From Escherichia phage PJNS034: a stretch of 64,000 nt of DNA. The translations under genes and the position numbers were made by a program. The DNA is taken from sequence record PP391266.1. One strand, given 5' to 3'. This document shows, one piece after another, positions 1 through 64,000 of the stretch (position 1 is the stretch's first letter; each line of letters starts with the position of its first letter). The notes beneath the pieces are model-generated. The model was not told the origin of the DNA, searched no databases, and saw nothing but the letters and a program-made list of their open reading frames with translations.

Positions 1-54
1 CGTAAAGATGTAAAAGGTAATGGCGGTTACTACGAACACAAAGATGAAATCAGC

Positions 55-267
55 ATGGGTAAATCTACTGCTTATTATCACAGTGACATGCCTTCTCGTG
101 GAGGCCGCTGGAGAATGACCGGCCCTGCTAAGGAGGACGAAAAGGTAACTCGTCGCAACTACATGCACAACGTCAATGCTCGTGATTTGTTGGATGAAGA
201 TGTTGACCTTGTTAATTGTGATAAGGTTTCTCGGAAACAAACCAACAAACACTATGCCCATTACTAA
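55..267 (+). CDS. hypothetical protein (70 aa)
   Basis: ORF-track ORF, co-oriented and tightly spaced with downstream early genes; no recognisable motif. Confidence 0.3.
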   Translation: MGKSTAYYHSDMPSRGGRWRMTGPAKEDEKVTRRNYMHNVNARDLLDEDVDLVNCDKVSRKQTNKHYAHY

Positions 268-313
268 AATCAAGGCTGGCTGAAAAGCTGGCCTTTCTTG
301 TCTCTGAGGTATT

Positions 314-511
314 ATGAAAGTCAGCATTGATTATATTATACGTTCTGCCATTCTTAAACATGGTGAACGGAAGTGGGCTTTGCTAGAAATCCAGCATAGC
401 TTAGGTGTCAGTCGAACTCGTGCAAAAGAACTCTTCTTTGCTTTTACCTATCATGCAAATGAAGAAAACTTACAACGTATTGCTCGTGGTGAAAAGGTAG
501 GTAAAATTTGA
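314..511 (+). CDS. hypothetical protein (65 aa)
   Basis: ORF-track ORF; its end overlaps the next ORF start at 508. Confidence 0.3.
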   Translation: MKVSIDYIIRSAILKHGERKWALLEIQHSLGVSRTRAKELFFAFTYHANEENLQRIARGEKVGKI

Positions 512-759
512 GTATACAACGCATTATCGGTGAACTTGAAGATATCGAAGTTCGCATGGATTCTCTTGAAACAGAGAATGCTGAGTTACGTGATGAACTT
601 AACCGTCTCGCTGAAGAACGTGATGAAGCTATCGAGGAGCGTGATGAAGCATTAGAGCAACTGGAAGTCGTAAACGACGCTCTTGCTCAGGGTGCAGATA
701 TCATTGCTCGTCAAAACGACGTGATTCGTGAATTAGAAAACGAACTCCAAGGAAGTTAA
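508..759 (+). CDS. hypothetical acidic coiled-coil protein (83 aa)
   Basis: ORF-track ORF rich in E/L/R heptad-like sequence (ELRDELNRLAEERDEAIEERDEALEQLE); start codon read as TTG. Confidence 0.3.
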   Translation: MSIQRIIGELEDIEVRMDSLETENAELRDELNRLAEERDEAIEERDEALEQLEVVNDALAQGADIIARQNDVIRELENELQGS

Positions 760-760
760 T

Positions 761-2446
761 TTGGCAAATATTTGGACAACTCCGCTCGCTTTGGAAGCGA
801 AGATAGCAAACATTATCTCCAATCAAGGGAAACATGGTGTTAACTTCAACAAGGCCAAAGCAGCGTTCGGTGTGTTTGTTCTTGCAGAGAAGATTATAAA
901 CATCGACAAAGAGCTTGTCCCTATGCTTCCCATGATGATGCACGTGGGCACTGAATATAAGGCTCCATTCAAAGCGAATGGCGACTTTAAGGTGTTTGTG
1001 CAGAAATATGCGGATAAGGTAGGGTTAAGTCGTTGCGATGTTGGTGGGCCGTTTACAGCGGTTCATTTCACACCATTTGACCCTTCCAAGACTGACCGCA
1101 TGAAGCACGTCATGGCTGACGCTGGATGGGTTCCGGCAGTTTGGAATATCAAGAAGAATCCGATTCAAGAGTTGGATGGTCTTGGTTATATAGAGCGTCA
1201 GAATGCGGAAGCATTGCTTCTTGATAAGTATATCGAGAAGAACATCTTAGGTCATGGTGCTGCATGGACTGAGTTGATGTTGAAAGAGCTTAAATTCCGT
1301 GGACAGCGGAAGATTAGTAAGCTCAAAGAACACATCAGAAAGGCTCGTTATTGGCCTACTTCACCGAAGATTACACCAGATGAAGACAAGTTCGTTGGTG
1401 ATTCAAGAATCGGTGAATTAATTCAATCTCGTATGGTATGGTCACATCGTCGGTCATTACTTGAAGGATTGATTAAACTTGTCAGACCAGATGGGAAGAT
1501 TAGCGCTGATGCAAACAGTTGTGCAACACCCACTGCTCGTATGCGGCATCGTGGTGTGGTCAACATTCCTGCCGCTCGTGCTCCTTTTGGTTATTGGTGC
1601 CGAAGTCTTTTCATGGGAGACTATGACAAGACGGTTAAGAAAGGTTCTGTGTTCTATCCGTTTGGTAAGGAATTGCCAGAAGGATTAAGACGTAAACCGG
1701 GCACAAACATTGTCGAGGAATACGACAAGAAGAAAGATAAATGGAAACACGCTGGTAAATATCGGAAGTTTGTTCCAGCGGGTCAACATATCTTTGTTGG
1801 TTATGATGGTGCAGGTCTTGAACTTCGTATGTTGGCTCACTATGTTGGTGATGAAAACTTTACGAACCAGATTCTTCACGGTGATATTCATAGCCACAAC
1901 CAGTCACTTGCTGGTCTTCCAACTCGTGATAACGCAAAGACGTTTATCTACGCATTCCTGTATGGTGCAGGTGATGCGAAAATCGGTTCTATCATCGGTG
2001 GTACTGCTGATGATGGTGCAGAAATCAAAGCTCGATTCATGAAATCACTTCCGAAACTTGCAGCACTGATTGAGCGTGTTCAACAGATTGCAGGAACTGA
2101 TGGTTATGTCGAAGCGATTGATGGTCGTCGTTTGTATCTTCGTAAAGGTACGAATGGTAAGTATCAGACTCACAAAGCATTGAACGTCTTGTTACAAGGT
2201 GCAGGTGCAATTGTCATGAAGTATGCGATGGCTTGGTTGGATTCTCAGATTAAGAAACAAGGTCTGAGGGCTTACAAGGTTATCGACATGCACGATGAAG
2301 GGCAATTCTCAGTGCATCCTGATGATGTTCCAGCGGTTCGTGAACTGATGGAAAGTTGTGTTAAATGGGCTGGTGAGTTCTTGAAAATGAACTGTCCACT
2401 GGCATCCGATTCAATTGTTGGTCATGACTGGTTTGACACGCATTGA
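761..2446 (+). CDS. DNA polymerase, family A, polymerase domain only (T7 gp5-like C-terminal part)
   Basis: Motif A-like YDGAGLELRMLAHY, motif B-like RDNAKTFIYAFLYGAGDAKIG, motif C-like HDEGQF; strong resemblance by recall to T7 gp5 around these motifs; no 3'-5' exonuclease motifs in this ORF; ORF-track start reads as TTG, first ATG is at codon 55. Confidence 0.85.
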   Translation: MANIWTTPLALEAKIANIISNQGKHGVNFNKAKAAFGVFVLAEKIINIDKELVPMLPMMMHVGTEYKAPFKANGDFKVFVQKYADKVGLSRCDVGGPFTAVHFTPFDPSKTDRMKHVMADAGWVPAVWNIKKNPIQELDGLGYIERQNAEALLLDKYIEKNILGHGAAWTELMLKELKFRGQRKISKLKEHIRKARYWPTSPKITPDEDKFVGDSRIGELIQSRMVWSHRRSLLEGLIKLVRPDGKISADANSCATPTARMRHRGVVNIPAARAPFGYWCRSLFMGDYDKTVKKGSVFYPFGKELPEGLRRKPGTNIVEEYDKKKDKWKHAGKYRKFVPAGQHIFVGYDGAGLELRMLAHYVGDENFTNQILHGDIHSHNQSLAGLPTRDNAKTFIYAFLYGAGDAKIGSIIGGTADDGAEIKARFMKSLPKLAALIERVQQIAGTDGYVEAIDGRRLYLRKGTNGKYQTHKALNVLLQGAGAIVMKYAMAWLDSQIKKQGLRAYKVIDMHDEGQFSVHPDDVPAVRELMESCVKWAGEFLKMNCPLASDSIVGHDWFDTH

Positions 2447-2862
2447 TTCACCCTAATCATTTTAAAGGTGCGGCATCTGAAATGAAGGCTGCTGCACACT
2501 TCCTATCGAAAGGTTACGAAGTATTCTTTCCAGCTATCACACAAAGTGCGGCTGACTTCGTTGTAAAAAGTGAAAGGGGTTATGAAGGTGTTCAAGTCAA
2601 ATCTGCAACACCTTTGAAGTCTGGTGAGGCGAACTACCTCCAAATACGACTACAAGGGAAACCTACTCCATATGCTACCCACAACTATTTAGAAGGTGAT
2701 TTCGAACATCTGGTAGTGGTTTATGGTGATATGATGTGGGACTTTCCGTGGGAATTAGTCAAAGACAAAACATCAATGACCTTCGGACGCCTGAATGAAG
2801 ATGGAACGATATCTACATCAGGGCGAGGTGGTTATAACCCAGAGGATTACAGACTACGATGA
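2443..2862 (+). CDS. hypothetical protein, possible PD-(D/E)xK nuclease fold
   Basis: ORF overlapping the polymerase stop; segment AADFVVKSERGYEGVQVKS resembles a D...E-x-K nuclease core; weak. Confidence 0.3.
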   Translation: MIHPNHFKGAASEMKAAAHFLSKGYEVFFPAITQSAADFVVKSERGYEGVQVKSATPLKSGEANYLQIRLQGKPTPYATHNYLEGDFEHLVVVYGDMMWDFPWELVKDKTSMTFGRLNEDGTISTSGRGGYNPEDYRLR

Positions 2863-3050
2863 TTCGTGTATACTATATGACTCGTGACTGTGGCGACGGT
2901 ACTTCCGTCGTCGATTTCTTCACTGACTTAGCATTTGCTGAGAGCCTTCGTGAAAACGACGAAGAGTTCTTCATGAACGAAAGCATTGATTACTTTGATG
3001 TTCCTGCTCTCGGTACTATCTCTATCTCAACTCCCAAGGATTATGAATAA
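2859..3050 (+). CDS. hypothetical protein (63 aa)
   Basis: ORF-track ORF with start/stop overlap to neighbours. Confidence 0.25.
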   Translation: MIRVYYMTRDCGDGTSVVDFFTDLAFAESLRENDEEFFMNESIDYFDVPALGTISISTPKDYE

Positions 3051-3304
3051 TGTCTCACTTATCTACTCAGAAAACTCTCAAATGGTCTGTAGCCTATCAG
3101 ATTGATACTTCTAAAGCTGTGACACACAGCCTCTTCAATACTCGTGAGGAGGCTCGTGAGCATAAGCGTGGTATGCAGAAGCTGTTAGCTGGTATGCCTA
3201 ACCAGAAGAATCACAAAGTCTGGCTGGAGCGTCATGAGACTGTGTACGACTTCAAAGATGGCAAACGCCACTTCACTATCACCAACGTATCTCGTATTCG
3301 CTAA
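3050..3304 (+). CDS. hypothetical protein (84 aa)
   Basis: ORF-track ORF, operon-like packing. Confidence 0.3.
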   Translation: MSHLSTQKTLKWSVAYQIDTSKAVTHSLFNTREEAREHKRGMQKLLAGMPNQKNHKVWLERHETVYDFKDGKRHFTITNVSRIR

Positions 3305-3597
3305 TGCAAAAGGAAACTACTGTGACGAACCCTATTAAACTGGAAGACGATGCAATCGCTGTTGTGGCATTCTCTGGCAAAGTTATCAAGAAGTCCTTCG
3401 AAGACCTTGACCGACTGATTCCTGACGATGCTGTAGTATCTAACGAGCTTGTGGAGTTCATGAGCACTATGTGGGCAATCATCGAGAAAGGTGTTGAACC
3501 AGTGACACCTGAAATGATTGCTGAAATGGAGGCTGAGGAAGGTGAGATTCAGCCAGACGACCGTTCTGCAATTGAGGGAGAACGTAAAGATGGGTAA
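3304..3597 (+). CDS. hypothetical acidic protein (97 aa)
   Basis: ORF-track ORF, start overlaps previous stop. Confidence 0.3.
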   Translation: MQKETTVTNPIKLEDDAIAVVAFSGKVIKKSFEDLDRLIPDDAVVSNELVEFMSTMWAIIEKGVEPVTPEMIAEMEAEEGEIQPDDRSAIEGERKDG

Positions 3598-3723
3598 ATT
3601 CTTCCTGAAACTGGTTAAGATTTTCAACATGATGGTTGATATCTTTGTCCTGTATGTTCTGCTGTTTGGTCATATGTCAGCGAACATCGGTGGTAAACTT
3701 TACGAATTTAATGGACTGTTCCT

Positions 3724-4047
3724 ATGATTCTATCTGGCACTGTAAATCTTCAAACTGTTAACACTGAGAAGTTAGTAGAAATTGGTGAAGCTGTCTGCAT
3801 CGCTATGGAGCAACGTAAGCAGCTCCTACGCAAGAAGTTCCGAAAGCATGGTAAGGATGCCCTTACTGACTTTGAACTCCGCCTGATTGACGAGGCGCAC
3901 GATTTGGGCACAGACTTCAACGAAGCACTGACTCTTGAATCAAAACGACACGATGAACAACTTGAATCTGACTTCGCTGCTATGAACGCTGCTGATAACG
4001 TCGGTTCAGAAACATTAAAACTGTTAGACATTCCAGCAGAACGATGA
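3724..4047 (+). CDS. hypothetical protein (107 aa)
   Basis: ORF-track ORF. Confidence 0.3.
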   Translation: MILSGTVNLQTVNTEKLVEIGEAVCIAMEQRKQLLRKKFRKHGKDALTDFELRLIDEAHDLGTDFNEALTLESKRHDEQLESDFAAMNAADNVGSETLKLLDIPAER

Positions 4048-4074
4048 TACTCTAGGGCTTCCCGTTAGGGGAGA

Positions 4075-4130
4075 GTAAGAAATAATATAAGGAATATTAG
4101 TAAGATATAATATTCCTTAATATTACTCCT
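4075..4130. repeat. AT-rich palindromic element (aaggaatatta / taatattcctt) with TAAGAAATAATATAAG core
   Basis: 11-bp inverted arms separated by 8 nt, immediately upstream of 4141. Confidence 0.5.
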
Positions 4131-4140
4131 GAGGTGACTC

Positions 4141-4335
4141 ATGCTTGACTCAAAATGTTCACTATGCGGTTGCACTGGTATTCATGCCTGTATGGGCAAG
4201 CCTTTAAGTGATGGTGTTATCTATTCAACTTACGGTAACACCGAAGTTAGAAAGTTAGCCGCGAAAGAGATTCAAGAAATCCAAGAATTATTGGAAAAGA
4301 TTGTTGACACACAACCCAATAACTTGGTATCTTAA
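4141..4335 (+). CDS. hypothetical small Cys-rich protein (64 aa)
   Basis: ATG at 4141 preceded by GAGG; CSLCGC...HAC cluster; sits just upstream of the tRNA array. Confidence 0.3.
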   Translation: MLDSKCSLCGCTGIHACMGKPLSDGVIYSTYGNTEVRKLAAKEIQEIQELLEKIVDTQPNNLVS

Positions 4336-4422
4336 ATACATGGGGTGAGCAATCACCTCTTCCAGAAGTAGTTGGTGTCCACTGTCCCACAAGGGCTGAA
4401 ACGGAACAGAACTTCTGGGTAT

Positions 4423-4500
4423 CTTGATGTAGCTCAGTTTGGTAGCAGCACTTGCTTTGGGAGCAAGGGGTCGAAGGTTCGAATCCTTCCATCAAGACCA
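4423..4500 (+). tRNA. tRNA-Pro (anticodon TGG), CCA encoded
   Basis: Hand-folded cloverleaf: acceptor cttgatg/catcaag, anticodon stem cttgc/gcaag with loop tttggga, T-arm gaagg-ttcgaat-ccttc; D-stem only 3 bp. Confidence 0.7.
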
Positions 4501-4501
4501 A

Positions 4502-4583
4502 GTGGGATTGGCTGAGTGGTCGAAAGCACCTGACTGTAAATCAGGCATATCACGCGGTGGTTCGAATCCATCATCCCACACCA
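4502..4583 (+). tRNA. tRNA-Tyr (anticodon GTA), CCA encoded
   Basis: Acceptor gtgggat/atcccac, anticodon stem cctga/tcagg with loop ctgtaaa, extended variable region, T-arm ggtgg-ttcgaat-ccatc. Confidence 0.65.
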
Positions 4584-4585
4584 AA

Positions 4586-4662
4586 GCGTCACTAACTCAA
4601 TTGGTTAGAGTAGCGGTCTTTTAAACCGCAGGTTCTGAGTTCGAGTCTCAGGTGGCGTACCA
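4586..4662 (+). tRNA. tRNA-Lys (anticodon TTT), CCA encoded
   Basis: Acceptor gcgtcac/gtggcgt (two G-U pairs), D-arm actc...gagt, anticodon stem gcggt/accgc with loop cttttaa, T-arm ctgag-ttcgagt-ctcag. Confidence 0.8.
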
Positions 4663-4664
4663 AA

Positions 4665-4754
4665 GGAAGTTAGGGCTTTGTGGAAAGCAATCGGTCTTGA
4701 AAACCGACCCACTGTAGCGATATGGTGATGGTTCGACTCCATTAGCTTCCTCCA
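4665..4754 (+). tRNA. tRNA-Ser (anticodon TGA), type II, CCA encoded
   Basis: Acceptor ggaagtt/agcttcc, anticodon stem tcggt/accga with loop cttgaaa, long variable arm, T-loop ttcgact. Confidence 0.75.
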
Positions 4755-4756
4755 AT

Positions 4757-4833
4757 TGTTTCGTAGCTCAGTTGGTAAGAGCGTTCGGCTGATAACCGAA
4801 AGGTCACAAGTTCGAGTCTTGTCGAAACAACCA
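4757..4833 (+). tRNA. tRNA-Ile (anticodon GAT), CCA encoded
   Basis: Canonical cloverleaf: acceptor tgtttcg/cgaaaca, D-arm gctc-agttggtaa-gagc, anticodon stem ttcgg/ccgaa with loop ctgataa, T-arm acaag-ttcgagt-cttgt. Confidence 0.85.
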
Positions 4834-4836
4834 AAT

Positions 4837-4925
4837 GACGGGTTGGCAGAGTTGGTTTATTGCAGCAGCTTGCTAAGTTGCCGAGTCGAAAGGCTCCGTG
4901 GGTTCGAATCCCACACCCGACGCCA
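4837..4925 (+). tRNA. tRNA-Ser (anticodon GCT), type II, CCA encoded
   Basis: Anticodon stem gcagc/gttgc with loop ttgctaa, 16-nt variable arm, T-arm gtggg-ttcgaat-cccac; acceptor has one A-A mismatch as read. Confidence 0.6.
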
Positions 4926-4926
4926 A

Positions 4927-5002
4927 GGACGATAAGCACATGTGGATGTGCGGCAGGCTGTTAACCTGATGGCAGTTGGTTCGAATCCAACATCGTCCGC
5001 CA
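4927..5002 (+). tRNA. tRNA-Asn (anticodon GTT), CCA encoded
   Basis: Acceptor ggacgat/atcgtcc, D-arm gcac...gtgc, anticodon loop ctgttaa, T-arm gttgg-ttcgaat-ccaac. Confidence 0.75.
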
Positions 5003-5004
5003 AT

Positions 5005-5079
5005 AGCGAGATAGTTCAGTGGTAGAATATCGGTTTCATACGCCGACCGTCGATGGTTCGATTCCATCTCTCGCTACCA
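5005..5079 (+). tRNA. tRNA with CAT anticodon (elongator Met or Ile2 type), CCA encoded
   Basis: Acceptor agcgaga/tctcgct fully paired at 1:72 (not initiator-like), anticodon stem tcggt/gccga with loop ttcatac, T-arm gatgg-ttcgatt-ccatc. Confidence 0.75.
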
Positions 5080-5095
5080 AACCTCTTTATCCGAT

Positions 5096-5167
5096 GGGAG
5101 TGTCCTTCTGGGAAGGATGTGGATTCCAACCCCACTAAGTAGAGTTCGATTCTTTACACTCCCGCCA
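5096..5167 (+). tRNA. tRNA-like, possibly tRNA-Gly (anticodon TCC), CCA encoded
   Basis: Acceptor gggagtg/cactccc and T-arm tagag-ttcgatt-cttta fold well; D-loop very short and one mismatch in the anticodon stem. Confidence 0.45.
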
Positions 5168-5174
5168 AATCCCT

Positions 5175-5251
5175 AGCCTTGTAGTGTAGTCTGGTTAGCA
5201 CACGTGACTTTGACTCACGGAGCTTAGGTTCGAATCCTGACAGGGCTGCCA
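5175..5251 (+). tRNA. tRNA-Gln (anticodon TTG), CCA encoded
   Basis: Acceptor agccttg/cagggct, D-arm gtgt...gcac, anticodon stem cgtga/tcacg with loop ctttgac, T-arm ttagg-ttcgaat-cctga. Confidence 0.8.
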
Positions 5252-5267
5252 ATAAGAGGTAATATCA

Positions 5268-5558
5268 ATGTCTGTTCGTTGTTGGAATGCCGCTGGAAAG
5301 CTGGTAGCAGATGTTGGTGACTACAATGTCCGATACTTAGGACGTCAGACGATTACTTACCCTGCGAAAGCTGCTTCAGCAAGAGGCAACTTAGCGGGGT
5401 TAACTGCATCTGGCTCCTTTGGAGTCATTGTGGGAGCCAGTCAAGGTGCCTTTAATGATTATGTAGTAAAGGCAGTTAACGGTGGGTATGAAGTTCTGGC
5501 TAACAGGACAATCTACCAAAATACGACACTTACAGTGGATTTATATAGCTTCGTATGA
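5268..5558 (+). CDS. hypothetical protein (96 aa)
   Basis: ATG at 5268 preceded by AAGAGG; no recognisable motif. Confidence 0.35.
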   Translation: MSVRCWNAAGKLVADVGDYNVRYLGRQTITYPAKAASARGNLAGLTASGSFGVIVGASQGAFNDYVVKAVNGGYEVLANRTIYQNTTLTVDLYSFV

Positions 5559-6220
5559 GTACCATTCAACTTCGTAATTCAGCAGGTGCGATAACGGTAG
5601 ACTCAGATAACAAGGCTGCCCACTACCGTGACCACGTAGCCATGACCACTATTACTGACCGAGGGTATTATGTTTTACCCAATAAGTTAGGTGGTACTGG
5701 TGATATGGGTTATCCTGCAAGGAATCAGCAATTTAAAGCTGATGATAACCTTCAATGGTTCCGATTCAATAACAATGCCAAAGCAATGTTCTGCATCAAC
5801 CAATACCTTGGTGGTGGCTTAGTTACACAGAATGCTGGAGTGATGGCTCGTACACACTTCAACCTTCCGGTAGCTAAAGGCTATATCAACATCTGGAATG
5901 CTCAAGGTCAGTTGATTTGGTCAGATGCTCAGGCAGCGAAGATTCCACGTATTGTGGGCTTCTTCACAATTCCTCCAAACTTTGACTTAGACAACAACGT
6001 GTACTCCCAAAACATTGGTCTGGACAAGTTCATTCTTGCCAGTATGTGTCCGGGTGAAATCAGTGATGATGGTACAGTAGCAGGTTGGTCAGGCTTGTTC
6101 TTTCGAATGGTAAATGGAACGCTGCAAGTGCAGTGGCTCAACAAATACCAGAAAACATGGGCGCAAACTTTTAAGGCAACAGGGATGAAAATCCCATATG
6201 CAATTTTTCCAAACTTATAG
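5555..6220 (+). CDS. hypothetical protein (221 aa)
   Basis: ORF-track ORF whose start overlaps the previous stop. Confidence 0.35.
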   Translation: MSTIQLRNSAGAITVDSDNKAAHYRDHVAMTTITDRGYYVLPNKLGGTGDMGYPARNQQFKADDNLQWFRFNNNAKAMFCINQYLGGGLVTQNAGVMARTHFNLPVAKGYINIWNAQGQLIWSDAQAAKIPRIVGFFTIPPNFDLDNNVYSQNIGLDKFILASMCPGEISDDGTVAGWSGLFFRMVNGTLQVQWLNKYQKTWAQTFKATGMKIPYAIFPNL

Positions 6221-6421
6221 TTGACGCCAAAGGTTCAATTTAGTATATTGAACTTAACAGAGATGTGTTCCCTGTTACGGCATTGCGTTCGTCATCACAG
6301 CACATCCTTCAACAAATTACCTTGGGACTTAGCCTCTACGCTTCTTCGGAACTAGAGGCTTTTCTTCCCTCATGAGGTTGTCCAAGCGACAACAAAACAA
6401 TCGACAAAGTGAGTATACATA

Positions 6422-7201
6422 ATGGCTAAGATTCCTTCTTCTCGTTCCGCTAAAGTTTCCAAAGTTCAGTACGAAGCAACCAAACCGGGTCTGTACCCTG
6501 CACGTCTGGTTCGTTTCACCGGTCTGGGCACTCAGCCTCAGCCAGAGTTCCAAGGTCAGGCTAAAGACCCTGCACCGAAAGTAGCTGTAATGTTTGAGTT
6601 GTATGACCCGCAGACAGCGAAACCTCTGGATGTTATCGGTGTGAACATCGAAACGGAAGAGAAGGTGGCACGTCCTTCTTGTGTGTTCCAAGACTACTTC
6701 CTGTTCCCAGGCGCTACTCGTGGTAAAGTCTTCGAGTTGACTCAGGCTCTGGATGCAAGCATGGAAAAAGTTCCAGATGATTTCGAATGGTTCCTGTCTC
6801 GTCTCGGTGCTCCAGTTCAGGTTCAGGTAGGCAACTACAAGAAGAAAGATGGTTCTGTTGGTGTTAAAGTTGTTTCCGTAACAGGTGTCAACTCTTTCGT
6901 TTCCAACGCAATGGAACCTGCTCGTTCTGAACTGGTTGGCTTTGACCCATACGATGATAACGTTGAGAAGTTCGAACGTGCTTATGCTCAGATGTTCCCA
7001 TTCCAGCGTACCATGCTGAAAGATGCACTGGATGCGAAACACATTCCTCTGGCTGGTACTGAACCAGTTAAGATTGACGATAACCCAGCTAACACTGAAA
7101 ACCGTCAGACTTCCAAGCCGGAAACTACTGTGACGCAAACTGGTTCTGCTCCAAGCGAACCGACTGGTAATTGGGAAGATGACGACGACCGTCCTTTCTA
7201 A
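6422..7201 (+). CDS. putative ssDNA-binding protein (acidic C-terminal tip)
   Basis: C-terminus NWEDDDDRPF resembles the acidic, aromatic-ended tip of bacterial SSB and T7 gp2.5; sits in the replication module and is followed by a strong terminator; body not recognised. Confidence 0.4.
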   Translation: MAKIPSSRSAKVSKVQYEATKPGLYPARLVRFTGLGTQPQPEFQGQAKDPAPKVAVMFELYDPQTAKPLDVIGVNIETEEKVARPSCVFQDYFLFPGATRGKVFELTQALDASMEKVPDDFEWFLSRLGAPVQVQVGNYKKKDGSVGVKVVSVTGVNSFVSNAMEPARSELVGFDPYDDNVEKFERAYAQMFPFQRTMLKDALDAKHIPLAGTEPVKIDDNPANTENRQTSKPETTVTQTGSAPSEPTGNWEDDDDRPF

Positions 7202-7210
7202 TTAAATAAT

Positions 7211-7239
7211 AACCTCGCCTTCGGGCGGGGTTTCTTTGT
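7211..7239 (+). terminator. Rho-independent terminator after 6422..7201
   Basis: Stem cctcgcc/ggcgggg with ttcg loop, followed by tttcttt. Confidence 0.6.
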
Positions 7240-7259
7240 CCCTAAATTCGAGGTAATAC

Positions 7260-7457
7260 ATGGCTGCTAAGCTGACAATTAAACGTACTGAAAAAGATAA
7301 CTTCCACATTCGCTTTGGTAACTTCGAAACTTACCTGACCTTTGTTGAACTGAGCGAAATCAGTGAACAAATTCGTGAAGTGGTAAGTGATGAAGAGTCT
7401 CGTCTGCTACAGGCAGAACTGAGCGGTTCTCTGGTTTGTGATGGTTGCACTATTTAA
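7260..7457 (+). CDS. hypothetical protein (65 aa)
   Basis: ORF-track ORF downstream of terminator, preceded by GAGG. Confidence 0.3.
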   Translation: MAAKLTIKRTEKDNFHIRFGNFETYLTFVELSEISEQIREVVSDEESRLLQAELSGSLVCDGCTI

Positions 7458-7460
7458 GGA

Positions 7461-7760
7461 ATGAAGATGGAAAAGTTAAAGATTGCAGGTTGTGGTAAAG
7501 TTCATCGTGAAGGTCGTTTCATTCACTTCGAAGTAAAACAGAAATCTCCCGGTTCTGCTTACCTGAAGGTAGTAGGCCAGATTCTGAATATCGTTGATGC
7601 TACTGGTCAGCGTGAGAACATCATCATTGACGTGAACAGTGACCACCCTGAGTTACATGCAATGCGAGCTAACTTGCATCGTATGCACCGTCATACTGGC
7701 ATCAAGGTAATGATTCGTCGTCATGGCGTACATGGCACTGTAACTGAGTTCGGGTGGTAA
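7461..7760 (+). CDS. hypothetical protein (99 aa)
   Basis: ORF-track ORF. Confidence 0.3.
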   Translation: MKMEKLKIAGCGKVHREGRFIHFEVKQKSPGSAYLKVVGQILNIVDATGQRENIIIDVNSDHPELHAMRANLHRMHRHTGIKVMIRRHGVHGTVTEFGW

Positions 7761-7761
7761 T

Positions 7762-7983
7762 ATGGAATTAGAGGTTGGTCGTCGCTATAAAGTGCTTTAC
7801 CGTAATTACAAAGGTGAATGGGCTTGGCGTAAGATTGAAGTCATTGGCTTCAACTTCAAGGTCAACACATTCCATAGCCCACAGGAGGCTCTATACTTAA
7901 CTGTGCTGGACGTAGAGCGTGAAGTAGTACGAGACTTCAAACCGTCTGACATTCGTGCTGTAACTCGCAAGGGAGCGAAATGA
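7762..7983 (+). CDS. hypothetical protein (73 aa)
   Basis: ORF-track ORF. Confidence 0.3.
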   Translation: MELEVGRRYKVLYRNYKGEWAWRKIEVIGFNFKVNTFHSPQEALYLTVLDVEREVVRDFKPSDIRAVTRKGAK

Positions 7984-8131
7984 CAGTATATGTCTTAATG
8001 GTTGAGAACCAAGTTGAAAGTGAGTGGGTGTTTGAGATGGACTCTATCTACTCCACTCACGAGAAAGCAACTGCGGCAGGGAAAGCCTTGCCAAGTGATT
8101 TTAATTTCTATGTCGAACCGATGGAGGTCGA

Positions 8132-8404
8132 ATGAGCGCATTAAATACTATGGTTGGTGGTTCACACTATCAGGCAGAAGGTGGCATTCAGCCGATTCAG
8201 TTCTACCACGCAAATCCACAGTTGAACTTTCAACAGTGTAATATGATTAAGTATGCTTTCCGTCACAAAGATAAGAACGGTTTGCAGGACTTACTCAAGG
8301 TTGTGCATTATGCCATGCTGGAGGCAGAGTTCCATTATCCGAAAGAAGATGTTGAGAAGTGGAAGTTACAGGTAGCGAATCTGATTGACCCACCTGCTTT
8401 TTGA
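8132..8404 (+). CDS. hypothetical protein (90 aa)
   Basis: ORF-track ORF. Confidence 0.3.
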   Translation: MSALNTMVGGSHYQAEGGIQPIQFYHANPQLNFQQCNMIKYAFRHKDKNGLQDLLKVVHYAMLEAEFHYPKEDVEKWKLQVANLIDPPAF

Positions 8405-8463
8405 TGTTACATTGGCTTTATTGATTCAGAACAATTTTAATTTCCATTCCAAGGTGGCAATAC

Positions 8464-8772
8464 ATGAACATGATTTACTCTAACGCACATTACGCAATCT
8501 ACTTCGTACCGAACGGTACTCCTGAGAAAGAACACGACTTTACCAAGCAGTTCACCATCGTGAATATGCACCTCGGTACTGTCGAAGCTCAGGTTGGTTC
8601 TTTCCCACATGCTGTACAGTATTGCGATGTGTTTGCTGCTGATTGGGAAGCACTGGTAATGAATGCAAAAGGCCAGTTCAATCCTGAGATTCAGGGCAAC
8701 GATAATGGTGCTGATAAAGCCGAAGCAAAAGCTGGTCTGAAACTGGCAACTGTGGATGGTGAAAACGTATAA
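8464..8772 (+). CDS. hypothetical protein (102 aa)
   Basis: ORF-track ORF; stop overlaps start of exonuclease gene. Confidence 0.3.
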   Translation: MNMIYSNAHYAIYFVPNGTPEKEHDFTKQFTIVNMHLGTVEAQVGSFPHAVQYCDVFAADWEALVMNAKGQFNPEIQGNDNGADKAEAKAGLKLATVDGENV

Positions 8773-9797
8773 TGAGCAAAATCCCCGTATGTAAGACAAC
8801 ACGACCTACGGTGGATTTAGCACTCATTGACGCAGACGTACTGCGTTACGAATTAGGGGCTGTGCAACTAGACCATCCTTATATCAAGGGTGAGAAGGTT
8901 CCAGCCCCTTCCTCGTTTGTTGAGGGCTTAGTTCAAGACCGTATTGAAACTATTCTGGACAGAACTGGTGCGAAAGACTTCTTATTGTTCCTCACAGGGC
9001 CGGGAAACTTCCGGTTTGATATTGCCAAACAGCAACCATATAAAGGCAACCGAGAAGATTTTGAAAAGCCTTTCCATTGGAAGACTGTTGACCGTTACCT
9101 CCGAACCGTTTATCCCTCCAAAATCCGTGAAGCATTCGGTAACGAGGCAGATGATGAATTGGGCATTACTCAATTACGTTCTGTCCTCGCAGGGGATAAG
9201 GATAACACCTGCATCGCTTCTCGTGACAAAGACCTGAGAACAGTGGAAGGATGGCATTACTCTTGGGCATGTGGTGAAGACCAGCCTGAGAAACCACTAC
9301 GTTACATCACTCAGCTTGAAGGTTATCGCTTCTTCTTCCAACAGATGCTTACTGGTGATAACACTGATAACATCATTGGTTGTGGTAAAAAGAAAGAAGT
9401 GATGTGGGGTGGTAAGCTCATGATGCGGCGTAAAGGCGTGGGCAAGAAAACTGCTGAGAAGTTACTTGCAGAGCTTGAGAACCAACAACAAATGTACGAT
9501 GTTGTTCGTGAACAGTATGTCGAAGTGTTTGAGGATGAAGCTGATACAGTGATGCTCGAACAAGCTCGGTTATTGTTTATTGGACAGACTGAGAAACAAC
9601 AATTTAAATGGCACTGGATTGAGGTGGTTGAATATGGAATTGGCTCCGAAGAAAGCGAAGTTGTGGAAGGAAAAGAACCTGAAGGGACGTTGGATGTTCC
9701 TGAGGAAAATCGACGGAGTGAGAGCACTTCGGAACCTAGACCCAACGATTCCAGCGAAGTATGTGAGCCGGAATGCGAAACCTCTGTACAATCTTGA
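8772..9797 (+). CDS. 5'-3' exonuclease (T7 gp6-like, FEN/RNase H-like)
   Basis: Segments ASRDKDLRTV and GDNTDNIIGCGKK match the CDKDF and GDITDGYSGIAGWG regions of T7 gene 6 exonuclease as recalled; last ~55 codons are low-complexity and overlap the ligase ORF. Confidence 0.7.
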   Translation: MSKIPVCKTTRPTVDLALIDADVLRYELGAVQLDHPYIKGEKVPAPSSFVEGLVQDRIETILDRTGAKDFLLFLTGPGNFRFDIAKQQPYKGNREDFEKPFHWKTVDRYLRTVYPSKIREAFGNEADDELGITQLRSVLAGDKDNTCIASRDKDLRTVEGWHYSWACGEDQPEKPLRYITQLEGYRFFFQQMLTGDNTDNIIGCGKKKEVMWGGKLMMRRKGVGKKTAEKLLAELENQQQMYDVVREQYVEVFEDEADTVMLEQARLLFIGQTEKQQFKWHWIEVVEYGIGSEESEVVEGKEPEGTLDVPEENRRSESTSEPRPNDSSEVCEPECETSVQS

Positions 9798-10332
9798 CCA
9801 CTTGGAGTTTGATGATGCTGAAATCTTTAATCAAAATTGGGAAACTTCCGTTTCAATGGTGCGTACTCATTGTGCGGCTCCTGTTCCTGCTGATTGCGTT
9901 TATCGTCTTGGTGATGGTCAGACCGATTCACGATTATACTTGTTCACGGTGCAAGACCCAACCGAAGAGTTCATTCGGAAGCATCTGGAAGAAGCTCTGG
10001 CGAAAGGTGATGAAGGCTTAATATTAAGGGAGGCCGATGTTGACGACCCGAAATGGCTCAAAGTCAAAAATAAAGAAACTCATGACGTGGTGGTTACGGG
10101 TTATCAGCCGGGCACCGGTAAGCATGAAGGACGGATGGGTGCTCTACTTACGACGAGAGGCAAAGTTGGTACAGGCTTCACAGACAGTGAACGAGACTAC
10201 TGGCAGCAACGCTGGGAAGAGGGTACTGTCGTAGGTGTTACGATTGAGGTGGAATGTATGGAGTTAACTTCCACTGGTAAATTCAGACACCCACGCTTTA
10301 TCCGTGAACGCCTTGATAAAGATGGCGAATAG
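9634..10332 (+). CDS. ATP-dependent DNA ligase (compact, T7 gp1.3-like)
   Basis: Adenylation motif I KIDGVR, EGLIL, WLKVK and C-terminal RHPRF-like motif; start placed at ATG 9634 (GAGG 10 nt upstream) rather than the TTG at 9580 given by the ORF track. Confidence 0.7.
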   Translation: MELAPKKAKLWKEKNLKGRWMFLRKIDGVRALRNLDPTIPAKYVSRNAKPLYNLDHLEFDDAEIFNQNWETSVSMVRTHCAAPVPADCVYRLGDGQTDSRLYLFTVQDPTEEFIRKHLEEALAKGDEGLILREADVDDPKWLKVKNKETHDVVVTGYQPGTGKHEGRMGALLTTRGKVGTGFTDSERDYWQQRWEEGTVVGVTIEVECMELTSTGKFRHPRFIRERLDKDGE

Positions 10333-10345
10333 CAGTATATTAACT

Positions 10346-10371
10346 AAGGTCACTTCGGTGGCCTTTTCTTT
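10346..10371 (+). terminator. Rho-independent terminator after ligase
   Basis: Stem aggtcac/gtggcct with ttcg loop, followed by tttcttt. Confidence 0.55.
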
Positions 10372-10450
10372 CATCTAACTATAGGCAAAACAATGAAACA
10401 GGCTGTATTTGATTTCGCTTCTCGCATGGTCGATAAGCTGACTGCTGATT

Positions 10451-11092
10451 ATGACAAAGCAGAAACCTCTGACGTTGCAGAACGCATCATGTCAGAACTC
10501 AAAAACTACATCAAAATGCGTGATGATGCACAACGTTCTCTGGAGAAAGCTAATGCGTAAGGTTTATATTGCAGGTCATATGTTAACTCGTGGTGCTCAG
10601 ATGCAACGTGCTGAGGAACGTGAGCTGGTATCTTCTTTGGGTCATCAACTCTACAACCCAATGGACAACAAGGAAATTAACGACAAGAAGCTCCACAAGG
10701 ACGATACAGGGCTGGCTGAACGAATCGTTAAGCAAGACACCGACGCTATTTTCTGGGCTGATACAGTGCTGATTGAGCCGCTTGCTGAGGCAAATGGCAC
10801 TCTGGTTGAGTTAGGACAGATTAAAGGTATGAAAGACCTCGCCAAGAAGCTGATGGAGTTACCTGCAACAAATGAGATTGAGTTCGCTGACCAAGCAATT
10901 GAATTGCTCAAACGAATCCTAGACCAGAAGGTTGTTGCTCACTTCGAAGATATCCGACGTGTCGAAGGTATCACCGAAACAGGCGACCGTCGCTCTCTTG
11001 GCATTAACCAGTATGTATATGGTACTGTCCTTGACCTGACAGATGGCAAAGGCTTCACTGAGTTTAAAGACTTGCCGGAGGCTCTTGCTTGA
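10451..11092 (+). CDS. nucleoside 2-deoxyribosyltransferase / Rcl(DNPH1)-like N-glycosidase family protein
   Basis: VYIAGHM near N-terminus and DTDAIFWADTVLIEPLAEANGTLVELGQ match the Rossmann-like core and Glu-containing active-site stretch of this family as recalled; true start probably the internal Met (codon 35). Confidence 0.55.
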   Translation: MTKQKPLTLQNASCQNSKTTSKCVMMHNVLWRKLMRKVYIAGHMLTRGAQMQRAEERELVSSLGHQLYNPMDNKEINDKKLHKDDTGLAERIVKQDTDAIFWADTVLIEPLAEANGTLVELGQIKGMKDLAKKLMELPATNEIEFADQAIELLKRILDQKVVAHFEDIRRVEGITETGDRRSLGINQYVYGTVLDLTDGKGFTEFKDLPEALA

Positions 11093-11751
11093 ACTGGAGA
11101 TTAATATGGTCAGTCTTTGCCGTGCTATCCATTCTGTTTGGGTGCGTTGTTTCAAAAGCAAGTTACGAAGTAATGGCGACGTCCCTAGTGGGCGTCATGT
11201 TCGTGATAGGGGTAGCCTTCAAGAAAGCAAGTGCGAATCTTTTGGGGGCTATACTGTGCGCTATGCTTGGGTTGATGAGCTGGCAAGCTGGATACTACAT
11301 GAACGCGATTATCAACATCTTCTTATTGCTACCACTCCAGTTATTAGCTTACGCCAATTGGACGACAGGGGTGTCGAAGCGAGAGCATCACAGGTACTTG
11401 GTGGAAACGGTCTGTCGCAAACGATTCTTGATTTACACATGTTGGCTAATTCCTCTCTTGGTAGCCGCATACTTCTCAGGCAGCCGTTTGTGGGTACACG
11501 ATGCTGTGACAGCCTCACTTGTGATTGTCGCAACACTTCTCCTCATGTTCAATACCAAAGAGCAATGGCAATTCTGGATTCCATACAATCTGGTAGAAGT
11601 CTTCATGTGGTTCATCGCAGCGAGTACAGCCCCTGAAATGCTTGCAATTATGTTCATGCGTATTGTATTCTTCATTAACAGTCTGATTGGCTATTACGAA
11701 TGGAGGAACGATGGCAATCCACGGACGCTACTTTCGACAGAAACCCGCTGA
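11089..11751 (+). CDS. PnuC-like nicotinamide riboside transporter (putative)
   Basis: 220-aa polytopic membrane protein; C-terminal LIGYYEWRN resembles the PnuC IYGWYEW signature; start overlaps stop of upstream Rcl-like gene. Confidence 0.45.
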   Translation: MNWRLIWSVFAVLSILFGCVVSKASYEVMATSLVGVMFVIGVAFKKASANLLGAILCAMLGLMSWQAGYYMNAIINIFLLLPLQLLAYANWTTGVSKREHHRYLVETVCRKRFLIYTCWLIPLLVAAYFSGSRLWVHDAVTASLVIVATLLLMFNTKEQWQFWIPYNLVEVFMWFIAASTAPEMLAIMFMRIVFFINSLIGYYEWRNDGNPRTLLSTETR

Positions 11752-12172
11752 GTTAAAAGGTACTGACTATGACTCACGTCTTGAGAAAAGGCTGCATGAG
11801 GCGCTTCCCGTCCTCAACCACCATCCAGCGAAAAGGCCGTATGTTCGACACCATACCTACGAGCCAGATTTCGAAGTACAAGGAAACAAGACATATCTTG
11901 TTGAAGCCAAAGGTTACTTCCAAGACCGTAACGAACTTGGCAAGTACCTCCCCATTGCGGAGTCTCTGGGCGATAGTGCTGAGTTGGTATTTGTGTTTGA
12001 GAATGCCGACAAACCAATCCACTTCCAAGCCAAACGTAAGGATGGAAGCAAAATGACACATCGTGAGTGGTGTGTTAAGAATGGATTTCAAGTCTTTGAC
12101 GAGGATGAGTTCCGAGTATGGATTCCAAGTGTTACTACTGTGACGGAATCGGGAGACACAGAGCTTTCGTAA
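11687..12172 (+). CDS. endonuclease I-like Holliday-junction resolvase (T7 gp3-like)
   Basis: HTYEPDFEVQGNKTYLVEAKGYF matches the T7 endonuclease I core HTYTPDFLLPNGIFVETKGLW (PD...E-x-K). Confidence 0.75.
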   Translation: MAITNGGTMAIHGRYFRQKPAELKGTDYDSRLEKRLHEALPVLNHHPAKRPYVRHHTYEPDFEVQGNKTYLVEAKGYFQDRNELGKYLPIAESLGDSAELVFVFENADKPIHFQAKRKDGSKMTHREWCVKNGFQVFDEDEFRVWIPSVTTVTESGDTELS

Positions 12173-12264
12173 TGAAAGTTCTTCTCTGCGAGAAATGTCA
12201 TGCCGCTGAATTAGCCAGTGTTCGTAAAGAGTACATGCCGATTCGCAAATACCGCCCCTATTGA
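12172..12264 (+). CDS. possible small protein (30 aa, CxxC-H)
   Basis: ATG overlapping the resolvase stop (TAATGA); read by eye, below ORF-track length cut-off. Confidence 0.2.
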   Translation: MKVLLCEKCHAAELASVRKEYMPIRKYRPY

Positions 12265-12271
12265 TACAACA

Positions 12272-12308
12272 AAGCCCCAAGGGATTTCTCCCAAGGGGCT
12301 TTTCTTTT
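12272..12308. terminator. bidirectional terminator between convergent gene blocks
   Basis: Palindromic agcccc-aaggga-tttc-tccc-aa-ggggct with T-runs on both strands, exactly where plus- and minus-strand gene blocks meet. Confidence 0.55.
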
Positions 12309-15300
12309 ACGCCATTCCTGCCACAGAACCACCGAGATTCATGTACTCTGCAAGGTTAGTGCCGTAAGCATCAGTTGCTCGTAAGTTACGAGACTGGAGA
12401 GCTTTCTTAACAGCACCATGACCAAGCAAGTGAGCAGAAGCTCGGATGCCTTCCATAGTTACCGGAACACCATCAATAGTCTGACCGATGTACTGGTCAA
12501 GACCCATGTTTTTGGTACGACGGTCTAACATCTTATTCCAATCTTCAAAAGCCTTTTCCTGTGCTTCTGGAGAGTTCAGGAACTCCTCTTTCGAGTTAAC
12601 CCCATACTTACCAGTCCAGTTAGACTTCTCGTTCAGAATAGATTTCTGACCACGACCAACACGACCTTGTGACTTGATAATACCTAAGTCAACAAGAGCA
12701 GGCCATCCAAATTGGTACTTACCGACATAACCGAGAGTGTTCTCGATATCGTACTTACCACCGGATTCACGCTGGCCTAACACGTCACCATATGCACTCA
12801 TCATACCTCCTGCATAAGCGCTACCAGCAAACATAGAAGTCAGACCAATTGCACTCAAACCTAATTTCTTAGCCAGTGCATTAGCTGATTTCTCGTTACG
12901 GGCATAACGAACGATAGTTTCTTTATCAGGGTCAACCATCGCATACTCATAGCCTTTATCAAAGGCTACCTCTGGTGAATCAACACCTTCTGCCAGTTCG
13001 TATGGGTTTACCACTTTGATTTCTGGGTCAGATTCCAGTGCTTTACCATCCAGAGCTTCTGCTGCGGTGTCTACAACTTGCTTAACCTGTTCGGTTGGCA
13101 TGTCTTGCATAGCATCGAGCATATTCTCTACTGGTGCTTCTGGAGTAGGAGTCGGTTCAGGTTGTGGTTCAGTTACCACTGGTTCTTCACGTACTGGAGC
13201 AGCAAAGTCTTCCTCAGCCATAACTACTGGCTTCTGTACTGGTTCATCCATCATCGCCTTAGCAATTGGGGATTCATCAGCACGTAAGGCTTGTTTGTAG
13301 TCTTCCAGACTGTTGTAAACCTTCGGAGCACGTTCTGGGTCATACAGGCCGTAAGCAGATGCGATTGCTCGCTGGTTAGCTGGCCCCATATAGTTGGTAG
13401 TCTCACCTTTCCCGAACACTGCTTTAATCTGGTTACGCATGTCCATAGTGTACAGGCCGTTAGCCCCATTCACCATTTTATCGTAGCCTTTAGAGCGACG
13501 GTATTCGATAGCACCAAGTACATCACCCATCGTCTTCGCCTGAGTCATTACGTCAGTAACAGATTCAGAAGCCTTACCTGCGTTGATTGCTTTCTTACCG
13601 AAGTTCTGAATTTGTTTCAGCATCGCATTGGATGCAGTAGCAATGTCAGCTTTCAGGGAATCAGCAATTGCAGCCACTTCTTCTGGAGTGTTACGGGCAA
13701 TGATTTCATCCAACGATGCACGAGTCTGTGCAGCCGTTTCTTCCAGTGACTTAACTTGCTCTTTCAGTGCCTTGATTGGAGCATCCAGTTGAGTTGCTTT
13801 CTTCTCAAGAATTTCCAGCTTACGTTCGTGTGCTTCTTTGCGTTTCTGCTCAGCAGCTTGTTCACGTTTCTGTTTGTCTTGGAGAGCCTTCTCTTCCTTC
13901 GCCTGTTTATCACGGAGAGCTTTGTCAGCAGCTTCTTGCTTATCGTGCATCTTCTGATATTCAGCAGCCAGTTTACGTTGTTCACGTTCCCAAGCCATAT
14001 CAGCTTTCTCACGAGCAGCTTCGTCTTTCGCTTGAGCTTTCGCTTCATCACGTTTAACACGAGCAGCATCTAACAGTTCTTTCTCACGGGCTTTGAAAGC
14101 AGCAATTTCCTCAGCATGTGAATCACGCTGTAAACGTTCTTCTGCACGTTGAGTTTCTTTCAGACGTTTCTGTTCAGCACTTGCTTGTTCTTTCTTCAGA
14201 CGGTCGCCACGTTGTAACAGCTTGTTAGCAGTTGCACGAAGTTCTTTCTGAGTCAGTGGAGCAGTAGAGCCGAAGGTCTGTGCTTCAACAACTTGTAATG
14301 CTTGTTCTTTCGGAATGCCAAGTGAATCAGCAAAGTCCATCAGGTTTTCATGCTGAGCATAAATCTGATTAACTGCATCATCTTCAGCTTTACGGGCTAC
14401 AGTCTCTTCTGGAGTCTCAGCACCTTTAGCCAGAGCATCACGCTCACGTTGCATTGCCTTAATCAGTGAAGCCTTCTCACTATTCGTAAGCTGACGCATA
14501 GAGCCAGTTACAGGGTCAATGTAAGGTGAAGTCAGGTCGTCCATTACGAACTGGTCAAGGCCGTACTTACTTGCCAAACCGGAAATATGTTCGTTCTGGG
14601 TTGTGATGTTTTTAGCTGCTTCATCACGGATACCTGCTTTAACTTCCTCTGCCTCTGTCTTAGCTTTCTCAGCCTGTGCATTACGAGCTTCCTCACGAGC
14701 ACGTTGAGCCAATTCAGTAATCTCACCAGCATCACGGATGTTAGCGATTTGGTCTTCCGGTACACCTGCACGACGAGCACGTTCTTCCAATGCTTGACGT
14801 TCAACTTGTGCTGCACGGTTACGAATGGTTTCAGTTTCACGAATAGCTGCACCCAATACTGCATCCAGACCACGAGGTGCTGGAGCATTTGGAGCAGGAG
14901 CCGCTGGAGTAGGTTCACCAGTTGCCAGTGCTTGCAGGTCAGATGGGTCACGAACTACAGGGGCAGGTTCTGGAACAACAGTAGGCTCTACAACCGTTGG
15001 TTCAGGAGTACGAGCGTATTCCATTGAAGCCAGAGATTGTAATGCTGCTTGTTCTTCTGCACGACTAATGAATCGAGCAGCCTGTTCAGAGTTAACTTCC
15101 GCAATCTGAGCATCAGACCAACCTTTGTTACGAAGCACTTCTGCCTGTACAGGAGAAACACCACCATCAGGTGCTGGCTGAGTCATTTCTGGAGTAACAA
15201 CTGGTTCAGGAGTTACAGTCTGTTCTGGAGCTACAGGTGGTACATCTGGAGTCGGCTCTGGAGCAACATCTGCTGGTGGCGGAGTTGGTTCTTCTGGAGC

Positions 15301-17139
15301 ACGAGCAGCCATAACACGGTTCTGAGCATCTGAGTCACGAGCGATTGCACGTAAGCCTTCGAAGTCCTGAGCCATACGAGCACGAGCTTTACCTTCACGA
15401 GAACGAGCGATGATACCCGGTAATTCAGTTGCACCGAAGGTTTTCAGAGCTACTACTGGCTTAGCCACTTTACCGATTGTCGCTGGTTGTGAAGCATAAT
15501 CTTCAATACCGTAACGATAAGCAGGGTCTTGGTTTGCCAACATCTTATCTTTGTAGATAAAGGATGCAGCATTCATTGCTGGGTTAAAACCTTTGTCACC
15601 AACAGTGAAACCATAGGTATCAAGTTGACGAGAGAGGTTTTCAGCACGTTGACCAATTGCATCGTAAATCAGTGAACGGTCAGAAGCGGTATCACGCATT
15701 GCTTTCACAATAGCGTTTGCATCGTTCATCATGTTACGCAGATTACGTTGCTGAGATATAGAAGCAGCAGGGTCAATCTCACCCATATCTTGACGCAGTT
15801 TCAGTTCCTGAATTGAATCATTCAACTGGTTAACTACATCTTCGAAAGCTGATACGTCTTGTGCTTGTGCTTTCTTACCATTACGACGGGCAGTAGCCAA
15901 TTCTTCTGGAGAGAACACGCGAGAACCGAAGTCCAAGTCACCAAGTGCTGATGCACCTGAAATCTTACGACGACGAGCAGCAGAGCGAATGTCACCTTCA
16001 GTCAGACCCATCATAGCTGCGGCAGAGCCGTAATCATCAGACAGTTCAGACAAGCCACGTTTCACACCAATGTCACGCATTGCTTCTGGAGAAATATCAA
16101 CACCAGCATCTTTCAAATCACCAAACGCTTTATAGAAAGCAGATGGGCCGATGTTTTCATTTACCTGAGCACGTTCCGTTACCAGTGCTTCACGCTGTTC
16201 TGGAGTAAGGTCTTTACCTACGAGGCTATTCAGTTCTTCATCACGGTGAAGGTTACGCATAGCTTCAACTTGGTCACGTTCAGTCAGGGCTGGATTACCA
16301 CCTGCTTCACGGATGTTACGGTCATTACGACCTGCAAAGCTACGAACTGCTGGAGCAATTTCCATTGGGGCACGAATACCACCAGAAACCAGACCACCAG
16401 TTACTGCATAATCCAACAGGTTTTGTGGGTCAACAGCAAGTTCCTGACGACGACCCATTTCGTATGCTGCACCAGAAGCGCCTGCACCGATTGCACCAGT
16501 TGCTACGGTTTCCGCCATTCGTCCAAGAGCAGTTTTACCGACAGTTGCAAAAGGCTTCCCATAGGGAATAAGCCCTAGAGCGGCTGCGGCAGTACCAGCA
16601 GTACGAGCGATATCCGTGTTACCAGCACCCTCTTGTTCAGCGTAGATAGAACCAGTGGTAGGGCCATATGAAGTAGCACCGAATGCTAAGTCACCAGCCA
16701 TTGTTGGTAAGCCAGATGCAGTTTGTTCTGCAACAAACGTACCCAAGTCACCTAAACCACGAATGTCACGCCAGTTTTCCACGGCATAACGTTGGTTCTT
16801 CTCACCATGCTCACGTAACTTACGGGCAAGTTCACGGTCATGATAAGACTGTTTAGTAACTTCACCTTCTTGCGTCTGACCAGCTTTCTGAGCCAAATCA
16901 GCCTGACGTGCTGCTGCTGCACCAAACAAACCTGATGCCAGTTCAGTACGTCCACGAGTAAACGCATTAGAGATGTTACCGAAGAATCCACGGTCTTCTG
17001 TTGGAGCTTCTTGTACAGGCAGGGGAGCCTGAGAGATGTTTTGTTCCTGAGCCATTGGGACATTGCCCGTAGGTTGTGGAGAGCCACCGCTTCCACTTTC
17101 CAATTGACGCAGTAATTCTGGGTCTGTAATTGGAGTCAT
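12307..17139 (-). CDS. large virion protein (1610 aa) with C-terminal lytic transglycosylase-like domain; internal ejection protein or tape-measure-like
   Basis: Gly/Ala-rich N-terminal third, Pro-rich linker (PEPTPDVPPVAPEQTVTPEP), long K/E/A coiled-coil, C-terminal QRESGGKY...GKYQFG resembling an SLT catalytic Glu-Ser segment. Confidence 0.55.
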   Translation of the reverse strand: MTPITDPELLRQLESGSGGSPQPTGNVPMAQEQNISQAPLPVQEAPTEDRGFFGNISNAFTRGRTELASGLFGAAAARQADLAQKAGQTQEGEVTKQSYHDRELARKLREHGEKNQRYAVENWRDIRGLGDLGTFVAEQTASGLPTMAGDLAFGATSYGPTTGSIYAEQEGAGNTDIARTAGTAAAALGLIPYGKPFATVGKTALGRMAETVATGAIGAGASGAAYEMGRRQELAVDPQNLLDYAVTGGLVSGGIRAPMEIAPAVRSFAGRNDRNIREAGGNPALTERDQVEAMRNLHRDEELNSLVGKDLTPEQREALVTERAQVNENIGPSAFYKAFGDLKDAGVDISPEAMRDIGVKRGLSELSDDYGSAAAMMGLTEGDIRSAARRRKISGASALGDLDFGSRVFSPEELATARRNGKKAQAQDVSAFEDVVNQLNDSIQELKLRQDMGEIDPAASISQQRNLRNMMNDANAIVKAMRDTASDRSLIYDAIGQRAENLSRQLDTYGFTVGDKGFNPAMNAASFIYKDKMLANQDPAYRYGIEDYASQPATIGKVAKPVVALKTFGATELPGIIARSREGKARARMAQDFEGLRAIARDSDAQNRVMAARAPEEPTPPPADVAPEPTPDVPPVAPEQTVTPEPVVTPEMTQPAPDGGVSPVQAEVLRNKGWSDAQIAEVNSEQAARFISRAEEQAALQSLASMEYARTPEPTVVEPTVVPEPAPVVRDPSDLQALATGEPTPAAPAPNAPAPRGLDAVLGAAIRETETIRNRAAQVERQALEERARRAGVPEDQIANIRDAGEITELAQRAREEARNAQAEKAKTEAEEVKAGIRDEAAKNITTQNEHISGLASKYGLDQFVMDDLTSPYIDPVTGSMRQLTNSEKASLIKAMQRERDALAKGAETPEETVARKAEDDAVNQIYAQHENLMDFADSLGIPKEQALQVVEAQTFGSTAPLTQKELRATANKLLQRGDRLKKEQASAEQKRLKETQRAEERLQRDSHAEEIAAFKAREKELLDAARVKRDEAKAQAKDEAAREKADMAWEREQRKLAAEYQKMHDKQEAADKALRDKQAKEEKALQDKQKREQAAEQKRKEAHERKLEILEKKATQLDAPIKALKEQVKSLEETAAQTRASLDEIIARNTPEEVAAIADSLKADIATASNAMLKQIQNFGKKAINAGKASESVTDVMTQAKTMGDVLGAIEYRRSKGYDKMVNGANGLYTMDMRNQIKAVFGKGETTNYMGPANQRAIASAYGLYDPERAPKVYNSLEDYKQALRADESPIAKAMMDEPVQKPVVMAEEDFAAPVREEPVVTEPQPEPTPTPEAPVENMLDAMQDMPTEQVKQVVDTAAEALDGKALESDPEIKVVNPYELAEGVDSPEVAFDKGYEYAMVDPDKETIVRYARNEKSANALAKKLGLSAIGLTSMFAGSAYAGGMMSAYGDVLGQRESGGKYDIENTLGYVGKYQFGWPALVDLGIIKSQGRVGRGQKSILNEKSNWTGKYGVNSKEEFLNSPEAQEKAFEDWNKMLDRRTKNMGLDQYIGQTIDGVPVTMEGIRASAHLLGHGAVKKALQSRNLRATDAYGTNLAEYMNLGGSVAGMA

Positions 17140-17200
17140 TTAAAGTCCTCACTCGTTAGGTCGTTTTAGAGAGTTTATTGGGTAATTATACACCGTACTC

Positions 17201-17229
17201 TACAAATAAGAAAGCCCTCCGAAGAGGGC
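17201..17229 (-). terminator. Rho-independent terminator (minus strand) after 17236..18729
   Basis: Stem gccctc/gagggc, UUCG loop on the minus-sense RNA, followed by U-rich tract. Confidence 0.5.
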
Positions 17230-17235
17230 AGTATA

Positions 17236-18729
17236 TTATTTACGATGCGTTGGGTCGCCACCAACAAGGTCAGAAACTTTGTACCAGTTTCCATCTTCCA
17301 GTTTAACAGCACCTGCACCACGGTTGTAATCACGCACTTTACCAGCGTAACCAGCCATTTCCTGAACGACTTTCTCACCTTGGTTATCAGACATGTTACC
17401 AGACTGAGCAAGGTTATACAGACTCTGAACAGTCATGTCACGTAACCACTGTTTCTGTCGGATAGATTGCTGAGTATCACCACGACGAGGGAAGTAGATG
17501 TGACCGTAGTTCTTCCATTCAGCCAAGCCGATAGCAGAACCAGATTCAGGACGCAGAACACCAGCCAGATAACCCATTTCGTTATCACGAGCTTTGATGA
17601 TTTCTGGATACACCGCTTTGAGAGCCGCAGGAATCATTCCCGGTTTCCAGTCAGAGACTTCATCCATGTACATCGCTGGAAGCGTTGCAAGTGGGTAGTC
17701 TTTAACATCCTGAGCAACATCACCATAGCTTTCCATCCAACGGTTCTGAGAAGCCAGAGCACGGTCAGCACCGAACTGAGCTTTCGCTTGTTGTTCAGTT
17801 AAACCTTTCGCACCTTTAGCCTGAGCAGCAGCCAGCTTGTCTTGAGCCATTTGCAGCTTAGTAGCTGATGGAATTTCAGGAAGAACACCTTCGTGAACGT
17901 AGTTATTAATCTCCGCAGAGTTATAACCTTTGCCATAAAGTTCTTTGGCATCTTGTTCACGTTGACGCATACCTTCTGTACCAGCCCAAGCAGCACCAGC
18001 GGCAGCAAGAGCAAATGGAATACCTGCACCAGTAGCAATGAACCCACCAAAGGTTGCCAGAGTAGCAAGGCTAGATACCAGTTTGGCACCGAAACTTTCA
18101 CGCTGTACATCGGCATCTTTCCCGGTCAGTACACCCTCTTTTCCCGGAGCTTGTTGAGCCTTTTGTGCTTCTGCCATCTTAGCGTTAGCTAAATCTTTAG
18201 CAAATGCAGTTGAGTCTGCAACAGTCTGAGCAGCAGGGTCGTCTACAGCGGCACGTTCAGCATTAGCCTGAGCGGTACGAGTAGGGTCAGTCGGGGTCAG
18301 AGGCTTAGCACCAATTGGTGATGGAGTACCAACCTCAGCTTCTGCTGCTTCGAGAACACCTTTAGGTGCAATTCGAGTTGCAACACCACGCTGTAAATCA
18401 GTCAACCAGTCACCTGAGCCACTCTCACCATACTGCTTATTCAGATAGGCTTGTTCATCCGCTGGCATACCACCTTGTGCCTTGACAGCCATTTGCCCTT
18501 CTGGAGTAGCCAGTTGAGCTTGAGCAGCAGGAGATAACTTCCCACCACCAGTAGCAATCATCAATTTACGTTGACGTGCTTCTTCATCCTCACGAGCTTT
18601 CTTCTGCTTCTGCATTTCGAGGACAGTAGGGTCAGTAGAACGCTTCTCGTACTTCAATCCCGTTTCAGGGTCAGTTGGACTCCAATCAGGCATCCAACCT
18701 TTAATTGTATCGAGTACACCGCCAGCCAT
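17236..18729 (-). CDS. virion-module protein (497 aa), function unknown
   Basis: Ala/Gln-rich protein with hydrophobic Gly-rich segment (LATLATFGGFIATGAGIPFALAAAGAAWAG), between the 1610-aa protein and tail fibre genes. Confidence 0.4.
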   Translation of the reverse strand: MAGGVLDTIKGWMPDWSPTDPETGLKYEKRSTDPTVLEMQKQKKAREDEEARQRKLMIATGGGKLSPAAQAQLATPEGQMAVKAQGGMPADEQAYLNKQYGESGSGDWLTDLQRGVATRIAPKGVLEAAEAEVGTPSPIGAKPLTPTDPTRTAQANAERAAVDDPAAQTVADSTAFAKDLANAKMAEAQKAQQAPGKEGVLTGKDADVQRESFGAKLVSSLATLATFGGFIATGAGIPFALAAAGAAWAGTEGMRQREQDAKELYGKGYNSAEINNYVHEGVLPEIPSATKLQMAQDKLAAAQAKGAKGLTEQQAKAQFGADRALASQNRWMESYGDVAQDVKDYPLATLPAMYMDEVSDWKPGMIPAALKAVYPEIIKARDNEMGYLAGVLRPESGSAIGLAEWKNYGHIYFPRRGDTQQSIRQKQWLRDMTVQSLYNLAQSGNMSDNQGEKVVQEMAGYAGKVRDYNRGAGAVKLEDGNWYKVSDLVGGDPTHRK

Positions 18730-19055
18730 TACTGTAACTCCCGTGCAATGAACAACTGAACTTGACGTTTGGCTTCGTCAGGAGAAATGTTCGGGTTAGT
18801 CTCACGAAGACCTTCTGCGAATTGCTGAACCTTCTGCATAGCGTTCTGTAAATCAGGGTCGCTATTCATATAGTTCTCAAACTGAGAAGCCTTCTCTTGG
18901 GTATCAACGTGTCGGGATAAGGCACTTGGAGGTTCCATCATCCCTTCCATACCAGATACATTGGGACGGGAAGTTTGATAACCTGCGTTGCCTGAAGTGA
19001 TTTGTTGTTGACGAACACTTGCATTACCACGAATGCGGTCATAAATATCTGGCAT
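18729..19055 (-). CDS. hypothetical protein (108 aa)
   Basis: ORF-track ORF in virion module; stop overlaps next start. Confidence 0.3.
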   Translation of the reverse strand: MPDIYDRIRGNASVRQQQITSGNAGYQTSRPNVSGMEGMMEPPSALSRHVDTQEKASQFENYMNSDPDLQNAMQKVQQFAEGLRETNPNISPDEAKRQVQLFIARELQ

Positions 19056-19116
19056 GTTGCCTCCTTCTTTTTAGTTATTATATCCCAACGGATTTACAAA
19101 CTCAAAATTATATGGT

Positions 19117-19152
19117 ATTTTAAGCTTCTAGCGTCCGAAGGGAAATAATAGG
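19117..19152. repeat. conserved ~36-bp intergenic element, copy 1 (tattttaagcttctagcgtccgaagggaaataatagg)
   Basis: Near-identical to 33004..33039; lies between minus-strand genes, preceded in transcript sense by a hairpin. Confidence 0.6.
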
Positions 19153-19196
19153 TAATAATATAGAAGGGAGAGATGTTACTCCCTCCCAACATACTA

Positions 19197-20213
19197 TTAC
19201 TTAAATGAACCTGTAGCACCCATAGAGGTATTCGAGGTAGAGCCAGAGGTTTTGCCAGAGCCAGTGGTGGTTTTGTCCATCAGTGGGTTCATCTTATTCA
19301 GAATATCCATGATAGTGTTAATATCCGTCACACCTGCATCTTTCAACTGCTGACCGACTTGGTTCATGTAGCCAGTGTCCAGTTCCTTCTGACCTTGTTG
19401 CTGCTGGAGATTACCAGACAGTAACTGGTTGAGGATAGACTGCTGACCTGCACCACTGATACGGTCAAGCTGGCCTAACGCCGAAGTACCACCTGAGATG
19501 GAGCCTAACAGACCTTGCAGACGGTTTTGAACGTTCTGCTGGTTCATGTTCTGAGAGATACCAAGACCTTGCTGATACATCTGAGAAGTCAAGTCAGCTT
19601 TCTGCTGGTTCGCTTGGTTCAAGATGTTTTGAGCAACATTGGAACTCTGCTCCATAGCTCCACGAGCAGCCACACCTTGAGCGATAGCAGAACGACTAGA
19701 GCCAACGTTGCCTTCGCCAACACCCTGACGGTAGATTGAGGGCATTGTGTTTTCTTGGAGGTTACGCTGGATAAGGCGGTTTGCTTGCTCAACTGAGCTT
19801 TGTGCAGACTGGTCGATTGCATCAGTTTGGTTCTTGAGAAAGTCACTGTTGACCATATCAAGAGCGCCCTGAGTCAGCTTACCAGTGGTCTGGTCAAAAG
19901 CACCTTCACCCATTTGGTTCAGGCTATCAACTGTACCCCACAGCTTATCAATACCGCCCTGAGTTTGGTCAAGAACAGATTGTAAGTGACCTGACTGATT
20001 GAGACGTTGAAGCGCAGCAAGCTGTTCTTCATTCATGCTCTCAATCTGTTTCTCAGTATAGCCTTGTTCTTTTAGCTTGTTATAGACACCATTGGCATCA
20101 CCTTTAATGGCATCAATGACGTCTTTTGGCAAGCCGGTTTGAGAAGTAGAAGTCGAAGACGACTTGCTGCTGCTCTTACCTTTACTCTTACCGAAACTTA
20201 ATCCGAAACCCAT
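19197..20213 (-). CDS. virion-module protein (338 aa), Ser/Gln/Asn-rich
   Basis: ORF-track ORF; start overlaps tail fibre stop; low-complexity S/T-rich C-terminus. Confidence 0.35.
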   Translation of the reverse strand: MGFGLSFGKSKGKSSSKSSSTSTSQTGLPKDVIDAIKGDANGVYNKLKEQGYTEKQIESMNEEQLAALQRLNQSGHLQSVLDQTQGGIDKLWGTVDSLNQMGEGAFDQTTGKLTQGALDMVNSDFLKNQTDAIDQSAQSSVEQANRLIQRNLQENTMPSIYRQGVGEGNVGSSRSAIAQGVAARGAMEQSSNVAQNILNQANQQKADLTSQMYQQGLGISQNMNQQNVQNRLQGLLGSISGGTSALGQLDRISGAGQQSILNQLLSGNLQQQQGQKELDTGYMNQVGQQLKDAGVTDINTIMDILNKMNPLMDKTTTGSGKTSGSTSNTSMGATGSFK

Positions 20214-22483
20214 TATGGAGTCTCCTCGTTGTTGATAGGAGGAGCCTCCGTAGAGACTCCATTCATCTTGTCATTATACAACGCATCCAGCTTCATCTCA
20301 AGCACTTGGACTCGTTCGTCAATCAGCCCCTTCACATTACTCTGTAACAGCTCTAAGGTCGTCCTGAGTGTCTCATTGTCGGCTTTGAGTTGTCGGTTCT
20401 GAGCAGAAAGTTCCTTGATAGCCTCGATGTGCAAAGCATGTAGCTGGTTGTAATCTACAGTGTAATAGTCCTCTTCATCCTCTTCGTCATTTGGATTGTT
20501 CCCAACGAAGACGGCATTGTCATATACTCCAAGCAATTCCTGAGCAATAACGCCTGCACTTGGTACATCGGAACCGTTATACATGAACGTATAACCATTC
20601 AGCTTCTCTACAGTTTCCAAGGCATTATCAACCTTTGTAACACTGTGTTTGAGACGTTCATCCGAGGCATTAACAACCTGACCAGTAATCTGACCATTCA
20701 CAGATAACTTAGATTGGTTATTTGCCAGACCTGTATTACGCTCCAGATACATGCCGTAGGGAAGACCTTCCCAACCCCATTCCAGAACAGTCTCACGAGC
20801 ACCAGAGCCCCACAAACGAAGGTTAGCCTCACGACCAGCACCATTAATACGTTTCCAGTATTGAGTAGAGTTGTAGTAAGTTGCACCATTCAAATGCGTA
20901 GGACAACCAAAAGAGGTAGCACCGTCGGTCATATTGATAGTGATAGGACGATGCCCTGTCCAGCCTCCCCAGCCGCCATCTGTATGAGATAACAGGAAGT
21001 ACATGTTTGCACCATCCTGACGGAATATGAAACCTTTGTTACCGTAGACAGCTCGGAATGAGTCAGCATGGGTCGAAGCTACACCGTAATACACAAACTT
21101 GTTAGGGTCGAAGTAACCTTTAACTGCACTGTTTGACCAGAGGTTTACTGCACCATCTGCTCGGAAGCCAAAACCTGAGTCATTATCGCCAATAGCTAAC
21201 TGTAAGGTGTTGTTAGCTTTGCTCTCAAGTTGGATTCGATTCCCAACATTCACAATGTCCTTGATGTTTGCATTACCTGAAGATGTAATGCTACGGTTGC
21301 AGATGTAACTATCTGTAGAAGTCTTCAGGTCAACTAACAAGTTGGCATTGGTTGGAGTTGTTACAGGGCCGACAGGAAATACAGCAGCATTAGGGGCAGT
21401 TCCCAACGATACTTGAGCTTTATGCAGAATTGGTGGAGTCTGAGACTCAATGTGGTATACATTATCTCCACGGACATAAACTACAAAACCGTAAAAATCC
21501 CTGCTACCAGCGAAAATGCCACCAAGTGTACGTTCATTATAATCGTAGACTGACAAAACACCGGAAACTACTTGAGGTGTATCAGACCAACCAGATGCTT
21601 GTACAAAACCAATAAATGAGTTCTGGTTGAAGGGGTCAGTACCGCCACGAGCTGTAGATTTGATACTCAGTCGAGTAGAGTTCCAAGTTTGGTCAAGGTT
21701 AAACTGGATTGGATAGAACCAGTCTTTATTCAATCCACGGGTATCAATTACATACCGTTTACCAATGTCCTGAGAAGCAGCATTCAATTCATCAAGAGAA
21801 GGTTTACGGCCTGTATGGTACACATCTTGGTCACTGTAAGTAAGGCGCCCATCATCTTTTAGTTGAAGGTACTTATTGGTTGCACCATTCTTCAGATAAA
21901 TGTCACCAGAACCAACGCCAAGGTCAAGAACTTTATTACCAGTTAGTTGTAGGTTCCCACCCTTCGGGATGTACTTACTGTCAGATTCACCTTTGGTATA
22001 AACACTAATCTTAGCCGCATATCCATTATCTGACTGAGCTTTAGTGTAGTATCGACCATCAGCTTCTGCTTTTGAATAGTATTGTTTGAGAGCTACCTGT
22101 ACTCGTGATTCTAGGTCTTGAATCCCTTCCGCTTGCTTGTTGAAATATGCAATAGCTGCTGAGATACGTTTAGCAAAGTCAGCAATTGTTTCATTCAGTG
22201 TGTTGATAATTGCATACTCCGTATCAGTCACACTGTCTTTGTTGAAAGCGGTACGAAGTTCAATCTCTGTGTTGGAGTTGACAGTCTTAATCTCTGCCAT
22301 CATGACATTATCGTCAGCAATAGAAATCAACACCAAGTCACCCGGAGTGATTCCCATCTTATCATCAGCCCACAAGGTATTTTTACCAGTGATTAAGGCT
22401 GAACCTGCCTTGTACGTTACCGTACCAGTTTTATACCACATACTACCTCCGAGGGAAGAAAGGCTCCAGAAGGAGCCAGTCAA
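20213..22483 (-). CDS. tail fibre/spike with C-terminal intramolecular chaperone (peptidase S74-like) domain
   Basis: C-terminal segment SDERLK...LNGYTFMYNG...GVIAQEL matches the self-cleaving chaperone module of endosialidase and T5 L-shaped fibre as recalled. Confidence 0.7.
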   Translation of the reverse strand: MTGSFWSLSSLGGSMWYKTGTVTYKAGSALITGKNTLWADDKMGITPGDLVLISIADDNVMMAEIKTVNSNTEIELRTAFNKDSVTDTEYAIINTLNETIADFAKRISAAIAYFNKQAEGIQDLESRVQVALKQYYSKAEADGRYYTKAQSDNGYAAKISVYTKGESDSKYIPKGGNLQLTGNKVLDLGVGSGDIYLKNGATNKYLQLKDDGRLTYSDQDVYHTGRKPSLDELNAASQDIGKRYVIDTRGLNKDWFYPIQFNLDQTWNSTRLSIKSTARGGTDPFNQNSFIGFVQASGWSDTPQVVSGVLSVYDYNERTLGGIFAGSRDFYGFVVYVRGDNVYHIESQTPPILHKAQVSLGTAPNAAVFPVGPVTTPTNANLLVDLKTSTDSYICNRSITSSGNANIKDIVNVGNRIQLESKANNTLQLAIGDNDSGFGFRADGAVNLWSNSAVKGYFDPNKFVYYGVASTHADSFRAVYGNKGFIFRQDGANMYFLLSHTDGGWGGWTGHRPITINMTDGATSFGCPTHLNGATYYNSTQYWKRINGAGREANLRLWGSGARETVLEWGWEGLPYGMYLERNTGLANNQSKLSVNGQITGQVVNASDERLKHSVTKVDNALETVEKLNGYTFMYNGSDVPSAGVIAQELLGVYDNAVFVGNNPNDEEDEEDYYTVDYNQLHALHIEAIKELSAQNRQLKADNETLRTTLELLQSNVKGLIDERVQVLEMKLDALYNDKMNGVSTEAPPINNEETP

Positions 22484-22735
22484 TTACTGCAACTTGCTGG
22501 CTAAGTCGCCATACAGATTATTCAATTCCATCATCTGATTAGTCAGGTCGAAAATTTGATTAGAGGTTTCAATTTTAAATGAAACCAACTGAGAGTTAAG
22601 TTCATCCACTTCTTTCTGAAGCTTACGGTTATTCTCAGCATTACTCTCAATCAAATCACGAAGTTCTTGAAGACGGCTATCGTGAGAAGACAGGGAATTT
22701 TCGATACCTGACAAGCGAAGTTCTAGTTCAGTCAT
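22484..22735 (-). CDS. hypothetical coiled-coil protein (83 aa)
   Basis: ORF-track ORF; heptad-rich. Confidence 0.3.
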   Translation of the reverse strand: MTELELRLSGIENSLSSHDSRLQELRDLIESNAENNRKLQKEVDELNSQLVSFKIETSNQIFDLTNQMMELNNLYGDLASKLQ

Positions 22736-22764
22736 TATTCACCTCAATGTTGTTGATAAATTAA

Positions 22765-25647
22765 TTATAACGAAATTTGTACACGCAGTACACCGGCATT
22801 GTCGTAGAGTCGGATTGCATTATTAGAAATCTTCAGACCACGGTTTGCGGCAGTGTTATCTTGAATCAAGATATTACCATTTGACTCCACCTTCATTCGG
22901 TTTGAAATATTCAAAGTACCACCTGTGATGTTAGTACCATTGATATTACCTCCATTAATGTTAGAGCCAGTGATGGTTGCACCATTCAAGTTCTTAACAT
23001 TAATCTGCTGTGCTGCAAGGTTCACAATAGCAGCAGTATCGATGTAGGCAGTCTTGATTCGGACTGTACCATTGATAATCTCAAATGGATTGATGGAGTT
23101 CTTTGAGTCTCGGTTACGAACAATGAATCGGTCAGCATCAACCACAAATGCAGAGTTAGCACCACCGTTAATCAAGCCAAAACCAGCAGGTACACCAGCC
23201 ACATTTGAACGAACAGCCCAAAGAGCTTCGTGCTTGTTGTTAGCACTAGATGCAACACTTGAGACTTGCTGTAAGGTAGTTTTAGTACCATTCAGGTCAG
23301 TCTGTAAAGTGTTTGCCTGAGAGGTAAGTGCATTCGTCTTATCAGTCAGAGTTTTTACCTCGTTCGTGATTCGAGAAGTGTTTGCATTCACCTTAGCATC
23401 AACGGAAGATACACGAGATGCCATTGCGGTATCTTTGGCAGTCACCACCTTTTCCAGTGCGGCAATCTGAGCCTTAACAGAAGTGTTCACTGTTGACTCA
23501 AGGCTGTTCAGTCGAGAGGTTACGTTACCATCGAGAGTAGAAACAGATTTCTTCACATCGTTGATAGAACCTTCGGCTGTACCTAAACGAGTGCTCAGTC
23601 CAGATACCTGAGTAGCGGTTGCGTTGGCTTTATCTGCTGTTGCCTTAACATCAGTTGTCACTTGTGCAATAGTTTTGCTCTGTGAATCTAAATTAAGAGC
23701 ATTATTAACTCCCGCTTTAGAAGCAGAATCAACACTAGCAACAAGATTGTCAACCCGCTGTGCAAGAGAAGAAGTGGAATCAGCAACTGTCTTCTTGAGT
23801 GCTTGTACCGATGCGTCATTGTCATTTACCGTTGATTGCATCGCTTCTACTTGCTTTGAAATAGCCAAGATAGCAGTAGAACGAGCTTCGCTTTCCGCCT
23901 GAATCTTAGATTCGTTACCGGCAACACGAGAATCCATGCTGTCTACTTTCTTAACTGCTGCATCCATTTTGGTGGTTACAGTGCTTTCCAGTTCGGTAAC
24001 TTTAGCGATAGTCTCGCCAATACGAGATTCAGCCCCAGATACTTTCTCAGTCACAGCTTTCAGTGCATCAGCCTGAGTCTGAGTTTGTTCTTTGATTGCA
24101 GCCTCATTGTGGTTAGCTTTTGCCTCGACACCACTTAACTGAGTAGCCAGAGAACCCATAGCATCTGAGCGAGCTTTGCTTTCATCAGTAATTCGAGTAT
24201 TAGCTAACTGCACTTCTTTCTCAAAGCGTTCAGCCTGAGAGTTGATACGGTCTTCAATCTCTTGGAATTGAGTAGCGGTAAAGCCATCTAAACCAGTCAA
24301 TTGGTCACGATACATAGAAGTGGTAACGTTGATTTTACCATCCATTTCAGGACGACCCACATGCTCCATACCTTGACCAGCGGGGATAGTGTCATATCCC
24401 ATCAGGGCATAAGAACCACCTTCTGCAACTGAGTCGATGCCAATTTCCGTACCACCAAGAGCAATCAGAGATTCTTTCAGTTTTGGAAGGAACTCACCAG
24501 CATACTGATAAGTATAAACCATCTGTAAGTAATCACGATTGAAGGATGCTACACGGTCTTTGAAATCTTGAACCCATTTAGCATCATCACCATCATTGAA
24601 CGACCAGTTGTAAGCACCAGTACGTTCCTGAGTCTTACGATTGATAACGACTAAGTTAATACCGGGTTTTGCAGTTGACAGGACAGTTTCTTCACGCAGT
24701 TCACGTACACCAAAGAACTCAGGGGCAGCCGCTTCACGTGAGGATGAAGCCACTTCTTCGTGAGGAGCACCGGCAGTAGACATATTATATGTCTTCATGA
24801 ACTCAGTGCTGTTCATTGCCATCTCTCCAGCTTTCTTCGCCTCGACAAAGGCTTGGTTCGCTGTATCGTTGACGTTGGTGTACTTGGTTTCTAGATTATC
24901 AATCTTCTGAGCAGTTGATTCCTTGTCAGTAGTGATAGTCTGCTTCATCTGCTCAATGTCAGCTTTGTTGGTGTTGGACTGTGACTTAACACCTTCAATC
25001 TGAGTAGCTGTAGCTTTGTCCTGTTCAGTTACAACCTGTTGGAATGCAGCCAATTGAGCCAGAACCAAATCATCACCAGCTTTCACCTTCTCAGCGATAT
25101 CAGATGATAGCGCATCCTTAATCCCCTGAAGGGCTTCCCCATCTGCACCAATGTTATCCCATTTCTCTTGAGCCTCTGTTGCTGACTTATTCAGATTCGA
25201 AATCTGTTCAGACAGTTTGGTTTGAGACTCTTTAAGAGCTTCACGAGCTTCATTGGTTTCTTTCAGGAGTTGGTTAACGACTTCATCCTGAGCGTGGGAG
25301 ATATCTTCACGGAGAAACTCACTCAACTTCTTGGTAAGGGCATCTTCATCAGTAGAGATTGCATCAAGTTGCTTTTTAACTTCATCAACTTGCTTTCCAA
25401 TGTCACCAAGTTCTGTCCCATTCAGTTTGTTGATAGCCTCCCAAAGTTTCTTGATTTCTTCCTTGAGAGCTTCAATAGCAGCGGGGTCGCCTCCCGAAGA
25501 AGAGAGGCGCATCAGTTCATCAATAGCGATTTCGAGTTTGTCGAACTCAGCCATTACGTCTGCCACCGACTGAGTTAAGTCGTTAGCGGTAATAAAACCA
25601 CGACGATATGGTAACGCTACTTCTAAACGCTTATTAGTGGCAGCCAT
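22765..25647 (-). CDS. fibrous virion protein (960 aa), tail fibre/needle-like
   Basis: Long coiled-coil/low-complexity T/S/A-rich central region and C-terminal NINGGNINGTNITGG repeats. Confidence 0.45.
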   Translation of the reverse strand: MAATNKRLEVALPYRRGFITANDLTQSVADVMAEFDKLEIAIDELMRLSSSGGDPAAIEALKEEIKKLWEAINKLNGTELGDIGKQVDEVKKQLDAISTDEDALTKKLSEFLREDISHAQDEVVNQLLKETNEAREALKESQTKLSEQISNLNKSATEAQEKWDNIGADGEALQGIKDALSSDIAEKVKAGDDLVLAQLAAFQQVVTEQDKATATQIEGVKSQSNTNKADIEQMKQTITTDKESTAQKIDNLETKYTNVNDTANQAFVEAKKAGEMAMNSTEFMKTYNMSTAGAPHEEVASSSREAAAPEFFGVRELREETVLSTAKPGINLVVINRKTQERTGAYNWSFNDGDDAKWVQDFKDRVASFNRDYLQMVYTYQYAGEFLPKLKESLIALGGTEIGIDSVAEGGSYALMGYDTIPAGQGMEHVGRPEMDGKINVTTSMYRDQLTGLDGFTATQFQEIEDRINSQAERFEKEVQLANTRITDESKARSDAMGSLATQLSGVEAKANHNEAAIKEQTQTQADALKAVTEKVSGAESRIGETIAKVTELESTVTTKMDAAVKKVDSMDSRVAGNESKIQAESEARSTAILAISKQVEAMQSTVNDNDASVQALKKTVADSTSSLAQRVDNLVASVDSASKAGVNNALNLDSQSKTIAQVTTDVKATADKANATATQVSGLSTRLGTAEGSINDVKKSVSTLDGNVTSRLNSLESTVNTSVKAQIAALEKVVTAKDTAMASRVSSVDAKVNANTSRITNEVKTLTDKTNALTSQANTLQTDLNGTKTTLQQVSSVASSANNKHEALWAVRSNVAGVPAGFGLINGGANSAFVVDADRFIVRNRDSKNSINPFEIINGTVRIKTAYIDTAAIVNLAAQQINVKNLNGATITGSNINGGNINGTNITGGTLNISNRMKVESNGNILIQDNTAANRGLKISNNAIRLYDNAGVLRVQISL

Positions 25648-25650
25648 AAT

Positions 25651-27375
25651 TTATCGAACTCCTCCTGCGACAATATCTAAGTCGTAGCCTGTAAATGCCC
25701 AACGACCGATATTATCATCTGTGAATCGCATAGCGATGTATTTATTGTTGGTTCGGAATGAAGTTTGGTACTGCTGACCAATGGTAAACATTTGCTGTTC
25801 TTTCCAATTTGGTGCCGAGTTAGAGTCATTAACACCACCAACTTCGATACGAACTGAACCCTCACCAGTGAATTGAGGGTAGCATTTACGAACCTTCACA
25901 TTCCCCCAAGTCTGTAGGCCAACCTCGTCAAAGTCCAACTGACGACGTTCCATTCGTGCCAGAAGAGGCTTCTGAACACTTTGATAAACATCCTGAGTAA
26001 TTGGGATAATAGCACCTGAGTCGGGCTTGTTATATGCCTCTGTGAACTCGTCGTTATAGAATCGCTCACCAGTATCAATCTGGAATACTGTACCGAACTT
26101 GCCCATAGCAACAAAGTGTTGAGATGCAAAGTTCTGAGAAGTGATTTCCCACTGTTCAAGAGGGTCAACATTTGCCCAAGAGTGTTTCGGGTCGTTAACA
26201 TCCTGACCATCATAGTCTTCCCATTTACGGGTATCAACTGCCAGAGGTGCTACGAGGTTTACGTCTGTGTTATCTGGAAGGTCATAGAAAGTCCAAGTAT
26301 CGAACTCCCAATTCCATACAGCAGCACGGTTCGTAGTCCAGTCACCTTCGTTACGTAAGTCAGTACCGGGACGTGCATAACACACCCAAATCTCTTTCTT
26401 TGGATAAATGGTGAATACACGAGTTGCCAGTGGGTTAACAGAGGTAATCTCACGCATCAATCGTTCACGAATACGACCAGCAACAATAGACTTACGAGAA
26501 GAACCGTCATGAACGTATACGTCGTTGTTAGAGATTACGAAGTGCTTACCATCGAACTCTGCAACACATTGACGTCCAAGAATACCGGAACCAGAGAACA
26601 GCTTGGTGAAACGGAAGATAGAGTTACCACCGATGAACTGCATCTGGAAGGTATCTTCTGTAGTGTAGATGATGAATGAGTCACGCATAGGCAGACCATC
26701 AATAATCTCACCAGTTGCATCAGTCAGGTCGTTAAAACCAGCACTGTTAGTTGTAGAGCGGTCATCCCAATCTTGTGGAAGGTCGTTTACATCGGCAATG
26801 TCACTCCAGCGAATACGCTGTGGATACTCTTTACCATCCTCGAAGGTGTTCAGAGCAATCAGGAAGTTTTTGTATGAACGCATCAGATAGGTACGCCATT
26901 CCAACTTCACCTTCTTACCATCTGCACCAGTAACCATACCCCACTCAGGTAATGGCTGGAACTTCTCTTCTGTTGGACGAATGCCTTGAGGTTCATCACC
27001 AAGGTTGTTCATTACCAAGCAGTTTGACAAGGTTGTATAGTACCAAGTCTGAGAAGGACGAGCATTGTATCCATCGAGAGTAGAAGAAGCAATAATTACA
27101 TCTGTTGGAGATTTAATTTTGTAGAGATTCTTGGTTGTACCGATAATCCATGAAGAGTCTGTACGGGTATCACGAAGCCCTGCAATTGCCAGAGTTACTT
27201 CACCATCCTTAACCTTACGCTCCATTGCACGGGAGTTACCACCAAACTTCTCAACCTTAGAACCTTCAAAGCGAACGTTCTGAGCATCATTCCACGCATT
27301 AGGTGGAAGGTCATATGGAGGGATATCTGAGATAACTCCCACCTGACCAACATTTCGAACTTTATACGTTGGCAT
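25651..27375 (-). CDS. virion structural protein (574 aa), function unknown
   Basis: ORF-track ORF in structural block; no motif recognised. Confidence 0.35.
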   Translation of the reverse strand: MPTYKVRNVGQVGVISDIPPYDLPPNAWNDAQNVRFEGSKVEKFGGNSRAMERKVKDGEVTLAIAGLRDTRTDSSWIIGTTKNLYKIKSPTDVIIASSTLDGYNARPSQTWYYTTLSNCLVMNNLGDEPQGIRPTEEKFQPLPEWGMVTGADGKKVKLEWRTYLMRSYKNFLIALNTFEDGKEYPQRIRWSDIADVNDLPQDWDDRSTTNSAGFNDLTDATGEIIDGLPMRDSFIIYTTEDTFQMQFIGGNSIFRFTKLFSGSGILGRQCVAEFDGKHFVISNNDVYVHDGSSRKSIVAGRIRERLMREITSVNPLATRVFTIYPKKEIWVCYARPGTDLRNEGDWTTNRAAVWNWEFDTWTFYDLPDNTDVNLVAPLAVDTRKWEDYDGQDVNDPKHSWANVDPLEQWEITSQNFASQHFVAMGKFGTVFQIDTGERFYNDEFTEAYNKPDSGAIIPITQDVYQSVQKPLLARMERRQLDFDEVGLQTWGNVKVRKCYPQFTGEGSVRIEVGGVNDSNSAPNWKEQQMFTIGQQYQTSFRTNNKYIAMRFTDDNIGRWAFTGYDLDIVAGGVR

Positions 27376-27430
27376 CTAATAAATCCTTTGGGTTTGTGTC
27401 AAGTTTTATTTTAGCACATTTGCTGTCGTT

Positions 27431-27458
27431 GTATACAAGAAAACCCTCCGAAGAGGGT
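27431..27458 (-). terminator. Rho-independent terminator (minus strand) after 27466..28350
   Basis: Stem aaccctc/gagggtt, UUCG loop on minus-sense RNA, then uuuucuugu. Confidence 0.5.
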
Positions 27459-27465
27459 TAACTTA

Positions 27466-28350
27466 TTAGGCAGTACGTTGCCAGATGAACATCGCAAAGC
27501 CTGGGTCATATGTATCGAAACGAGCGTTACCACCAGTGTTCTGAGAACGGAAGTCGATTCGGTGTGAGTGATTACCAGCCGCAGAGGTGTTGGTATCAAT
27601 ATACAGGAATCGGTCGTTATCGTTATCTGAACCTTTGGAACCGAGGTTACGGTTATAGCCACCCGGAGTTGGTTCGATAAAAGGCAGTGACCATACAGTC
27701 GTGTTTGCTTCGATGTAGTAACGGTCACGGTATGGGTGGGTGTGGTTCCCAGCATCCTGGGTCTGACCTACAACTTGGTGGCTGTGAGCAGGTAAGTTAC
27801 CTTCAACCAACTGAGTTTTATAGAAGCCCGGAGTCTTACCAACGTTAGGGAAGTTGATAGAATCACGACCATCTGAGTCAGAGCCTTGACCTACAATATA
27901 ACGACCAGCAGCAATACGAACCCAAGTACCTACGCCAAGTAACTGAGCAGGGTTTTGGTTTACCATAGTGAAGTACACAGAGCCTACAGGCCATGCTTGT
28001 CCACGAGCTGCTGCTGAGTTGAAGTAAGCAAGAGTTACTGCATCCTGAGGAGCAGCAGGGTTGGATACGTTCTGAAGACGGTTGCCACCACAGTTCATGG
28101 TCTTATTAGCTGCCATCGTTACAGAACCATTGATAGTCACATCACCATTCGTGTTAGTAGCTGAGAACGTCTTATCAAGGTTATTCAACTTGTCAGCACT
28201 CATTGTGACAACTTTGTTGATATTCGGGAAGGTAGTTTTCAGTACCTGCTTAATCAAACGGAGGTGGTCATCACCTTCTTTAATCAAGTCAACGTTACGC
28301 GGGAATGATGGATTGAGTTGGTCAATAGTGTTAGCTACTTCTACACTCAT
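27466..28350 (-). CDS. tail fibre-like protein (294 aa)
   Basis: Segment CGGNRLQNVSNPAAPQDAVTLAYF resembles the conserved attachment motif of many phage tail fibre proteins; followed by a terminator. Confidence 0.45.
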   Translation of the reverse strand: MSVEVANTIDQLNPSFPRNVDLIKEGDDHLRLIKQVLKTTFPNINKVVTMSADKLNNLDKTFSATNTNGDVTINGSVTMAANKTMNCGGNRLQNVSNPAAPQDAVTLAYFNSAAARGQAWPVGSVYFTMVNQNPAQLLGVGTWVRIAAGRYIVGQGSDSDGRDSINFPNVGKTPGFYKTQLVEGNLPAHSHQVVGQTQDAGNHTHPYRDRYYIEANTTVWSLPFIEPTPGGYNRNLGSKGSDNDNDRFLYIDTNTSAAGNHSHRIDFRSQNTGGNARFDTYDPGFAMFIWQRTA

Positions 28351-28595
28351 TTGCGTTTGTCCTCTTTCAGTTCTCGAAGTGCATCTTTCACTGCATCAAG
28401 AGCTTGGTTATTCAGGGCGACTTGCTTTTCCAGAGAAGCTACAACAGTAGACAAACTTGATTGCTGCTCTTGCTTCGCTTTCAGGATTTGCACGTCAGTA
28501 TAGAGAGTTAAGGCTAATCCAAGAGTAATAACAGATAGGGATGTTGCCACCCCTACCAACCACTCTTTCATAACCCCTTGTGGTTTGTTGTCCAT
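28347..28595 (-). CDS. membrane-anchored coiled-coil protein (82 aa); possible spanin- or holin-like
   Basis: N-terminal hydrophobic helix (WLVGVATSLSVITLGLALTLY) then coiled-coil; assignment speculative. Confidence 0.3.
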   Translation of the reverse strand: MDNKPQGVMKEWLVGVATSLSVITLGLALTLYTDVQILKAKQEQQSSLSTVVASLEKQVALNNQALDAVKDALRELKEDKRK

Positions 28596-28599
28596 TCGA

Positions 28600-31467
28600 T
28601 TACTTGTTCGTTTTGTCAGGTTTGATAGTCAGGTCGTACATGTCGTCGCCGACGTTCATCTGTTTCGTCAACAGATACAAGGCCATTCCTCGGAGAATCT
28701 CACCAGACCAGAAACCGAAGAACATACCGTTGTCAGTGCCCAGACGTACTGCTGGACTCCAAGAACCATTCATGATTTGGTCAGGTACACCAGTGTTAAT
28801 GAAGTTGTTTTCCAACTCAGTCACACAAGTTTCAATGAGGAAATCAAGACCTTCAACCTTACTACCAGCCAGCTTAGCGAAACAAGAACCTGCTAACCAC
28901 AGACCACACATGTGACCAGTGAAGTCATTCGGGTCAGGCTTAGGAAGGCTTTCTGGTGGGAAGTCAGTTGGAGTGATACCACCACTGTCCTTCACGAACT
29001 GTACAAGCCATTTAATCCAGTTCTCGGAATAATCTTTGAGCTTCTGAGGGATGGGCTTGCCTTGCAGCATAAGCTCATACCAAGCTCGACATGCACCCAT
29101 CATAGCACGAGGTTGGTATCCAGACCAAGCAGTTCCATCACCCCAATGGTACATTGTCCACGTATCAGGTTTACCATATTTCAGGTTATCCCAACGGTTC
29201 CAGATGTAAGCACTCATGCCCGGCCCAACGACACCAAATTTCTTCGTGTATGCAACCTGAGAGTCCCACAACATGTTAACCATCTGTGTCATGTGTCCCG
29301 CCCACTCGTTTGGAGTCTGGTCAATGGTGTAGATGAATGGATACTGATATCCCGGATAAGGCATACCACGCCAACCATCGAACTGAGCAGTATCAGGAAC
29401 AGAGATGTTCGAGAATGGAATAGTTCCCGGTGTGTACGCCAAGTTATTCTCTTTGAAGTCAACAATCGTACAGTCACCAACCTTAGCTACGAAGTCTTTC
29501 TGACCACTAATAGTTAAGGAGAATAGGAGAGTGTAAGTATCATTGGTAGTGAATCGACGAGGCAGTTCGTTTACAGAGTACCACTGGAAATAGCAATCCT
29601 TCTCGGTGTCCAGAATCACAGCAACAACTTGTTTCAGCTTGGTGTAATTAGGACGAGAAGGACGAGGAGGTGGAACCCAACCCGGAGGCTTGCCTTCTGG
29701 GTCTTCATTTGGCTGATACTCATTCAGAATCAAAGAAGAGCGAGGTAATGATTTATTTACCCACTTATCTTTTGTATCCTGCATCACCCAATGCCAACGC
29801 CAACCATCATCATCGACAACACGAAGCTCGAATGAGTTGTTAGTCTTGAACGACATTGCTGTTACATCCAGCGCTTCATCATCTAGAAGCCAGAAGCCGA
29901 TAATCAAGCCATCACTGAATTTAGACATATCCACTCGGTTAGTCAAGGCAGAGCGAGTATCAACAACATTGTTCTCATACACCATGTCTGATTTGGCATC
30001 ACCATAGACTACCACAGAACGAGAATCTGACAGGACGAATGATGAACCATCTGCTTTAGTTGCTTCAACCAAGCCAGAGAACGGAATATCAAAAGTATTA
30101 ACTGCACTCGTCTTTGAAACAGGGAAAGGGGCAGCCCAACGAGTTGAACCCGGAGCATCTGAATCTTTAACTGAGTTTAAGCGTAATACAGCACGAGCCT
30201 CTAATGCACTACCATCTGATGCAACACCACCGTATTGAACACGCAGTTTGGAGTTCTGACCAGCACGGAACCAAATAGCCTGTTGCTCAATCGTAACCTG
30301 AGCACCAGTTGGCTCTTTAATTTGGATGTTGATATAACCTTCTTCATCACGAGTGTAGATGGGTTCTACTTCAGATGGGTAGGTGTAATCGTAGGAGATG
30401 CCATCAGTGAATGGGGTATTATCGTTGACTGACTTACGGAAGAATTTATCTTTGCTGTCAATCTCTGAATAAGCACGACATGTTTCAAGGGCACATTGCC
30501 AACCCATCCAATACTTATCTTCGCCAGTAACACGCCACATCAGGTAACAAGCATCCGCCCACCATAACTCAGCATCCGCAGCATTACCAAGATAGTCAGG
30601 AGGTACAGGAACGTTCAAGGGGCGGTTGTGCCAAGGTTGGTTACGTTCGATATACTCACCACCAAACTCGATAGGTTGACGGTTAGCGAAGTTAGTTTTG
30701 TGTTCACCATTCACAGTGGTGTCTTGAAGTTTAATCAGACCTTTCTGGTCTTCAGGTAAACCTTCCTCAATTACATCACCATCCCAATTGATTTTCTTCC
30801 CTTCCCAATTGACAATCCAATCCACTGGATAAACAACACCGTCGTGATTCCAGTCAGTTGAACCATCTTCATTGATAGCCTGTACACTTGCGTTGATTGC
30901 ATCCCAAGCAAGAGCACCATCAAATGCGAAGGTAGCTTTATCAAGGAACTGACCGAAGTATTTATCATCGTGTGGAATCTGAGTGATACCATTATTGTAG
31001 AACATCATCTCACCCTTAAAACCTGAGTGAGTTGGAGCCTTACGGTCAATAGGCCAGTTAGCAAGGATAGGCTCCTTACCATTCACAATCCAGTTACAAA
31101 TGAACGGTTGTGGTGAGGTCGGCATCTTCTGACCCCAATAGAAGAAGTTGAAGTAAGCATCCCAACACCACTTCGCTTTCTCCAACCAAACTTCATCACG
31201 AGTTGCAATGTACATGTACACATAACCCATCACCTGAAGAGACTGACCTTCCGTGGTCGCGTCTCCATTAGGCTGTGCTTCCATCTGTGATGCAGCAATG
31301 AAGTGACGGTTGTTTGCAAGTACGCCATCAGGGTTAAACACAAAGTGGTCTACCTGAGCGTCATTAGTCAGGCCAGTGTTACGGTCGAGAAAGTATTGGT
31401 GGCCTTTAGCCATTTGCAATACACCTGCCGTATCACTAATGTTCTCGAAGCACAGCGATTTAATCAT
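28600..31467 (-). CDS. large virion protein (955 aa), tail/tailspike-like
   Basis: ORF-track ORF in structural block, aromatic-rich; no motif recognised. Confidence 0.4.
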   Translation of the reverse strand: MIKSLCFENISDTAGVLQMAKGHQYFLDRNTGLTNDAQVDHFVFNPDGVLANNRHFIAASQMEAQPNGDATTEGQSLQVMGYVYMYIATRDEVWLEKAKWCWDAYFNFFYWGQKMPTSPQPFICNWIVNGKEPILANWPIDRKAPTHSGFKGEMMFYNNGITQIPHDDKYFGQFLDKATFAFDGALAWDAINASVQAINEDGSTDWNHDGVVYPVDWIVNWEGKKINWDGDVIEEGLPEDQKGLIKLQDTTVNGEHKTNFANRQPIEFGGEYIERNQPWHNRPLNVPVPPDYLGNAADAELWWADACYLMWRVTGEDKYWMGWQCALETCRAYSEIDSKDKFFRKSVNDNTPFTDGISYDYTYPSEVEPIYTRDEEGYINIQIKEPTGAQVTIEQQAIWFRAGQNSKLRVQYGGVASDGSALEARAVLRLNSVKDSDAPGSTRWAAPFPVSKTSAVNTFDIPFSGLVEATKADGSSFVLSDSRSVVVYGDAKSDMVYENNVVDTRSALTNRVDMSKFSDGLIIGFWLLDDEALDVTAMSFKTNNSFELRVVDDDGWRWHWVMQDTKDKWVNKSLPRSSLILNEYQPNEDPEGKPPGWVPPPRPSRPNYTKLKQVVAVILDTEKDCYFQWYSVNELPRRFTTNDTYTLLFSLTISGQKDFVAKVGDCTIVDFKENNLAYTPGTIPFSNISVPDTAQFDGWRGMPYPGYQYPFIYTIDQTPNEWAGHMTQMVNMLWDSQVAYTKKFGVVGPGMSAYIWNRWDNLKYGKPDTWTMYHWGDGTAWSGYQPRAMMGACRAWYELMLQGKPIPQKLKDYSENWIKWLVQFVKDSGGITPTDFPPESLPKPDPNDFTGHMCGLWLAGSCFAKLAGSKVEGLDFLIETCVTELENNFINTGVPDQIMNGSWSPAVRLGTDNGMFFGFWSGEILRGMALYLLTKQMNVGDDMYDLTIKPDKTNK

Positions 31468-32282
31468 TTAAACCAACCTCCATTGAAGAATCCTAACCAA
31501 GTTTTACCTTCGTCATAAGTCAGGAGCGTAACAACATCCTTACGTCCCATTTCCAATGATAACACAGGTTTACGGTCTTGACTCCACTTAATCTTGCTGT
31601 CCCAATTTGGAATCTTGTTCGCACCAGTACCTTGTTCCAGAATAACAGTCAACTGACGTGCTACTGTAGGCTCTGTCTTGAACTCAGCAAAACTGACAGA
31701 GGTTTCTGCTTCCATGAGTACATGGTGAGATACAGAACCCTTAGTTGGGTCTAGTACGATGAAGTTGGATGCGTCTTCTTCCCAGAAAGAGTAAGCAGAA
31801 GCAAGGGCGTAAGACTTAATCAAAGCTAAGGTTTCATTTACTTCTTTTCGGAAGTTAGCCATCTGAACTTCAAGGGCATTCATCTCACCCTTCAGTTCTT
31901 CTGACATTTGACGAATCACAACAACTTGAGCATCAATGTAAGGCTTCTGAACATTAACAATGTCGTCGTACACTTCCATGATGTTATCCAGAACACCGAG
32001 CTTATCAATGATTTCTTCCAGACGAGGATAGTAATCATCAATCAGCTTCATATAGTCCTGCATCTTTTCATCAATCTGACGAACCTCTTTAAGCGTATCC
32101 TCAATCAACTGAGTCTTATACAGCAGAGAAATGATATCCATAATCTCTGCTGTGTTATTCCCGAACTGACCAACGTTTGCCTCATAACGTTCGATGATTG
32201 CACGTTGCTCAGCATCGAGAGCTTCAGCGGGCATGATTGAGTTGGGAGCATAAGATTCGACAGTACGTGAATATAAGCCCAT
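31464..32282 (-). CDS. virion-module protein (272 aa)
   Basis: ORF-track ORF; stop overlaps next start. Confidence 0.35.
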   Translation of the reverse strand: MGLYSRTVESYAPNSIMPAEALDAEQRAIIERYEANVGQFGNNTAEIMDIISLLYKTQLIEDTLKEVRQIDEKMQDYMKLIDDYYPRLEEIIDKLGVLDNIMEVYDDIVNVQKPYIDAQVVVIRQMSEELKGEMNALEVQMANFRKEVNETLALIKSYALASAYSFWEEDASNFIVLDPTKGSVSHHVLMEAETSVSFAEFKTEPTVARQLTVILEQGTGANKIPNWDSKIKWSQDRKPVLSLEMGRKDVVTLLTYDEGKTWLGFFNGGWFK

Positions 32283-32291
32283 CTCTAGTCC

Positions 32292-32957
32292 TTACCAGTA
32301 AACGCGAGAACGAGTCTCACTATAGAATTGAGTATTCTTCTCAACCACCTGAGGAGAACCTGACATGTCATCGTCTTCGAGTTGTTGCTTAACTTCACCC
32401 ATGACGTTATCTGCACGTTGTTCCCAAATCGCAGCCTTCTCCATGTCTTCCGCGTAAACAGAACCATGACGTAACGCTGTGAACAAAAGCAGGTCAGGGG
32501 ATAGAGTCAGGAGGGGAGTTACTTGGTTGTTATAGCTCAACTCTTCTGGGTCACAGAAATAGTGACAATATACTTCCAACTTCCCTTCATCACCCGGAGC
32601 ACTATCCATGTCCTTGAAGAAGTGGTACTCGTTACCAACACGAGAGAAATAGAACTGCTCATGCAGAACATCATCTGATTGGTGACGAATCAATTCTCGG
32701 TGTGAGGTATGACGACCGACACGTTTGTCGTTTGTATAAATCTCGATAAGCTGGACGAGGTTAAATGGAACCTCTGCACGACCATTCTTAATAGTCAGTT
32801 GCACTACCGATTCATAAACAGGAAGTTTCAGAACACGATAGATTTCCTTCTCAGCGAAGTTGATGAACGTTGGGATTCGGTTGATTGTGTCAGGGTCATC
32901 TCGGTTGAGCCAAGCCTTAACTTCTTCAACCAGTTCCGCATAGTTAGTTGCTGCCAT
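32292..32957 (-). CDS. virion-module protein (221 aa)
   Basis: ORF-track ORF; the conserved 36-bp element lies ~46 nt upstream. Confidence 0.35.
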   Translation of the reverse strand: MAATNYAELVEEVKAWLNRDDPDTINRIPTFINFAEKEIYRVLKLPVYESVVQLTIKNGRAEVPFNLVQLIEIYTNDKRVGRHTSHRELIRHQSDDVLHEQFYFSRVGNEYHFFKDMDSAPGDEGKLEVYCHYFCDPEELSYNNQVTPLLTLSPDLLLFTALRHGSVYAEDMEKAAIWEQRADNVMGEVKQQLEDDDMSGSPQVVEKNTQFYSETRSRVYW

Positions 32958-33003
32958 GTTTCACCTCGTTGAAATAACACTTCCCTTCTTCAACTTTTCA
33001 TGC

Positions 33004-33039
33004 TATTTTAAGCTTCTAGCGTCCGAAGGGAATAATAGG
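33004..33039. repeat. conserved ~36-bp intergenic element, copy 2
   Basis: tattttaagcttctagcgtccgaagggaataatagg; differs from copy 1 by one A. Confidence 0.6.
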
Positions 33040-33214
33040 GTATGTATTACCAACCCATAGTTTTCTTCACCTTCTCCCACACTTCATCATCGTATGGGGT
33101 CTTGGTGTTCTTCACTAACACATCAATTGATGCTTTAGCGATAGCTTGAGTCAGTTGCAAACCAAGAGCCTTCATAGCCCAAGTCAGAACGATTGGCATA
33201 ATGCCTCCTACAAT

Positions 33215-33478
33215 TTAGATTTCATCCCACCAGTTTACACCCATCTCACTAAAAGGTACACCCGACATTGAGGGATTGTTGACGTACTGTTTGTACGCTT
33301 TCAAAGCTCGCTTACGCCATTTCAGTTTGTAACCGTAACGTTGCAAGTTGTCTGCTGCATTACTCTCATCCAGTGAGAATGCGATGATTGCTTTCACTTG
33401 GTTAAGGATATGAGGTGATGCCCAGAATTTCTGAGCTTCGGGAGTTTCAATTGGAAAGTTGAGAATGGTCTTTGCCAT
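33215..33478 (-). CDS. hypothetical protein (87 aa)
   Basis: ORF-track ORF in structural block. Confidence 0.3.
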   Translation of the reverse strand: MAKTILNFPIETPEAQKFWASPHILNQVKAIIAFSLDESNAADNLQRYGYKLKWRKRALKAYKQYVNNPSMSGVPFSEMGVNWWDEI

Positions 33479-33816
33479 ACAAACCTCATAAACGAAAAAA
33501 GGGAGGCGGAGAGATTAACCCTCCAACCTCCCATTCAGGTTGTTACTCCTATTAACTCCATAGAGTTATTTAAGAGCTTCTTAGTGTGAAACCACACACT
33601 TACTTGACTCTACCGACCCATGCAGAGGTGCGGAGGCTACGAAATGAACCGTACCTACGCGGTTGTCGATAAGAGTATCCTGTAGTGTCTCTAATGACTC
33701 GTCTCGAATAAGACTCCCATCAAGGAACCACTGGAAAGTAGAACGCTTATCTACTACTCCTGTTAGCTGCCAGTTCTCCCCTTCCGTTGCTTTCAACGTT
33801 GGAGGAAGGTCGGTTA

Positions 33817-34278
33817 CTACATTACCGCTTCAAGGTCTTCCGCAGGGATTACATTCACTCGGCTACCACCAGTAGGGCCGGTAGTCCACTCGCTACCATC
33901 AACGGTAACTTTAAAACCAATACGACCACCGCCACCCGCTGTAACACCAGTTAGGTCACAAGACTTACCATCAGCAGATTGTTTGAAAGTGAAGCTTCCT
34001 TCTTGCCCAGAGTCATAAGTAGCGAACCACTCATACACAGCAGAATCAGGAAGAGTACCACCAGAAATAACCACTTTGTCAGTTTTAGTCTCACCTACTT
34101 TGAGGTCTTGACCAATACCATCAGTATCAATTGAAATGTCTAACACTTCAACTTCGATTGAATCTTTCTTAGTTGCATCACTCACAGACTCTACAGTAAT
34201 AGTGCTGGTGCCCTTATCGACACCAGTCACTTCAAGAGCCTGAGTAGCGAGAGCAGCTTTAGCTTGACGCTTCGCCAT
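33817..34278 (-). CDS. Ig-like domain protein (153 aa), possible capsid decoration
   Basis: Ig-like beta-rich sequence (GTSTITVESVSD...KVTVDGSEW); own ATG with AAGAGGA upstream. Confidence 0.45.
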   Translation of the reverse strand: MAKRQAKAALATQALEVTGVDKGTSTITVESVSDATKKDSIEVEVLDISIDTDGIGQDLKVGETKTDKVVISGGTLPDSAVYEWFATYDSGQEGSFTFKQSADGKSCDLTGVTAGGGGRIGFKVTVDGSEWTTGPTGGSRVNVIPAEDLEAVM

Positions 34279-34290
34279 TCACGATTCCTC

Positions 34291-34692
34291 TTATGCTACA
34301 GTTGCAGCAGCAGGGTCGCTAGAGGTTGCTTTAATTTCCTGAGGAGCACCATCTGGAGAGACAGTTACTGACAGAGGAAGTTTAGCACCCTTCTTAACGT
34401 ACCGCTTTTTTGCACCGGCTATTGCCACACTTTCTACGGCTGGTTGTTCGTCGTTGACTACCACAGTTGCTGCATTGGTAGGAGTAGTACCAACTTTGTT
34501 AGTAAACTCGGCTACATACGAACCTGCATCTTCTTTCTGAGCATTAGCTTTGGTGAAAGATGGAGAGGTTGCACCTTCGATTGCAGCCCCATCCTTTTTC
34601 CACTGCACGGAGTCAAAGTTCTCCGCAGCAGCAGTTAAGGTAAAACTACCGCCAACAACGACGGTAGCATTACTTGGATGGGTTAGGATTTT
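34291..34692 (-). CDS. Ig-like C-terminal extension of major capsid protein reached by predicted -1 frameshift
   Basis: Frame -1 relative to capsid ORF stays open from the slippery site and encodes [27 protein letters not shown]...VTVSPDGA. Confidence 0.5.
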
Positions 34693-35588
34693 GGGGCAGT
34701 ATCTCCACCCGCTTTAGCAGTAATCATAGCCGCTGCTTTAGGGTTGTTCAGACGCAGACCAACTTCCTGCTCAATCATGAACTTCTCAGCAGAACCAGAT
34801 TTCGCCAGAGCTACTTTCTTAGGAGCACGCAGTACAGCCATACCGAGGTCAGATGGGTTGAAGATGTAGATAACATCTTTCGGCATCCAACGGTTAGGAA
34901 TGCACTTCAGTTCCTGGCCCAGCGGGTCAACGATGTACTCAACCTGCTTAACAAAGCGTTTGTCGTTCTCGAAGATACGCATACGAGTACCAGACTTCTC
35001 TTGCAGTGAAGCGAAGAAGTCAGCTTTGCTTGGGTGGTACATGATGATGCTTGGGTCAGCACCTTCGGTGTACAGCAGAGCAGTAGTTTCGAACAGCAGT
35101 TCTTCTTTCAGCTCGCCAGTTTTCTTCATGGTTGCATCAATCATCGTACCGAAAGAAGCAGTCAGACGAGCAGTACCAGCAGCACCCGGAGTTGCTTTCT
35201 GGTCAGCCAACAGGAAGATACCTTCGTTGTCACGCTTCAGCTCTTTAGCAGCTTTCTTCAGTTGATAGAACAGCTCTTTCTCACGACCATGAGAACTAAC
35301 GGCGTTAGCAGAGTCAGATACGAACACAACTTTACGCATAATCTGAGTGTAGTTCTGAACCACAGTGGTTGGGGTCAGGTCTACGTCTTCAGCATCAGAT
35401 GCTTCAGCGAATGCGTTGCCGGTGTTGATATCACTCAGCTTATCCCACTGCCACTGGAACATAGTGTTGTGAACAGGGAATTTGCGAATCATGGAAATCA
35501 GCGGAGTGTATTCAGGAGAGATGTTGCTGACCCAATCAGCAAAGTCTTCCTTGATGCCAGCCATCTTGTAAGTCTGGTAAGTTGCCAT
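34683..35588 (-). CDS. major capsid protein
   Basis: Follows scaffold in terminase-portal-scaffold-capsid order; [13 protein letters not shown] resembles T7 gp10 LTAGGAGTAREGT as recalled. Confidence 0.65.
34689..34695 (-). other. candidate -1 programmed frameshift slippery heptamer CCCAAAA
   Basis: X_XXY_YYZ heptamer two codons before capsid stop; hairpin ctaccg...cggtag ~21 nt downstream. Confidence 0.5.
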
Positions 35589-35609
35589 GAGTTTGTTTCC
35601 TCAATAGTG

Positions 35610-36629
35610 TTAAATGAATTTCAAGAACTCGGTAAACTCAGAGGCTTCCGAACCTTGTAGGCCAGTAGTATTCACAGGCTTCTTAGAAGCAGTGGATTTC
35701 TTGGCTTGAGCAGAGACTACACGTGATGGAGACTTAACAGCCTTCTTCACTTTCGCCTTAACAACATTCTCGCCCTTAGCTAAACGCATAGAGTCGTAGA
35801 ACGCCTTGAGTACGCTGGCATCAGTACAGGTGGTAATGTATTTTTCATCCACACCTGAGTTCACAGCATATTCTAGGATTTGGTGATACAGACCATTGCT
35901 CCAGCCCGGAATGTTCTTCTGAAGAGAACGAACACACTCTACAGCTTTCGCTTGGTTTTCTGTTTCGGCTTTCTTAGCTTCTTTAGCATTAAGGTCAGCC
36001 ATTGCTTTCTGAATGTCTTGGGAACGCTTCTGATAGCGCTCGACAAACATTTTAGTTTTGCCAAACTCTTCTGGCGATTCTTGCAGGAGTGCATTCCAGT
36101 CGAAGCCTTCAAACTTCTCTAGCACATCATCTGCTTCCAGCTTAGCCAGTTTCAGCTTATCGGACAGGTCAGCATACTGAGAAGCATATTCATCTTCTTT
36201 TGCTTTCAGAGCTTGTTCACGTTCAGCGATAAGGGTGTTATCGGCAAAGCCTTGAGTCAATTCTTCAATAGTACGTTCAGTACCATCGGGCAGAGTAATA
36301 ACGGTATCGAGGTCAACTTCGAGAGGGGAATCATCCTCCTCAGCCTCTTCTTCATCGTTTTCTTCTGCGGGGAGTTCTTCTTCCTCTTCCTCAGTTTCAG
36401 ACTCTTCTTCGTCTTCATCTGCTGGGAGTGGTTCATCGTTTTCTTCATCGACCGCTTCATCAGGGTCAACAGGAATTTCGTTTTCGTCGGACTCAGGTTC
36501 AGCAGTGACGGATTCACCGTTCATCATTGCTAGGAAACCTTCATAGTCGTCTTCGGGGCGAATCACGCTATCGGTGATTACTTCGTTTTCGTCATCCATC
36601 GTTTCAACCTTCGTCGTCTTCAAGTTCAT
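35610..36629 (-). CDS. scaffolding protein (putative)
   Basis: Highly acidic (EEEEELPAEENDEEEAEEDD), between portal and capsid. Confidence 0.5.
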   Translation of the reverse strand: MNLKTTKVETMDDENEVITDSVIRPEDDYEGFLAMMNGESVTAEPESDENEIPVDPDEAVDEENDEPLPADEDEEESETEEEEEELPAEENDEEEAEEDDSPLEVDLDTVITLPDGTERTIEELTQGFADNTLIAEREQALKAKEDEYASQYADLSDKLKLAKLEADDVLEKFEGFDWNALLQESPEEFGKTKMFVERYQKRSQDIQKAMADLNAKEAKKAETENQAKAVECVRSLQKNIPGWSNGLYHQILEYAVNSGVDEKYITTCTDASVLKAFYDSMRLAKGENVVKAKVKKAVKSPSRVVSAQAKKSTASKKPVNTTGLQGSEASEFTEFLKFI

Positions 36630-36822
36630 TCATGACATTTTGGATTTCAGATTCAAGTGCTTTCAACCCACGAATCATATTGATAGTATCGTCTAATGCC
36701 TTCGGATTGTCAATAGTTAATTTGAAGGAATTGTAACATTTTTTATCAATGATTGATGTTAGGGTTGAAAGGGCACCCGACTCTACAAGATTGCGAATAC
36801 ACGCACGTTGGTAGTCGTTCAC
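36604..36822 (-). CDS. hypothetical protein (72 aa)
   Basis: ORF-track ORF between portal and scaffold. Confidence 0.3.
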   Translation of the reverse strand: MNDYQRACIRNLVESGALSTLTSIIDKKCYNSFKLTIDNPKALDDTINMIRGLKALESEIQNVMNELEDDEG

Positions 36823-36835
36823 CCTTTCTTACCTC

Positions 36836-39016
36836 TTATTGTGGAAGTGTGGTTGTTGGTTTGCGAGTTCCCATAGACAGGGCTACAGGTCGCTGTTGAG
36901 CCATTTCAAGTTGAGCTTCAATCTCAATCTGACGAGCCTTGAGGTCTAACTCTTGCTTCATCAGCTCAAGCTCCAGCATCTTGAGTTCCAGCTTACGTTC
37001 TTCAAGTTCCAATCCACGTTCAGCAACAAACGAATCACTAGCCATCTTACTCTGACGAGATTCAGATTCAGCTTGGTCAATGTTCATCTTATCACCTGCA
37101 ACCGCTTCATCCAACTCAGCACGTTTCAGCTTAGCTTGCGCTTCCATCTGCTCAGCCTGCATACGACCAGTTGCAACTTCCATCTCATTCTGAATCTTCT
37201 GGAGTTCAAGTTGAACACGTTGTGATTCGAGTTCGATACGTTGCTGCTCAGCTTGCTGTTCTGGAGTCGGGCCTTGAGGTTGAACTTGTTCCATCGGAGT
37301 GATGAAGTTGTTCACATCATAGAATCCCATTGCCAGTGTAAGTTCACGAGCAAGGTGGTTTGCATTCTCAGCGGTGAAAGTAGTACCAGCCAGTAACGGG
37401 TTCTGGGTCAAGAACTGAGAGAGTTGTACAAGGTTGTTAGCACGTTCACGACGTTCGTTCTGACCAATCGCAACTGCAACAATCACTTTGTCTCGGTCAG
37501 GCCAATTCGCTGGCATGACTTCCTTCATCTCACCATTAACTTCAATACGGAGGGTGTTTGTTTCACTCTCTTTCAGAAGACGGTAGATAGCAAGGAACAG
37601 TTGAGTCATGAAGTTCTGAGCGATGTTACGAGCAACCATACGCATACGGTTCTGTGCAGCACTCATCATCATATCAACAGTAGCGTAGCTGTTGTCGTTC
37701 TTAAACACTTCAGGGGACAAGCCCATGCCGATACGGGTTACACCAGTACGACGTTCTTTAGCTTGTTCGATTTGTTCAAGGATATTATCAACACCTGCTG
37801 GCAGGGGGTGATGTGGGAACAGGTCTACCATCCCTACAGCATTCTCTTCTACTACACCACCCGGACGGTTATCCAGAAGGGAGCGCTTATCATACTGACC
37901 TTTAACAGCACGGAAGCGACCATAGTTAGCAGACATGATGTTATCAATGTAACCACGAACCAGTGCAGTCTTAACGTTCTGAATGTCACGAGTAATATCG
38001 AAGACTGACTCACCAATGATGCTGCCCGGAACAGGGAATGGGGTACAGACGTCGAATGGAATCTCACTCACTTCCTCGTAACTGACAATCTGGTTGTTCA
38101 CTTGGAACACCTGATACAGACGAGTCTTACGTCCTTTCAGATTAGTACGAACATAGACTTCATCTACGATGTACTTCTCAAAGTCACGTGGGTCGCCAAA
38201 GTCCAGACCAGTCATGTCTTGGTCACGAGTCATTTCGATATCTTCTGCCACAAGGTCAGTTGAACCTGCACGAGCACGTTCGATATCTTCTTCATCAAAG
38301 CCAAGGTCTACCAGTTCGTTACGAGTCTTCTGAACACGATGGCGGAAGTATGAACATTCCTGAATATTCTTGGAGAATTGGTCGAAGTCGATTTCCTCAG
38401 CGGGAACAAACTCAACACGTACACCAGAGGTATTCACTGGAATGGAGATAGTAGCAGAAACAGTACCATCGTCATTCTTCTCAATCGTCAACATTGAATC
38501 GTCAACTTCATCATTGTCGTCATATTCAGACAGGATGATTTTCAGTTCGTCTTCAGTGACATGCTCCACCTTACGAACGTCTTGTTCAACAGAATGCTGC
38601 CAGTAACGTTTAACAAACGAAACTTTAGACAGGAGACACTCTTTGAATGCGTCGTGAAGTGTGATGTAACCGGGGTTGTCACGCAGCAGAACTTTGTTAA
38701 CCATTGCAGTAGCAGCACGGGCACCATCTGCATCGTAACTGTTTAGAGGAGCAAATCGAACAGCATCTTCACCTGATGTAAATACATTGAGCAGGTCTTG
38801 AAGAGTACCGTTAACTGATTCCCATACAGTTCGGTCAACATAAGAACTACCACCGCGAGTATAAGCAGCAGGAAGTTCACCATAGTAATACTTGTATGCC
38901 TCCTTGATTGATTCACCCAACTTACCTTCCGTAATCGTCAGACTACGACCAGTAAATTGGGTGATGGCTGACTTGAGTTTAGTTAACTCTTTCGTGTCAC
39001 GTTTAATCGCCATCAC
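36836..39016 (-). CDS. portal protein (putative)
   Basis: 726-aa protein immediately downstream of terminase large subunit; C-terminal coiled-coil; assignment by synteny and size. Confidence 0.6.
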   Translation of the reverse strand: MMAIKRDTKELTKLKSAITQFTGRSLTITEGKLGESIKEAYKYYYGELPAAYTRGGSSYVDRTVWESVNGTLQDLLNVFTSGEDAVRFAPLNSYDADGARAATAMVNKVLLRDNPGYITLHDAFKECLLSKVSFVKRYWQHSVEQDVRKVEHVTEDELKIILSEYDDNDEVDDSMLTIEKNDDGTVSATISIPVNTSGVRVEFVPAEEIDFDQFSKNIQECSYFRHRVQKTRNELVDLGFDEEDIERARAGSTDLVAEDIEMTRDQDMTGLDFGDPRDFEKYIVDEVYVRTNLKGRKTRLYQVFQVNNQIVSYEEVSEIPFDVCTPFPVPGSIIGESVFDITRDIQNVKTALVRGYIDNIMSANYGRFRAVKGQYDKRSLLDNRPGGVVEENAVGMVDLFPHHPLPAGVDNILEQIEQAKERRTGVTRIGMGLSPEVFKNDNSYATVDMMMSAAQNRMRMVARNIAQNFMTQLFLAIYRLLKESETNTLRIEVNGEMKEVMPANWPDRDKVIVAVAIGQNERRERANNLVQLSQFLTQNPLLAGTTFTAENANHLARELTLAMGFYDVNNFITPMEQVQPQGPTPEQQAEQQRIELESQRVQLELQKIQNEMEVATGRMQAEQMEAQAKLKRAELDEAVAGDKMNIDQAESESRQSKMASDSFVAERGLELEERKLELKMLELELMKQELDLKARQIEIEAQLEMAQQRPVALSMGTRKPTTTLPQ

Positions 39017-39025
39017 CGCTCCTAA

Positions 39026-40525
39026 TTAATAAGCGTTATTGAAGTTATTCCAGTTGTCATTATAACTCATTGAGCCATTAAGTCCAGCATGTTCTGAAAT
39101 ACCTCGATGGGTAACAGACAATGCTGCATAACGCATAGCATCCACAGAGTCATCTTCGACCTTTTTAATCTTACCTTCTTTACGTTGGTAAGAGCGCATT
39201 TCTTCGAAGATTTTATGACAAGTGTTGAAGATTTTGAATCGACCGGTTTTCATTCGCTGGAGAATTTCCATGATGCCGGGTTCAACAAAGTTATTTTTCT
39301 TCCCATCAAACCCGATTGGGTTGTAGAAAGTGTCTGGCTGTACGTTCACACCAGCTTCACGATAGTACATAGCAACACTACGTCCAGAACCACGTTCAAC
39401 GTTGTCAGCGTCGTGAGGCAGAACAACAGGAATCCAAGTCCCTCGTTGGTTAATGGCGTGTGCGTGGATGGCTGGGATGCCTTCGGCTGCTGCATAGTGG
39501 TCATAGATGTAAATCGTGTCTGTATCGACGTCATAAGCCGCCCAAGAAGCCGCAGTATCGTGGTTGATACCGATATCAACACCACATACACGAGGCCAAT
39601 GGTCTGGAATTTTGAAGGGTTCCACCTTAATGGATTCTTCACTAACTGGATACACGAGTCCGCTCCCCAAGATTGGTAAACCTTTAGAACGCATGTCATG
39701 TTGCCACTCAGGAATAGACGCCAGAAGCTCTTTCTTCGTCTCTTCACTCAGGTGAGGTGCATCATCCCACGTTGCGTTCTGCCAATACAGTGCTCCAGAC
39801 TCATCATTCATGAACTTCTTAACCAGTTCAGTCAGACCGTTCTCAGGAGTAGCTGTGATAGTTACAAGACCGCCTGTAGTAGCTGTACGAGTAACACATT
39901 GTGCATAAATCTGCATTGAACGATAAGGGTCTTCTTCGTCAATCCAGATAAAATCAACTGTAGCACCCATCAGAACGTGTTCACCCTGCTGGGTAGAACG
40001 AAATTCGATAGTGCTGTAACCATCTTGACGTCCTTTCGCATCAAAATGCTTAATTCGACAGGCCAGAATACGTTGACCGTCTTTTGCCAGCGAATCAAAG
40101 TCGATATATTTCTTCGGAATAGCACCAGTACCAATAGCTTTTGTATCACGCACGTCAGCAGTACCGAACAATTCCTTCTGAAGCACCTTCTGGGTTGATT
40201 CACCAGTAATACCAACACACCAAGCTAGAATCGGCTTCTCAAAACGATGCCCATCCCACCAATCCTTATATACGCCTGTAAGGTGCTGAGACACTTCCTG
40301 TGCCTCTGAAAAGGATTTACCAATACGGTTAGCTGCACAAAGAAAACGTCGCTTAAAACGCTTCCCAGCCGCATAGAAATCGCGTTGGAATTTGTAAGGT
40401 TTGAAGTAATCCAGCGAGTTGTAGCGTTGATACTGCTCTCGCATCTGGATTAGCTCCAGTAACTCAATCTTGTCGTCAGGAGATAAGGCTGACAGGTCGA
40501 GTCCTTGCAGAATTTCATCAATCAT
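39026..40525 (-). CDS. terminase large subunit
   Basis: Walker A-like AANRIGKS in N-terminal ATPase region; typical size and position. Confidence 0.8.
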   Translation of the reverse strand: MIDEILQGLDLSALSPDDKIELLELIQMREQYQRYNSLDYFKPYKFQRDFYAAGKRFKRRFLCAANRIGKSFSEAQEVSQHLTGVYKDWWDGHRFEKPILAWCVGITGESTQKVLQKELFGTADVRDTKAIGTGAIPKKYIDFDSLAKDGQRILACRIKHFDAKGRQDGYSTIEFRSTQQGEHVLMGATVDFIWIDEEDPYRSMQIYAQCVTRTATTGGLVTITATPENGLTELVKKFMNDESGALYWQNATWDDAPHLSEETKKELLASIPEWQHDMRSKGLPILGSGLVYPVSEESIKVEPFKIPDHWPRVCGVDIGINHDTAASWAAYDVDTDTIYIYDHYAAAEGIPAIHAHAINQRGTWIPVVLPHDADNVERGSGRSVAMYYREAGVNVQPDTFYNPIGFDGKKNNFVEPGIMEILQRMKTGRFKIFNTCHKIFEEMRSYQRKEGKIKKVEDDSVDAMRYAALSVTHRGISEHAGLNGSMSYNDNWNNFNNAY

Positions 40526-40745
40526 AGAAGCCTCTCACTTCTGTATCGACGGCTCGACACCGCCAACCTTTAACTTTCACATCACAGTGCATTAAAAGGG
40601 TTAAGTCTTCATCCTTAATCCCTTGTTCCAGAGCAAATTTTCGAGGGTGGCTGACGACGACATGTTCAAATGGGTCAGCATCCTTGTAGAACTCATAGGT
40701 GCGTACAGTCAGAATACCATCATCCGAGTAAATCATCGCCAGCAC
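40518..40745 (-). CDS. hypothetical protein (75 aa)
   Basis: ORF-track ORF between the two terminase genes. Confidence 0.25.
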   Translation of the reverse strand: MLAMIYSDDGILTVRTYEFYKDADPFEHVVVSHPRKFALEQGIKDEDLTLLMHCDVKVKGWRCRAVDTEVRGFYD

Positions 40746-40748
40746 CTC

Positions 40749-41204
40749 TTAGTTACTTTCTGGAACAGCAACAGTCAGCTTAATACCAGCCAACTTGTCT
40801 GCAATCATCTTGTCCAGCTCTTCAGCAGTCAGTTCTTCATCATTCTTAATGTCCACTTCAACAGAAGCAGCTTTAGGATAGACGATATCGACCAGCTTCA
40901 TAGCAGCCATCAGACGCTCTTTAGGAGTAGCTGTGGGGCTTTCCATCACATCAATGAGGTATTCATCAGGGCGAATACGAGCGTTTGCTATAGCGTCTAA
41001 CATTTGCTGTGTGAGCTTGTTACGGGAGCCTTTCTTACGACCGCGACCAAAATTATTGCCGGGTAAGAAGGTGTTTTTGACAAGATTTCGACCTTTCGAG
41101 CAGGGATGGCCTTCTTCACTGAAAAATTCAATGGTTTTGCCTTTATACTCGTCTCCTACGCTGAGATGAGAGTAATCATCCACATAAGTCTTTTCATTAG
41201 ACAT
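40749..41204 (-). CDS. terminase small subunit (putative)
   Basis: First gene of the leftward block, directly upstream of the large subunit; basic GRGRKKGSRNKLTQ segment. Confidence 0.5.
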   Translation of the reverse strand: MSNEKTYVDDYSHLSVGDEYKGKTIEFFSEEGHPCSKGRNLVKNTFLPGNNFGRGRKKGSRNKLTQQMLDAIANARIRPDEYLIDVMESPTATPKERLMAAMKLVDIVYPKAASVEVDIKNDEELTAEELDKMIADKLAGIKLTVAVPESN

Positions 41205-42072
41205 TCATGCCACCTAATAATGGGGTTAGTTGAAAGATACACTGTAAGATGGAACCATTCATGCCAGTTCATCTACATGCCATGTCATAAGTATACACTG
41301 ATAAGAGGCTATCATGCCACCTCATACATGCCAGTCCATACTTCTGTGGGGATATAGGTAAGAGATGCTACATCTTACACTACTTATACCTATTATTTCC
41401 CTTCGGAATATAATGTTTAGGGTACAGGAAGAAGTGCCATATGACAAGACTTATTTACCAATTGAATTACAAATTCAGTGAATTTATAAGTGTGAGATAA
41501 CAAAGTGTGGATATTGCTCACTTTTTAACCAGAAACGTAAATTTCACTTGAGCGGTATGTGGCATATCAGCTTTAGCATAATGTTCAAAAAGGGGGAACG
41601 GGTTCCGCTCATGTTCCGGCGTGTGAATGAGGCGTGTAGACTACCACTAGCCCCTACCCTGAGTCAATACCCTCACTGGTCTGATGAGTGTGACTGCTCA
41701 AGTAGTAACCGTGTGATGCCGTGTGATGAGTACCCATCGTGCATAGTTATTCATGATAATTTATTTTTGGATAGCCTGAATAAATAATAGCCAGTGACCC
41801 GTTAGAATCTGCGTGCGTGTCTGATACTGCCTGAGTTATACCTCCATAACGCCAACGTTTAAACGGTGTATTGATAACGGGTAACAAGCCAGCGACAAGT
41901 GAATAAATATTCCAAGAGATAGCATATCTAATCAATCTATCTTCTCTTTATTCCTTTTACAGTGTAATTCTTATTTGTTTATAAGTAATAATTCTCCTCG
42001 ACCTATTGACAATTACCGTCGAGTAAATTACGCGTGTGTTTCATTACGTCTTAAAGAAATGATTTGTTTGTT

Positions 42073-42100
42073 TTGCTATTGACTTTTTAACTCATTCGTT
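42073..42100 (+). promoter_or_regulatory. sigma70-type promoter (TTGACT-16-TAATAT)
   Basis: Hexamers read directly from sequence. Confidence 0.5.
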
Positions 42101-42161
42101 TAATATAGCTCCCCGTTGAAACGCAGAACATCGCGGAGTAAACAAGTTAATCACTAAGTGG

Positions 42162-42190
42162 TTGACTGAATCGGGTTAGTATGTTTTAAT
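42162..42190 (+). promoter_or_regulatory. sigma70-type promoter (TTGACT-17-TTTAAT)
   Basis: Hexamers read directly; followed by AACGCTCTTTAA leader motif. Confidence 0.4.
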
Positions 42191-42371
42191 GCTTACCGAT
42201 TCAAACGCTCTTTAAAAATGTGGTCTGTCTTTAGGTGGTGTTTAACATCATTACTACAAGGCGCTTAGTTAGTTATCTGGTTTTGATTCCTGTTTCATTA
42301 GTGATTCAGGCGGATTGATAAAGCATCTTCAATAAGTCTTTAACAGTTCGATACTTCGAAGAAATTAACGA

Positions 42372-42399
42372 TTGACAGCGTACTAGATTCCTGTAAGAT
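42372..42399 (+). promoter_or_regulatory. sigma70-type promoter (TTGACA-16-TAAGAT)
   Basis: Consensus -35; followed by AACGCTCTTTAA leader motif. Confidence 0.5.
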
Positions 42400-42517
42400 A
42401 GACCACGTTTTAACGCTCTTTAACAATATGAATCATTAACGCTTAAACGTTAGTTTAATCAGACGTTATCAAGTGAAGCTGAAAAGTAACACGATAACAA
42501 ATGATGAAAATAAACGG

Positions 42518-42545
42518 TTGACAGCGTGAAATGATTCGGTATAAT
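42518..42545 (+). promoter_or_regulatory. strong sigma70-type promoter (TTGACA-16-TATAAT)
   Basis: Both hexamers perfect consensus. Confidence 0.65.
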
Positions 42546-43026
42546 GAGCGCCATCGAATGACAGAACGTTGTCAGACGATAGCCGGATAAGTGGATAACT
42601 TATAACGGCAGTTCGATAAAGTAGTGTGGTAGCGGGTAGCGGTATGTAACACGGATAATCTACGGATTAACGGCTTATTTGTTGCTTGCTTAAAGCATAA
42701 AACGTCGGGCGGCACGATGGGAGAAGTGCATAAAATCAATTAGGCTCCCTGACTCTTTAACAATTAGGAAACTACGCACCACAATTAACGTTGGATAACG
42801 TAAAGAGTGGGTTAATTTAGGGTGATTCCCTGCGTAGGCTTGTCGAGCTGATAACAGCGGTATGTGATGGACGCTTATATACTCCCTCCATGATAGTGTA
42901 TGACTGATTCCACCTAGGCCAAAGTGAAAGGGCGATAACGAATAGCAAGTAACAATCTCGTTTGATATGGGCATTTAATAGTGAGTGTCCAGATTAAACG
43001 ATAAAACTGAATTGAGGATTAAACCT

Positions 43027-43608
43027 ATGTCTATCTTAATTGCTGACCTGATTCGTAACGCTGACGGTGTTAACTCTCTGGCTGACTCTATCCAGTCCGA
43101 AGGTAAAAAGCTGGATAACATGATTCATCTGGCGCTGGCTTCTGCTACTGTTCTGGTGCATGAGCATGGCGATGTTACCGTGTTAAACCGTGTCATTAAC
43201 AAGCTGTCTTCTGGTGTCCGTACCAATGCGGCTCGTGCTTTCGCTGAAACTTTCGCTCCGGTAACTTTCGATAAGAAAGCAAAAGAGTTCCGCTTCAACA
43301 AACACAAACGCAATGAAGCATTCATTGACAGTGAAGCGGCGAAAGAAATGTGTGAAACTGTCTGGACTAAATTCCGTCCTGAGCCTGAGTATAAGCCAAT
43401 GAATCTGGCTGACTCTTTCACTAAGCTGATTGACCGTGCCGCTAACGATATGGATAAGAACGACACCATTTCCGAAGCACAAATCGCTCTGCTGCGCTCT
43501 TTCCAAGAGCAATTGGTAACACTCCAGACCAAAGAAGCGGCTGAACGTGATGCGGCAAAGGCACAAGCTGCAATCGCTGACGCTCCGGCTGAGGAAGTAG
43601 CGGCATAA
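43027..43608 (+). CDS. first early protein (193 aa), function unknown
   Basis: First ORF downstream of the promoter cluster; ATG 43027 with GAGG upstream (ORF track starts at GTG 42985); followed by a hairpin. Confidence 0.5.
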   Translation: MSILIADLIRNADGVNSLADSIQSEGKKLDNMIHLALASATVLVHEHGDVTVLNRVINKLSSGVRTNAARAFAETFAPVTFDKKAKEFRFNKHKRNEAFIDSEAAKEMCETVWTKFRPEPEYKPMNLADSFTKLIDRAANDMDKNDTISEAQIALLRSFQEQLVTLQTKEAAERDAAKAQAAIADAPAEEVAA

Positions 43609-43632
43609 GATAGGCGATAGTCTATAAACATC

Positions 43633-43670
43633 TAGCCCCTTGCATTGAATAAATGTGAGGGGCTTTTTGT
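43633..43670 (+). terminator. terminator-like hairpin after first early gene
   Basis: agcccct...aggggct stem with large loop, then tttttgttt. Confidence 0.4.
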
Positions 43671-43681
43671 TTATGTACTGA

Positions 43682-44002
43682 ATGGAATTAATCCGCATGA
43701 CTCCTTTACAGATTAGACGTAACGCCAAACGTAAGGCGGCAGCAATGAAACAAGTTGTAACTCTCAAGTCTAAGCGTGAGAAAACTTTACTCATTACTCC
43801 ACCTGACGATGTTAAAAAGATTGTGGATAACTTTAAGTTCCCATCTGGTAAAACGTTTCGGGCTGTTCCCACTCGCAACAAAGGCACTGATGCGAAAGGT
43901 GCTAGCAGTGCTGATAAGATTGCTTGCCGTGGTAAACAGAAGTGTAAAGGGTCTAGCGTTAGGCCGTCTGGTTGGTATAGCAAGTCACAATTAGCGGGGT
44001 AA
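43682..44002 (+). CDS. basic protein (106 aa), possible nucleic-acid binding
   Basis: Lys/Arg-rich ORF. Confidence 0.35.
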   Translation: MELIRMTPLQIRRNAKRKAAAMKQVVTLKSKREKTLLITPPDDVKKIVDNFKFPSGKTFRAVPTRNKGTDAKGASSADKIACRGKQKCKGSSVRPSGWYSKSQLAG

Positions 44003-44003
44003 C

Positions 44004-44264
44004 ATGGCTGCGGGATATTTAGGCGGTGATTGTGTACACGGTGAGATTCAAGCCGTTGTAGATAACGCCGTTGACTTTGCCCGTTCTCAATTGAATTGTG
44101 GCGAGTCAGAAATGTTTTGTCTTGAATGTGATGAAGAAATCCCACAAGCAAGGCGTGAGGTTGCGAAAGGCTGCAAGTATTGTATTACCTGCCAGTCTAA
44201 GCACGATAGAAAACAAGCCAGCCAATTCAACAGGCGAGGCAGTAAAGATAGTCAATTGAGGTAA
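44004..44264 (+). CDS. DksA/TraR-family C4 zinc-finger protein
   Basis: FCLECDEEIPQARREVAKGCKYCITC matches the C-x2-C...C-x2-C TraR/DksA zinc finger as recalled. Confidence 0.7.
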   Translation: MAAGYLGGDCVHGEIQAVVDNAVDFARSQLNCGESEMFCLECDEEIPQARREVAKGCKYCITCQSKHDRKQASQFNRRGSKDSQLR

Positions 44265-44268
44265 TAGA

Positions 44269-44850
44269 ATGAGTCAGTGGTCTGAGTTTTACAAAGGGCG
44301 TCTAGGTGGACGCTATCAAGCCCACGTTTTAAAGCAGTATGCCCCATTCATCAATCGAATCATTCAGGCTGGGCGTGGTATCAGTTCGCCAGTGGTTAAC
44401 TTCCGTGAGGAGGGCGCTGGTATTGGTACGGTTACGGCTATCCTGCAACAATATGCTGAGTCTCGCTTTGACTTAGACAACTGGAAGTTTGAAATGGTTG
44501 ACCGTTGCCCTGAAATGGCTGAGTTAGCTTTTCAAAATACCGGTGTACGCTGTGAGATATTCGATATCCTTAAACGGCGTGAAATGCTGGATTCTTTACG
44601 GCCTCACATTATCCATTCTCATGGTGTACTTGAACACTTCGAGGACGATGATATACGGGCAATCATTGACAATCAGCGTACACTTGCAAAGTCTTGTGTA
44701 ATTGCATACGTTCCCACTAACGGCTATGAAAAGCCTAGCTTCGGTGATGAACGGCTCTTAGATGTGAAACATTGGGTCAAAGAGTTTAGACCTACAGATG
44801 TTCACGCTTTCAACAATGGCTGCGACCTGATGCTTTACTGGCGGGCGTAG
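44269..44850 (+). CDS. hypothetical protein (193 aa)
   Basis: ORF-track ORF; weak Gly-rich loop EEGAGIG. Confidence 0.35.
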   Translation: MSQWSEFYKGRLGGRYQAHVLKQYAPFINRIIQAGRGISSPVVNFREEGAGIGTVTAILQQYAESRFDLDNWKFEMVDRCPEMAELAFQNTGVRCEIFDILKRREMLDSLRPHIIHSHGVLEHFEDDDIRAIIDNQRTLAKSCVIAYVPTNGYEKPSFGDERLLDVKHWVKEFRPTDVHAFNNGCDLMLYWRA

Positions 44851-44928
44851 TTTACTACTGTGACGGGTGGCTCTTATGGTCGAGTATGGTGAAGAAGATT
44901 TTGTTAAGGCGGCTAATCGCTTCTGGCT

Positions 44929-45171
44929 TTGGGTCGCTATCGTTGGGACTGTAATTATCTGGGCGGTGTGCTGATGGAAGTATTAACAATGTTCGCTGTG
45001 TTCGTCATAGAGCTTCTCTGGGTGCATCCTATGGCATTCTTCGCAGACTTAGGTGCTGCGGGTCACTTTGGCTGGTCTTTGGCCTTCCTGATGGTGTACG
45101 GGCTGTTTATCGCTACGTTGCCATACAATATCCTCAAGCTATTCATTAAACGTAAGGAAATCCCTGCATGA
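44929..45171 (+). CDS. small membrane protein (80 aa)
   Basis: Two hydrophobic helices. Confidence 0.3.
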   Translation: MGRYRWDCNYLGGVLMEVLTMFAVFVIELLWVHPMAFFADLGAAGHFGWSLAFLMVYGLFIATLPYNILKLFIKRKEIPA

Positions 45172-45494
45172 TTACTATCGGAGACCGTGTACTGTATCGT
45201 TATTCACCTGCTGGCTTACCTGTGTATGGTGTGGTAGCTGATGTGTTTCAAGGTGTTGCGGCTGTAAGGGTTAACATTGAGAACCCAAACCAGACAAGAA
45301 GCGGCACTAAGGCGCTAGTCATGTATCGTAAGGTGGAAAGCTGGGAGCCTTTGAGTGAGAAGTCGCCTCTTCACGATGATTTTGTGTTGCTTGTACTGCC
45401 TCATAACGTTCGTATTTGGATTGTTAAGCAGTTGAAACGACACTCCGTAACACCCGTCATGCTTGAAAAGCTGATGGATATGAGCCGAGTTTAA
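45168..45494 (+). CDS. hypothetical protein (108 aa)
   Basis: ORF-track ORF; start overlaps previous stop. Confidence 0.3.
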   Translation: MITIGDRVLYRYSPAGLPVYGVVADVFQGVAAVRVNIENPNQTRSGTKALVMYRKVESWEPLSEKSPLHDDFVLLVLPHNVRIWIVKQLKRHSVTPVMLEKLMDMSRV

Positions 45495-45527
45495 TCCGGC
45501 TATTGACAACCTTCGGATGTGACGGTA

Positions 45528-45615
45528 AGCTAAGCCCAAGCGTCCGAAGGGAATATTACTAAGAAATAATATAAGAAAGATTATATCTAACTATATTACT
45601 TCTTATTAATATTCC
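45528..45615. repeat. AT-rich palindromic element sharing TAAGAAATAATATAAG core with 4075..4130
   Basis: Inverted arms gggaatattactaagaa / ttcttattaatattccc; same 16-mer as upstream of 4141. Confidence 0.5.
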
Positions 45616-45717
45616 CTTACTTATTGGAGGAGTTATGTTATCTCTTATCAAACTTCATCAAGATAAACTAATCATTGCACTGGTTGTGATTCTGTCCTGC
45701 TTGAACATGGATGGTGT

Positions 45718-46077
45718 GTGATGCAGGGTGTTTATCTTAAACCTCGCATTCAAGACCACATTAAAGCGACTCTGGACTTTCACTCTGCGGGTGGCAAGAT
45801 TAACGAGGTGATGGTGTTGGAGTTGTGTGATGTGATGCTGACCTTCGGCATATGTCTGCGAAATCATCCACCAGAAGCTCAAGGACAGGCTCTAAAGGGT
45901 TGCGCTAGGGAAATGCTCAAGCGGATTAAATATCCTGCCCTGCGTATTCTGGTGCGTAAAATGCTAGTGCCTTTCGCTTTACCTAAAGGTGTGTTTAACG
46001 AGTTGGAACACATCATGGAATCCTGCATCAACGGGATGAATGAAACAACTCACCAAACGATTGAACAAAAGGATTAA
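45718..46077 (+). CDS. hypothetical protein (119 aa)
   Basis: ORF-track ORF. Confidence 0.3.
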   Translation: MMQGVYLKPRIQDHIKATLDFHSAGGKINEVMVLELCDVMLTFGICLRNHPPEAQGQALKGCAREMLKRIKYPALRILVRKMLVPFALPKGVFNELEHIMESCINGMNETTHQTIEQKD

Positions 46078-46336
46078 TAACATGGCTAAGATTGCAACTG
46101 TGTGGTTTAACAAAACTGGTACTAACACTGTGTACCTCAAGCTGAATGGTAAGCTGCACAAGACTGAGGTGACTATCCCTCGTACTCACCTTATCAGCGG
46201 TCACATGCTAAATGATGCTGTTAAGAAGAAGCTGGTCGAAGAAGCGATTCGTGCTGACCTCGGCTGTGGCGTAGTTATCGCTGACAACCTCAAGAACTAT
46301 CAACACAATGGGGTACGCTTCCAGTATGGAAAATAA
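46040..46336 (+). CDS. hypothetical protein (start probably at internal Met, MAKIATVW)
   Basis: ORF-track ORF. Confidence 0.3.
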   Translation: MKQLTKRLNKRINNMAKIATVWFNKTGTNTVYLKLNGKLHKTEVTIPRTHLISGHMLNDAVKKKLVEEAIRADLGCGVVIADNLKNYQHNGVRFQYGK

Positions 46337-46754
46337 AATGAAGCGTGTGCTTAACCTGTCTGCCGATAAGGTGAACGGGTATGTGTTTAAAGATAGCCCG
46401 TCTATCTACTGGTCATGGTGGCATGTATTGCTCACCGTGGCCTTTGTTGTATTGGTGGTGTTCGCTTTGTGTGCTCCATTCAGTAAGGCACACGCTGCAT
46501 CATTCCCTGCTGGTGAGCATTTACAATGCCGCATTGAATTAGAAAGTGTTGGTGGTGGTCGTAAGCTGACGTTTAAATCTTACGATGATTCACACATCAA
46601 ACTTGCTAATAGTAATACTCTGGTGCTTCGCGGTGATGCTCAAGTGCCTGAGTCAACTGTTAACCTGAACAATGGTGAGTTGTTCGCAACAAGGGGTAGC
46701 TGGACTTATCGCGGCCTCTGTAAAAACGTAGATAATATCAGGATAAACCCATGA
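46308..46754 (+). CDS. membrane-anchored protein (148 aa)
   Basis: One hydrophobic helix followed by soluble domain. Confidence 0.35.
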   Translation: MGYASSMENKMKRVLNLSADKVNGYVFKDSPSIYWSWWHVLLTVAFVVLVVFALCAPFSKAHAASFPAGEHLQCRIELESVGGGRKLTFKSYDDSHIKLANSNTLVLRGDAQVPESTVNLNNGELFATRGSWTYRGLCKNVDNIRINP

Positions 46755-47074
46755 AAAAGATTTTTACTACTGTGACGATTCTGGCTGGCCTGTTTGCTTC
46801 ATCGGCTAACGCCTTTGTTTGCACTGGTACTGCTACCCATAAAGACGGTGGCACGGCTGACATTATCGTTAACACCAACGATATGGTGTTTGATGATGCT
46901 GTCGGTCTGTATCGTGCTGAAACTCAGTGGCATCCTAAGCTGGCCTCTACGCTGTATGTAGACCAGTCTGAAAAGACAATCGAAGGTGTTGGCTTCCGTG
47001 GCATGTACACCGCCGTAGCAGTCGATAGCAAAGACGTTATCATGATTGCTGACGACCTTGTTTGCTATGAGTAA
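46751..47074 (+). CDS. secreted protein with signal peptide (107 aa)
   Basis: N-terminal MKKIFTTVTILAGLFASSANA signal-like sequence. Confidence 0.4.
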   Translation: MKKIFTTVTILAGLFASSANAFVCTGTATHKDGGTADIIVNTNDMVFDDAVGLYRAETQWHPKLASTLYVDQSEKTIEGVGFRGMYTAVAVDSKDVIMIADDLVCYE

Positions 47075-47459
47075 ACTTGAGTGGGCTTGGTATATCTTTG
47101 CAATTACTGCCATAGTTGCATGGGGTGTATGGCTCAATAGTCTGCTGTAAGCTGCCTAATGCCTGCCTCATTGGTGGGCATTGTGAAGCATACCGCTTCA
47201 AACAACATTCTCATTAATTCCCTTTAGGGACTATCGCTATGTCTGAATGGCAATCCGATAGCCAACTTGGAACCTGTCCGTGAGTTGAAAAGAATCCTCT
47301 ATATGAGGGGTTTTGGGATAAGTAACGCAATATGGTAATCAACCTCAGGGGTGGGGTTGGTTATCTAAGTGTGTTTACGGAAATCATTGGTCATTGAGCT
47401 AAAGTACCAGTGGTAACTGATAAGCATACTTAGACAACCAACTAAATAAGGAATCCCCA

Positions 47460-47738
47460 ATGAAAAGAATTGCAATGCTGTTAAGTGCTGTAATGCTGAC
47501 TGGCTGTGTATCACTGACTGAGCAGACTGATAAAGAGTTGTGCTTTGGTTATGGTCGTGCTGAGTCAGAAGCGATGCGTGATGCTATCTTGCAAGAGATG
47601 CAAGAGCGTCAGGATGCTGGTATGTTCCCGATTGCTATCGAGGAATGTAAGAAGCAAGTGTTTCGTGGTATTCAATCACGGAATGAATCAAACCTTCTAT
47701 CTGCGAGCATGATTGGTGCTCGTTACCAACAACAATAA
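47460..47738 (+). CDS. lipoprotein (92 aa)
   Basis: Lipobox-like MKRIAMLLSAVMLTGC. Confidence 0.45.
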   Translation: MKRIAMLLSAVMLTGCVSLTEQTDKELCFGYGRAESEAMRDAILQEMQERQDAGMFPIAIEECKKQVFRGIQSRNESNLLSASMIGARYQQQ

Positions 47739-48198
47739 GGATGTAACAATGTCTCAAGTTCTGAATGATGTAAACCGCAGCTTTGGTTATGAGTTCTACG
47801 AAGAATCAAAAGCTCTGTCTGGTGTTCAAGGCTATCTGGCTGACCAGCCTAAGTTTCGTGTGTTCCTCAAGCTGCGTCGTCGCATGATTGAAGGTGAACT
47901 GCGTCAACTGAAAGTGATGCTGAAAACTGCCTCTGGTCTGGATGCTGCCGCTATCTACAAGCTGCGCTCTGCACTGAAAGATGATTTGCGTCGTATCGGT
48001 CAGCAACTGAAAGACCTGCGACTGCATACGCTGGGTGCTAAGAAAGCAGAAGCACAGCGTTACCTGAACGTAATGGCAATGCACGACCAGTGTGAGAAGG
48101 TCGGTGTTGATGGTACAAAACTCCTGAATGAAGTACATGCTGAAATTCAGGCTCGTAAGGCTTTGGATAATGAGTCTCGCAAACTGGTTTCTGAATAA
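47713..48198 (+). CDS. hypothetical protein (161 aa)
   Basis: ORF-track ORF. Confidence 0.3.
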   Translation: MVLVTNNNKDVTMSQVLNDVNRSFGYEFYEESKALSGVQGYLADQPKFRVFLKLRRRMIEGELRQLKVMLKTASGLDAAAIYKLRSALKDDLRRIGQQLKDLRLHTLGAKKAEAQRYLNVMAMHDQCEKVGVDGTKLLNEVHAEIQARKALDNESRKLVSE

Positions 48199-48339
48199 GA
48201 TGGAAGCAGGGGTTGATTTGACCCCTGTTAAAAATGTAGGGCTGGTTAAGGCCAGCACCTCACACAATGGCGGCGTTAACTTATCTGAGAAAGAACGTTA
48301 TCGTCGTCGTGAATTATCTGGAGGGATTGCTGAGCATCA

Positions 48340-49059
48340 TTGCACACATCCCGGTTATCAAATCTTCCCTTCATAAGAGAGTACAAAGTGAAACGTCCTG
48401 AAACTGCAATCCGACCGTTTATGAAGTCCAGCATTGAGAAGCTGGAAGCTGGTCAACTGTTCTATGTTCGCAATGAGAAAGGTAGTGGTTATCGTCCTCG
48501 TTGCTTTGTTGGTGTGTTGCCTGATGGTAAGACGTATCAGTATCAGTCTTACATGAACAACGATATCTTTGATTCGGTTTATGAAGAACCGCATCTTGAC
48601 GACCAGCCTGTGTTTGTCCCGAAACCATTTGCAATGAAAATCATGCAACGTGGTAAGGCACTGGCTGAGGAAGTTGCTGAGGTATTCAGCGAGATTCCAG
48701 CGAACGAAATTCAACGTTCGAATCTGGATGAACTGTTCGACCGTCTGCCTGATGAAGTTATCGACTACGACGCTTATGAAGCGATTCGTCAGGCTGTACG
48801 TCGTTTGGGTTGGCAGGACGCATCAATTGTTCGTCGTCAGAATGGCGGCTGGATGGTTGATGATGAAGCGTTTGAATATATGTACAACGCTGTGACTGGC
48901 AAGGCTGAGCGTGAAGCAGCGGATACTACTGTGACGATTGCTCCGGTGGTTGATGTGGTTGATAGCTCGATTAGCCGACCAAAAGCTAATTCATTCGTTA
49001 AGAAGCTGAGCGGTTTCTTGTTTGGTAATTCTAAGCAAGGGGATAGCTGCGGCATCTAA
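48340..49059 (+). CDS. hypothetical protein (239 aa)
   Basis: ORF-track ORF. Confidence 0.3.
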   Translation: MHTSRLSNLPFIREYKVKRPETAIRPFMKSSIEKLEAGQLFYVRNEKGSGYRPRCFVGVLPDGKTYQYQSYMNNDIFDSVYEEPHLDDQPVFVPKPFAMKIMQRGKALAEEVAEVFSEIPANEIQRSNLDELFDRLPDEVIDYDAYEAIRQAVRRLGWQDASIVRRQNGGWMVDDEAFEYMYNAVTGKAEREAADTTVTIAPVVDVVDSSISRPKANSFVKKLSGFLFGNSKQGDSCGI

Positions 49060-49070
49060 ACGGTGATTGT

Positions 49071-49520
49071 ATGAGTGTTGCAGCAACAGCAGCATTTCTG
49101 TGTATGACGTTAGTTATTCACGAAGAAGCACGAGGCGAGCCTATCGCTGTGAAATACGAGGTAGGCCACGTGGTGAAGAATCGGATGGATTCACGCCAGT
49201 ATCCAGATACATGCGAGGCGGTTGTACTGCAACCCAAACAGTTCTCGTGGACAAAAACAAAAGGTGTACAAGATGAGTACGATTTGCGACAACGTTATTA
49301 TCGCGTCCTTGACTCGCTCGACACTCCCCAAAAGCGACTTTCGTTTGCTGCTTCTCAAAGAGCGGCAGATGAAGTGCTCAGTGGTAAGCATAAATCTCGA
49401 ATCGGAGCTGCGCTCCACTTCGTTACTCGCGGTCACTCAACTCATTGGGCGTCCAAATTTAAACGCCATACTATAGCAGGTATGGATTTCCTACTCCCAA
49501 GGAAGAAGAAAAATGCTTAA
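49071..49520 (+). CDS. SleB-like cell-wall hydrolase (endolysin candidate)
   Basis: HEEARGEP matches the conserved EARGE segment of the SleB/Hydrolase_2 family as recalled. Confidence 0.55.
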   Translation: MSVAATAAFLCMTLVIHEEARGEPIAVKYEVGHVVKNRMDSRQYPDTCEAVVLQPKQFSWTKTKGVQDEYDLRQRYYRVLDSLDTPQKRLSFAASQRAADEVLSGKHKSRIGAALHFVTRGHSTHWASKFKRHTIAGMDFLLPRKKKNA

Positions 49521-49716
49521 ATGGCTGTTCCGTCAGGGAAAAGACCTGAACTCTATTCTGGCTCCGCTTCGTAAGATGAAGCTGGAACTGGAAGAACGCC
49601 TCCACAAGAATGCTGATGATATTGTGGAAGCACAAAAGACCATCACCGAAAAGACCAAAGAAAATGGTTCTATTGGTGAAGCCCTGCAAACTGACCTGTT
49701 CAAATCTATCAAGTGA
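49513..49716 (+). CDS. hypothetical protein (67 aa)
   Basis: ORF-track ORF overlapping neighbours at both ends. Confidence 0.3.
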   Translation: MLKWLFRQGKDLNSILAPLRKMKLELEERLHKNADDIVEAQKTITEKTKENGSIGEALQTDLFKSIK

Positions 49717-50645
49717 GACAAACGACTATGATTCGCACCCCATTCGGTAACTTCTCTGGTAAGACTATCGGTATCACTGCTGGCGTGATTGTGTTCCTCT
49801 TCATCCTGCTGCTGTTGAAGCCGTTCAAAGTTATCTCTGACACCGAGGAGGGTGTGCAGAAGTCGTGGTCAGGCCAGATTTACAGTCAACCAATGACTGC
49901 TGGCTTCCACTGGATGAACCCGTTCAACAGCGTCACAACGTTCCCAATGACGTATAAGAACGTTCAACTGACAAATATCGGCGTTCCTGCTCAGGACGGT
50001 TTCAAAACCACGATGGATATCAGCGTAACTGGTAAATTTATTCCGGGCATGACCCCTGCTGTCCTGAAGTCTACCGGTAATTCTGAACAGTTTGCAGCAG
50101 TGCATATCTCTAAACGTATCACAGCTAAGCTGATTGATGCTGGTAAGAAGCACGCTGTAATCAGTCAGAACTTCTACGATGAAAGCACTCTGAACAAAGT
50201 TCGTGAAGAAATCATCGTAACGGCTAACCAAGAGCTTGAGCCTCTGGGTTGGAAAGTGACTGCGGTTGAAATCAGCAACATCGACCTGCCGGACGTTATC
50301 AAGAACGCTATCAGCGAGTCCAAGGTTCGTGCTGAACAGGTTAAGCGTCAGAAAGAATCCTTAGCAATTGCTGCTCTGAAAGCACAAGAGATTGAGAAAG
50401 TTGCAGAGTCTAACTCTAAAGCAACTATCCTCGATGCTGATGCTAACGAGTACAAAGCTAAGAAAGAAGCTGATGCTAAAGTGTATGCTGCTGCTCAGGA
50501 AGCAAAAGGTAACAAAGAAGTTGCTGCCTCTGTAACTCCTGCTCTGGTTGAATACATGAATGCTCAAGCTAAGATGAAGTGGGATGGTCAGATGCCAACA
50601 ACGAATGTTGGTTCTAACACTCCTGTCATCATGAGCATGAAGTAA
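49713..50645 (+). CDS. SPFH/band-7 (stomatin/prohibitin-like) membrane protein
   Basis: N-terminal hydrophobic anchor, then band-7-like core and Ala/Lys/Glu-rich coiled-coil tail. Confidence 0.55.
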   Translation: MRQTTMIRTPFGNFSGKTIGITAGVIVFLFILLLLKPFKVISDTEEGVQKSWSGQIYSQPMTAGFHWMNPFNSVTTFPMTYKNVQLTNIGVPAQDGFKTTMDISVTGKFIPGMTPAVLKSTGNSEQFAAVHISKRITAKLIDAGKKHAVISQNFYDESTLNKVREEIIVTANQELEPLGWKVTAVEISNIDLPDVIKNAISESKVRAEQVKRQKESLAIAALKAQEIEKVAESNSKATILDADANEYKAKKEADAKVYAAAQEAKGNKEVAASVTPALVEYMNAQAKMKWDGQMPTTNVGSNTPVIMSMK

Positions 50646-50653
50646 TATACTCA

Positions 50654-50677
50654 AGCCCATCTATATGGTGGGCTTTA
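50654..50677 (+). terminator. intergenic hairpin with conserved flanks (cassette copy 1)
   Basis: agcccatc...gatgggct stem, flanked by ATACTCAAG and CTTTATGAAT. Confidence 0.4.
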
Positions 50678-50706
50678 TGAATGTTACTTAAACGAGGAAC
50701 TAAAAG

Positions 50707-50844
50707 ATGTTTGAATTTATCGGTGATTGTATTGCAACAACACTCAAGGCTGGATTGGGTGTGGTATTCATTGTGCTTATCTGGGTTGGCTTCCAGATGG
50801 CATGGAACTGGACGCTTGACCGTATTCGCTGGGGATTCAAATGA
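50707..50844 (+). CDS. small membrane protein (45 aa), holin-like size
   Basis: Read by eye: MFEFIGDCIATTLKAGLGVVFIVLIWVGFQMAWNW; preceded by conserved leader. Confidence 0.3.
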   Translation: MFEFIGDCIATTLKAGLGVVFIVLIWVGFQMAWNWTLDRIRWGFK

Positions 50845-51014
50845 AAATTGAGTTCACTGGAATGAAAGGTGGTCAGCATTGCTTCAAGAAAGGGGCATTG
50901 ACTTACCGCTTTAGCGAGGACGAACTCGCACAAATCGTTGGCTATGCTGTACGTATGGCAAAGGCTAACAACAACAAAACCCTGAAACAAACTAACTCCA
51001 AAAAGGACAAATGA
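50841..51014 (+). CDS. hypothetical small protein (57 aa)
   Basis: Read by eye; ATGA overlap with previous ORF. Confidence 0.25.
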   Translation: MKIEFTGMKGGQHCFKKGALTYRFSEDELAQIVGYAVRMAKANNNKTLKQTNSKKDK

Positions 51015-51015
51015 A

Positions 51016-52413
51016 ATGCCAATCGTAACTATCGTAACTAACCGTAATAACTCTGAAACTAAGCGTGTTGAAGCTCAGTCAGGCGGTTGCTTCGGCTTTA
51101 TGGCATCAACCTCTTTCTTCCGTGACCATCGCCGCGATGTTGAGTACGTTGGTTATCATATGGAGTCATCCAATCAGGCTAAGCATTGTAGCGAAGTCTT
51201 TGATGGTAAGAATAAGTTATTCCCGTATCACAAATTCATGACCAACAATGAGTTCCATGCTATGTTCGGTGAGAACTTTGTGGATACTCGCCACGGTACT
51301 GTTAGTCACCACGGTTATGTGGTTGTTGAAATGCAGCCAGAAGGTTTTGAAGGTGTTGGTATTCCACAGGACATGTTCATCTCTGGTCTGTTCACTGCTC
51401 GTCAGTTGAGCTATGGCCTGTATCCGAACATGCGTGACACCATTAAGAAAGGTGTTCACCCAATGATGGCTTACGTTATCAGTGAGCTGATTCAGTGGGA
51501 AGATACAAGCACTGCTCTTGCTGCACAGCTTCGCTGGAAACGTCAGCGTGTTAGTTCTTCCAACATCGACAGCACAGCGTTCGGTAAGAAGAACCTGATT
51601 AACATGTTCAACTGCCTGAAAGGTAAGAAGCATGTGCCTTACTTCGGTCACGAAGGTGGCATCATTCAGCGTGGTGGTTACAAGCGTGACCATAACTTCA
51701 ACACCTCTGCTGATAATCGTCCGGGTATTTATCAGACAATCACGGCGAACATGAACACTTCATCTGCACCGATTGAAGCTGATGAACCAATCATCAACCC
51801 GTTCCACTTCTCTCCAGCTTACCTCGGTCATGTACTGAATGAACTGCTGGGTTGTGAAGTATTTGATATGTCGAAGATGCTTGACCGTCAGGGTATGAAA
51901 GTTAACCCAAAATCTTCGGTGTACAAGTTCTACCAGATGCGTGATGTGAAGTTCCGTAAGTCATATCGAAAAGGTGATATGGTTGAAGTTCGTGCTGATA
52001 TGTTCGGTGCTGACCAGTACATCAACCGTCACAACACTCCGCTGAGCAATCTGGTTTCTTATCGTCATGGTGAGAACAACACCACTAACCGTGTTGGTTT
52101 CGTACCGGTTAAGACTCATGTTGAGAAGGTCAGCGTGAAGAACGGTGTGGAAAGCGTTAAGCTGGAAAACGGTTGCTGGGTATCTCCACGTTACATCAAA
52201 ACTGCTGGTACTCATGCGGTTGAAGGTGTGAAGATTCAGGCAGGTACTGACACTCCGGTAAATGCACTGTATACAGTTCGTAATTCAAAAGAAGTGTATG
52301 CTGCACGTACCTTTGACTTGTTCGAAGCATCTGTTCGACTGATTCAGGTTACTGGTAACAGTATCGGTCAAGAGATTATCAAGCGTCCACGTGACCTGAT
52401 TCCAGCGCTCTAA
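51016..52413 (+). CDS. hypothetical protein (465 aa), first large gene of the ligase cluster
   Basis: Long ORF with no motif I can assign; contiguous with the amide-ligase genes. Confidence 0.5.
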   Translation: MPIVTIVTNRNNSETKRVEAQSGGCFGFMASTSFFRDHRRDVEYVGYHMESSNQAKHCSEVFDGKNKLFPYHKFMTNNEFHAMFGENFVDTRHGTVSHHGYVVVEMQPEGFEGVGIPQDMFISGLFTARQLSYGLYPNMRDTIKKGVHPMMAYVISELIQWEDTSTALAAQLRWKRQRVSSSNIDSTAFGKKNLINMFNCLKGKKHVPYFGHEGGIIQRGGYKRDHNFNTSADNRPGIYQTITANMNTSSAPIEADEPIINPFHFSPAYLGHVLNELLGCEVFDMSKMLDRQGMKVNPKSSVYKFYQMRDVKFRKSYRKGDMVEVRADMFGADQYINRHNTPLSNLVSYRHGENNTTNRVGFVPVKTHVEKVSVKNGVESVKLENGCWVSPRYIKTAGTHAVEGVKIQAGTDTPVNALYTVRNSKEVYAARTFDLFEASVRLIQVTGNSIGQEIIKRPRDLIPAL

Positions 52414-52567
52414 TGGGTATTAATAAGACCATGACTACAGCGTTCTTTATCCTCGCTGTAGCATCGCCAATACTTGCCTGTTTCAATACAACAGCAGCAG
52501 CATTTAGTGCTGGCATGGCTGTCTTCGCAATGCTTTGTTATGTTGTAGCGAACGGTTGATATACTCA

Positions 52568-52595
52568 AGGTCATTCACAAAGTGAGTGGCCTTTA
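52568..52595 (+). terminator. intergenic hairpin with conserved flanks (cassette copy 2)
   Basis: aggtcattcac / gtgagtggcct stem, flanked by ATACTCAAG and CTTTATGAAT. Confidence 0.4.
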
Positions 52596-52645
52596 TGAAT
52601 ATCATCTGCCAATAACGGCAACTTAAACTGAACGAGGAAACTACT

Positions 52646-53455
52646 ATGACGATTCGCCTGATTACTCTTGGTGCTGACCCTGAAACTATTGTTGCTCGCA
52701 ACGGTGTTCCAACTCACGCTATTGGTCTTATCGGCGGTACTAAGGAAGAACCACGTAAGATTATCCGTGGTGGTCGTGAAGTTGGTGCGGTGCAGGAAGA
52801 TAATGTCCTGTATGAGTTCAACATCATGCCACACGATACTCGTCAGGGATTCATTGACAACATTCAGCAGATGTTGGAAGTGGGTCGTGAGATTCTGGGT
52901 GATGGTTACGAAATCACTAATAAGACTTCTCACATCTTCTCTGATGAAGACATGGCTCATTTCCCTGACTCAGCGTTTATCTTCGGTTGTGAACCGGATT
53001 TCTTCGCTGGTAATGGTGAGATGAATCCGAAGCCTGCTGCACCGTGGCCGGGTCTGCGTACCGCAGGTGGTCATGTTCACTTCGGGTTCGATGAGCGTGT
53101 AGTTCGTGATGATGAGAATGTTCGTTCTCTGATTCAACTGTGCGATATGTATATGGCGTTGCCGTCAATGCTTCTGGACACTGACGACCTGCGTAAAGAA
53201 CTGTATGGTAAGGCCGGTGCATTCCGTCCGAAAGCATATGGTGCTGAATATCGTACACTGTCAGGTTTCTGGATTCATAATCCTGAAAATACTGGCTTCG
53301 TGTTTGACCAAGCGCAGAAAGCGTATGATGCGTTGGCAACTGGTCTGGGTCGTGAGATGTTGGCACGTTTCCCATACGAACTGGTTGTCGATATCATCAA
53401 CAGCAATGACCGTGGACGTGCTGAACGTGCCCTGAAAGTTATGCAGGTTGCATAA
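52646..53455 (+). CDS. amidoligase-like protein, divergent (269 aa)
   Basis: GADPETIV and TAGGHVHFGF parallel the GLELELE and STHVHLD segments of the downstream amidoligase-like ORF; preceded by conserved leader. Confidence 0.4.
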   Translation: MTIRLITLGADPETIVARNGVPTHAIGLIGGTKEEPRKIIRGGREVGAVQEDNVLYEFNIMPHDTRQGFIDNIQQMLEVGREILGDGYEITNKTSHIFSDEDMAHFPDSAFIFGCEPDFFAGNGEMNPKPAAPWPGLRTAGGHVHFGFDERVVRDDENVRSLIQLCDMYMALPSMLLDTDDLRKELYGKAGAFRPKAYGAEYRTLSGFWIHNPENTGFVFDQAQKAYDALATGLGREMLARFPYELVVDIINSNDRGRAERALKVMQVA

Positions 53456-53637
53456 TGGAAGAAGGTCTGCTGATTAGCTGGGTTGAATCTCCAGCGAACC
53501 GTAAGACCAAGACTCATACCCTCTTCTTCGAAAGCCTGGACGAGGGTTATGAGTTCATGGCCTCTAAAAGTTGTGTAATTCAAGTACAACGCATTCCACT
53601 GGTGAGAAAGAATGGCGAAACTGGTAACGGTAAATAA
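53455..53637 (+). CDS. hypothetical protein (60 aa)
   Basis: ORF-track ORF, start overlaps previous stop. Confidence 0.25.
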   Translation: MEEGLLISWVESPANRKTKTHTLFFESLDEGYEFMASKSCVIQVQRIPLVRKNGETGNGK

Positions 53638-53803
53638 CGCAGATAAAACTGTAACTCGTCGTGTCTTTATGGACAACGAAGAGGGTATCATGTGGGCAGT
53701 TGACCAAGCCCGCACAGCACTGTCAGTCGTGACTGATGATGTGGAAGTGGTCGAGGCTTCCAGCCGTAAAGGTTGGGAAGGTCATATCGCATGTGATTGC
53801 TAA
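53612..53803 (+). CDS. hypothetical protein (63 aa)
   Basis: ORF-track ORF. Confidence 0.25.
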   Translation: MAKLVTVNNADKTVTRRVFMDNEEGIMWAVDQARTALSVVTDDVEVVEASSRKGWEGHIACDC

Positions 53804-53827
53804 TTTAAACTGAACGAGAGAACTAAA

Positions 53828-54436
53828 ATGTCAATCAATATGTCAAGTGGTGATTTACGTCTGTATTGGGGTGGGTGTTATGCACCTGTTGCATGGGATG
53901 CAGCAGATAGTGGCGTAGCAACACTGGTAATTCACGACGTTCGTGTGATAAATCCAATGTCACGTGACTACACCGAAGCACGAGTTCAAGGTGAACTATT
54001 CTTCATTCGTAATGGAGAAGAGGCTCGTGGTAATTTTGAAGGTCGTATGTCTGACCTCCTCGGTGATGGGTTCACCACTCCTCAACGCAATATCGGTTAT
54101 ATCCGTGTTCACGGTCAACCGTATTGGATTACCTTCAAACGTCGTCGTACAAATCGTAAAGGCATCACCAATGACCGTCTGGCTGTGTATGTAGCTGGGC
54201 ATCGTGGTGAAGCAGGTTTGAACTTCGGTAGTGATGTGTTGTGTCGTCTGTATGCAACCTTTGATGGTCGTATCTCTGATGATTTCTGTATTCATCAGAA
54301 CATGATTCATTATAAAGGTGTGGTTGTCGGACGTTATGAGCGTCACAATCGTATTGTATTAGCTGAACGTTTTGCGTATCTTAGCTGGTCGCTGGAACGT
54401 ATCGGTGGTTACGACGTAACGGTGGAGGTTGAGTAA
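53828..54436 (+). CDS. hypothetical protein (202 aa) inside ligase cluster
   Basis: Preceded by conserved TTAAACTGAACGAG leader; stop overlaps amidoligase start. Confidence 0.4.
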   Translation: MSINMSSGDLRLYWGGCYAPVAWDAADSGVATLVIHDVRVINPMSRDYTEARVQGELFFIRNGEEARGNFEGRMSDLLGDGFTTPQRNIGYIRVHGQPYWITFKRRRTNRKGITNDRLAVYVAGHRGEAGLNFGSDVLCRLYATFDGRISDDFCIHQNMIHYKGVVVGRYERHNRIVLAERFAYLSWSLERIGGYDVTVEVE

Positions 54437-55260
54437 TGATTATTGCTGACATTTTAGGGCATGGTCGTGGGTCGGATGTTGTTGATACGCATCCGTTGAT
54501 TGTTGGTCGAGGCCGTGTAGGACTCGAATTAGAACTGGAGAATATGCCAAATGCTCGACAAGCTGCTGGTTGGACAGTTACTGGTGACGGTTCTCTGCGT
54601 AATAGCGGCGTGGAATATGTACTCCGTGGTGCTCAGGGAGGTATGGAGTTATTTAATTCGATACTTTCTCTGGAAGAAGCACTCATGGCACATCAATGTG
54701 ATGCTAACCTTCGCTGCTCTACTCACGTTCACCTTGATATACGTCGGCTCACTGTGGCTCAACTCAAGCGTTTACTTCTGGCTTATACAGTCTTTGAGCC
54801 ATTAATCTTTGAGTTGTCCGGTGCGCATCGTCGTACTAACAACTTCTGTCCGTCGTTTAGTTTCGCTCAGCAACAAATTCGTAAGCTGAGTAACAACTGG
54901 CATCATGATGGTGAACGATTCCTTGCTCGTATTGTGGAAGGTCGTGACCGCCAATCCAGTGATAAGTATTCAGCACTGAATCTGGTTCCAATCTTCACTC
55001 AGGGTTCTGTAGAGTTCCGTGGTGCAGAAGCGAAGCCAAGTGCAGGTAAGATGATTCGTCTGGCTAACCGTATTCTAAGTCTGTATGACTTAGCGGTTAA
55101 CTCTGATATGAATCAGTCTGATGCTGAGTTCATTAACTCACTGGCGAACCTTGATGTTCAACAGGCATTGATGGGTACGATTCCTCGTGACTTCGAACTC
55201 AGCGAAGAACTGGTGAATGAAGGACGTGTCTTAGCGTTCGATATTATCTCTCTGGGGTGA
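54436..55260 (+). CDS. amidoligase (Amidoligase_2 / carboxylate-amine ligase-like) protein
   Basis: VGLELELE...DGSLRNSGVEYV...STHVHLD resembles the putative amidoligase family (glutamine-synthetase-like fold) as recalled. Confidence 0.5.
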   Translation: MIIADILGHGRGSDVVDTHPLIVGRGRVGLELELENMPNARQAAGWTVTGDGSLRNSGVEYVLRGAQGGMELFNSILSLEEALMAHQCDANLRCSTHVHLDIRRLTVAQLKRLLLAYTVFEPLIFELSGAHRRTNNFCPSFSFAQQQIRKLSNNWHHDGERFLARIVEGRDRQSSDKYSALNLVPIFTQGSVEFRGAEAKPSAGKMIRLANRILSLYDLAVNSDMNQSDAEFINSLANLDVQQALMGTIPRDFELSEELVNEGRVLAFDIISLG

Positions 55261-55261
55261 C

Positions 55262-55477
55262 ATGAGCTGGAACGAACGAGAGTATCGTAAACCAAAGTTG
55301 GGCACTGTATGTGTCCACTTCGAACCTTCGTATAAGTCAACCTTTGGAAGTACGAAGAAGTTCCCTAACGCATCGTTCTACTTGAGTACGAACGGTGTAA
55401 TCATCATCCGTGATATGGATGGTGACAACATCTGTGCATACCCTGAAGGTGTGTGGCTGAATGTTGAAATGAAGTGA
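55262..55477 (+). CDS. hypothetical protein (71 aa)
   Basis: ORF-track ORF; followed by a clean terminator hairpin. Confidence 0.3.
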   Translation: MSWNEREYRKPKLGTVCVHFEPSYKSTFGSTKKFPNASFYLSTNGVIIIRDMDGDNICAYPEGVWLNVEMK

Positions 55478-55485
55478 TTAACTCA

Positions 55486-55508
55486 AGCCCTTCTTCGGGA
55501 GGGTTTTA
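55486..55508 (+). terminator. Rho-independent terminator (cassette copy 3)
   Basis: 8-bp stem agcccttc/ggagggtt with ttcg loop, then tttta; preceded by AACTCAAG. Confidence 0.55.
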
Positions 55509-55563
55509 TGGTAATCATTACCACAAACTATTGAAACTAACTATTGAACTTGAGGAAAGTATT

Positions 55564-57156
55564 ATGTGCGGAATCGTTGGAATTATGCGTGGCGTTATGA
55601 CTGAAGGTATGGTGGACATGTTTGAACAACTGCTGTATGCAGATGTGTTCCGTGGCCCGCACTCCACTGGCGTCTATCGTGTTAATAAAGATGGTCAATC
55701 AGGGTTGTATAAGGATGCAGTACCTGCGTCTTTATATCTTGGCTCGAAAGGCTGGGATGATTTACGTGGGAATCTGAATGGAACTGCTGGTCATCAGGCA
55801 CTGTCTCAAGTTTATGTTGGTCATAACCGTTGGGCAACTGTAGGTGCAGTTAACGCTGTGAACTCACATCCATTCAAGTGCGGTAACATCACGATGGTAC
55901 ACAATGGTACTGTTGCGAAGTGGCGTTTGAATGACCACCTGAAGTATGACGTTGATAGTCATGCGGTGTGTGCGATGTTGGATTCACATGGTCTGGCTGA
56001 AACTCTGAAAGTTCTGGATGGTAAGTTTACTCTGGTGTGGCATGACGCATCTGATAACACCATGAACTTTATCCGTAATGCAGAACGTCCTCTGCACATG
56101 GTTGAGTTCACTGATGGTGGTTGGGCGTTTGCATCAGAAGGTGAGATGTTAACGTGGATTAATGGTCGTCGTAAGACCCCGTTTGGTATTAAACGTGCTT
56201 TCGAACTGCCAGTTGGCTTCCATCATAAATTCCAGTTATCCGCGAGCAAAGTAGAGCTTGCGGAGGTCGTTAAGTACGAACTCCCAAAGTTCACCAGCTA
56301 CGCCAGCAACAGCACGTATTATCCAAACCGAAGCTCAGTCGCAAGCAGCAGCGCAAGCTCAACAAACTCAGAAAGCGCAACCGCTAGACGTGTGCGTCTG
56401 ATGAAAGAGTGGGGCATTGACGTTGGAGACCGCAAAGATGTAGAGAACATGATTGTGTCTCTGGATAACATCGCGTTCACAGCGTACTCAACCAATGCAG
56501 CATCAGGTCGTATTGATGCAGACGCATGGGGTTACGATGAAGCTGTTGATGCCTGTGATGCTGGTCATATGGAAATTGACTGTAAGCGTGGTGGTAAAAC
56601 TGAAGATGTTCAGGTAACAGTTTACGGTGTTGATACTGTTAAGTGGAAAGACAACTACTCTCAGGGCGACCGTCTGTACGGTAAGATTGACAGTGTGTTT
56701 GAATCCACTGAGCATGGCAAGACTCGTCTTCGTATCACTTTGAAACCACTGACTCTGTGTACTGAGTTGGCTGATGGCGTTGAAGCCTTTAATGAGAAAG
56801 TGTTCCCGCTCCTCATTAAGAAAGAGGCCGAAAAGGTTGATGCCGACAAAAGTAAATCAGATGTTGCAGGAAGCACTGGAAGCGCAGGAACTGCAACTGG
56901 TCAGGGAACTCAGTTATCGGTTGTAGTGGATAACACTGCAAAAAAGCCGGAAGGTACGGACTCATCAAGCGGCTCGCCGAACTTGTTCAACATGTCCGCA
57001 ATTCCAATGAGTCTTAAAGACTTGCGTGAAGACAAGCTGAGTTGTGCTTGGTGCGGAAATGCAATCCACGAACATAACTACGAAATGTCTGATATGTTCT
57101 TTAAATCTCACATCTGCCCAGATTGTGCCAAGGAGTTACCGGGTTATGGCGACTGA
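55564..57156 (+). CDS. class II (Ntn-type) glutamine amidotransferase-like protein with C-terminal zinc ribbon
   Basis: Begins MCGIVGI (Cys directly after Met, hallmark of N-terminal nucleophile amidotransferases); Ser-rich linker; C-terminal CAWCG...CPDC; start moved to internal ATG with GAGG upstream. Confidence 0.7.
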   Translation: MCGIVGIMRGVMTEGMVDMFEQLLYADVFRGPHSTGVYRVNKDGQSGLYKDAVPASLYLGSKGWDDLRGNLNGTAGHQALSQVYVGHNRWATVGAVNAVNSHPFKCGNITMVHNGTVAKWRLNDHLKYDVDSHAVCAMLDSHGLAETLKVLDGKFTLVWHDASDNTMNFIRNAERPLHMVEFTDGGWAFASEGEMLTWINGRRKTPFGIKRAFELPVGFHHKFQLSASKVELAEVVKYELPKFTSYASNSTYYPNRSSVASSSASSTNSESATARRVRLMKEWGIDVGDRKDVENMIVSLDNIAFTAYSTNAASGRIDADAWGYDEAVDACDAGHMEIDCKRGGKTEDVQVTVYGVDTVKWKDNYSQGDRLYGKIDSVFESTEHGKTRLRITLKPLTLCTELADGVEAFNEKVFPLLIKKEAEKVDADKSKSDVAGSTGSAGTATGQGTQLSVVVDNTAKKPEGTDSSSGSPNLFNMSAIPMSLKDLREDKLSCAWCGNAIHEHNYEMSDMFFKSHICPDCAKELPGYGD

Positions 57157-57439
57157 TAAAATTGTAATTCGTATGCCGAAAGACGACATTGAATGTGAGC
57201 GGAAATATCCGTTCACTTACTTCATGAATGCAGCGCTGCGTGGTATGCAGCGTCGCTACTCTGAACAAGCGTCGGCAAAGTTTGGTAGTGAAGTTGAGAT
57301 TCTATTCCCAACTGCATTATCAAAAATGATTCATGACCACATGGTCACTCTGTATCAACAGGAAGGATTCGAACTCGCTGAAGAAGATTTCGAAGACTCC
57401 GAACAATACCGCAAATATCTGAAACTAATTAAGGGCTAA
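57146..57439 (+). CDS. hypothetical protein (97 aa)
   Basis: ATG overlapping the amidotransferase stop; ORF-track frame. Confidence 0.35.
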   Translation: MATDKIVIRMPKDDIECERKYPFTYFMNAALRGMQRRYSEQASAKFGSEVEILFPTALSKMIHDHMVTLYQQEGFELAEEDFEDSEQYRKYLKLIKG

Positions 57440-57444
57440 AACAA

Positions 57445-58938
57445 ATGCTGCGTATCTTCAACTACAACAACGGTTCTCAAGGTCTGGGTGCTCTGCGTGA
57501 ACATGTAGAGCCATTGATTCGTGAGATGAATACTCATCGTGGTTTCCGTAACATTCGTCCGGTTATGGGTAGCGAGAATGGTTCTGCTCGTCTGTTTCAG
57601 GCGACTAACCGCTTCATTATGAACTGGGGTTCTTCGCAACCCCTGAACACTGATGAAAGCAACTTCGTTCTCAACAAACCGGAAGCTGTTGGTTTAGCAA
57701 CTCATAAACTCCGCTTCTTCCAACATGTTCACCAGTGGAACCAAGAGAAGATTGCTCAGGGTGTGAATGGCCTGACTGTTCCGATTCCTGAGTGGACAAC
57801 TTCTCGTGATGAAGCTCAGACTTGGGCAGGGCATGACCATCTGGTTTATGCCCGTCAACGTCTGCAAGGTCATAGCGGTGAAGGTATCGAAGTATACGGT
57901 ATCAATCAGGTTGTTGAACGTGCTCCACTGTACACCAAAGGCATCATCGGTGCTCGTCGTGAGTATCGTGTTCATGTCATTGCTGGTCAGGTGGCACTGG
58001 TTCAGTTGAAGAAACGCCGCAATGGTGGTGAGGCTGTGGGCAATGGTAATGACCATGTTCGTAACCTCGGCTCTGGTTGGGTGTATGCAGTAAGTGATGC
58101 TCGTCCATCACCAGTCGTATTGAGTGCAGCACAGAATGCAGTTCGTGCTCTGGGTCTGGACTTTGGTGCGGTAGACATTATCGCTAAAGGTCGTAAAGGT
58201 CAGGAGCGTGAGTGCTGGGTGTTGGAAGTTAACACTGCACCGGGTCAGCGTGGTGATACTACTGTGACGCTGTATGCTCGTGCTGTTGCATCGGCATATG
58301 CAATCTGGATGAATCGTGATAGCGTTGACGTCCGTGATTTAGGAGGTGTCAAAGCTGCATGGGAAACACTTCCTTGGCTGAACGATGAAACCTTCCTTGC
58401 TCTGATGCGTGATGAAGGTGCAGATGGTTCGGTACTTCTGCGTTCTCAGCGTGAAACTCAGGCAGCAGAGGCAGAAATGCCTAACACTGACGATGATGTG
58501 GCGGCAGATGAAAACTTTGCCCTTCCTGCTGATGAACTGACACCTGCTCGTGCAACCTCTGGTGCTCATGTAGTTCACACTGGTACTCGTTGGGTTGATG
58601 TAGAAGCAGCACCTCAAGTTCGTGCTGAGCCTGTACGTCGTCGTGACGGTGAGCCAATGCCGTTCAATGGTAATCCATTCGATGCACGTATTCGTCGTGA
58701 ACCTGCACCACGTCCTGCACCTGAACCGGTTGTAATGCCAGAACGTCGTGTCATGTTGTCTCGTCTGGGACAGAATGACCCACAGAACGAACAGTTCGTG
58801 GTATTCACATGGAACGGTCGTCGTGAAGTCGGTGTAGTCAATACTCGTCTGGGTGTTGTTTACATGGCTGGTAGCGAAGTTCAACTTCCACTGGCTCAGG
58901 TTGATTTGATTGCGGTAGTTGATACCGAAATTCGTTAA
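57445..58938 (+). CDS. ATP-grasp ligase (RimK-like) with ~200-aa C-terminal extension
   Basis: YRVHVIAG and GLDFGAVDII...VLEVNTAPG match the RimK/GshB-type ATP-grasp C-terminal motifs as recalled; C-terminal half Pro/Arg-rich, unassigned. Confidence 0.7.
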   Translation: MLRIFNYNNGSQGLGALREHVEPLIREMNTHRGFRNIRPVMGSENGSARLFQATNRFIMNWGSSQPLNTDESNFVLNKPEAVGLATHKLRFFQHVHQWNQEKIAQGVNGLTVPIPEWTTSRDEAQTWAGHDHLVYARQRLQGHSGEGIEVYGINQVVERAPLYTKGIIGARREYRVHVIAGQVALVQLKKRRNGGEAVGNGNDHVRNLGSGWVYAVSDARPSPVVLSAAQNAVRALGLDFGAVDIIAKGRKGQERECWVLEVNTAPGQRGDTTVTLYARAVASAYAIWMNRDSVDVRDLGGVKAAWETLPWLNDETFLALMRDEGADGSVLLRSQRETQAAEAEMPNTDDDVAADENFALPADELTPARATSGAHVVHTGTRWVDVEAAPQVRAEPVRRRDGEPMPFNGNPFDARIRREPAPRPAPEPVVMPERRVMLSRLGQNDPQNEQFVVFTWNGRREVGVVNTRLGVVYMAGSEVQLPLAQVDLIAVVDTEIR

Positions 58939-58967
58939 TTGCTTTAGGGTATTCTTCGGAGTACCCT

Positions 58968-59189
58968 ATGTCGATTGAACCGAACGAGGAATATATGAAA
59001 GTATGGGTAGTTATGTTCCAAGAGTATGACCTAGCCGAAGTGCTGGAAATCTACTCGAAGGAAGAAGATGCTATAGCACATCGTCAGGCTGAAATTGATA
59101 AGAGCTTGTCATACGCTAAGAAGTGGAATGTCAAACCACACCCTGCGCTCGAACAGTTTTATACAATTCACGAAAAAGAGGTAAAGTAA
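58968..59189 (+). CDS. hypothetical protein (73 aa)
   Basis: ATG lies at the 3' edge of a hairpin whose loop carries GGAG. Confidence 0.3.
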   Translation: MSIEPNEEYMKVWVVMFQEYDLAEVLEIYSKEEDAIAHRQAEIDKSLSYAKKWNVKPHPALEQFYTIHEKEVK

Positions 59190-59596
59190 TGAGCAATTTA
59201 GTCGCTGTATATGGTTCCCTTCTGTCTGGTCTGCATAACCACGGTGTTATGGAACGTGCAAAGGGTAAGTTGATTGGTGCTGGTGAATCGGTGCAGAACA
59301 TCAACATGTATTCTCTGGGTGGTTTCCCTTCCATCTCTCTGGAACACTCCAGCCACGGTAATACAATTCGTGTTGAAGTATATGAAGTACCGGATGAAGG
59401 TATGCGTCCTCTGAATGCACTGGAAGGTTATCGTGGTGAAGATGGCCCGAACTTCTACAACCGCACTCCAATCAAAATTAAGATGGACAACGGTGATATG
59501 CTGGAAGCGTTCATCTATCACATCGACGAAACTCAATCCCATCCGGTTATTGATGGTGACTGGCGTAAATATCTGGAACAGCGAGGTCGTGCATAG
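59189..59596 (+). CDS. gamma-glutamyl cyclotransferase-like (AIG2/GGCT fold) protein
   Basis: N-terminal VAVYGSLL matches the YGS(L/N) signature; conserved Glu in LEGYRGE; start moved to internal ATG with AGAGG upstream. Confidence 0.6.
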   Translation: MSNLVAVYGSLLSGLHNHGVMERAKGKLIGAGESVQNINMYSLGGFPSISLEHSSHGNTIRVEVYEVPDEGMRPLNALEGYRGEDGPNFYNRTPIKIKMDNGDMLEAFIYHIDETQSHPVIDGDWRKYLEQRGRA

Positions 59597-59808
59597 TGGA
59601 ATATGATGCAATCCTTGAAGACCCAAGACTCTCACCAATTAGTAAGAGCAAGAAGGTCGCCGTAGGTTATATCTACGAAGATAAGAAAGGCCGCTGGCCT
59701 GATGGAACTTTCATTCGTACCTCTCTGATTGAAAAGGAAATCAAAGAAGGGAATGATGTTTACATCAAAACAATGAACACTGTGTATAAGGTGCGTGAGA
59801 ATGCCTAA
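59596..59808 (+). CDS. hypothetical protein (70 aa)
   Basis: ORF-track ORF. Confidence 0.3.
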   Translation: MEYDAILEDPRLSPISKSKKVAVGYIYEDKKGRWPDGTFIRTSLIEKEIKEGNDVYIKTMNTVYKVRENA

Positions 59809-60220
59809 TGTTGTAATTTTCCAGAAGCGTAATGGTCTGTATGTTCAATTCAATGAACGTGGTGAGCGTATTGCAACACCGTACATTCATCTGGCTAAAC
59901 GTTACGAAGCTGGTGAGGAAACTCGTCGTGTCATTACGCAGTTGAATGCGAATGGTCATGAGTTCTCCGCTGTAGTGGTAACTAATCCGCCGTATTACAG
60001 TGAACGTGGTGGCTGGCACCTGACGTCAGTGAAGGAAGCTAAGAAATTAGCTGAAGCTCTGGGAATTAAGAATGTATCCCGTTTCATTAACCAAATCCCA
60101 CACATGCGAGCATTAGCCGATGCTGGGAAGATTGAGGAGTTAAACGAGTATGTCTTATCCATCAAATCTAGTCGGGTCGCAATCGGTTATCCTAACTCGT
60201 ATACCTACTACAACGGTTGA
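59795..60220 (+). CDS. hypothetical protein (141 aa)
   Basis: ORF-track ORF; contains VVTNPPYY but lacks other methyltransferase motifs. Confidence 0.3.
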   Translation: MRMPNVVIFQKRNGLYVQFNERGERIATPYIHLAKRYEAGEETRRVITQLNANGHEFSAVVVTNPPYYSERGGWHLTSVKEAKKLAEALGIKNVSRFINQIPHMRALADAGKIEELNEYVLSIKSSRVAIGYPNSYTYYNG

Positions 60221-60396
60221 GTTTCTCAGAGACTTAGCTGATGTATGTAACAAACATGGGATGGGCATTCACCCGTCCCACGAACCACTTGAAGTGTACA
60301 AATTTGACCGGATGGATTTTCACTTTGACTTCCGGTTCTCTAACTCCAGTGAATTGGTAGATAAATTTCTACCGTCCCTTTTCCCAATCCAAGGTA

Positions 60397-60855
60397 ATGA
60401 TAATGAATCTGTCTAAAATCGAAAACAAAGCTGACTTCCTGCGTCGTGTCTCTGCTGGTAAGTTCATTGTTCGTAAGCGTGGTGTGAGTGTTCTGGGCTT
60501 CTATAAGGTTCGCTCTGTCACTGAGCGTCATATCATCACTGATACCCGTACCTTTACCTATCAGGAGCTGTTCAACTTCGCTAAGGTGTTCCTGCTGACT
60601 GGCGAGATTGCACCGAAGGAAGAGACAGCACCTCAATTCAAGAAAGATGCGAAGTTCATCCTGTGGGCACCGAAGTCAAACAAGCCACCTCGTGTAGTGC
60701 TGGAAGATGGTATCGACGCTGCCCTGCATGTAGCGAATGATATGGCTCGTCGTCACGGTGGCAAGTTCTACGTTGCCCATCTGGTCGCTGAGGCTGAGAA
60801 GAAAGTAACTCGTCGTGTTATCGAAGATGTTACTCAAACCTCTCGTATGCTGTAA
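60397..60855 (+). CDS. hypothetical protein (152 aa)
   Basis: ORF-track ORF. Confidence 0.35.
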   Translation: MIMNLSKIENKADFLRRVSAGKFIVRKRGVSVLGFYKVRSVTERHIITDTRTFTYQELFNFAKVFLLTGEIAPKEETAPQFKKDAKFILWAPKSNKPPRVVLEDGIDAALHVANDMARRHGGKFYVAHLVAEAEKKVTRRVIEDVTQTSRML

Positions 60856-61022
60856 GGAGCCATCATGCTACCATTATCTTGCCTCCTAATTGGAGGCTTG
60901 ATTGGCTTCTTTATCAGCGGTATGATTGTCTCCTCTGTCTACAAGCGTCAGATTCGTGATGGCTATGTGGAAATCAAAGGTGTGGTCTACCGTACCTATA
61001 AAGCAAGCAAGTGAGGTAAACA

Positions 61023-62765
61023 TTGTCCCAAGAGTATCAAGGTGGTAAACGATTAACGCACGACGGCCCATGTCCAACATGTCGTTCTCATGGACGTGAC
61101 AGAACTGGCAACCACTTACAGTTCTGGGAGAATGATAAAGGCGAGCATTGGGCTTTCTGTAACCGATGCGGTCACTACGAAGACGATGGAAACAAACTCG
61201 GCTCGTATGAAAAGAAAGAACGTCGTGAGTTAAGCGATGAAGAAGTAGCGGAGGTGTTGTCAGAGATTGCCGAACTTCCGTATCAAGCGTTGGGTAGTCG
61301 TGGTATCACATTAGCAGTTGCCGAACGTTATGGTGTTCGTGTTGGATTAAGTCCACAGGACGGACAAACTCAAGTCTCTCACTTCTATCCGAAGATGAAG
61401 GGCAAGGATATCACTGGTTACAAAGTACGTCAGTTGAATCCGAAGTTCTTTTATCATCAAGGTCGTGGTGGTGGATGTGACTTGTTTGGTATGCAGCAAG
61501 CGTTGTTGAAGGATGTGTTTAAACATTCGTTGTATATCTTCGAAGATGAGTTGTCGGCAATGTCTGGTTTTCAGGTATTGAAACAATTCGCAAAAGAGGG
61601 TTACAAGAACTACTCACCAGCGGTTGTTTCATTGCCAGATGGAACGAAATCAGCAGCACGAGTGTGTGGTCAGAACCGTGAGTTCATCCAGAGTTTCAAA
61701 GAAGTTGTTGTCTGTATGGATAACGACAAAGCTGGTGATGATGCGGTTGAAGTGATTCGTTCACTTTATCCTGACAAAGTAAAAGTGGTACGACTTCCGC
61801 TGAAAGATGCGAACGATATGCTTATGGCAGGTCGTGAAATGGAGTTGTATCAGCACTTACGATTCAATGCCAAGACTGAGACGCCAGACGGTGCAGTATC
61901 CATTATGGATTGCATTGAAGATGCGTTGAAGAAACCGGAATGGGGTTTATCATTCCCGTGGCAGGGTCTTACGAACTTAACTTATGGCATTCAGTACGGT
62001 GAGATTATCGCTGTTGGTGGTGGTGTAGGTTTGGGTAAGACCTTGATTGGTCATGAGTTGTGTGCTCACTTGATTAATGTCGAGAAACAACGAATCGGCA
62101 TGTTCATGCTGGAGGAAACTGTTGGCAATACCATCAAGAACATTTCTGGTAAGGTTGCTAATATTCCTTTCCATCGCCCAGATGTTGAGTATGACCCTCA
62201 AACCCTTCGTGACGTAGCAATGTCGTTTGGCGACAATGTAGCGTTGTGGCAGAACAAAGGTCAGAACTCATGGGAGAACATTAAGGCATGTATGCGGTTC
62301 TGGGCTGTAGTTGAGGGTCGTAAGATTATGATTCTCGATAACATCACAGCGTTAACTGCTCACTTAACTCCAAGTGAAATCAACACGGAAATCAGTAAGA
62401 TTGCATCTGAACTTGCTGGCCTGTGTGACGAGTTAGGTATTGCATGTTTTGTATTCTCTCACTTAAATCCACCGTCAGGTGGTAAGCCACACGAAGAAGG
62501 TGGTGAAGTTAAAGAGGTTCAGTTCACTGGTTCACGAGCGTTGATGCGTTGGTGTCAGGTGATTCTTGGCTTCGAACGTAACAAATATGCAGAAGGGGAT
62601 GCAAAGAACATCTCACGCATTAAGTTACTGAAAGACCGTAAGTATGGTCAGTCTGGTTATATTCATACACGGTTCTATCCTGAAACTGGTCGTTTACTCG
62701 AAGTGACTGAACAAGAAGCTGGCGAGTACGAACAGACAGAGGAAGATAAAGACCGTTCATTCTAA
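61023..62765 (+). CDS. primase-helicase (T7 gp4-like)
   Basis: N-terminal zinc-binding CPTC...CNRC, central primase-like region, helicase Walker A GGGVGLGKT and Walker B-like MILDNIT; start read as TTG. Confidence 0.85.
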   Translation: MSQEYQGGKRLTHDGPCPTCRSHGRDRTGNHLQFWENDKGEHWAFCNRCGHYEDDGNKLGSYEKKERRELSDEEVAEVLSEIAELPYQALGSRGITLAVAERYGVRVGLSPQDGQTQVSHFYPKMKGKDITGYKVRQLNPKFFYHQGRGGGCDLFGMQQALLKDVFKHSLYIFEDELSAMSGFQVLKQFAKEGYKNYSPAVVSLPDGTKSAARVCGQNREFIQSFKEVVVCMDNDKAGDDAVEVIRSLYPDKVKVVRLPLKDANDMLMAGREMELYQHLRFNAKTETPDGAVSIMDCIEDALKKPEWGLSFPWQGLTNLTYGIQYGEIIAVGGGVGLGKTLIGHELCAHLINVEKQRIGMFMLEETVGNTIKNISGKVANIPFHRPDVEYDPQTLRDVAMSFGDNVALWQNKGQNSWENIKACMRFWAVVEGRKIMILDNITALTAHLTPSEINTEISKIASELAGLCDELGIACFVFSHLNPPSGGKPHEEGGEVKEVQFTGSRALMRWCQVILGFERNKYAEGDAKNISRIKLLKDRKYGQSGYIHTRFYPETGRLLEVTEQEAGEYEQTEEDKDRSF

Positions 62766-62777
62766 GAGGTAAGTTAT

Positions 62778-63080
62778 ATGTCCAATGGTATTACATTAGA
62801 AGTTCATGACTGGCACAAAGATGGTACTCGTCGTCCATTCTTCGGAAATAATGATAAGGGTTACTTCTGGCTTCACCTGTATTATGCTTCTGGTGTGCAA
62901 GCATCTTTGGGTGGCTCGATTGAACACTACTTCATGAAAGAAGATGAAACTACCAAAGCAACCTCGAAGATGAATGTTGCTATCCGTGGTAATGATGGTA
63001 AGTTTATCTCTTACCGTAAACTTCAGAACACTGACCATGAACATGTGTTTGAGGGGATTGATGCACTACCAAACATTTGA
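62778..63080 (+). CDS. hypothetical protein (100 aa)
   Basis: ORF-track ORF between primase-helicase and exonuclease-domain gene. Confidence 0.3.
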   Translation: MSNGITLEVHDWHKDGTRRPFFGNNDKGYFWLHLYYASGVQASLGGSIEHYFMKEDETTKATSKMNVAIRGNDGKFISYRKLQNTDHEHVFEGIDALPNI

Positions 63081-63609
63081 TGCGTTCGATATTGAGACGG
63101 ATAACTTATATCATGGAGTTACCCGTCTTTGGTGCAGCAGTCACATCGACGTTGATAGCGGTTGTGTTACTGAGTATCGTCCTGAATGTTATCAAAGCGT
63201 TGGTGAGCACTTATTACGGTGTAAACGAGACAACGTTGTTGTGGTCGGTCATAACATCGTAGACTTCGACTTACCAGCGATTGAGAAAGTGTTGGGTGTG
63301 GATTTGGATGGTATTGCATTCATTGATACACTCGTCATTTCTCGTGCTCTGGAACCTGACCTCGAAGGAGGTCATTCCTTGAAGATGTGGGGTAAACGTC
63401 TTGGTATCTTAAAAGGTACTTATGGGGAAGATGAAGGGGAAGCAGCATGGGACAAGTTCTCAGAAGACATGATGGAATACTGTACACAGGACGTTAAGGT
63501 CACTGTTGCACTGGTTAAACATCTGCTTGAGGATTTAGCAGGTATCCCACGGAACGAATGGTACAAGGTTGTACAAGTTTATAATTCACCACTTAAAGGT
63601 AAACGTTAA
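63061..63609 (+). CDS. DNA polymerase 3'-5' proofreading exonuclease domain, separately encoded
   Basis: Exo I-like FDIETD and Exo II-like VVGHNIVDFD; ends in a stop overlapping the dUTPase start; start taken at internal ATG with GAGG upstream. Confidence 0.75.
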   Translation: MHYQTFDAFDIETDNLYHGVTRLWCSSHIDVDSGCVTEYRPECYQSVGEHLLRCKRDNVVVVGHNIVDFDLPAIEKVLGVDLDGIAFIDTLVISRALEPDLEGGHSLKMWGKRLGILKGTYGEDEGEAAWDKFSEDMMEYCTQDVKVTVALVKHLLEDLAGIPRNEWYKVVQVYNSPLKGKR

Positions 63610-64000
63610 TGTCTGCAAAAATTAAAGTTGAAGTAATCGGTAATGCACCTGTAGCAATGTCTCCGGGTGCGAATGGCATGGACGTTAAGGCAGCGAAGAC
63701 TGTCGTAATCCCGGCAGGTGGTATTGCTCTGGTTCCAACTGGAACTCGTATTCAAATCATTGACGAGGATGTGAATGACCCAACTAACGACGTTACAATC
63801 GCTACGCTGTCTCTTCCACGTTCCTCGCTTGCCAAGTCTGGTCTTATGCTGGCTAACAGTGTTGGCCTTATCGACACCGACTATCAAGGCGATATCGGAT
63901 TCATGTTCTTCAACCGAACTAGTGAAGATATTACAGTCGAGAAAGACACTCGGTTAGGTCAGCTTCTGTTTACTCTTGCAGTCAAGCCAAGTATGTTTGA
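63609..64000 (+). CDS. dut: dUTPase (partial, runs off window end)
   Basis: Read by eye: motif III-like GLIDTDYQGD and motif IV-like RLGQLLF; no stop before window end. Confidence 0.7.
   Translation, partial: MSAKIKVEVIGNAPVAMSPGANGMDVKAAKTVVIPAGGIALVPTGTRIQIIDEDVNDPTNDVTIATLSLPRSSLAKSGLMLANSVGLIDTDYQGDIGFMFFNRTSEDITVEKDTRLGQLLFTLAVKPSMF

What the first reader, a model, noticed from the sequence alone, without database searches (positions are those of the whole stretch)
9580..9797. Exonuclease and ligase reading frames overlap by ~160-220 nt
The gp6-like exonuclease ORF runs ~40 codons past its expected end into a low-complexity acidic tail that overlaps the start of the ligase ORF in another frame. 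Either this is a real long overlap, the exonuclease stops earlier through an undetected frameshift or sequencing error, or the ligase uses a later start.
Basis: seen in the sequence. Interest (0 to 1): 0.3.

Follow-up and report, generated by a model that had tools for sequence, protein, structure and literature searches.

The report
Real exonuclease–ligase gene overlap in phage
The last ~54 codons of a phage flap-exonuclease gene and the first 54 codons of its DNA ligase gene share the same 164 bases in two reading frames; this is a genuine, conserved overlap, not an error.

Summary
The exonuclease ORF (8772-9797, 341 aa) and the ligase ORF share DNA in different frames. The true ligase start is ATG 9634, with a GAGGTG Shine-Dalgarno at 9621-9626. 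The overlap is therefore 164 nt (9634-9797), not the mechanical 218 nt from TTG 9580.

It is not a sequencing error. Pantoea phage TacPo2 and two independent SRA assemblies have the same 341-aa exonuclease, the same ligase ATG and the same 164-nt overlap. A later ligase start is excluded. The catalytic motif I lysine (K25, nt 9706) and an invariant LKG (9679-9687) lie inside the overlap, and homologous ligases have N-termini of the same length.

The overlapped part of the exonuclease is a predicted-disordered acidic tail (pLDDT <50 from residue 291). Substitutions there fall mainly on ligase third positions (ligase-frame omega 0.05), so the tail sequence drifts. Yet, given the ligase protein and phage codon usage, the exonuclease frame would stay open with P about 1e-4. 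It would also be near neutral in charge rather than -8 to -12. Non-overlapped homologous ligases carry 6-13 stops in that frame.

Both frames therefore appear to be under selection. This is a new, well-supported example of a known kind: a terminal gene overlap arising by overprinting.

The parts
8772..9797 (+). Flap-endonuclease-type 5'-3' exonuclease gene (341 codons + TGA).
   Evidence: ORF. PHROG 107 'exonuclease' E 6e-61 over residues 14-284. tblastn to phiEco32/7-11-type exonucleases at about 50% identity. AlphaFold model has mean pLDDT 84.9 and Foldseek prob 1.0 to T4 RNase H, E. coli ExoIX and T5 D15. The same 341-aa protein occurs in TacPo2, L008 and L009.
8772..9641 (+). Folded nuclease core of the exonuclease (residues 1-290).
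   Evidence: pLDDT is mostly above 90 for residues 11-280 and 79 for residues 281-290. The last helix is 280-283. The last nearly invariant residues are W280 and W282. omega is 0.089 versus TacPo2.
9642..9794 (+). Disordered acidic C-terminal tail of the exonuclease (residues 291-341), encoded entirely inside the ligase gene.
   Evidence: pLDDT <50 for 291-341. 18 D+E versus 4 K+R in the last 59 residues. No significant similarity to tails of any exonuclease outside the 4-member clade. Kept open and acidic beyond expectation.
9795..9797 (+). Exonuclease stop codon TGA, formed by ligase codons L54-D55 (cTT GAc).
   Evidence: It sits at the same position in all four genomes.
9621..9626 (+). Shine-Dalgarno GAGGTG of the ligase, inside exonuclease codons 284-285, 7 nt before the ATG.
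   Evidence: Sequence. GAGGT is conserved in TacPo2, L008 and L009. The region is less structured than shuffles (z +1.25).
9634..10332 (+). ATP-dependent DNA ligase gene, compact ICP2/phiEcoM-GJ1 type (232 codons + stop).
   Evidence: Pfam PF14743 at 41.7 bits (cut-off 28) and PF04679 at 34.1 bits (cut-off 27.5). PHROG 114 E 4e-41. About 50% identity to annotated ligases of Vibrio phages ICP2 and VpJYP1 (225-229 aa). The TacPo2 CDS is annotated from the same ATG.
9634..9797 (+). The overlap proper: 164 nt read in two frames (ligase codons 1-54 plus 2 nt; exonuclease codons 288-341 plus stop).
   Evidence: Substitution pattern. Resampling.
9679..9723 (+). Conserved ligase N-terminal core inside the overlap: invariant L16-K17-G18 and motif I K25-I-D-G-V-R30 (adenylated lysine codon 9706-9708).
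   Evidence: Invariant columns in the alignment with ICP2, VpJYP1 and Fifi44 ligases. Motif I also aligns to PDB ligases.
9580..9633 (+). Window-specific upstream extension of the ligase frame (TTG 9580). Not part of the gene.
   Evidence: TTG is TCG in TacPo2. TacPo2, L008 and L009 have TAA/TAG in the ligase frame three codons before the ATG. There is no SD before the TTG.
10346..10375 (+). Terminator-like hairpin and T run just after the ligase stop, likely the end of the exonuclease-ligase transcription unit.
   Evidence: This is a consensus scan only.

Best explanation
This is a genuine, conserved terminal overlap of two replication genes.

The ligase is translated from its own ATG at 9634, using a GAGGTG ribosome-binding site embedded in the exonuclease gene. 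Ribosomes translating the exonuclease read on in the -1 (=+2) frame through the first 54 ligase codons to TGA 9795-9797. This appends a roughly 51-58-residue disordered, strongly acidic tail to the folded nuclease core.

The ligase frame is the older one in this stretch and is constrained residue by residue. The exonuclease tail is a clade-specific sequence written over it (overprinting). It probably arose when an ICP2-type compact ligase replaced the larger ligase found at this position in related phages.

The tail's exact sequence is free to drift. Its openness, length and negative charge are maintained through the choice of ligase third-codon bases: G rather than T before K/N/D/E/R codons.

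Shown here:
- the overlap, the ligase start and its conservation;
- the asymmetric substitution pattern;
- the non-random stop avoidance and acidity;
- the predicted disorder of the tail.

Inferred:
- both products are made;
- the overprinting history;
- the acidic tail works as a flexible docking or DNA-mimicking module for replisome partners, as acidic C-terminal tails do in the T7 system.
For: Same architecture in four independent sequences (341-aa exonuclease, ligase ATG, 164-nt overlap).

Ligase start:
- SD at 7 nt.
- In-frame stops just upstream in three relatives.
- TTG 9580 not conserved.
- Homologous ligases have 14-26 residues before the invariant LKG versus 15 here.
- Motif I lies inside the overlap.

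Ligase-frame constraint:
- omega 0.05 in the ligase frame versus 2.4 in the exonuclease frame.
- Across all six genome pairs, 11-24 of the differences fall on ligase position 3.
- Tail identity is 49-72%, versus 92-95% for the exonuclease core and 85-94% for the ligase N-terminus.

Exonuclease-frame selection:
- P(open) about 1e-4, with the median first stop at codon 7, on synonymous resampling.
- 0 T among 55 at-risk third positions (36 G, 12 C, 7 A), against 0.40 T genome-wide in that context.
- Two T<->G changes co-vary with CGG<->AGG in the next codon (codons 23/24 and 32/33).
- Non-overlapped homologous ligases have 6-13 stops in that frame and T-rich third positions.
- Even conditional on an open frame, the expected net charge is +4 +/- 3 versus -8 to -12 observed (0 of 5000 simulations).

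Tail properties:
- Disordered: pLDDT <50 for residues 291-341.
- Family context: 84% of 51 homologues have net-negative tails, median 41 aa.
- Clade-specific tail sequence.

Replacement history:
- Relatives with the same synteny carry an unrelated 362-366-aa ligase after a spacer.

Other:
- It is the longest annotated overlap in the first 50 kb of TacPo2 (164 nt versus 74 nt for the next).
- Overlapping viral genes tend to encode disorder (PMC8227390).
- T7 acidic tails mediate replisome contacts, including stimulation of gp6 (PMC4124056).
Against: - No expression data: translation of either frame through the overlap is inferred from sequence only.
- The four genomes are close relatives (77-87% identity in the overlap), so stop avoidance and acidity are partly inherited and not four independent observations.
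- The exonuclease-frame omega above 1 and the low tail identity are also what a neutral read-through peptide would show.
- Close relatives at 59-66% identity have essentially no tail (5-10 aa), so a tail is not needed for the nuclease fold.
- The window-clade tail lacks the C-terminal aromatic residue that is critical in T7 gp2.5/gp4 and SSB tails.
- G-rich third positions could in principle serve an RNA- or DNA-level purpose.
- The finding was picked because the ORF is long, so the chance estimates carry some ascertainment bias.
Confidence: 0.8

Rival explanations
1. The overlap is real, but the tail is a neutral by-product. After a gene replacement removed the exonuclease's own stop, ribosomes run on into the ligase gene until the first chance stop, and the extra peptide has no function.
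For: - Exonuclease-frame omega is 2.4 and tail identity is only 49-72%.
- Tail length in the family tracks whatever lies downstream (5 to 100 aa).
- Tail-less close relatives exist.
- The tail is predicted disordered.
Against: - A 53-codon open run has P about 1e-4 given the ligase sequence, and about 1% empirically.
- It persisted through near-saturating third-position divergence (pS 0.70) with no T at any of 55 at-risk sites and with compensating codon pairs.
- Homologous ligases have 6-13 stops there.
- The acidity is far beyond expectation even given an open frame, and it matches the family-wide acidic tails.
Confidence: 0.14
2. The ligase starts later (ATG 9694 or beyond), so there is little or no functional overlap.
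For: Automatic gene calls stored for L008 and L009 start the ligase at internal codons (157 and 194 aa), reducing or removing the overlap.
Against: - Those calls delete motif I (K25) and the invariant LKG.
- ATG 9694 is not conserved: it is Thr or Ala in two relatives.
- Homologous ligases of 225-254 aa align from residue 1-2 onwards.
- A strong SD precedes ATG 9634.
Confidence: 0.02
3. Assembly or sequencing indel: the exonuclease really stops near residue 285-290 and the long tail is an artefact.
For: Homology to most exonucleases ends at residue 283. The tail is low-complexity.
Against: Identical frame and length in four independently sequenced genomes, with ungapped alignment. The exonuclease frame has no stop anywhere in 9620-9794, so a single-base error does not restore a short protein unless it falls exactly at the domain end in all four.
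Confidence: 0.01
4. The ligase starts upstream at TTG 9580 (250 aa; 218-nt overlap).
For: The window's ligase frame is open from 9580.
Against: - TTG is TCG in TacPo2.
- There is a TAA/TAG in frame three codons before the ATG in TacPo2, L008 and L009.
- No SD precedes the TTG.
- Homologues have no such extension.
Confidence: 0.01
5. A programmed +1 (or -2) ribosomal frameshift near the domain end makes an exonuclease-ligase fusion protein, and the overlap exists to allow it.
For: - The two enzymes act consecutively in Okazaki-fragment maturation.
- The ligase frame is open from 9580 in the window.
- An SD-like GAGGTG lies at the junction.
Against: - No slippery or hungry-codon site lies in the exonuclease frame. 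The only heptamer (T TTA AAT, 9603-9609) is phased for the other frame.
- In three relatives the ligase frame is closed by a stop just before the ATG, leaving no room for a shift upstream of it.
- No stimulatory structure is present.
- The ligase has its own SD and ATG.
Confidence: 0.02

Closest known systems
Terminal gene overlaps and overprinting in viruses (e.g. phiX174 A/K; reviewed in PMC8227390)
   Same: [quoted passage not shown] One frame is older and tightly constrained. The newer one is clade-restricted, compositionally biased and disordered.
   Different: This one sits in a ~65-kb tailed dsDNA phage rather than a tiny ssDNA or RNA virus. The overprinted product is not a new protein but a new C-terminal tail on an existing enzyme. 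It apparently substitutes for the non-overlapping acidic tails of related exonucleases.
Phage FEN-type 5'-3' exonucleases (T7 gp6, T4 RNase H, T5 D15; phiEco32/7-11-type exonuclease, PHROG 107)
   Same: The fold, and conserved carboxylate clusters: D20, D22, E125-D128, D152, D154, D196, D199 are invariant or nearly so.
   Different: It has a 51-58-aa disordered acidic extension. Pfam 5_3_exonuc models score below their cut-offs, so it is a divergent member.
Compact ATP-dependent DNA ligases of Vibrio phage ICP2 / phiEcoM-GJ1 type (225-254 aa)
   Same: About 50% identity, the same length, and the same motifs I-VI and OB domain.
   Different: Here the first 54 codons are shared with the upstream gene. 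The N-terminal 15 residues are unusually Lys-rich (ELAPKKAKLWKEK), and third positions are G-rich instead of T-rich.
Acidic C-terminal tails of T7 gp2.5 and gp4, and the SSB C-terminal tip
   Same: A disordered, strongly acidic C-terminus on a replication protein. In T7 such a tail is needed for gp2.5 to stimulate the gp6 exonuclease and to bind polymerase and helicase (PMC4124056). Several relatives' exonuclease tails even end in ...DGTPF or ...IPSFG.
   Different: The window tail ends ...CETSVQS, with no terminal aromatic residue. No binding partner is known. The resemblance is compositional only.
Eukaryotic FEN1 C-terminal tail (PIP box) and the FEN1-Lig1-PCNA hand-off
   Same: A FEN nuclease with a flexible C-terminal tail used for tethering, acting just before a ligase (my own knowledge; PDB 7qo1 appears among the fold matches).
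   Different: No PIP-like or clamp-binding motif was identified in this tail. FEN1's tail is basic after the PIP box, whereas this one is acidic.

Membership tests
Terminal out-of-phase gene overlap (two functional genes sharing DNA) | Two same-strand ORFs in different frames share nucleotides, and each belongs to a recognisable gene. | tested here: met
   Exonuclease 8772-9797 and ligase 9634-10332 share 164 nt. Both have family hits.
Terminal out-of-phase gene overlap (two functional genes sharing DNA) | The arrangement is conserved in related genomes. | tested here: met
   Identical in TacPo2, L008 and L009.
Terminal out-of-phase gene overlap (two functional genes sharing DNA) | There is evidence of selection on both frames. 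| tested here: met
   Ligase frame omega 0.05. The exonuclease frame is kept open (P about 1e-4) and acidic (0/5000) through ligase-synonymous sites. Caveat: the four genomes are closely related.
Terminal out-of-phase gene overlap (two functional genes sharing DNA) | Both products are actually translated across the overlap. | not testable with these tools
   Needs ribosome profiling or proteomics.
Overprinting (one frame born de novo over an older one) | One frame has a wide phylogenetic distribution in the shared stretch and the other is restricted to the clade. | tested here: met
   Ligase residues 16-54 are homologous to non-overlapped ligases of ICP2, VpJYP1 and Fifi44. The exonuclease tail has no match outside the four genomes.
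ATP-dependent DNA ligase (covalent nucleotidyltransferase superfamily) | Motif I KxDGxR with the adenylated lysine. | tested here: met
   K25-I-D-G-V-R30 is invariant in the alignment and aligns to motif I of PDB ligases.
ATP-dependent DNA ligase (covalent nucleotidyltransferase superfamily) | OB-fold domain with motif VI. | tested here: met
   PF14743 at 41.7 bits (cut-off 28) and PF04679 at 34.1 bits (cut-off 27.5). R218-x-P220...R224, R226, D228, K229 are invariant.
ATP-dependent DNA ligase (covalent nucleotidyltransferase superfamily) | Nucleotidyltransferase-domain motifs III, IIIa, IV and V. | tested here: inconclusive
   D61-A-E-I (III), E127-G (IV) and K143 in LKVK (V) are invariant in the 7-sequence alignment. 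The Pfam adenylation-domain model PF01068 did not reach E 0.01. Motif assignment is by eye.
ATP-dependent DNA ligase (covalent nucleotidyltransferase superfamily) | Nick-sealing activity. | not testable with these tools
   Biochemistry is needed.
FEN / 5'-3' exonuclease family | PIN-like nuclease fold with H3TH region. | tested here: met
   AlphaFold model pTM 0.78. Foldseek prob 1.0 to T4 RNase H, ExoIX and T5 FEN (E about 1e-8). PHROG 107 E 6e-61. Pfam models are below their cut-offs.
FEN / 5'-3' exonuclease family | Conserved metal-binding carboxylates. | tested here: met
   D20, E125, D127, D128, D152, D154, D196 and D199 are invariant, and D22 nearly so, in 51 sequences. Assignment to metal sites is inferred, not modelled.
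Acidic C-terminal docking tails (T7 gp2.5/gp4, SSB-Ct) | Disordered, strongly acidic C-terminus. | tested here: met
   pLDDT <50. Net charge -14 over 59 residues.
Acidic C-terminal docking tails (T7 gp2.5/gp4, SSB-Ct) | C-terminal aromatic residue (Phe) at the tip. | tested here: not met
   The window, TacPo2, L008 and L009 tails end in QS or QP. The feature is present in some relatives (…GTPF, …IPSFG). The window tail is therefore not filed as a member, only as possibly working in a similar way.
Acidic C-terminal docking tails (T7 gp2.5/gp4, SSB-Ct) | Binds polymerase, helicase or SSB. | not testable with these tools
   Needs pull-down experiments or complex modelling.
Programmed ribosomal frameshift site | Slippery sequence in the upstream frame plus a stimulatory element, with the downstream frame open across the shift site. 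| tested here: not met
   There is no suitably phased slippery site. The ligase frame is closed by TAA/TAG just before the ATG in three relatives. No stable structure is present.

The most novel reading that the evidence does not exclude
The acidic tail is a functional replisome-docking or DNA-mimic module that was re-created de novo. After a compact ligase cassette replaced the ancestral ligase and removed the exonuclease's original tail, selection acting only on ligase-synonymous third positions (and on the permissive, Lys-rich first 15 ligase residues) sculpted a new stop-free acidic tail out of the ligase's own 5' coding sequence. That would be convergent regeneration of a protein-interaction tail by overprinting, and it would physically tie the expression of the flap nuclease and the ligase that act in succession on Okazaki fragments.
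Probability: 0.3. Interest if true: 0.55.

Novelty: new member of a known kind. Interest (0 to 1): 0.35.

Why it matters
**Annotation.** Automatic gene callers penalise long overlaps. In two public assemblies they cut this ligase down to 157 or 194 aa, which deletes its catalytic lysine. The only GenBank relative labels both genes 'hypothetical protein'. Recognising the overlap gives correct models for two replication enzymes in this phage group.

**Evolution.** This is an unusually clean case in a large dsDNA phage where both frames can be read out. One frame is conserved residue by residue. The other is conserved only in openness, length and charge, entirely through the partner gene's synonymous sites. 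It offers a simple genetic handle, because single ligase-silent substitutions truncate the tail. That would test whether acidic tails on phage flap nucleases matter, a question left open for how T7 gp6 is tied to the replisome (PMC4124056).

It does not change any general principle. Overlapping genes and disordered overprinted regions are well known.

Tried and rejected
- The scan of IMG/VR viral contigs with the ligase protein found no relatives.
- A literature search for TacPo2 found nothing.
- I compared the window ligase with the 362-366-aa ligases that occupy the same slot in 7-11 and L012, to test whether the short ligase is a truncated copy whose former N-terminus became the exonuclease tail. 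There is only superfamily-level similarity (E 0.58 and 0.013), so it is a different ligase and the idea was rejected.
- I looked for a translational-coupling hairpin over the ligase RBS. There is none, and the region folds worse than shuffles.
- I looked for promoter-like sites inside the exonuclease gene that would give the ligase its own transcript. None lies in 8600-10300.
- I tried to repeat the two-frame substitution analysis on L010 and L011, where longer exonuclease tails overlap a different downstream ORF. The two sequences diverge too much after about 50 nt to align reliably.
- A plain pairwise dN/dS initially suggested the tail is unconstrained. The resampling tests showed that this reading is incomplete.
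- The antisense ORFs 9323-9745 and 9570-9791 were treated as by-products of the purine-rich sense strand and not pursued.
Full report
**1. What is in the sequence**

The + strand carries an ATG-initiated ORF at 8772-9797 (341 aa). In another frame it carries an ORF that the mechanical listing starts at TTG 9580 and ends at 10332. They share 9580-9797. From the first ATG of the second frame (9634) the shared stretch is 164 nt. The second frame is the first frame +1.

**2. What the two genes are**

*The first ORF is a flap-endonuclease-type 5'-3' exonuclease.*
- PHROG 107 'exonuclease', E 6e-61 over residues 14-284.
- About 50% identity to the annotated exonucleases of phiEco32-, 7-11-, GAP52- and Privateer-type podophages.
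- An AlphaFold model (51-sequence alignment, mean pLDDT 84.9, pTM 0.78) matches T4 RNase H, E. coli ExoIX and T5 D15 with Foldseek probability 1.0.
- Pfam's 5_3_exonuc models hit only below their cut-offs, so it is a divergent member.

*The second ORF is an ATP-dependent DNA ligase of a compact type.*
- Pfam OB-domain models score above their cut-offs, and PHROG 114 gives E 4e-41.
- It has about 50% identity to the 225-229-aa ligases annotated in Vibrio phages ICP2 and VpJYP1, and 37-41% to the 254-aa ligase of Erwinia phage Fifi44.

**3. Where the ligase starts**

- GAGGTG lies at 9621-9626, 7 nt before ATG 9634. GAGGT is kept in all relatives.
- TTG 9580 is TCG in TacPo2.
- In TacPo2, L008 and L009 the ligase frame has TAA or TAG three codons before the ATG. 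In those genomes the ORF cannot start further upstream.
- A later start is excluded. L16-K17-G18 (9679-9687) and motif I K25-IDGVR (9706-9723) are invariant across distant homologues. The only internal ATG (9694) is Thr or Ala in two relatives.
- Homologues have 14-26 residues before LKG, against 15 here.

The ligase is therefore 9634-10332 (232 aa) and the overlap is 164 nt.

**4. Not an artefact**

Three other sequences carry the same arrangement: Pantoea phage TacPo2 (PP496723, 88% identical over the region) and two Logan assemblies from unrelated SRA runs (L008, L009). Each has a 341-aa exonuclease, the same TGA, the same ligase ATG and an ungapped alignment. TacPo2's depositors annotated exactly this 164-nt overlap. 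It is the longest annotated overlap in the first 50 kb of that genome, and the next is 74 nt.

By contrast, the gene calls stored for L008 and L009 shortened the ligase to 157 and 194 aa. That removes the catalytic lysine.

**5. What part of the exonuclease is overlapped**

Sequence homology to other exonucleases stops at residue 283-284. The last nearly invariant residues are W280 and W282. Model confidence falls from above 90 to about 40 from residue 291 to the end. The ligase ATG falls in exonuclease codon 288.

The overlap therefore coincides almost exactly with a predicted-disordered tail. That tail is strongly acidic: 18 D+E versus 4 K+R in the last 59 residues.

**6. How the overlap evolves**

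*Ligase frame.* Between the window and TacPo2, 24 of 38 differences in the overlap fall on ligase third positions. Nei-Gojobori omega is 0.05 in the ligase frame and 2.4 in the exonuclease frame, against 0.09 for the exonuclease core and 0.19 for the rest of the ligase. All six genome pairs show the same asymmetry. Tail identity is 49-72%, against 92-95% for the exonuclease core and 85-94% for the ligase N-terminus. Taken alone, this looks like a tail that merely hitch-hikes.

*Exonuclease frame.* It is far from random, for five reasons.
- (a) I resampled synonymous codons for ligase residues 1-54 from this phage's own codon usage. The exonuclease frame stays open in about 1 of 10,000 trials, and the median first stop is at codon 7.
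- (b) Each genome has 13-14 'at-risk' third positions, where a T would create TAA, TAG or TGA. None of the 55 genome-sites has T (36 G, 12 C, 7 A), although T is 40% of third bases in that context genome-wide. In two places a T-ending codon appears exactly where the next Arg codon is CGG instead of AGG (codons 23/24 and 32/33).
- (c) The homologous, non-overlapped ligase genes of ICP2, VpJYP1 and Fifi44 carry 8, 13 and 6 stops in that frame. Their third positions are T-rich, whereas here they are G-rich.
- (d) Even when stops are forbidden in the simulation, the expected tail has net charge about +4 +/- 3, against -8 to -12 observed (0 of 5000 simulations).
- (e) In the phage's other genes only 1.2% of 53-codon windows are open in this frame.

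The tail's exact sequence therefore drifts, while its openness, length and acidity are held. They are held through sites that are silent for the ligase. They may also be helped by the unusually Lys-rich, non-conserved first 15 ligase residues, because AAR codons read as GAA/GAG one base earlier.

**7. Family and locus context**

Across 51 exonuclease homologues the extension after W282 ranges from 5 to 100 aa (median 41), and 84% are net negative. Several end in aromatic tips (…DYEDGTPF, …TSIPSFG) reminiscent of SSB or T7 gp2.5 tips. The window tail has no detectable similarity to any tail outside its four-genome clade.

The slot downstream of the exonuclease is variable in otherwise syntenic relatives (exonuclease ... 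nucleoside deoxyribosyltransferase, PnuC-like transporter, endonuclease I):
- An unrelated 362-366-aa ligase after a spacer or small ORF, in 7-11, A24, J3S and L012. L012's exonuclease has no tail.
- A Ser-rich unknown ORF overlapped by 215-284 nt of a 76-100-aa tail, in L010 and L011.
- A 184-aa unknown ORF in L013.

Ligase residues 16-54 are homologous to those of non-overlapped ligases, and the tail is clade-specific. The tail is therefore the younger frame in the shared stretch. The most economical history is replacement of the ligase cassette, with the junction at the end of the nuclease core. The exonuclease frame then extended into the new ligase gene and was tuned to be open and acidic. 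This history is an inference.

**8. How it most likely works**

Both proteins are made from one transcript.
- No promoter-like site lies inside the exonuclease gene, and a terminator-like hairpin follows the ligase stop at 10346-10365.
- The ligase initiates independently at an unstructured RBS.
- Exonuclease-translating ribosomes pass over that RBS and terminate 164 nt downstream.

The exonuclease therefore carries a flexible polyanionic tail. By analogy with T7, I infer that the tail tethers the nuclease to a replisome partner or shields its DNA-binding surface. [quoted passage not shown]

This functional step is not shown. The defining C-terminal aromatic residue of those tails is absent here, so the tail is not filed as a member of that class.

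**9. Rivals**

- A neutral read-through tail remains possible at roughly 0.14. It is consistent with the drift in the tail sequence. It is hard to reconcile with the stop avoidance, the compensating codon pairs and the acidity.
- A sequencing error, a later ligase start, a TTG 9580 start and a programmed frameshift fusion are each contradicted by direct comparisons.

**10. Comparison with what is known, and verdict**

This is a terminal overlap of the kind first seen in phiX174. It has the usual signature of viral overprinting, with the younger frame disordered and compositionally biased (PMC8227390).

Less usual features are the setting (two identifiable replication enzymes in a ~65-kb tailed phage), the length (164 nt, including a catalytic motif of one partner), and the nature of the new product: a replacement tail rather than a new protein.

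It is a real feature and a new member of a known kind, of moderate-to-low general interest. It has practical value for annotation and offers a tidy experimental handle through ligase-silent stop mutations.

Noticed in passing
Exonuclease homologues P0017, P0019, P0022, P0023, P0029, P0032, P0035, P0042 and others; L003:2492-3403; L002:2495-3451: Many related exonucleases have acidic tails ending in aromatic tips (…DYEDGTPF, …TSIPSFG, …TPIPCFG, …DSPF, …VDPF). These resemble the E. coli SSB C-terminal tip (…DDDIPF) and the T7 gp2.5 terminal Phe. They may be a replisome- or SSB-partner-docking motif on phage flap nucleases. The window's tail lacks it.
   Followed up: partly
L010:1227-1973 and L011:1341-2207, with exonuclease tails L010:311-1441 and L011:422-1624: In exonuclease relatives at about 65% identity the tail is 76-100 aa. 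It starts with a conserved basic stretch (VRLDxKVVRxRAxRKPK) and overlaps by 215-284 nt a different downstream ORF of unknown function with a poly-Ser C-terminus. This is a second, even longer overlap at the same junction. The start of that ORF and the selection on each frame could not be resolved.
   Followed up: partly
Window 9634-10332; L005:1447-2136; L006:1453-2130: The ICP2-type ligases are only 225-232 aa yet keep motif I, the EG/LKVK motifs and an OB domain with motif VI. They are smaller than the LigE-type and Chlorella-virus minimal ligases found in the PDB search (258-297 aa). No solved structure covers the N-terminal half at significant E-value.
   Followed up: partly
L008:4085-4558 and L009:2035-2619 (stored gene calls): Automatic gene calls truncate the ligase to 157 and 194 aa to avoid the overlap, deleting the motif I lysine. 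In TacPo2 (PP496723) all CDS, including the exonuclease and the ligase, are annotated 'hypothetical protein'.
   Followed up: yes
Between the exonuclease and the nucleoside deoxyribosyltransferase gene: window 9634-10450; L012:3389-4682; L013:3407-4373; L003:3309-4939: This slot is a replacement hot spot in otherwise syntenic phages: a 232-aa ligase, an unrelated 362-366-aa ligase, a Ser-rich ORF, or a 184-aa unknown ORF. The length of the exonuclease tail changes with the occupant.
   Followed up: partly
Window 11043-11751: The PnuC/NMN-transporter-like gene (11089-11751) contains a 153-codon open alternative frame, corresponding to ORF 11043-11636 (197 aa). This is the longest such run in the window. 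It may be a composition effect of a membrane-protein gene or another overlap.
   Followed up: no
Window 11687-12172 versus 11089-11751; TacPo2 27799-27839: The endonuclease I-like gene overlaps the end of the PnuC-like gene by about 41-65 nt, depending on the start chosen. TacPo2 also has several annotated overlaps of 55-74 nt elsewhere.
   Followed up: no
Window 10313-10375: A promoter-like site (TTGATA-17-TATATT, 10313-10341) and a terminator-like hairpin (10346-10365 plus a T run) sit at the 3' end of the ligase gene. They suggest a transcription-unit boundary right after the ligase.
   Followed up: no
Window 9323-9745 and 9570-9791, minus strand: Antisense ORFs of 140 and 73 aa lie opposite the exonuclease 3' region and the overlap. 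They are probably by-products of the purine-rich, stop-poor sense sequence.
   Followed up: no
TacPo2 record 20555-21472 (L014): The closest relative carries a cluster of 11 tRNA genes, including tRNA-Glu(TTC) and tRNA-Lys(TTT). These are the two amino acids that dominate the two frames of the overlap. Whether the window has the same cluster was not checked.
   Followed up: no

What the first reader, a model, noticed from the sequence alone, without database searches (positions are those of the whole stretch)
10451..11751. Translationally coupled Rcl/deoxyribosyltransferase-like enzyme and PnuC-like transporter
An N-glycosidase/deoxyribosyltransferase-fold gene ends in an ATGA overlap with a polytopic membrane protein carrying a PnuC-like C-terminal signature. 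PnuC proteins import nicotinamide riboside and the Rcl family cleaves or exchanges bases on (deoxy)nucleotides. The pair could remodel nucleotide or pyridine-nucleotide pools, to supply or exclude a DNA precursor or to sustain NAD during infection.
Basis: partly seen in the sequence, partly recalled or inferred. Interest (0 to 1): 0.6.

Follow-up and report, generated by a model that had tools for sequence, protein, structure and literature searches.

The report
Phage base-swapping enzyme coupled to nucleoside transporter
This phage carries two overlapping genes, a nucleoside/nucleotide base-cleaving enzyme and a vitamin-B3-type (PnuC-like) membrane transporter; the pairing recurs in unrelated phages, has not been described as a unit, and what it carries is still unknown.

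Summary
The finding is real, with two corrections. The enzyme gene most likely starts at ATG 10553 (179 aa), not 10451. The four-base overlap with the transporter gene is TTGA (TTG start at 11089), not ATGA; the nearest relative, Pantoea phage TacPo2, has ATGA at that spot.

The enzyme has a nucleoside 2-deoxyribosyltransferase/Rcl fold with its catalytic Glu (E86, GTLVELG) invariant. The membrane protein is a full-length Pnu-family member (Pfam 1.6e-21; 4QTN 7e-11) with the ligand motif and gate tryptophans.

The main new result is that the pair is a conserved module. The transporter belongs to a small, mostly phage-borne Pnu clade. In all six context look-ups, and in annotated Grimontviridae and T5-like Vibrio phages, the same enzyme gene lies directly upstream or a few genes upstream; NadR was never seen. 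Staphylococcal phages couple this enzyme family to an unrelated SWEET/PQ-loop transporter instead.

Neighbours are DNA-precursor genes (nucleotide kinases, ribonucleotide reductase, ligase, nucleases). No NAD enzyme was found. I favour a role in deoxynucleos(t)ide pool remodelling (about 0.45) over nicotinamide riboside/NAD+ supply (about 0.3). The substrate cannot be settled from sequence. I found no paper describing the pairing.

The parts
10553..11092 (+). Enzyme of the NDT/Rcl (DrHyd) superfamily, 179 aa, probable N-glycosyl hydrolase or transferase. Candidate nucleophile is E86 (codon 10808..10810) in GTLVELG. Y5, D62, the INDK loop (42-45) and D133-x-R135 are also conserved.
11089..11751 (+). 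Pnu-family (PnuC-like) polytopic transporter, 220 aa, TTG start. The WxxW(x)3N ligand motif is W160-N167 (11566..11589). The gate tryptophans are W91 and W205.
   Evidence: Pfam PF04973 E 1.6e-21. TIGR01528 73.8 bits. PHROG 1880 E 1e-40. PDB 4QTN PnuC E 6.8e-11 over residues 20-206. Seven hydrophobic segments. Family-wide conserved positions.
11089..11092 (+). TTGA start/stop overlap joining the two genes (translational coupling).
   Evidence: Read directly from the sequence. TacPo2 has ATGA at the same place. Other loci have junctions from -14 to +13 nt.
11077..11081 (+). GGAGG ribosome-binding site, 7 nt upstream of the TTG start, inside the 3' end of the enzyme gene.
   Evidence: Read directly from the sequence.
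10393..10560 (+). Small 55-aa ORF whose stop overlaps the enzyme start by 8 nt (ATGCGTAA). No family match. First gene of the tightly packed block.
   Evidence: The same arrangement is annotated in TacPo2.
11711..12172 (+). Endonuclease I (T7 gp3-like). Probable ATG start at 11711 after a GGAGG, overlapping the transporter's 3' end by 41 nt. Last gene of the block.
   Evidence: Pfam PF05367 E 5e-7, PHROG 945 E 4e-27. The 41-nt overlap is also annotated in TacPo2.
10346..10365 (+). Hairpin with a UUCG loop and a U-rich tail between the ligase-like gene and the block. Possibly a terminator or an RNA-processing site. This is context only, and the evidence is weak.
   Evidence: One search found it, but terminator-like sites occur at the chance rate in this region. 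In one search it folds at -10.9 kcal/mol, z -1.5.
8132..8404 (+). 90-aa DUF3310 protein, nucleotide-kinase-like (PHROG families named deoxynucleoside monophosphate kinase / nucleotide kinase). It lies in the same DNA-metabolism module (context).
   Evidence: PHROG 26149 E 1e-38, PHROG 236 E 4e-22. Pfam PF11753 E 3.6e-11.

Best explanation
The two genes form one conserved phage module. One is a cytoplasmic N-glycosyl enzyme of the deoxyribosyltransferase/Rcl superfamily. The other is a Pnu-type facilitated-diffusion carrier, translated from the same message through a 4-nt overlap.

Shown here:
- both family memberships;
- intact catalytic and transport motifs;
- strict co-occurrence and fixed gene order across unrelated phage lineages.

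Inferred:
- Pnu carriers are uniporters that move only unphosphorylated solutes and depend on a cytoplasmic enzyme to pull the flux. I therefore take the enzyme to be the carrier's metabolic partner, in the place that the NadR kinase occupies for PnuC.
- The module sits among genes for host-DNA breakdown and dNTP supply, and no NAD enzyme is present. I therefore judge that it most likely serves the phage's DNA-precursor supply. The enzyme would remove or exchange bases on deoxyribonucleosides or, given its conserved arginines, on 5'-phosphorylated deoxynucleotides. The carrier would pass the unphosphorylated partner (a nucleoside or free base) across the inner membrane, either importing extra precursor or venting surplus product.
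- Neither the direction of transport nor the exact substrate has been shown.
For: Family identity.

The transporter belongs to a small Pnu clade. There are 255 clusters at E<=1e-3 among 1.84 billion representatives, and about 20 at E<1e-20.

In 6 of 6 context look-ups of clade members, down to 28% identity, the enzyme gene lies directly upstream or one small ORF away.
- One of these is a truncated contig; its upstream fragment carries the family's C-terminal motif.
- One is a stand-alone cassette wedged between oppositely oriented portal and tailspike genes.

The same pair occurs in Proteus phage 3H10_20, Vibrio phage River4, Cronobacter phage GAP52 and Aeromonas phage BUCT695. Genus counts in the phage database nearly match, transporter vs enzyme: Vibrio 51/50, Proteus 8/8, Cronobacter 6/6, Pantoea 1/1, Escherichia 1/1.

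There is an independent analogue in staphylococcal phages. Kayvirus Team1 and Sextaecvirus PMBT8 place the same enzyme family immediately upstream of a 7-TM PQ-loop/SWEET-fold protein.

DNA-precursor context:
- nucleotide-kinase-like gene, exonuclease, ligase-like gene and endonuclease I in the window;
- a dNMP kinase directly after the enzyme in Aeromonas phage 4_4572;
- NrdD, a dCTP deaminase/dUTPase-family gene and a MazG-like gene nearby in other loci.

Precedent: PnuN is a predicted deoxynucleoside Pnu carrier (PMC7749635). PnuT rejects phosphorylated substrates and works by facilitated diffusion (PMC5749112).
Against: No substrate was measured, and sequence cannot assign specificity within the Pnu family.

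NCBI's PnuC equivalog model scores above its cutoff. The motif carries Asn as in PnuC. One of the nearest non-clade relatives lies next to a NiaR-like NAD regulator. All three lean towards nicotinamide riboside.

E. coli has no broad deoxynucleoside kinase (my own knowledge), and none was found in the window. Imported deoxynucleosides other than thymidine would therefore have no obvious route to dNMPs.

An Rcl-type hydrolase would destroy dNMPs rather than supply them.

The enzyme family also occurs without any adjacent transporter gene (SPbeta-like prophages, Clostridium phages, Aeromonas Lahexavirus). The coupling is therefore not obligatory.

A preprint found two phage NDTs from unmodified genomes inactive on dA, dG and dZ nucleosides. 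I could not tell whether they belong to this family.
Confidence: 0.45

Rival explanations
1. Nicotinamide riboside / NAD+ supply. The transporter is a true PnuC that imports nicotinamide riboside. Host NadR, or the NDT-like enzyme acting on the nicotinamide-ribosyl bond, feeds it into NAD+. This would sustain infection or counter NAD+-depleting defence systems.
For: - TIGR01528 'nicotinamide riboside transporter PnuC' equivalog scores 73.8 bits against a cutoff of 42.45.
- The only solved relative is the NR transporter 4QTN.
- The WxxW(x)3N motif carries Asn as in PnuC.
- A close non-clade relative (P0156) lies beside a NiaR-like regulator.
- Phage PnuC+NadR operons have been proposed as NAD+ reconstitution pathways.
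- Aravind's group predicts that DrHyd and YAcAr SLOG domains use NAD+. A YAcAr SLOG gene follows the transporter in Proteus phage 3H10_20.
Against: - No NadR, Nampt, NMNAT or other NAD enzyme was found in the window or in any related locus examined.
- The clade's constant partner is an N-glycosyl enzyme, not a kinase.
- Cleaving NR would not trap it as NMN.
- Making NR or NMN from nicotinamide by base exchange is thermodynamically uphill (inference from the high-energy nicotinamide-ribosyl bond).
- The host already has PnuC, and the phage protein is only about 17% identical to it.
- The neighbours are DNA-precursor genes.
Confidence: 0.3
2. Export or sanitation. The enzyme cleaves an unwanted or non-canonical nucleotide or nucleoside, for example modified dNMPs released from host DNA, a defence-made analogue, or a surplus pool. 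The uniporter lets the freed base or nucleoside leave the cell, which pulls the reaction and prevents re-salvage.
For: - DNPH1/Rcl and MilB, which are structural relatives, are nucleotide hydrolases.
- Arginines are conserved.
- Pnu carriers are bidirectional facilitators.
- The enzyme works alone in some phages.
- The pair sits between the nuclease genes that presumably degrade host DNA.
Against: - There is no evidence for any particular target.
- These phages are not known to have modified DNA (not tested here).
- Bases and nucleosides can already leave through host systems (my own knowledge).
Confidence: 0.15
3. The two genes are functionally unrelated. They are adjacent only because of inherited synteny in a compact genome.
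For: - Overlapping starts and stops are common throughout this genome. The 55-aa ORF and endonuclease I also overlap their neighbours.
- In GAP52 and BUCT695 several genes separate the two.
- The enzyme occurs without the transporter in some phages.
Against: - The pairing holds across podophage, T5-like siphophage and other backbones with different flanking genes.
- It occurs as an isolated cassette.
- Staphylococcal phages recreate it with a non-homologous SWEET-fold carrier.
- No member of this Pnu clade was seen without the enzyme.
Confidence: 0.07

Closest known systems
PnuC-NadR nicotinamide riboside salvage (Enterobacteria, Haemophilus; also PnuC+NadR operons in T5-like phages)
   Same: A Pnu-family uniporter paired with a cytoplasmic enzyme encoded beside it. 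The carrier has the same fold and the WxxW(x)3N motif.
   Different: Here the partner is an N-glycosyl hydrolase/transferase, not a kinase/adenylyltransferase. The transporter is a separate clade, about 17% identical to E. coli PnuC and 24% to Neisseria mucosa PnuC. No NAD genes are nearby.
PnuN plus nucleoside 2-deoxyribosyltransferase deoxynucleoside salvage of Lactobacillales (PnuN predicted only)
   Same: A Pnu-type carrier proposed for deoxynucleosides, together with an NDT-fold enzyme serving dNTP supply (plus my own knowledge of Lactobacillus NDT).
   Different: PnuN is itself unproven. I could not obtain a PnuN sequence for comparison. Lactobacilli also have deoxynucleoside kinases, and neither this phage nor, to my knowledge, its host supplies one. 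The phage enzyme is a distinct subfamily with a helical insert and conserved arginines.
DNPH1/Rcl and MilB/BcmB nucleotide N-glycosidases
   Same: Same fold. The Tyr, Asp and Glu triad lies at equivalent positions. The GT-x-V-E-[LI]-G motif resembles that of MilB. A 5'-phosphorylated substrate is plausible.
   Different: Sequence similarity is not significant (E about 2). The phosphate-binding residues of DNPH1 are not recognisably conserved. No activity data exist.
Enterococcus faecalis V583 'conserved protein' 7M5H (NDT-like, uncharacterised)
   Different: 7M5H has the canonical GPLF N-terminal motif. It lacks the phage family's helical insert and most of the C-terminal GDRRSLG motif. Its function is unknown.
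Phage NAD+ reconstitution pathways NARP1/NARP2
   Same: Phage-encoded auxiliary metabolism that may counter nucleotide- or NAD-depleting immunity.
   Different: The enzymes are different (Adps/Namat, Nampt/Nmnat), there is no transporter, and no homology.

Membership tests
Pnu transporter family (PF04973 / TIGR01528) | Profile HMM score above the curated cutoff over the whole 7-TM core | tested here: met
   PF04973 scores 77.5 bits against a cutoff of 27.3, over residues 29-207. TIGR01528 scores 73.8 against 42.45. PHROG 1880 E 1e-40.
Pnu transporter family (PF04973 / TIGR01528) | WxxW(x)3[D/N] ligand motif in TM6, and tryptophans at the cytoplasmic ends of TM3 and TM7 | tested here: met
   W160-Q-F-W163-I-P-Y-N167, plus W91 and W205. 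These are conserved in the clade and in 50 other Pnu proteins. The motif definition comes from PMC5749112.
Pnu transporter family (PF04973 / TIGR01528) | Sequence relationship to the solved PnuC structure | tested here: met
   4QTN E 6.8e-11, residues 20-206 aligned to 35-229. The fold of the window protein itself was not modelled.
PnuC proper (nicotinamide riboside transporter) | Transports nicotinamide riboside | not testable with these tools
   This needs uptake or complementation assays. Specificity-determining residues could not be established. The clade-specific N72 replaces D/E in 66% of other Pnu proteins, but E. coli PnuC also lacks the acidic residue there.
PnuC proper (nicotinamide riboside transporter) | Genomic link to NAD metabolism (NadR, NiaR, NAD+ riboswitch, nadA) | tested here: not met
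   No NAD gene was found in the window or next to any clade member. The partner is always the NDT-like gene. E. coli pnuC lies next to nadA, and the outgroup P0156 lies next to a NiaR-like gene.
Nucleoside 2-deoxyribosyltransferase / Rcl (DrHyd) superfamily | Flavodoxin-like NDT fold | tested here: met
Nucleoside 2-deoxyribosyltransferase / Rcl (DrHyd) superfamily | Catalytic Glu nucleophile in a G-T-x-x-E-x-G motif, with the N-terminal Tyr and the Asp of helix 3 | tested here: met
   E86 in GTLVELG, Y5 and D62 are invariant in 37 homologues and in the wider set including staphylococcal phages and 7M5H. They align with the equivalent residues of NDT 6EVS.
Nucleoside 2-deoxyribosyltransferase / Rcl (DrHyd) superfamily | Pfam PF05014 score above the gathering threshold | tested here: not met
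   27.6 bits against a cutoff of 28.8, and only residues 4-93 match. Many close homologues do carry a precomputed PF05014 annotation. This is a divergent subfamily, not a non-member.
Classical NDT (class I/II, nucleoside substrates) | Transfers 2-deoxyribose between free bases using deoxynucleoside donors; Asp six residues before the nucleophile (as in 6EVS) | tested here: inconclusive
   Activity is not testable here. The residue six positions before E86 is Ala80, with Asn81 next to it, where NDT 6EVS has Asp. The 'D92' numbering is recalled from memory.
DNPH1/Rcl-type dNMP hydrolase | 5'-phosphate binding site; hydrolysis of dNMP to base plus deoxyribose 5-phosphate | tested here: inconclusive
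   R19, R135 and R146 are conserved in the aligned phage homologues; R136 and R147 in most. They lie in the region after strand 5, which in homologues completes the neighbouring subunit's active site (inference). The serine-rich DNPH1 phosphate site is not recognisable. Activity is not testable here.

The most novel reading that the evidence does not exclude
Phages of several families carry a general 'N-glycosyl enzyme plus SWEET-fold uniporter' module (Pnu in Gram-negative hosts, PQ-loop in staphylococci). In it, the carrier's driving enzyme is a base-exchanging or base-cleaving enzyme acting on 5'-phosphorylated deoxynucleotides, not a kinase.

The module would re-tune the dNMP pool released from GC-richer host DNA to the AT-richer phage genome. 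The window is 45% GC. Related phage loci are 33-43% GC, against hosts of roughly 39-61% by my own knowledge. Free bases or nucleosides would be exchanged with the medium through the carrier.
Probability: 0.15. Interest if true: 0.75.

Novelty: new variant of a known kind. Interest (0 to 1): 0.5.

Why it matters
Each gene already has a database label. The pair as a unit, and the fact that this Pnu clade always travels with an N-glycosyl enzyme and never with NadR, is not described in the literature I could search.

If the module imports or reshapes DNA precursors, it is a new route by which lytic phages gain independence from host nucleotide supply. That would also bear on dNTP-depleting defence systems. 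If it handles nicotinamide riboside, it is a third kind of phage NAD+ pathway.

Either way, current automatic annotation ('PnuC-like nicotinamide mononucleotide transport') may mislead. The enzyme family is present in hundreds of staphylococcal Kayvirus-type genomes, a group I know to be used therapeutically, where its SWEET-fold partner is still labelled hypothetical.

Tried and rejected
(1) Inferring substrate from clade-specific residues. N72 replaces D/E found in 66% of other Pnu proteins and in Neisseria PnuC. But E. coli PnuC, annotated as the NR transporter, also lacks an acidic residue there. I do not use this as evidence against NR.

(2) Scanning IMG/VR with a clade alignment. The first alignment was too divergent. 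The second gave only 5 loci, which adds nothing beyond GenBank phages.

(3) Homology between the staphylococcal PQ-loop partner and the Pnu clade. hhalign gave a probability of 4%. The two are analogous, not demonstrably homologous.

(4) Searching for NadR, Nampt, NMNAT or a deoxynucleoside kinase among the window's other + strand ORFs with PHROGs and Pfam. None was found. Many ORFs have no family match, so this absence is not proof.

(5) The alternative-frame ORF 11043..11636, which has an ATG at 11106 after a GGAG. It matches no family and was rejected.

(6) Literature searches for PnuC + deoxyribosyltransferase + phage, for PnuN, for anti-defence NDT and for PJNS034. None describes the pair. 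The structural paper on PnuC (PubMed 25291599) is not held, so ligand-contact residues could not be checked.

(7) The promoter and terminator scan. Hits occur at chance frequency.

(8) Exact look-up of the transporter protein, with either an M or an L start and with a later start. It is not on record. I could not see how the public record annotates it.
Full report
**What the window is.** The window is almost a whole genome of a roughly 65-kb phage. It has a T7-like replication set: primase/helicase, DNA polymerase, exonuclease, a ligase-like gene and endonuclease I. It also has ten tRNA genes. The nearest GenBank phage in the collection is Pantoea phage TacPo2, 81% identical in DNA over the finding and with all genes labelled hypothetical. 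The enzyme protein is 100% identical to a 'hypothetical protein' of Escherichia phage PJNS034.

**Checking the observation.** Both ORFs are real, with two corrections.
- The listed ORF 10451..11092 starts inside the preceding 55-aa ORF. All homologues begin at the equivalent of ATG 10553 (MRKVYIAGH...), and TacPo2 is annotated that way. The enzyme is therefore 179 aa.
- The enzyme's TGA stop (11090..11092) overlaps the transporter's start, but the start codon is TTG (11089..11091). The overlap reads TTGA, not ATGA.
- TacPo2 has ATGA at the identical position and the same N-terminus, MNWR.
- A GGAGG lies 7 nt upstream of the TTG.
- W7 is nearly invariant in the clade and lies before any alternative start.
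- The whole block (55-aa ORF, enzyme, transporter, endonuclease I) is joined by overlaps of 8, 4 and 41 nt, as in TacPo2.

**The transporter.**
- It matches Pfam PF04973 at E 1.6e-21 over residues 29-207, NCBI's PnuC equivalog above cutoff, and PHROG 1880.
- It matches the solved Neisseria PnuC structure 4QTN at 6.8e-11.
- It keeps the family's ligand motif WxxW(x)3N (W160..N167) and both proposed gate tryptophans (W91, W205), as defined in PMC5749112.
- It is only about 17% identical to E. coli's own PnuC.
- An exhaustive HMMER search of 1.84 billion representative proteins found only 255 relatives at E<=1e-3, and about 20 at E<1e-20. It therefore belongs to a small, distinct clade.

**The enzyme.**
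- It matches PHROG 1817 (nucleoside 2-deoxyribosyltransferase) at 3e-50. Its Pfam PF05014 score is just below threshold.
- In 37 homologues Y5, D62 and E86 (GT-x-V-E-L-G) are invariant. They align with the Tyr/Asp/Glu catalytic set of NDTs.
- The family adds a variable helical insert after the nucleophile, an invariant Y-x-P...INDK loop, and a conserved H-x-x-D-x-R-R...G-D-R-R-S-L-G segment.
- R19, R135 and R146 persist in the aligned phage homologues, including staphylococcal phages.
- In NDT and Rcl the equivalent segment completes the neighbouring subunit's active site near the 5' position. From this I infer, without demonstration, that the substrate may be 5'-phosphorylated or otherwise anionic.

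**The pair is a conserved module.**
- I looked up genomic context for six members of the transporter clade, down to 28% identity. In every case the enzyme gene lies immediately upstream or one small ORF away. In one truncated contig the upstream fragment carries the enzyme family's C-terminal motif.
- The backbones differ: T7-like with NrdD, DnaB/PIF1-type, and others.
- In one contig the pair, plus a 51-aa ORF, is a stand-alone + strand cassette between minus-strand portal and tailspike genes.
- Annotated phages show the same. The genes are adjacent in Proteus phage 3H10_20 and Vibrio phage River4 (a T5-like Thalassavirus). They are a few genes apart in Cronobacter phage GAP52 and Aeromonas phage BUCT695.
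- Junctions range from a 14-nt overlap to a 13-nt gap.
- In the phage database, genus counts for clade transporters and close enzyme homologues nearly coincide: Vibrio 51/50, Proteus 8/8, Cronobacter 6/6, Pantoea 1/1, Escherichia 1/1.
- NadR was never seen beside a clade member.

**Staphylococcal phages.**
- The enzyme family is much wider than the transporter clade. It occurs in 509 phage records, 391 of them staphylococcal.
- In Kayvirus Team1 and Sextaecvirus PMBT8 the gene directly after the enzyme (8-nt overlap and 2-nt gap) encodes a protein of about 195 aa with multiple hydrophobic segments, seven in PMBT8. It carries PQ-loop repeats.
- Its model (pLDDT 86) best matches SWEET, KDEL receptor and cystinosin structures.
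- It shows no sequence homology to the Pnu clade.
- The same enzyme family has therefore been coupled twice to 7-TM SWEET-type carriers. This argues strongly that enzyme and carrier act on a shared small solute.
- The coupling is not universal. SPbeta-like prophages, Clostridium phages and Aeromonas Lahexavirus have the enzyme without an adjacent carrier.

**What it does.** Pnu carriers are facilitators that reject phosphorylated compounds and rely on a cytoplasmic enzyme to pull flux (PMC5749112). The known partners are kinases. In phages, PnuC has been noted with NadR. Here the partner is an N-glycosyl enzyme. Two readings compete.

*DNA precursors (favoured, about 0.45).*
- The module sits between a ligase-like gene and endonuclease I, 2 kb from a DUF3310 nucleotide-kinase-like gene.
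- Elsewhere it lies beside dNMP kinase genes. In Aeromonas phage 4_4572 the kinase gene starts at the enzyme's stop codon.
- NrdD, a dCTP deaminase/dUTPase-family gene and a MazG-like gene are also nearby in other loci.
- A deoxynucleoside-specific Pnu subfamily (PnuN) has been predicted.

*Nicotinamide riboside / NAD+ (about 0.3).*
- For it: the PnuC equivalog score, the Asn form of the motif, a NiaR-linked near relative, and a neighbouring YAcAr SLOG gene in some phages. That family is predicted to use NAD+.
- Against it: the absence of any NAD enzyme, and the fact that cleaving nicotinamide riboside would not trap it as NMN.

Export or sanitation of an unwanted nucleotide product (about 0.15) and mere synteny (about 0.07) remain possible.

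**Limits.** I could not assign substrate from residues. The clade-specific Asn72 replaces an acidic residue common in other Pnu proteins, but E. coli PnuC lacks that residue too.

**Novelty.** Each gene is individually labelled in PHROGs and in some GenBank records. No paper in the searchable library mentions the pairing. I class it as a new variant of a known kind: a Pnu carrier plus a partner enzyme, with an N-glycosyl enzyme in place of a kinase. It is of moderate interest until the substrate is measured.

Noticed in passing
L022 3480-4677 (Staphylococcus phage Team1); L024 2477-3789 (phage PMBT8): Staphylococcal Kayvirus and Sextaecvirus phages place the same NDT-like enzyme family directly upstream of a 7-TM PQ-loop/SWEET-fold membrane protein that is annotated only as hypothetical. 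In Team1 an RNA ligase gene directly precedes the enzyme.
   Followed up: yes
window 52646-59596 (+ strand): A cluster of COOH-NH2 ligase, amidoligase, glutamine amidotransferase (GlmS-like), an ATP-grasp protein (PHROG label 'ribosomal protein S6 glutaminyl transferase') and gamma-glutamyl cyclotransferase genes. It looks like a peptide or amide-bond modification system of unknown target.
   Followed up: partly
window 9580-10332: The 'ligase' ORF (250 aa as listed) matches only the C-terminal OB part of ATP-dependent DNA ligases with confidence. The adenylation domain is barely detectable (E 0.049). As listed, it overlaps the exonuclease ORF by about 218 nt. It may be a short or divergent ligase with a later start. 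A similar 225-aa OB-only protein occurs in L021.
   Followed up: no
several loci: window 9580-10332; L003 825-1931; L002 1-744; L014 1954-3042; L017 813-2147; L021 2245-2922; L025 1-409; L022 2591-3487; L031 2-727: A DNA or RNA ligase gene recurs just upstream of the enzyme (or of the Pnu gene), across both T7-like and unrelated backbones. This could be inherited synteny or a functional hint.
   Followed up: partly
L003 3609-4013 (Proteus phage 3H10_20); L005 2009-2371 (Aeromonas phage BUCT695): A small YAcAr/YspA-type SLOG protein lies directly after the Pnu gene in 3H10_20 (Pfam PF10686 E 5e-10) and within the enzyme-transporter cluster in BUCT695 (same PHROG 289). It is absent from the window's block.
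   Followed up: partly
L027 2501-3651 (Aeromonas phage 4_4572): Here the enzyme gene is followed, with start and stop sharing a base, by a T4 gp1-type dNMP kinase (PHROG 139 E 4e-33) instead of a transporter.
   Followed up: partly
L023 3279-4049; L026 2063-3064: In Clostridium phage CS42 and Arcanobacterium phage TPWB06 the enzyme carries N-terminal extensions of about 75 and about 150 residues of unknown function.
   Followed up: no
window 11089-11751: The exact transporter protein is not in the 15-billion-protein collection with either an M or an L start, or with a later ATG start. The enzyme from the same phage is in the collection (PJNS034). The TTG-started gene may be missing or called differently in the public record.
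   Followed up: partly
window 10346-10365: An 8-bp hairpin with a UUCG loop and a U-rich tail lies between the ligase-like gene and the 55-aa ORF. A sigma-70-like match (10/12) lies at 10313-10341. Both occur at chance frequency for the region.
   Followed up: partly
window 4423-5251: An array of ten tRNA genes (Pro, Tyr, Lys, Ser, Ile, Ser, Asn, Met, Trp, Gln) on the + strand. TacPo2 has eleven in the equivalent place.
   Followed up: no
window 12307-17139 (- strand): A 1610-aa protein with long Ala/Glu/Lys-rich coiled-coil-like stretches. Its C-terminal region looks lysozyme- or transglycosylase-like by eye, so it is probably an internal virion or ejection protein. Not analysed.
   Followed up: no
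L006 6594-7304 (SPbeta-like prophage of Bacillus spizizenii): In this SPbeta-like prophage the gene after the enzyme is a 236-aa PHROG 8902 protein. It contains a sequence resembling a Nudix box (REMKEEL) but has no Pfam match.
   Followed up: partly

Follow-up and report, generated by a model that had tools for sequence, protein, structure and literature searches.

A giant protein of Escherichia phage PJNS034 as the probable largest ejection protein of a short-tailed phage, with a putative wall-cutting domain at its C-terminus

The 1610-aa open reading frame (ORF) that ends the late structural operon of Escherichia phage PJNS034 probably encodes, with a likelihood that we put at about 0.8, an internal protein of the ejection (or "pilot") type, the largest in a short-tailed phage whose structural genes are of the phiEco32/SU10/7-11 lineage. 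The protein appears to be a so far uncharacterised form of a familiar protein type and not a new kind of system. Its conserved body is linked, through the giant proteins of the Grimontviridae, to the experimentally anchored gp24 of SU10, and its C-terminus carries an additional module ending in a lysozyme-like domain.

No parts of short-tailed phages are less well understood than the ejection proteins, whose very fast evolution is why they are routinely labelled "hypothetical." The PJNS034 record, whose product matches the 1610-aa protein at 100% identity, labels it "hypothetical protein," and the label recurs in Pantoea phage TacPo2 and in the majority of records for Grimontviridae and Kuravirus. 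PJNS034 itself is unclassified.

RESULTS

The 1610-aa gene ends a late operon downstream of a candidate ejection-protein cassette

The analysis covered a stretch of 64,000 nucleotides (sequence record PP391266.1), hereafter the window, in which the gene and its flanking elements are as follows.

12275..12296, minus strand: terminator-like hairpin directly 3' of the stop codon of the 1610-aa gene, at the end of the late operon
12307..17139, minus strand: 1610-aa ORF with an ATG start, a complete gene and the giant ejection protein candidate of 175 kDa
17214..17229, minus strand: GC-rich hairpin with a T-run, in a conserved 96-nt spacer upstream of the 1610-aa gene
17236..18729, minus strand: 497-aa ORF immediately upstream of the 1610-aa gene
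18729..19055, minus strand: 108-aa ORF between the ejection-protein candidates, with Pa223 gp55 as its positional parallel
19197..20213, minus strand: 338-aa ORF, candidate DNA ejection protein

The first-pass annotation had called the 1610-aa ORF at these positions, and the call holds, with an ATG start kept in all eight homologues (8/8). TacPo2_55 of Pantoea phage TacPo2 is 75% identical to the protein, and the 96-nt spacer preceding the gene shows 91% identity in the same phage; the TGTATAAT motif upstream of the gene showed no enrichment within the window. The late operon converges with replication genes on the plus strand, where the endonuclease gene ends at position 12172.

The 338-aa ORF matches PHROG 4287, "DNA ejection protein" (E = 2.4e-24), as well as SU10 gp21 (28% identity, E = 2e-8) and gp089 of Cronobacter phage A24. 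By size and position only, the 497-aa ORF is a candidate for a periplasmic-tunnel-type ejection protein: both agree with SU10 gp23 (551 aa), A24 gp086 (553 aa), and Pa223 gp54 (505 aa), and sequence similarity to SU10 gp23 was not detected. The family search gave no match for the 108-aa ORF. The gene order (338, 108, 497, and 1610 aa) parallels T7 gp14-15-16 and Pa223 gp56-55-54-53, and the 1610-aa protein is the largest in a small/medium/large ejection-protein cassette that lies downstream of the tail genes. The same operon-end layout recurs in SU10 (gp21-24), A24, Proteus phage P59, Salmonella phage PKM.Hi.22.6, metagenomic relatives, and Pa223 (gp56-53).

The conserved body is linked to SU10 gp24 through the giants of the Grimontviridae

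The family of the 1610-aa protein is small, with 8 clusters among 1.84 billion (1.84e9) representatives; its members, which contain variable inserts, are 1469 to 2701 aa long, and their records read "hypothetical" throughout. A word-indexed homologue search with the full protein, limited by low-complexity candidates, returned nine relatives, and the same search missed the family when the C-terminus or SU10 gp24 served as the query.

The link to other giants came from profile-profile comparison only. With hhalign, the family profile aligned with the terminal giants of the Grimontviridae over 1138 colinear columns spanning residues 6-1295 (Prob 98.8%, E = 1.1e-16), and its N-terminal part alone did so over 485 columns (E = 1.7e-10). 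The Grimontviridae giants in turn aligned with SU10 gp24 (Prob 96%, E = 2e-9 to 5e-9). These values come from profiles of only three to nine sequences each with biased composition, against which reversed and block-shuffled controls gave E-values of at least 0.059 (at least 0.085 for the N-terminal comparison). Compared directly with SU10 gp24, the family was marginal (E = 0.0077, Prob 5%), and an HMMER profile of the family run against all ORFs of SU10, A24, and P59 did not match the giants; the link to SU10 gp24 is therefore transitive, via the Grimontviridae giants. BLASTP gave weak colinear matches to SU10 gp24 (E = 5e-6 pairwise, 0.008 filtered), which were set aside as evidence because they lie partly in Pro-rich sequence. 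Altogether, these comparisons support a remote homology of the body of the 1610-aa protein to SU10 gp24 through the Grimontviridae giants. Similarity of the family to T7 gp16 was not detectable with hhalign (E = 0.51, Prob 0.1%).

Domain architecture of the 1610-aa protein

Along the protein, the following regions were delimited.

15340..17139, minus strand: N-terminal region, residues 1-600, conserved in family alignments
14830..15339, minus strand: Pro/Ala/Val/Glu-rich variable linker, residues 601-770, by composition; length and sequence differ among homologues
14248..14829, minus strand: conserved helical module M1, residues 771-964, whose HMM matches all full-length family members
13780..14247, minus strand: Lys/Glu/Ala/Arg/Gln-rich charged helix, residues 965-1120, by composition; length differs widely among homologues
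13246..13779, minus strand: conserved module M2, residues 1121-1298, with an invariant GANGLYT...FG.G.TTNY.G.AN.R motif
13018..13245, minus strand: Pro/Glu/Val-rich variable linker, residues 1299-1374, by composition; start of the C-terminal add-on
12865..13017, minus strand: small beta-beta-alpha-beta domain, residues 1375-1425, conserved in the family (AF2 pLDDT about 78)
12802..12864, minus strand: signal-peptide-like hydrophobic segment KK-LGLSAIGLTSMFAGSAYA-GG, residues 1426-1446, by hydrophobicity and alignment position
12310..12801, minus strand: lysozyme-like/lytic-transglycosylase-fold domain, residues 1447-1610, by PHROG match, structure model, and motif

The Gly/Ala-rich N-terminus and the proline-rich linker proposed from the first reading of the sequence are both borne out. 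Residues 1-300 contain 12-17% Ala and 11-14% Gly, and residues 1-260 form Gly/Ala-rich, weakly hydrophobic helices modelled at an AF2 pLDDT of 30-45. An all-alpha domain carrying a GFNP...NQDP motif is predicted with confidence at residues 262-545 (AF2 pLDDT 73-92); the N-terminal structure model returned generic helical-bundle matches only. Two Pro-rich stretches occur within 601-770 (28-33% Pro at 601-660 and 25% at 721-760), and the third, Pro/Glu/Val-rich linker lies at about 1300-1370. Module M1 falls inside the colinear match to the Grimontviridae giants.

As to the Lys/Glu/Ala coiled coil of about 300 aa that had been proposed, the tract itself is present, its core is about 155 aa long (residues 965-1120), and the coiled-coil label is doubtful. 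The core is 42-55% charged and 10-15% hydrophobic and contains neither Pro nor Gly, a composition for which we liken it to an ER/K-type charged single helix, which fits the sequence better than a canonical coiled coil does. The Pro/Gly-poor zone around it (about 760-1200) is presumably helical.

The Grimontviridae giants stop about 47 residues past the M2 motif, the alignment reaching residue 1259 of the 1306 residues of A24 gp085, and they lack the linker, the small domain, the signal-like segment, and the lysozyme-like module. The module at 1300-1610 is likewise absent from the homologous giants of Kuravirus.

The C-terminal module carries a putative peptidoglycan-cleaving domain

The SLT-like segment that the first-pass annotation had seen at the C-terminus is recovered at residues 1447-1610, which match PHROG 27932, "baseplate hub subunit and tail lysozyme" (E = 2.8e-20). 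On the structure model, the domain has a lysozyme-like alpha fold of the lytic-transglycosylase type. The putative catalytic Glu1458 (encoded at 12766-12768) sits in helix 72-85 of that model. Across 15 sequences, E1458 is invariant, S1459 is nearly so, and the G and Q of GKYQ (G-x-x-Q motif) are invariant; moreover, the E-S motif aligns with QRESSG in the SLT domain of SU10 gp20. No curated Pfam family exceeded its threshold for this domain, PF06737 scoring 16-19 bits under a cutoff of 27, and the only PF01464 match was a weak one (E = 0.016), made by a single stand-alone homologue of the alignment. Pfam searches of the whole protein gave sub-threshold matches only, and sequence searches of the PDB with the whole protein or the C-terminal profile returned nothing relevant. 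From its motif and family match, we infer a putative peptidoglycan cleaver, either a lytic transglycosylase or a hydrolytic muramidase. P0023 (2701 aa), the family member that has diverged furthest, still has the domain. Outside the family, the carriers are all envelope-crossing machines: a virion RNA polymerase in the N4-like Pseudoalteromonas phage pYD6-A, baseplate hubs of the gp5 type in T4-like rhizobiophages, and a conjugative tra cluster.

In all five family members scored (5/5), no 19-mer is more hydrophobic than the segment at 1426-1446, whose apparent insertion free energies run from +2.5 to +4.9 kcal/mol. It aligns with the N-terminal signal peptides of the stand-alone homologues P0015, P0017, and P0018, which fall in the same free-energy range. 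In the 1610-aa protein, the best 19-mer reaches +4.5 kcal/mol, which is signal-peptide grade, and the Gly/Ala-rich N-terminal segments +8 to +10. No segment of the protein attains transmembrane-grade hydrophobicity, so that an inner-membrane role is unsupported by the sequence.

It is conceivable, albeit on balance doubtful, that the C-terminal 310 residues represent a captured secreted cell-wall enzyme of bacterial type with its signal peptide retained. The KK-hydrophobic-AxA segment could then act as an internal signal-anchor after ejection, keeping the enzyme in the periplasm and sending the body of about 1400 residues to the membrane or cytoplasmic side, the mirror image of T7 gp16, in which the enzyme is N-terminal. 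If this were true, the family would constitute a distinct, undescribed ejectosome architecture in which the variable-length charged single helix would be a spacer spanning the periplasm.

A further reading, which we consider improbable, is that the protein is an ejected multi-effector "cargo" with its main role in the cytoplasm, where it might, for instance, counter restriction, protect DNA, or take over the host in the manner of P1 DarB or the N4 virion RNA polymerase, with wall cutting as a secondary function. About 1300 residues have no assignable function, the family extends from 1469 to 2701 aa through its variable inserts, a muralytic domain is also carried by an N4-like virion RNA polymerase, and Grimontviridae homologues are labelled "DarB-like antirestriction" (one) or "DNA methyltransferase" (another). 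However, Pfam enzymatic domains are absent from the 1610-aa protein, four family members, the Grimontviridae giants, and SU10 gp24, and a Pfam search of the Grimontviridae giants failed to bear out the "endolysin," "DNA methyltransferase," and "DarB-like" labels of some records, the latter two being automatic. The conserved modules N2 and M2 consist of helices or have no recognised fold, and the N-terminal model recalls nothing more specific than the bundles mentioned above. A cargo function is in any case compatible with the ejection-protein explanation rather than opposed to it.

Still less probable is a fixed external part of the virion, i.e., a tail-tip or fibre-associated lysin that acts from outside and is neither stored in the head nor ejected. 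Virion-associated lysins can indeed be tail parts, and the same type of domain is found in the gp5-like hubs of T4-like phages. Yet the short tail of SU10 has been solved by cryo-EM, and all of its densities correspond to portal, adaptor, nozzle, needle, and fibres, with gp24 not among them, and gp20-24 are absent from the genome-release intermediates (PMC9509320). The long low-complexity linkers and the low-confidence Gly/Ala-rich regions suit an unfolded passage through a narrow channel, and the syntenic position is that of ejection cassettes. On the evidence from SU10 gp24, the linkers, and synteny, a fixed external tail lysin was rejected.

The structural module is of the podovirus type

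Major capsid proteins of Kuravirus and Grimontviridae podoviruses share 42-49% identity with that of PJNS034; homologues of SU10 adaptor gp11, gp16, nozzle gp17, and needle gp18 are present within the window, where portal, scaffold, and terminase were also identified. As judged by these homologies, the structural module is of the phiEco32/SU10/7-11 podovirus type.

These genes bear on the possibility that the protein is the tape measure of a long-tailed phage, setting tail length and carrying a C-terminal muralytic domain as in some siphoviruses. Its size, its helical content, and its C-terminal peptidoglycan-cleaving domain do occur in some tape measures, and a 960-aa protein of the module weakly matches tape-measure PHROGs (best E = 2.3e-8). 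These matches are only secondary and confined to the 960-aa protein, which is far closer to a tail fibre PHROG, its best match (E = 1e-31), and whose C-terminus matches the SU10 needle. The earlier remark that major tail and tail-chaperone genes are missing stands: tail tube, sheath, chaperone, and tape-measure families are the best match of none of the 19 ORFs between the terminase and the 1610-aa gene, and tail tube, sheath, tail terminator, chaperone pair, and distal tail protein were not detected in the 29-kb structural module. The capsid, adaptor, nozzle, and needle have their homologues in the short-tailed SU10, the homologous giants belong to podoviruses (Grimontviridae and Kuravirus), and the gene comes after the fibre genes, at the extreme end of the operon. 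A tape measure was thus rejected, its probability being close to nil, for want of tail-tube, chaperone, and distal-tail genes and on the operon-end position. The preference for a podovirus-type internal ejection protein over a tape measure, voiced from the first inspection of the letters, is upheld by the capsid, the adaptor, nozzle, and needle, the operon position, the remote homology to SU10 gp24, and the lytic-transglycosylase fold at the C-terminus.

Finally, the window holds a separate candidate endolysin at 49071-49520, on which ground the 1610-aa protein was rejected as the phage's own endolysin.

DISCUSSION

We propose a model in which the 1610-aa protein acts as an ejection protein whose location in the virion is deduced by analogy. 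As SU10 gp24 suggests, a few copies would be packaged with the DNA in the capsid. Once the phage has adsorbed and shed its tail needle, they would, by homology, exit via the portal-nozzle channel, either ahead of the leading DNA end or together with it. Residues 1-1295, the conserved body with its Gly/Ala-rich weakly hydrophobic helices, helical modules, and charged helix, could then build a trans-envelope conduit lengthening the short tail, and the lytic-transglycosylase-type enzyme in the C-terminal module (1300-1610) may open the peptidoglycan locally for the conduit and the DNA. This wall-opening task is assigned to the separate small ejection protein gp20 in SU10 and belongs to the N-terminus of gp16 in T7; in PJNS034, the putative enzyme and the signal-peptide-like segment are fused to the C-terminus of the giant protein.

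Our study leaves the general picture of podovirus DNA injection unchanged. It supplies a domain map of the 1610-aa protein and a sequence bridge from an orphan group of Escherichia and Pantoea phages, through the Grimontviridae, to the experimentally anchored SU10 gp24. Moreover, the compact domain of 164 residues represents a lysozyme-like family outside Pfam thresholds and a candidate enzybiotic module.

Comparison with known systems

The 1473-aa gp24 of SU10 and phiEco32 resembles the 1610-aa protein in being a giant with a Gly/Ala-rich N-terminus and a GFNP motif region near residue 500, encoded at the close of the late operon, downstream of a gene for a protein of about 500-550 aa; the other SU10 ejection proteins are gp20-23. 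In virion proteomics of SU10, gp24 (163 kDa) yielded the most peptides of any protein (PMC4281155). Unlike the 1610-aa protein, SU10 gp24 has no muralytic domain in a Pfam scan, and SU10 has its SLT domain (PF01464, E = 1e-23) in a protein of its own, the 260-aa gp20. No separate SLT-domain gene was found among the upstream ORFs of the window; instead, a different, divergent lysozyme-like domain is fused at the C-terminus of the giant.

The terminal giants of the Grimontviridae that we compared, namely, A24 gp085 (1306 aa), P59 gp039 (1529 aa), and that of PKM.Hi.22.6 (1336 aa), have the same synteny as the 1610-aa gene, down to the convergent genes for endonuclease, PnuC, deoxyribosyltransferase, ligase, and exonuclease. 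They are functionally uncharacterised and labelled "hypothetical" or "virion-associated protein."

T7 gp16 (1318 aa) is likewise the largest ejection protein and the last in its cassette, and it combines a single-Glu peptidoglycan-cleaving domain with a large trans-envelope channel body, a likeness to the 1610-aa protein (PMC8954989). Its enzyme is N-terminal and of another sequence family, in contrast to the C-terminal enzyme described here, and the 1610-aa protein exceeds the range of 609-1337 aa listed for gp16-like proteins (PMC8954989). Ejection proteins have been described as "mosaic," the muralytic domain shifting between them and between positions within them, e.g., in phiKMV gp36 and SP6 gp36/K1E gp35 (PMC8954989). 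In these phages, it is the gp15-like, middle-sized tunnel protein that carries the lysozyme domain and not the largest one, and the domains, belonging to recognised lysozyme families, are set apart by their description from that of the 1610-aa protein. The lysozyme domain of phiKMV gp36 is C-terminal, as in the 1610-aa protein.

A parallel for the enzyme itself is the virion RNA polymerase of phage pYD6-A, a giant ejected protein with a domain of this lysozyme-like family (42% identity, E = 3e-24) at its N-terminus (about residues 28-168 of 3264 aa), the remainder being unrelated to the 1610-aa protein. The PJNS034 giant adds a further case of a wall-cutting function that moves among ejection proteins, with a separate gene in SU10, the N-terminus of T7 gp16 or of the pYD6-A polymerase, and, here, the C-terminus of the largest candidate ejection protein as its locations.

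The giant gene and its product

The first-pass annotation had claimed a 1610-aa ORF, and this ORF is real, with an ATG start and 1610 codons at 12307-17139 on the minus strand. Escherichia phage PJNS034 (65.7 kb, unclassified Caudoviricetes) encodes an identical (100%) "hypothetical protein." Full-length identity to TacPo2_55 of Pantoea phage TacPo2, whose genes are all labeled "hypothetical," is 75%. When the first 600 residues were used for an exhaustive profile search of 1.84 billion cluster representatives, only 8 clusters were found, and the family is therefore rare. Its most divergent member, P0023 (2701 aa, on a 111-kb contig with unchanged gene order), retains N2, M2, and the C-terminal domain. 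The parts listed below come from an alignment of nine members from the first homologue search and from a scan for modules in eight members, three of which the later exhaustive search had added.

Parts of the giant protein (residues)
1-300: N1, Gly/Ala-rich
300-600: N2, helical domain
601-770: variable linker region, two Pro-rich stretches inside
771-964: M1, conserved helical module
965-1120: charged helix of varying length
1121-1298: M2, with the invariant GANGLYT...TTNY motif
1299-1374: variable Pro/Glu linker
1375-1425: small beta-beta-alpha-beta domain
1426-1446: hydrophobic segment, KK-LGLSAIGLTSMFAGSAYA-GG
1447-1610: lysozyme-like C-terminal domain

The Gly/Ala-rich N-terminal region and the proline-rich linker described earlier are borne out by composition (Ala 12-17% and Gly 11-14% in residues 1-300; Pro 25-33% in residues 601-660 and 721-760), and an additional Pro/Glu/Val-rich linker lies at 1300-1370. 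The proposed ~300-aa coiled coil survives only as a charged tract of ~155 aa (965-1120; 42-55% charged, Pro and Gly absent), within a Pro/Gly-poor zone (~760-1200) that is presumably helical. A canonical heptad coiled coil would need more hydrophobic residues than its 10-15%, and the tract is more like an ER/K-type single helix.

A podovirus-type late module

A single late module occupies 41204-12307 of the minus strand.

Late module, minus strand, in order
First group: terminase large subunit, portal, scaffold, major capsid protein
Ig-like proteins
Adaptor-like protein, 221 aa
Fiber and tail proteins
Nozzle-like protein, 574 aa
Two long proteins, fiber or needle-like
338-aa "DNA ejection protein" (PHROG 4287), 108-aa ORF, 497-aa ORF
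Last: giant gene

As the first reading had noted, no major tail or tail-chaperone gene is obvious between the capsid genes and the giant gene: tail tube, sheath, chaperone, and tape-measure families are the best match of none of the late-module ORFs. Tape-measure PHROG matches are secondary and confined to a 960-aa protein that tail fiber families match far better. The major capsid protein shares 42-49% identity with its counterparts in Kuravirus and Grimontviridae podoviruses, compared with ~28% for Bruynoghevirus, and the adaptor gp11, gp16, nozzle gp17, and needle gp18 of the Kuravirus podovirus SU10 map to window ORFs by tblastn. Altogether, the gene content shown here is of the podovirus type. 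Directly 3' of the giant-gene stop codon lies a terminator-like hairpin, followed by converging plus-strand genes (endonuclease, PnuC, deoxyribosyltransferase, ligase, exonuclease, and DNA polymerase) in a set and order identical to those of Cronobacter phage A24 and Proteus phage P59.

In the 96-nt spacer upstream of the giant gene (17140-17235, minus strand), a GC-rich hairpin (TTCG loop) and a T-run at 17214-17229 precede GGTGTATAAT, and a strong ribosome-binding site comes last; the spacer is 91% identical in TacPo2, compared with 75% for the giant protein. The spacer possibly combines an attenuator with a dedicated promoter setting a low copy number. The sole other TGTATAAT in the window (20273-20280, minus strand) lies ~60 nt before the 338-aa ejection-protein gene starts, and two occurrences in the window do not exceed chance expectation.

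Other features of the window
33817-35588, minus: two Ig-like ORFs after the major capsid gene; the one at 33817-34278 matches the later portion of PHROG 1328, the capsid gene's own profile
28600-31467, minus: 955-aa tail protein (PHROG 2871, 1331 bits), 42-49% identical to proteins of rV5-like/phAPEC8-like myoviruses and jumbo phages
4423-5251, plus: ten tRNA genes (Pro, Tyr, Lys, Ser, Ile, Ser, Asn, Met, Trp, Gln); 11 at the matching place in TacPo2
62974-63609 and 761-2446, plus: DNA polymerase seemingly split into an exonuclease ORF and a polymerase ORF; the window ends lie between them, as do several small genes in TacPo2

In SU10, the capsid protein is fused to an Ig domain through ribosomal slippage, and by analogy a similar fusion may exist at 33817-35588. 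The similarities of the 955-aa protein point to a receptor-binding module common to different tail morphotypes.

Homology of the body to SU10 gp24

In SU10, in the Grimontviridae phages A24, P59, and PKM.Hi.22.6, and in metagenomic relatives, the late operon ends with a ~550-aa protein and then a giant of 1306 to 2701 aa. The family profile did not match the giants of SU10, A24, and P59 with HMMER, and BLASTP matches to SU10 gp24 were marginal. With hhalign, the family matched the Grimontviridae giants both by its N terminus (E 1.7e-10, 485 colinear columns) and over its full length (E 1.1e-16, Prob 98.8%, residues 6-1295, 1138 columns), and SU10 gp24 matched the same giants at E 2e-9 to 5e-9; reversed and block-shuffled controls gave E 0.059 or worse. 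As direct comparisons are weak (E 0.0077 and Prob 5% for the family N terminus against gp24) and the Grimontviridae giants match both, the link to gp24 is a transitive one. SU10 gp24 (163 kDa) topped the peptide counts in virion proteomics (PMC4281155), and gp20-24 are missing from genome-release intermediates (PMC9509320). The profile comparisons shown here identify the body of the giant protein as a remote homologue of a CHARACTERISED protein packaged and released with the genome in SU10.

The Grimontviridae giants terminate ~47 residues past the M2 motif, and residues 1300-1610 are hence an add-on. In SU10, the transglycosylase is gp20 (PF01464, E 1e-23), an ejection protein in its own right and not part of the giant, whereas no separate gene of this kind was found among the window's candidate ejection ORFs. 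In Salmonella phage SeKF_80 (Grimontviridae; 5842-10966 of the locus compared), the giant is annotated as overlapping "endolysin" and "DNA methyltransferase" genes, neither of which Pfam supported; a frameshift or an annotation artifact is possible.

A lysozyme-like C-terminal domain

The C-terminal domain matches PHROG 27932, "baseplate hub subunit and tail lysozyme" (E 2.8e-20). In Pfam, its match to PF06737 is below threshold, with 7 of the 10 domain-alignment members matching (best E 5e-4), and PDB sequence searches with the giant protein and the C-terminal profile found none. When residues 1375-1610 were modeled with AlphaFold2, the core reached a pLDDT of 81-96, and Foldseek listed the same families with weak E-values. 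Across 15 sequences, Glu1458 of the QRESGG motif and the G-x-x-Q motif (GKYQ) are invariant and Ser1459 nearly so; the E-S pair aligns with that of the SU10 gp20 SLT domain. The C terminus, as modeled here, has a lytic-transglycosylase fold with a conserved putative catalytic motif, in agreement with the SLT-like segment previously recognized. A 149-aa ORF at 49071-49520 (plus strand) matches endolysin PHROG 938 (E 4.5e-15) and is likely a distinct lysis enzyme, which argues against this role for the C-terminal domain.

The same domain family occurs in the virion RNA polymerase of the N4-like Pseudoalteromonas phage pYD6-A (residues ~28-168), with no match in other Schitoviridae records, and in gp5-like hubs of T4-like rhizobiophages. 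It is also fused to DUF3262 in a conjugative tra cluster (TraG, TraU, TraP, DsbC) and found as small secreted bacterial proteins, one adjoining a chromosomal YceG/MltG gene. What these occurrences share is a setting in which peptidoglycan is locally opened, either for an envelope-crossing machine or in wall remodeling. The pYD6-A copy (gene at 11920-21714 of its locus) is 42% identical, and stand-alone homologues lie at 7001-7963 and 1839-2465 of two further records (L011 and L012).

Segment 1426-1446 holds the top-hydrophobicity 19-mer in all five family members scored. At +2.5 to +4.9 kcal/mol, the segment's apparent insertion free energy matches that of the signal peptides with which stand-alone homologues begin (+3.0 to +5.3); genuine transmembrane helices, those of P0012, score far lower (-2.0 and -0.3). 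The segment aligns at the signal-peptide position, ~12-14 residues ahead of the E-S motif. In our reading, the segment is a signal-peptide-like element that arrived, or co-evolved, with the enzyme module.

Proposed role and comparison with known systems

The podovirus-type gene content and the homology of the body to SU10 gp24 argue for a podovirus ejection protein, so that the interpretation preferred in the first-pass annotation stands along with its observation, apart from the coiled-coil label. We propose that the giant protein would be packaged in the head at low copy number, exit through the nozzle once the needle is released, contribute to a conduit across the periplasm, and cut peptidoglycan locally. 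On top of this ejection role, its ~1300 unassigned residues may act as a cytoplasmic effector, against which stands the finding of no enzymatic domain in the giant protein, in the relatives, in the Grimontviridae giants, or in SU10 gp24. A lysin fixed outside on the tail is unlikely given the SU10 data, and gene content and homology leave practically no room for a tape measure.

The proposed mechanism is patterned on the T7 model, in which gp16 unites a transglycosylase with a channel-forming body, and on the "mosaic" view, in which the wall-cutting domain shifts among ejection proteins (PMC8954989). Nevertheless, hhalign found no similarity between T7 gp16 and the giant protein, and no segment of the latter reaches transmembrane-grade hydrophobicity in an insertion free-energy scan; both findings sit poorly with a simple "gp16-like inner-membrane" label. 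In the Pa223 study, the cassette follows the same logic, with small, tiny, ~500-aa, and giant proteins. The family is uncharacterized and very small, and its architecture varies a well-known theme; new in detail are the wall-cutting enzyme at the C terminus of a giant ejection protein and its membership in a lysozyme-like family below Pfam thresholds, with a signal-peptide-like segment ahead.
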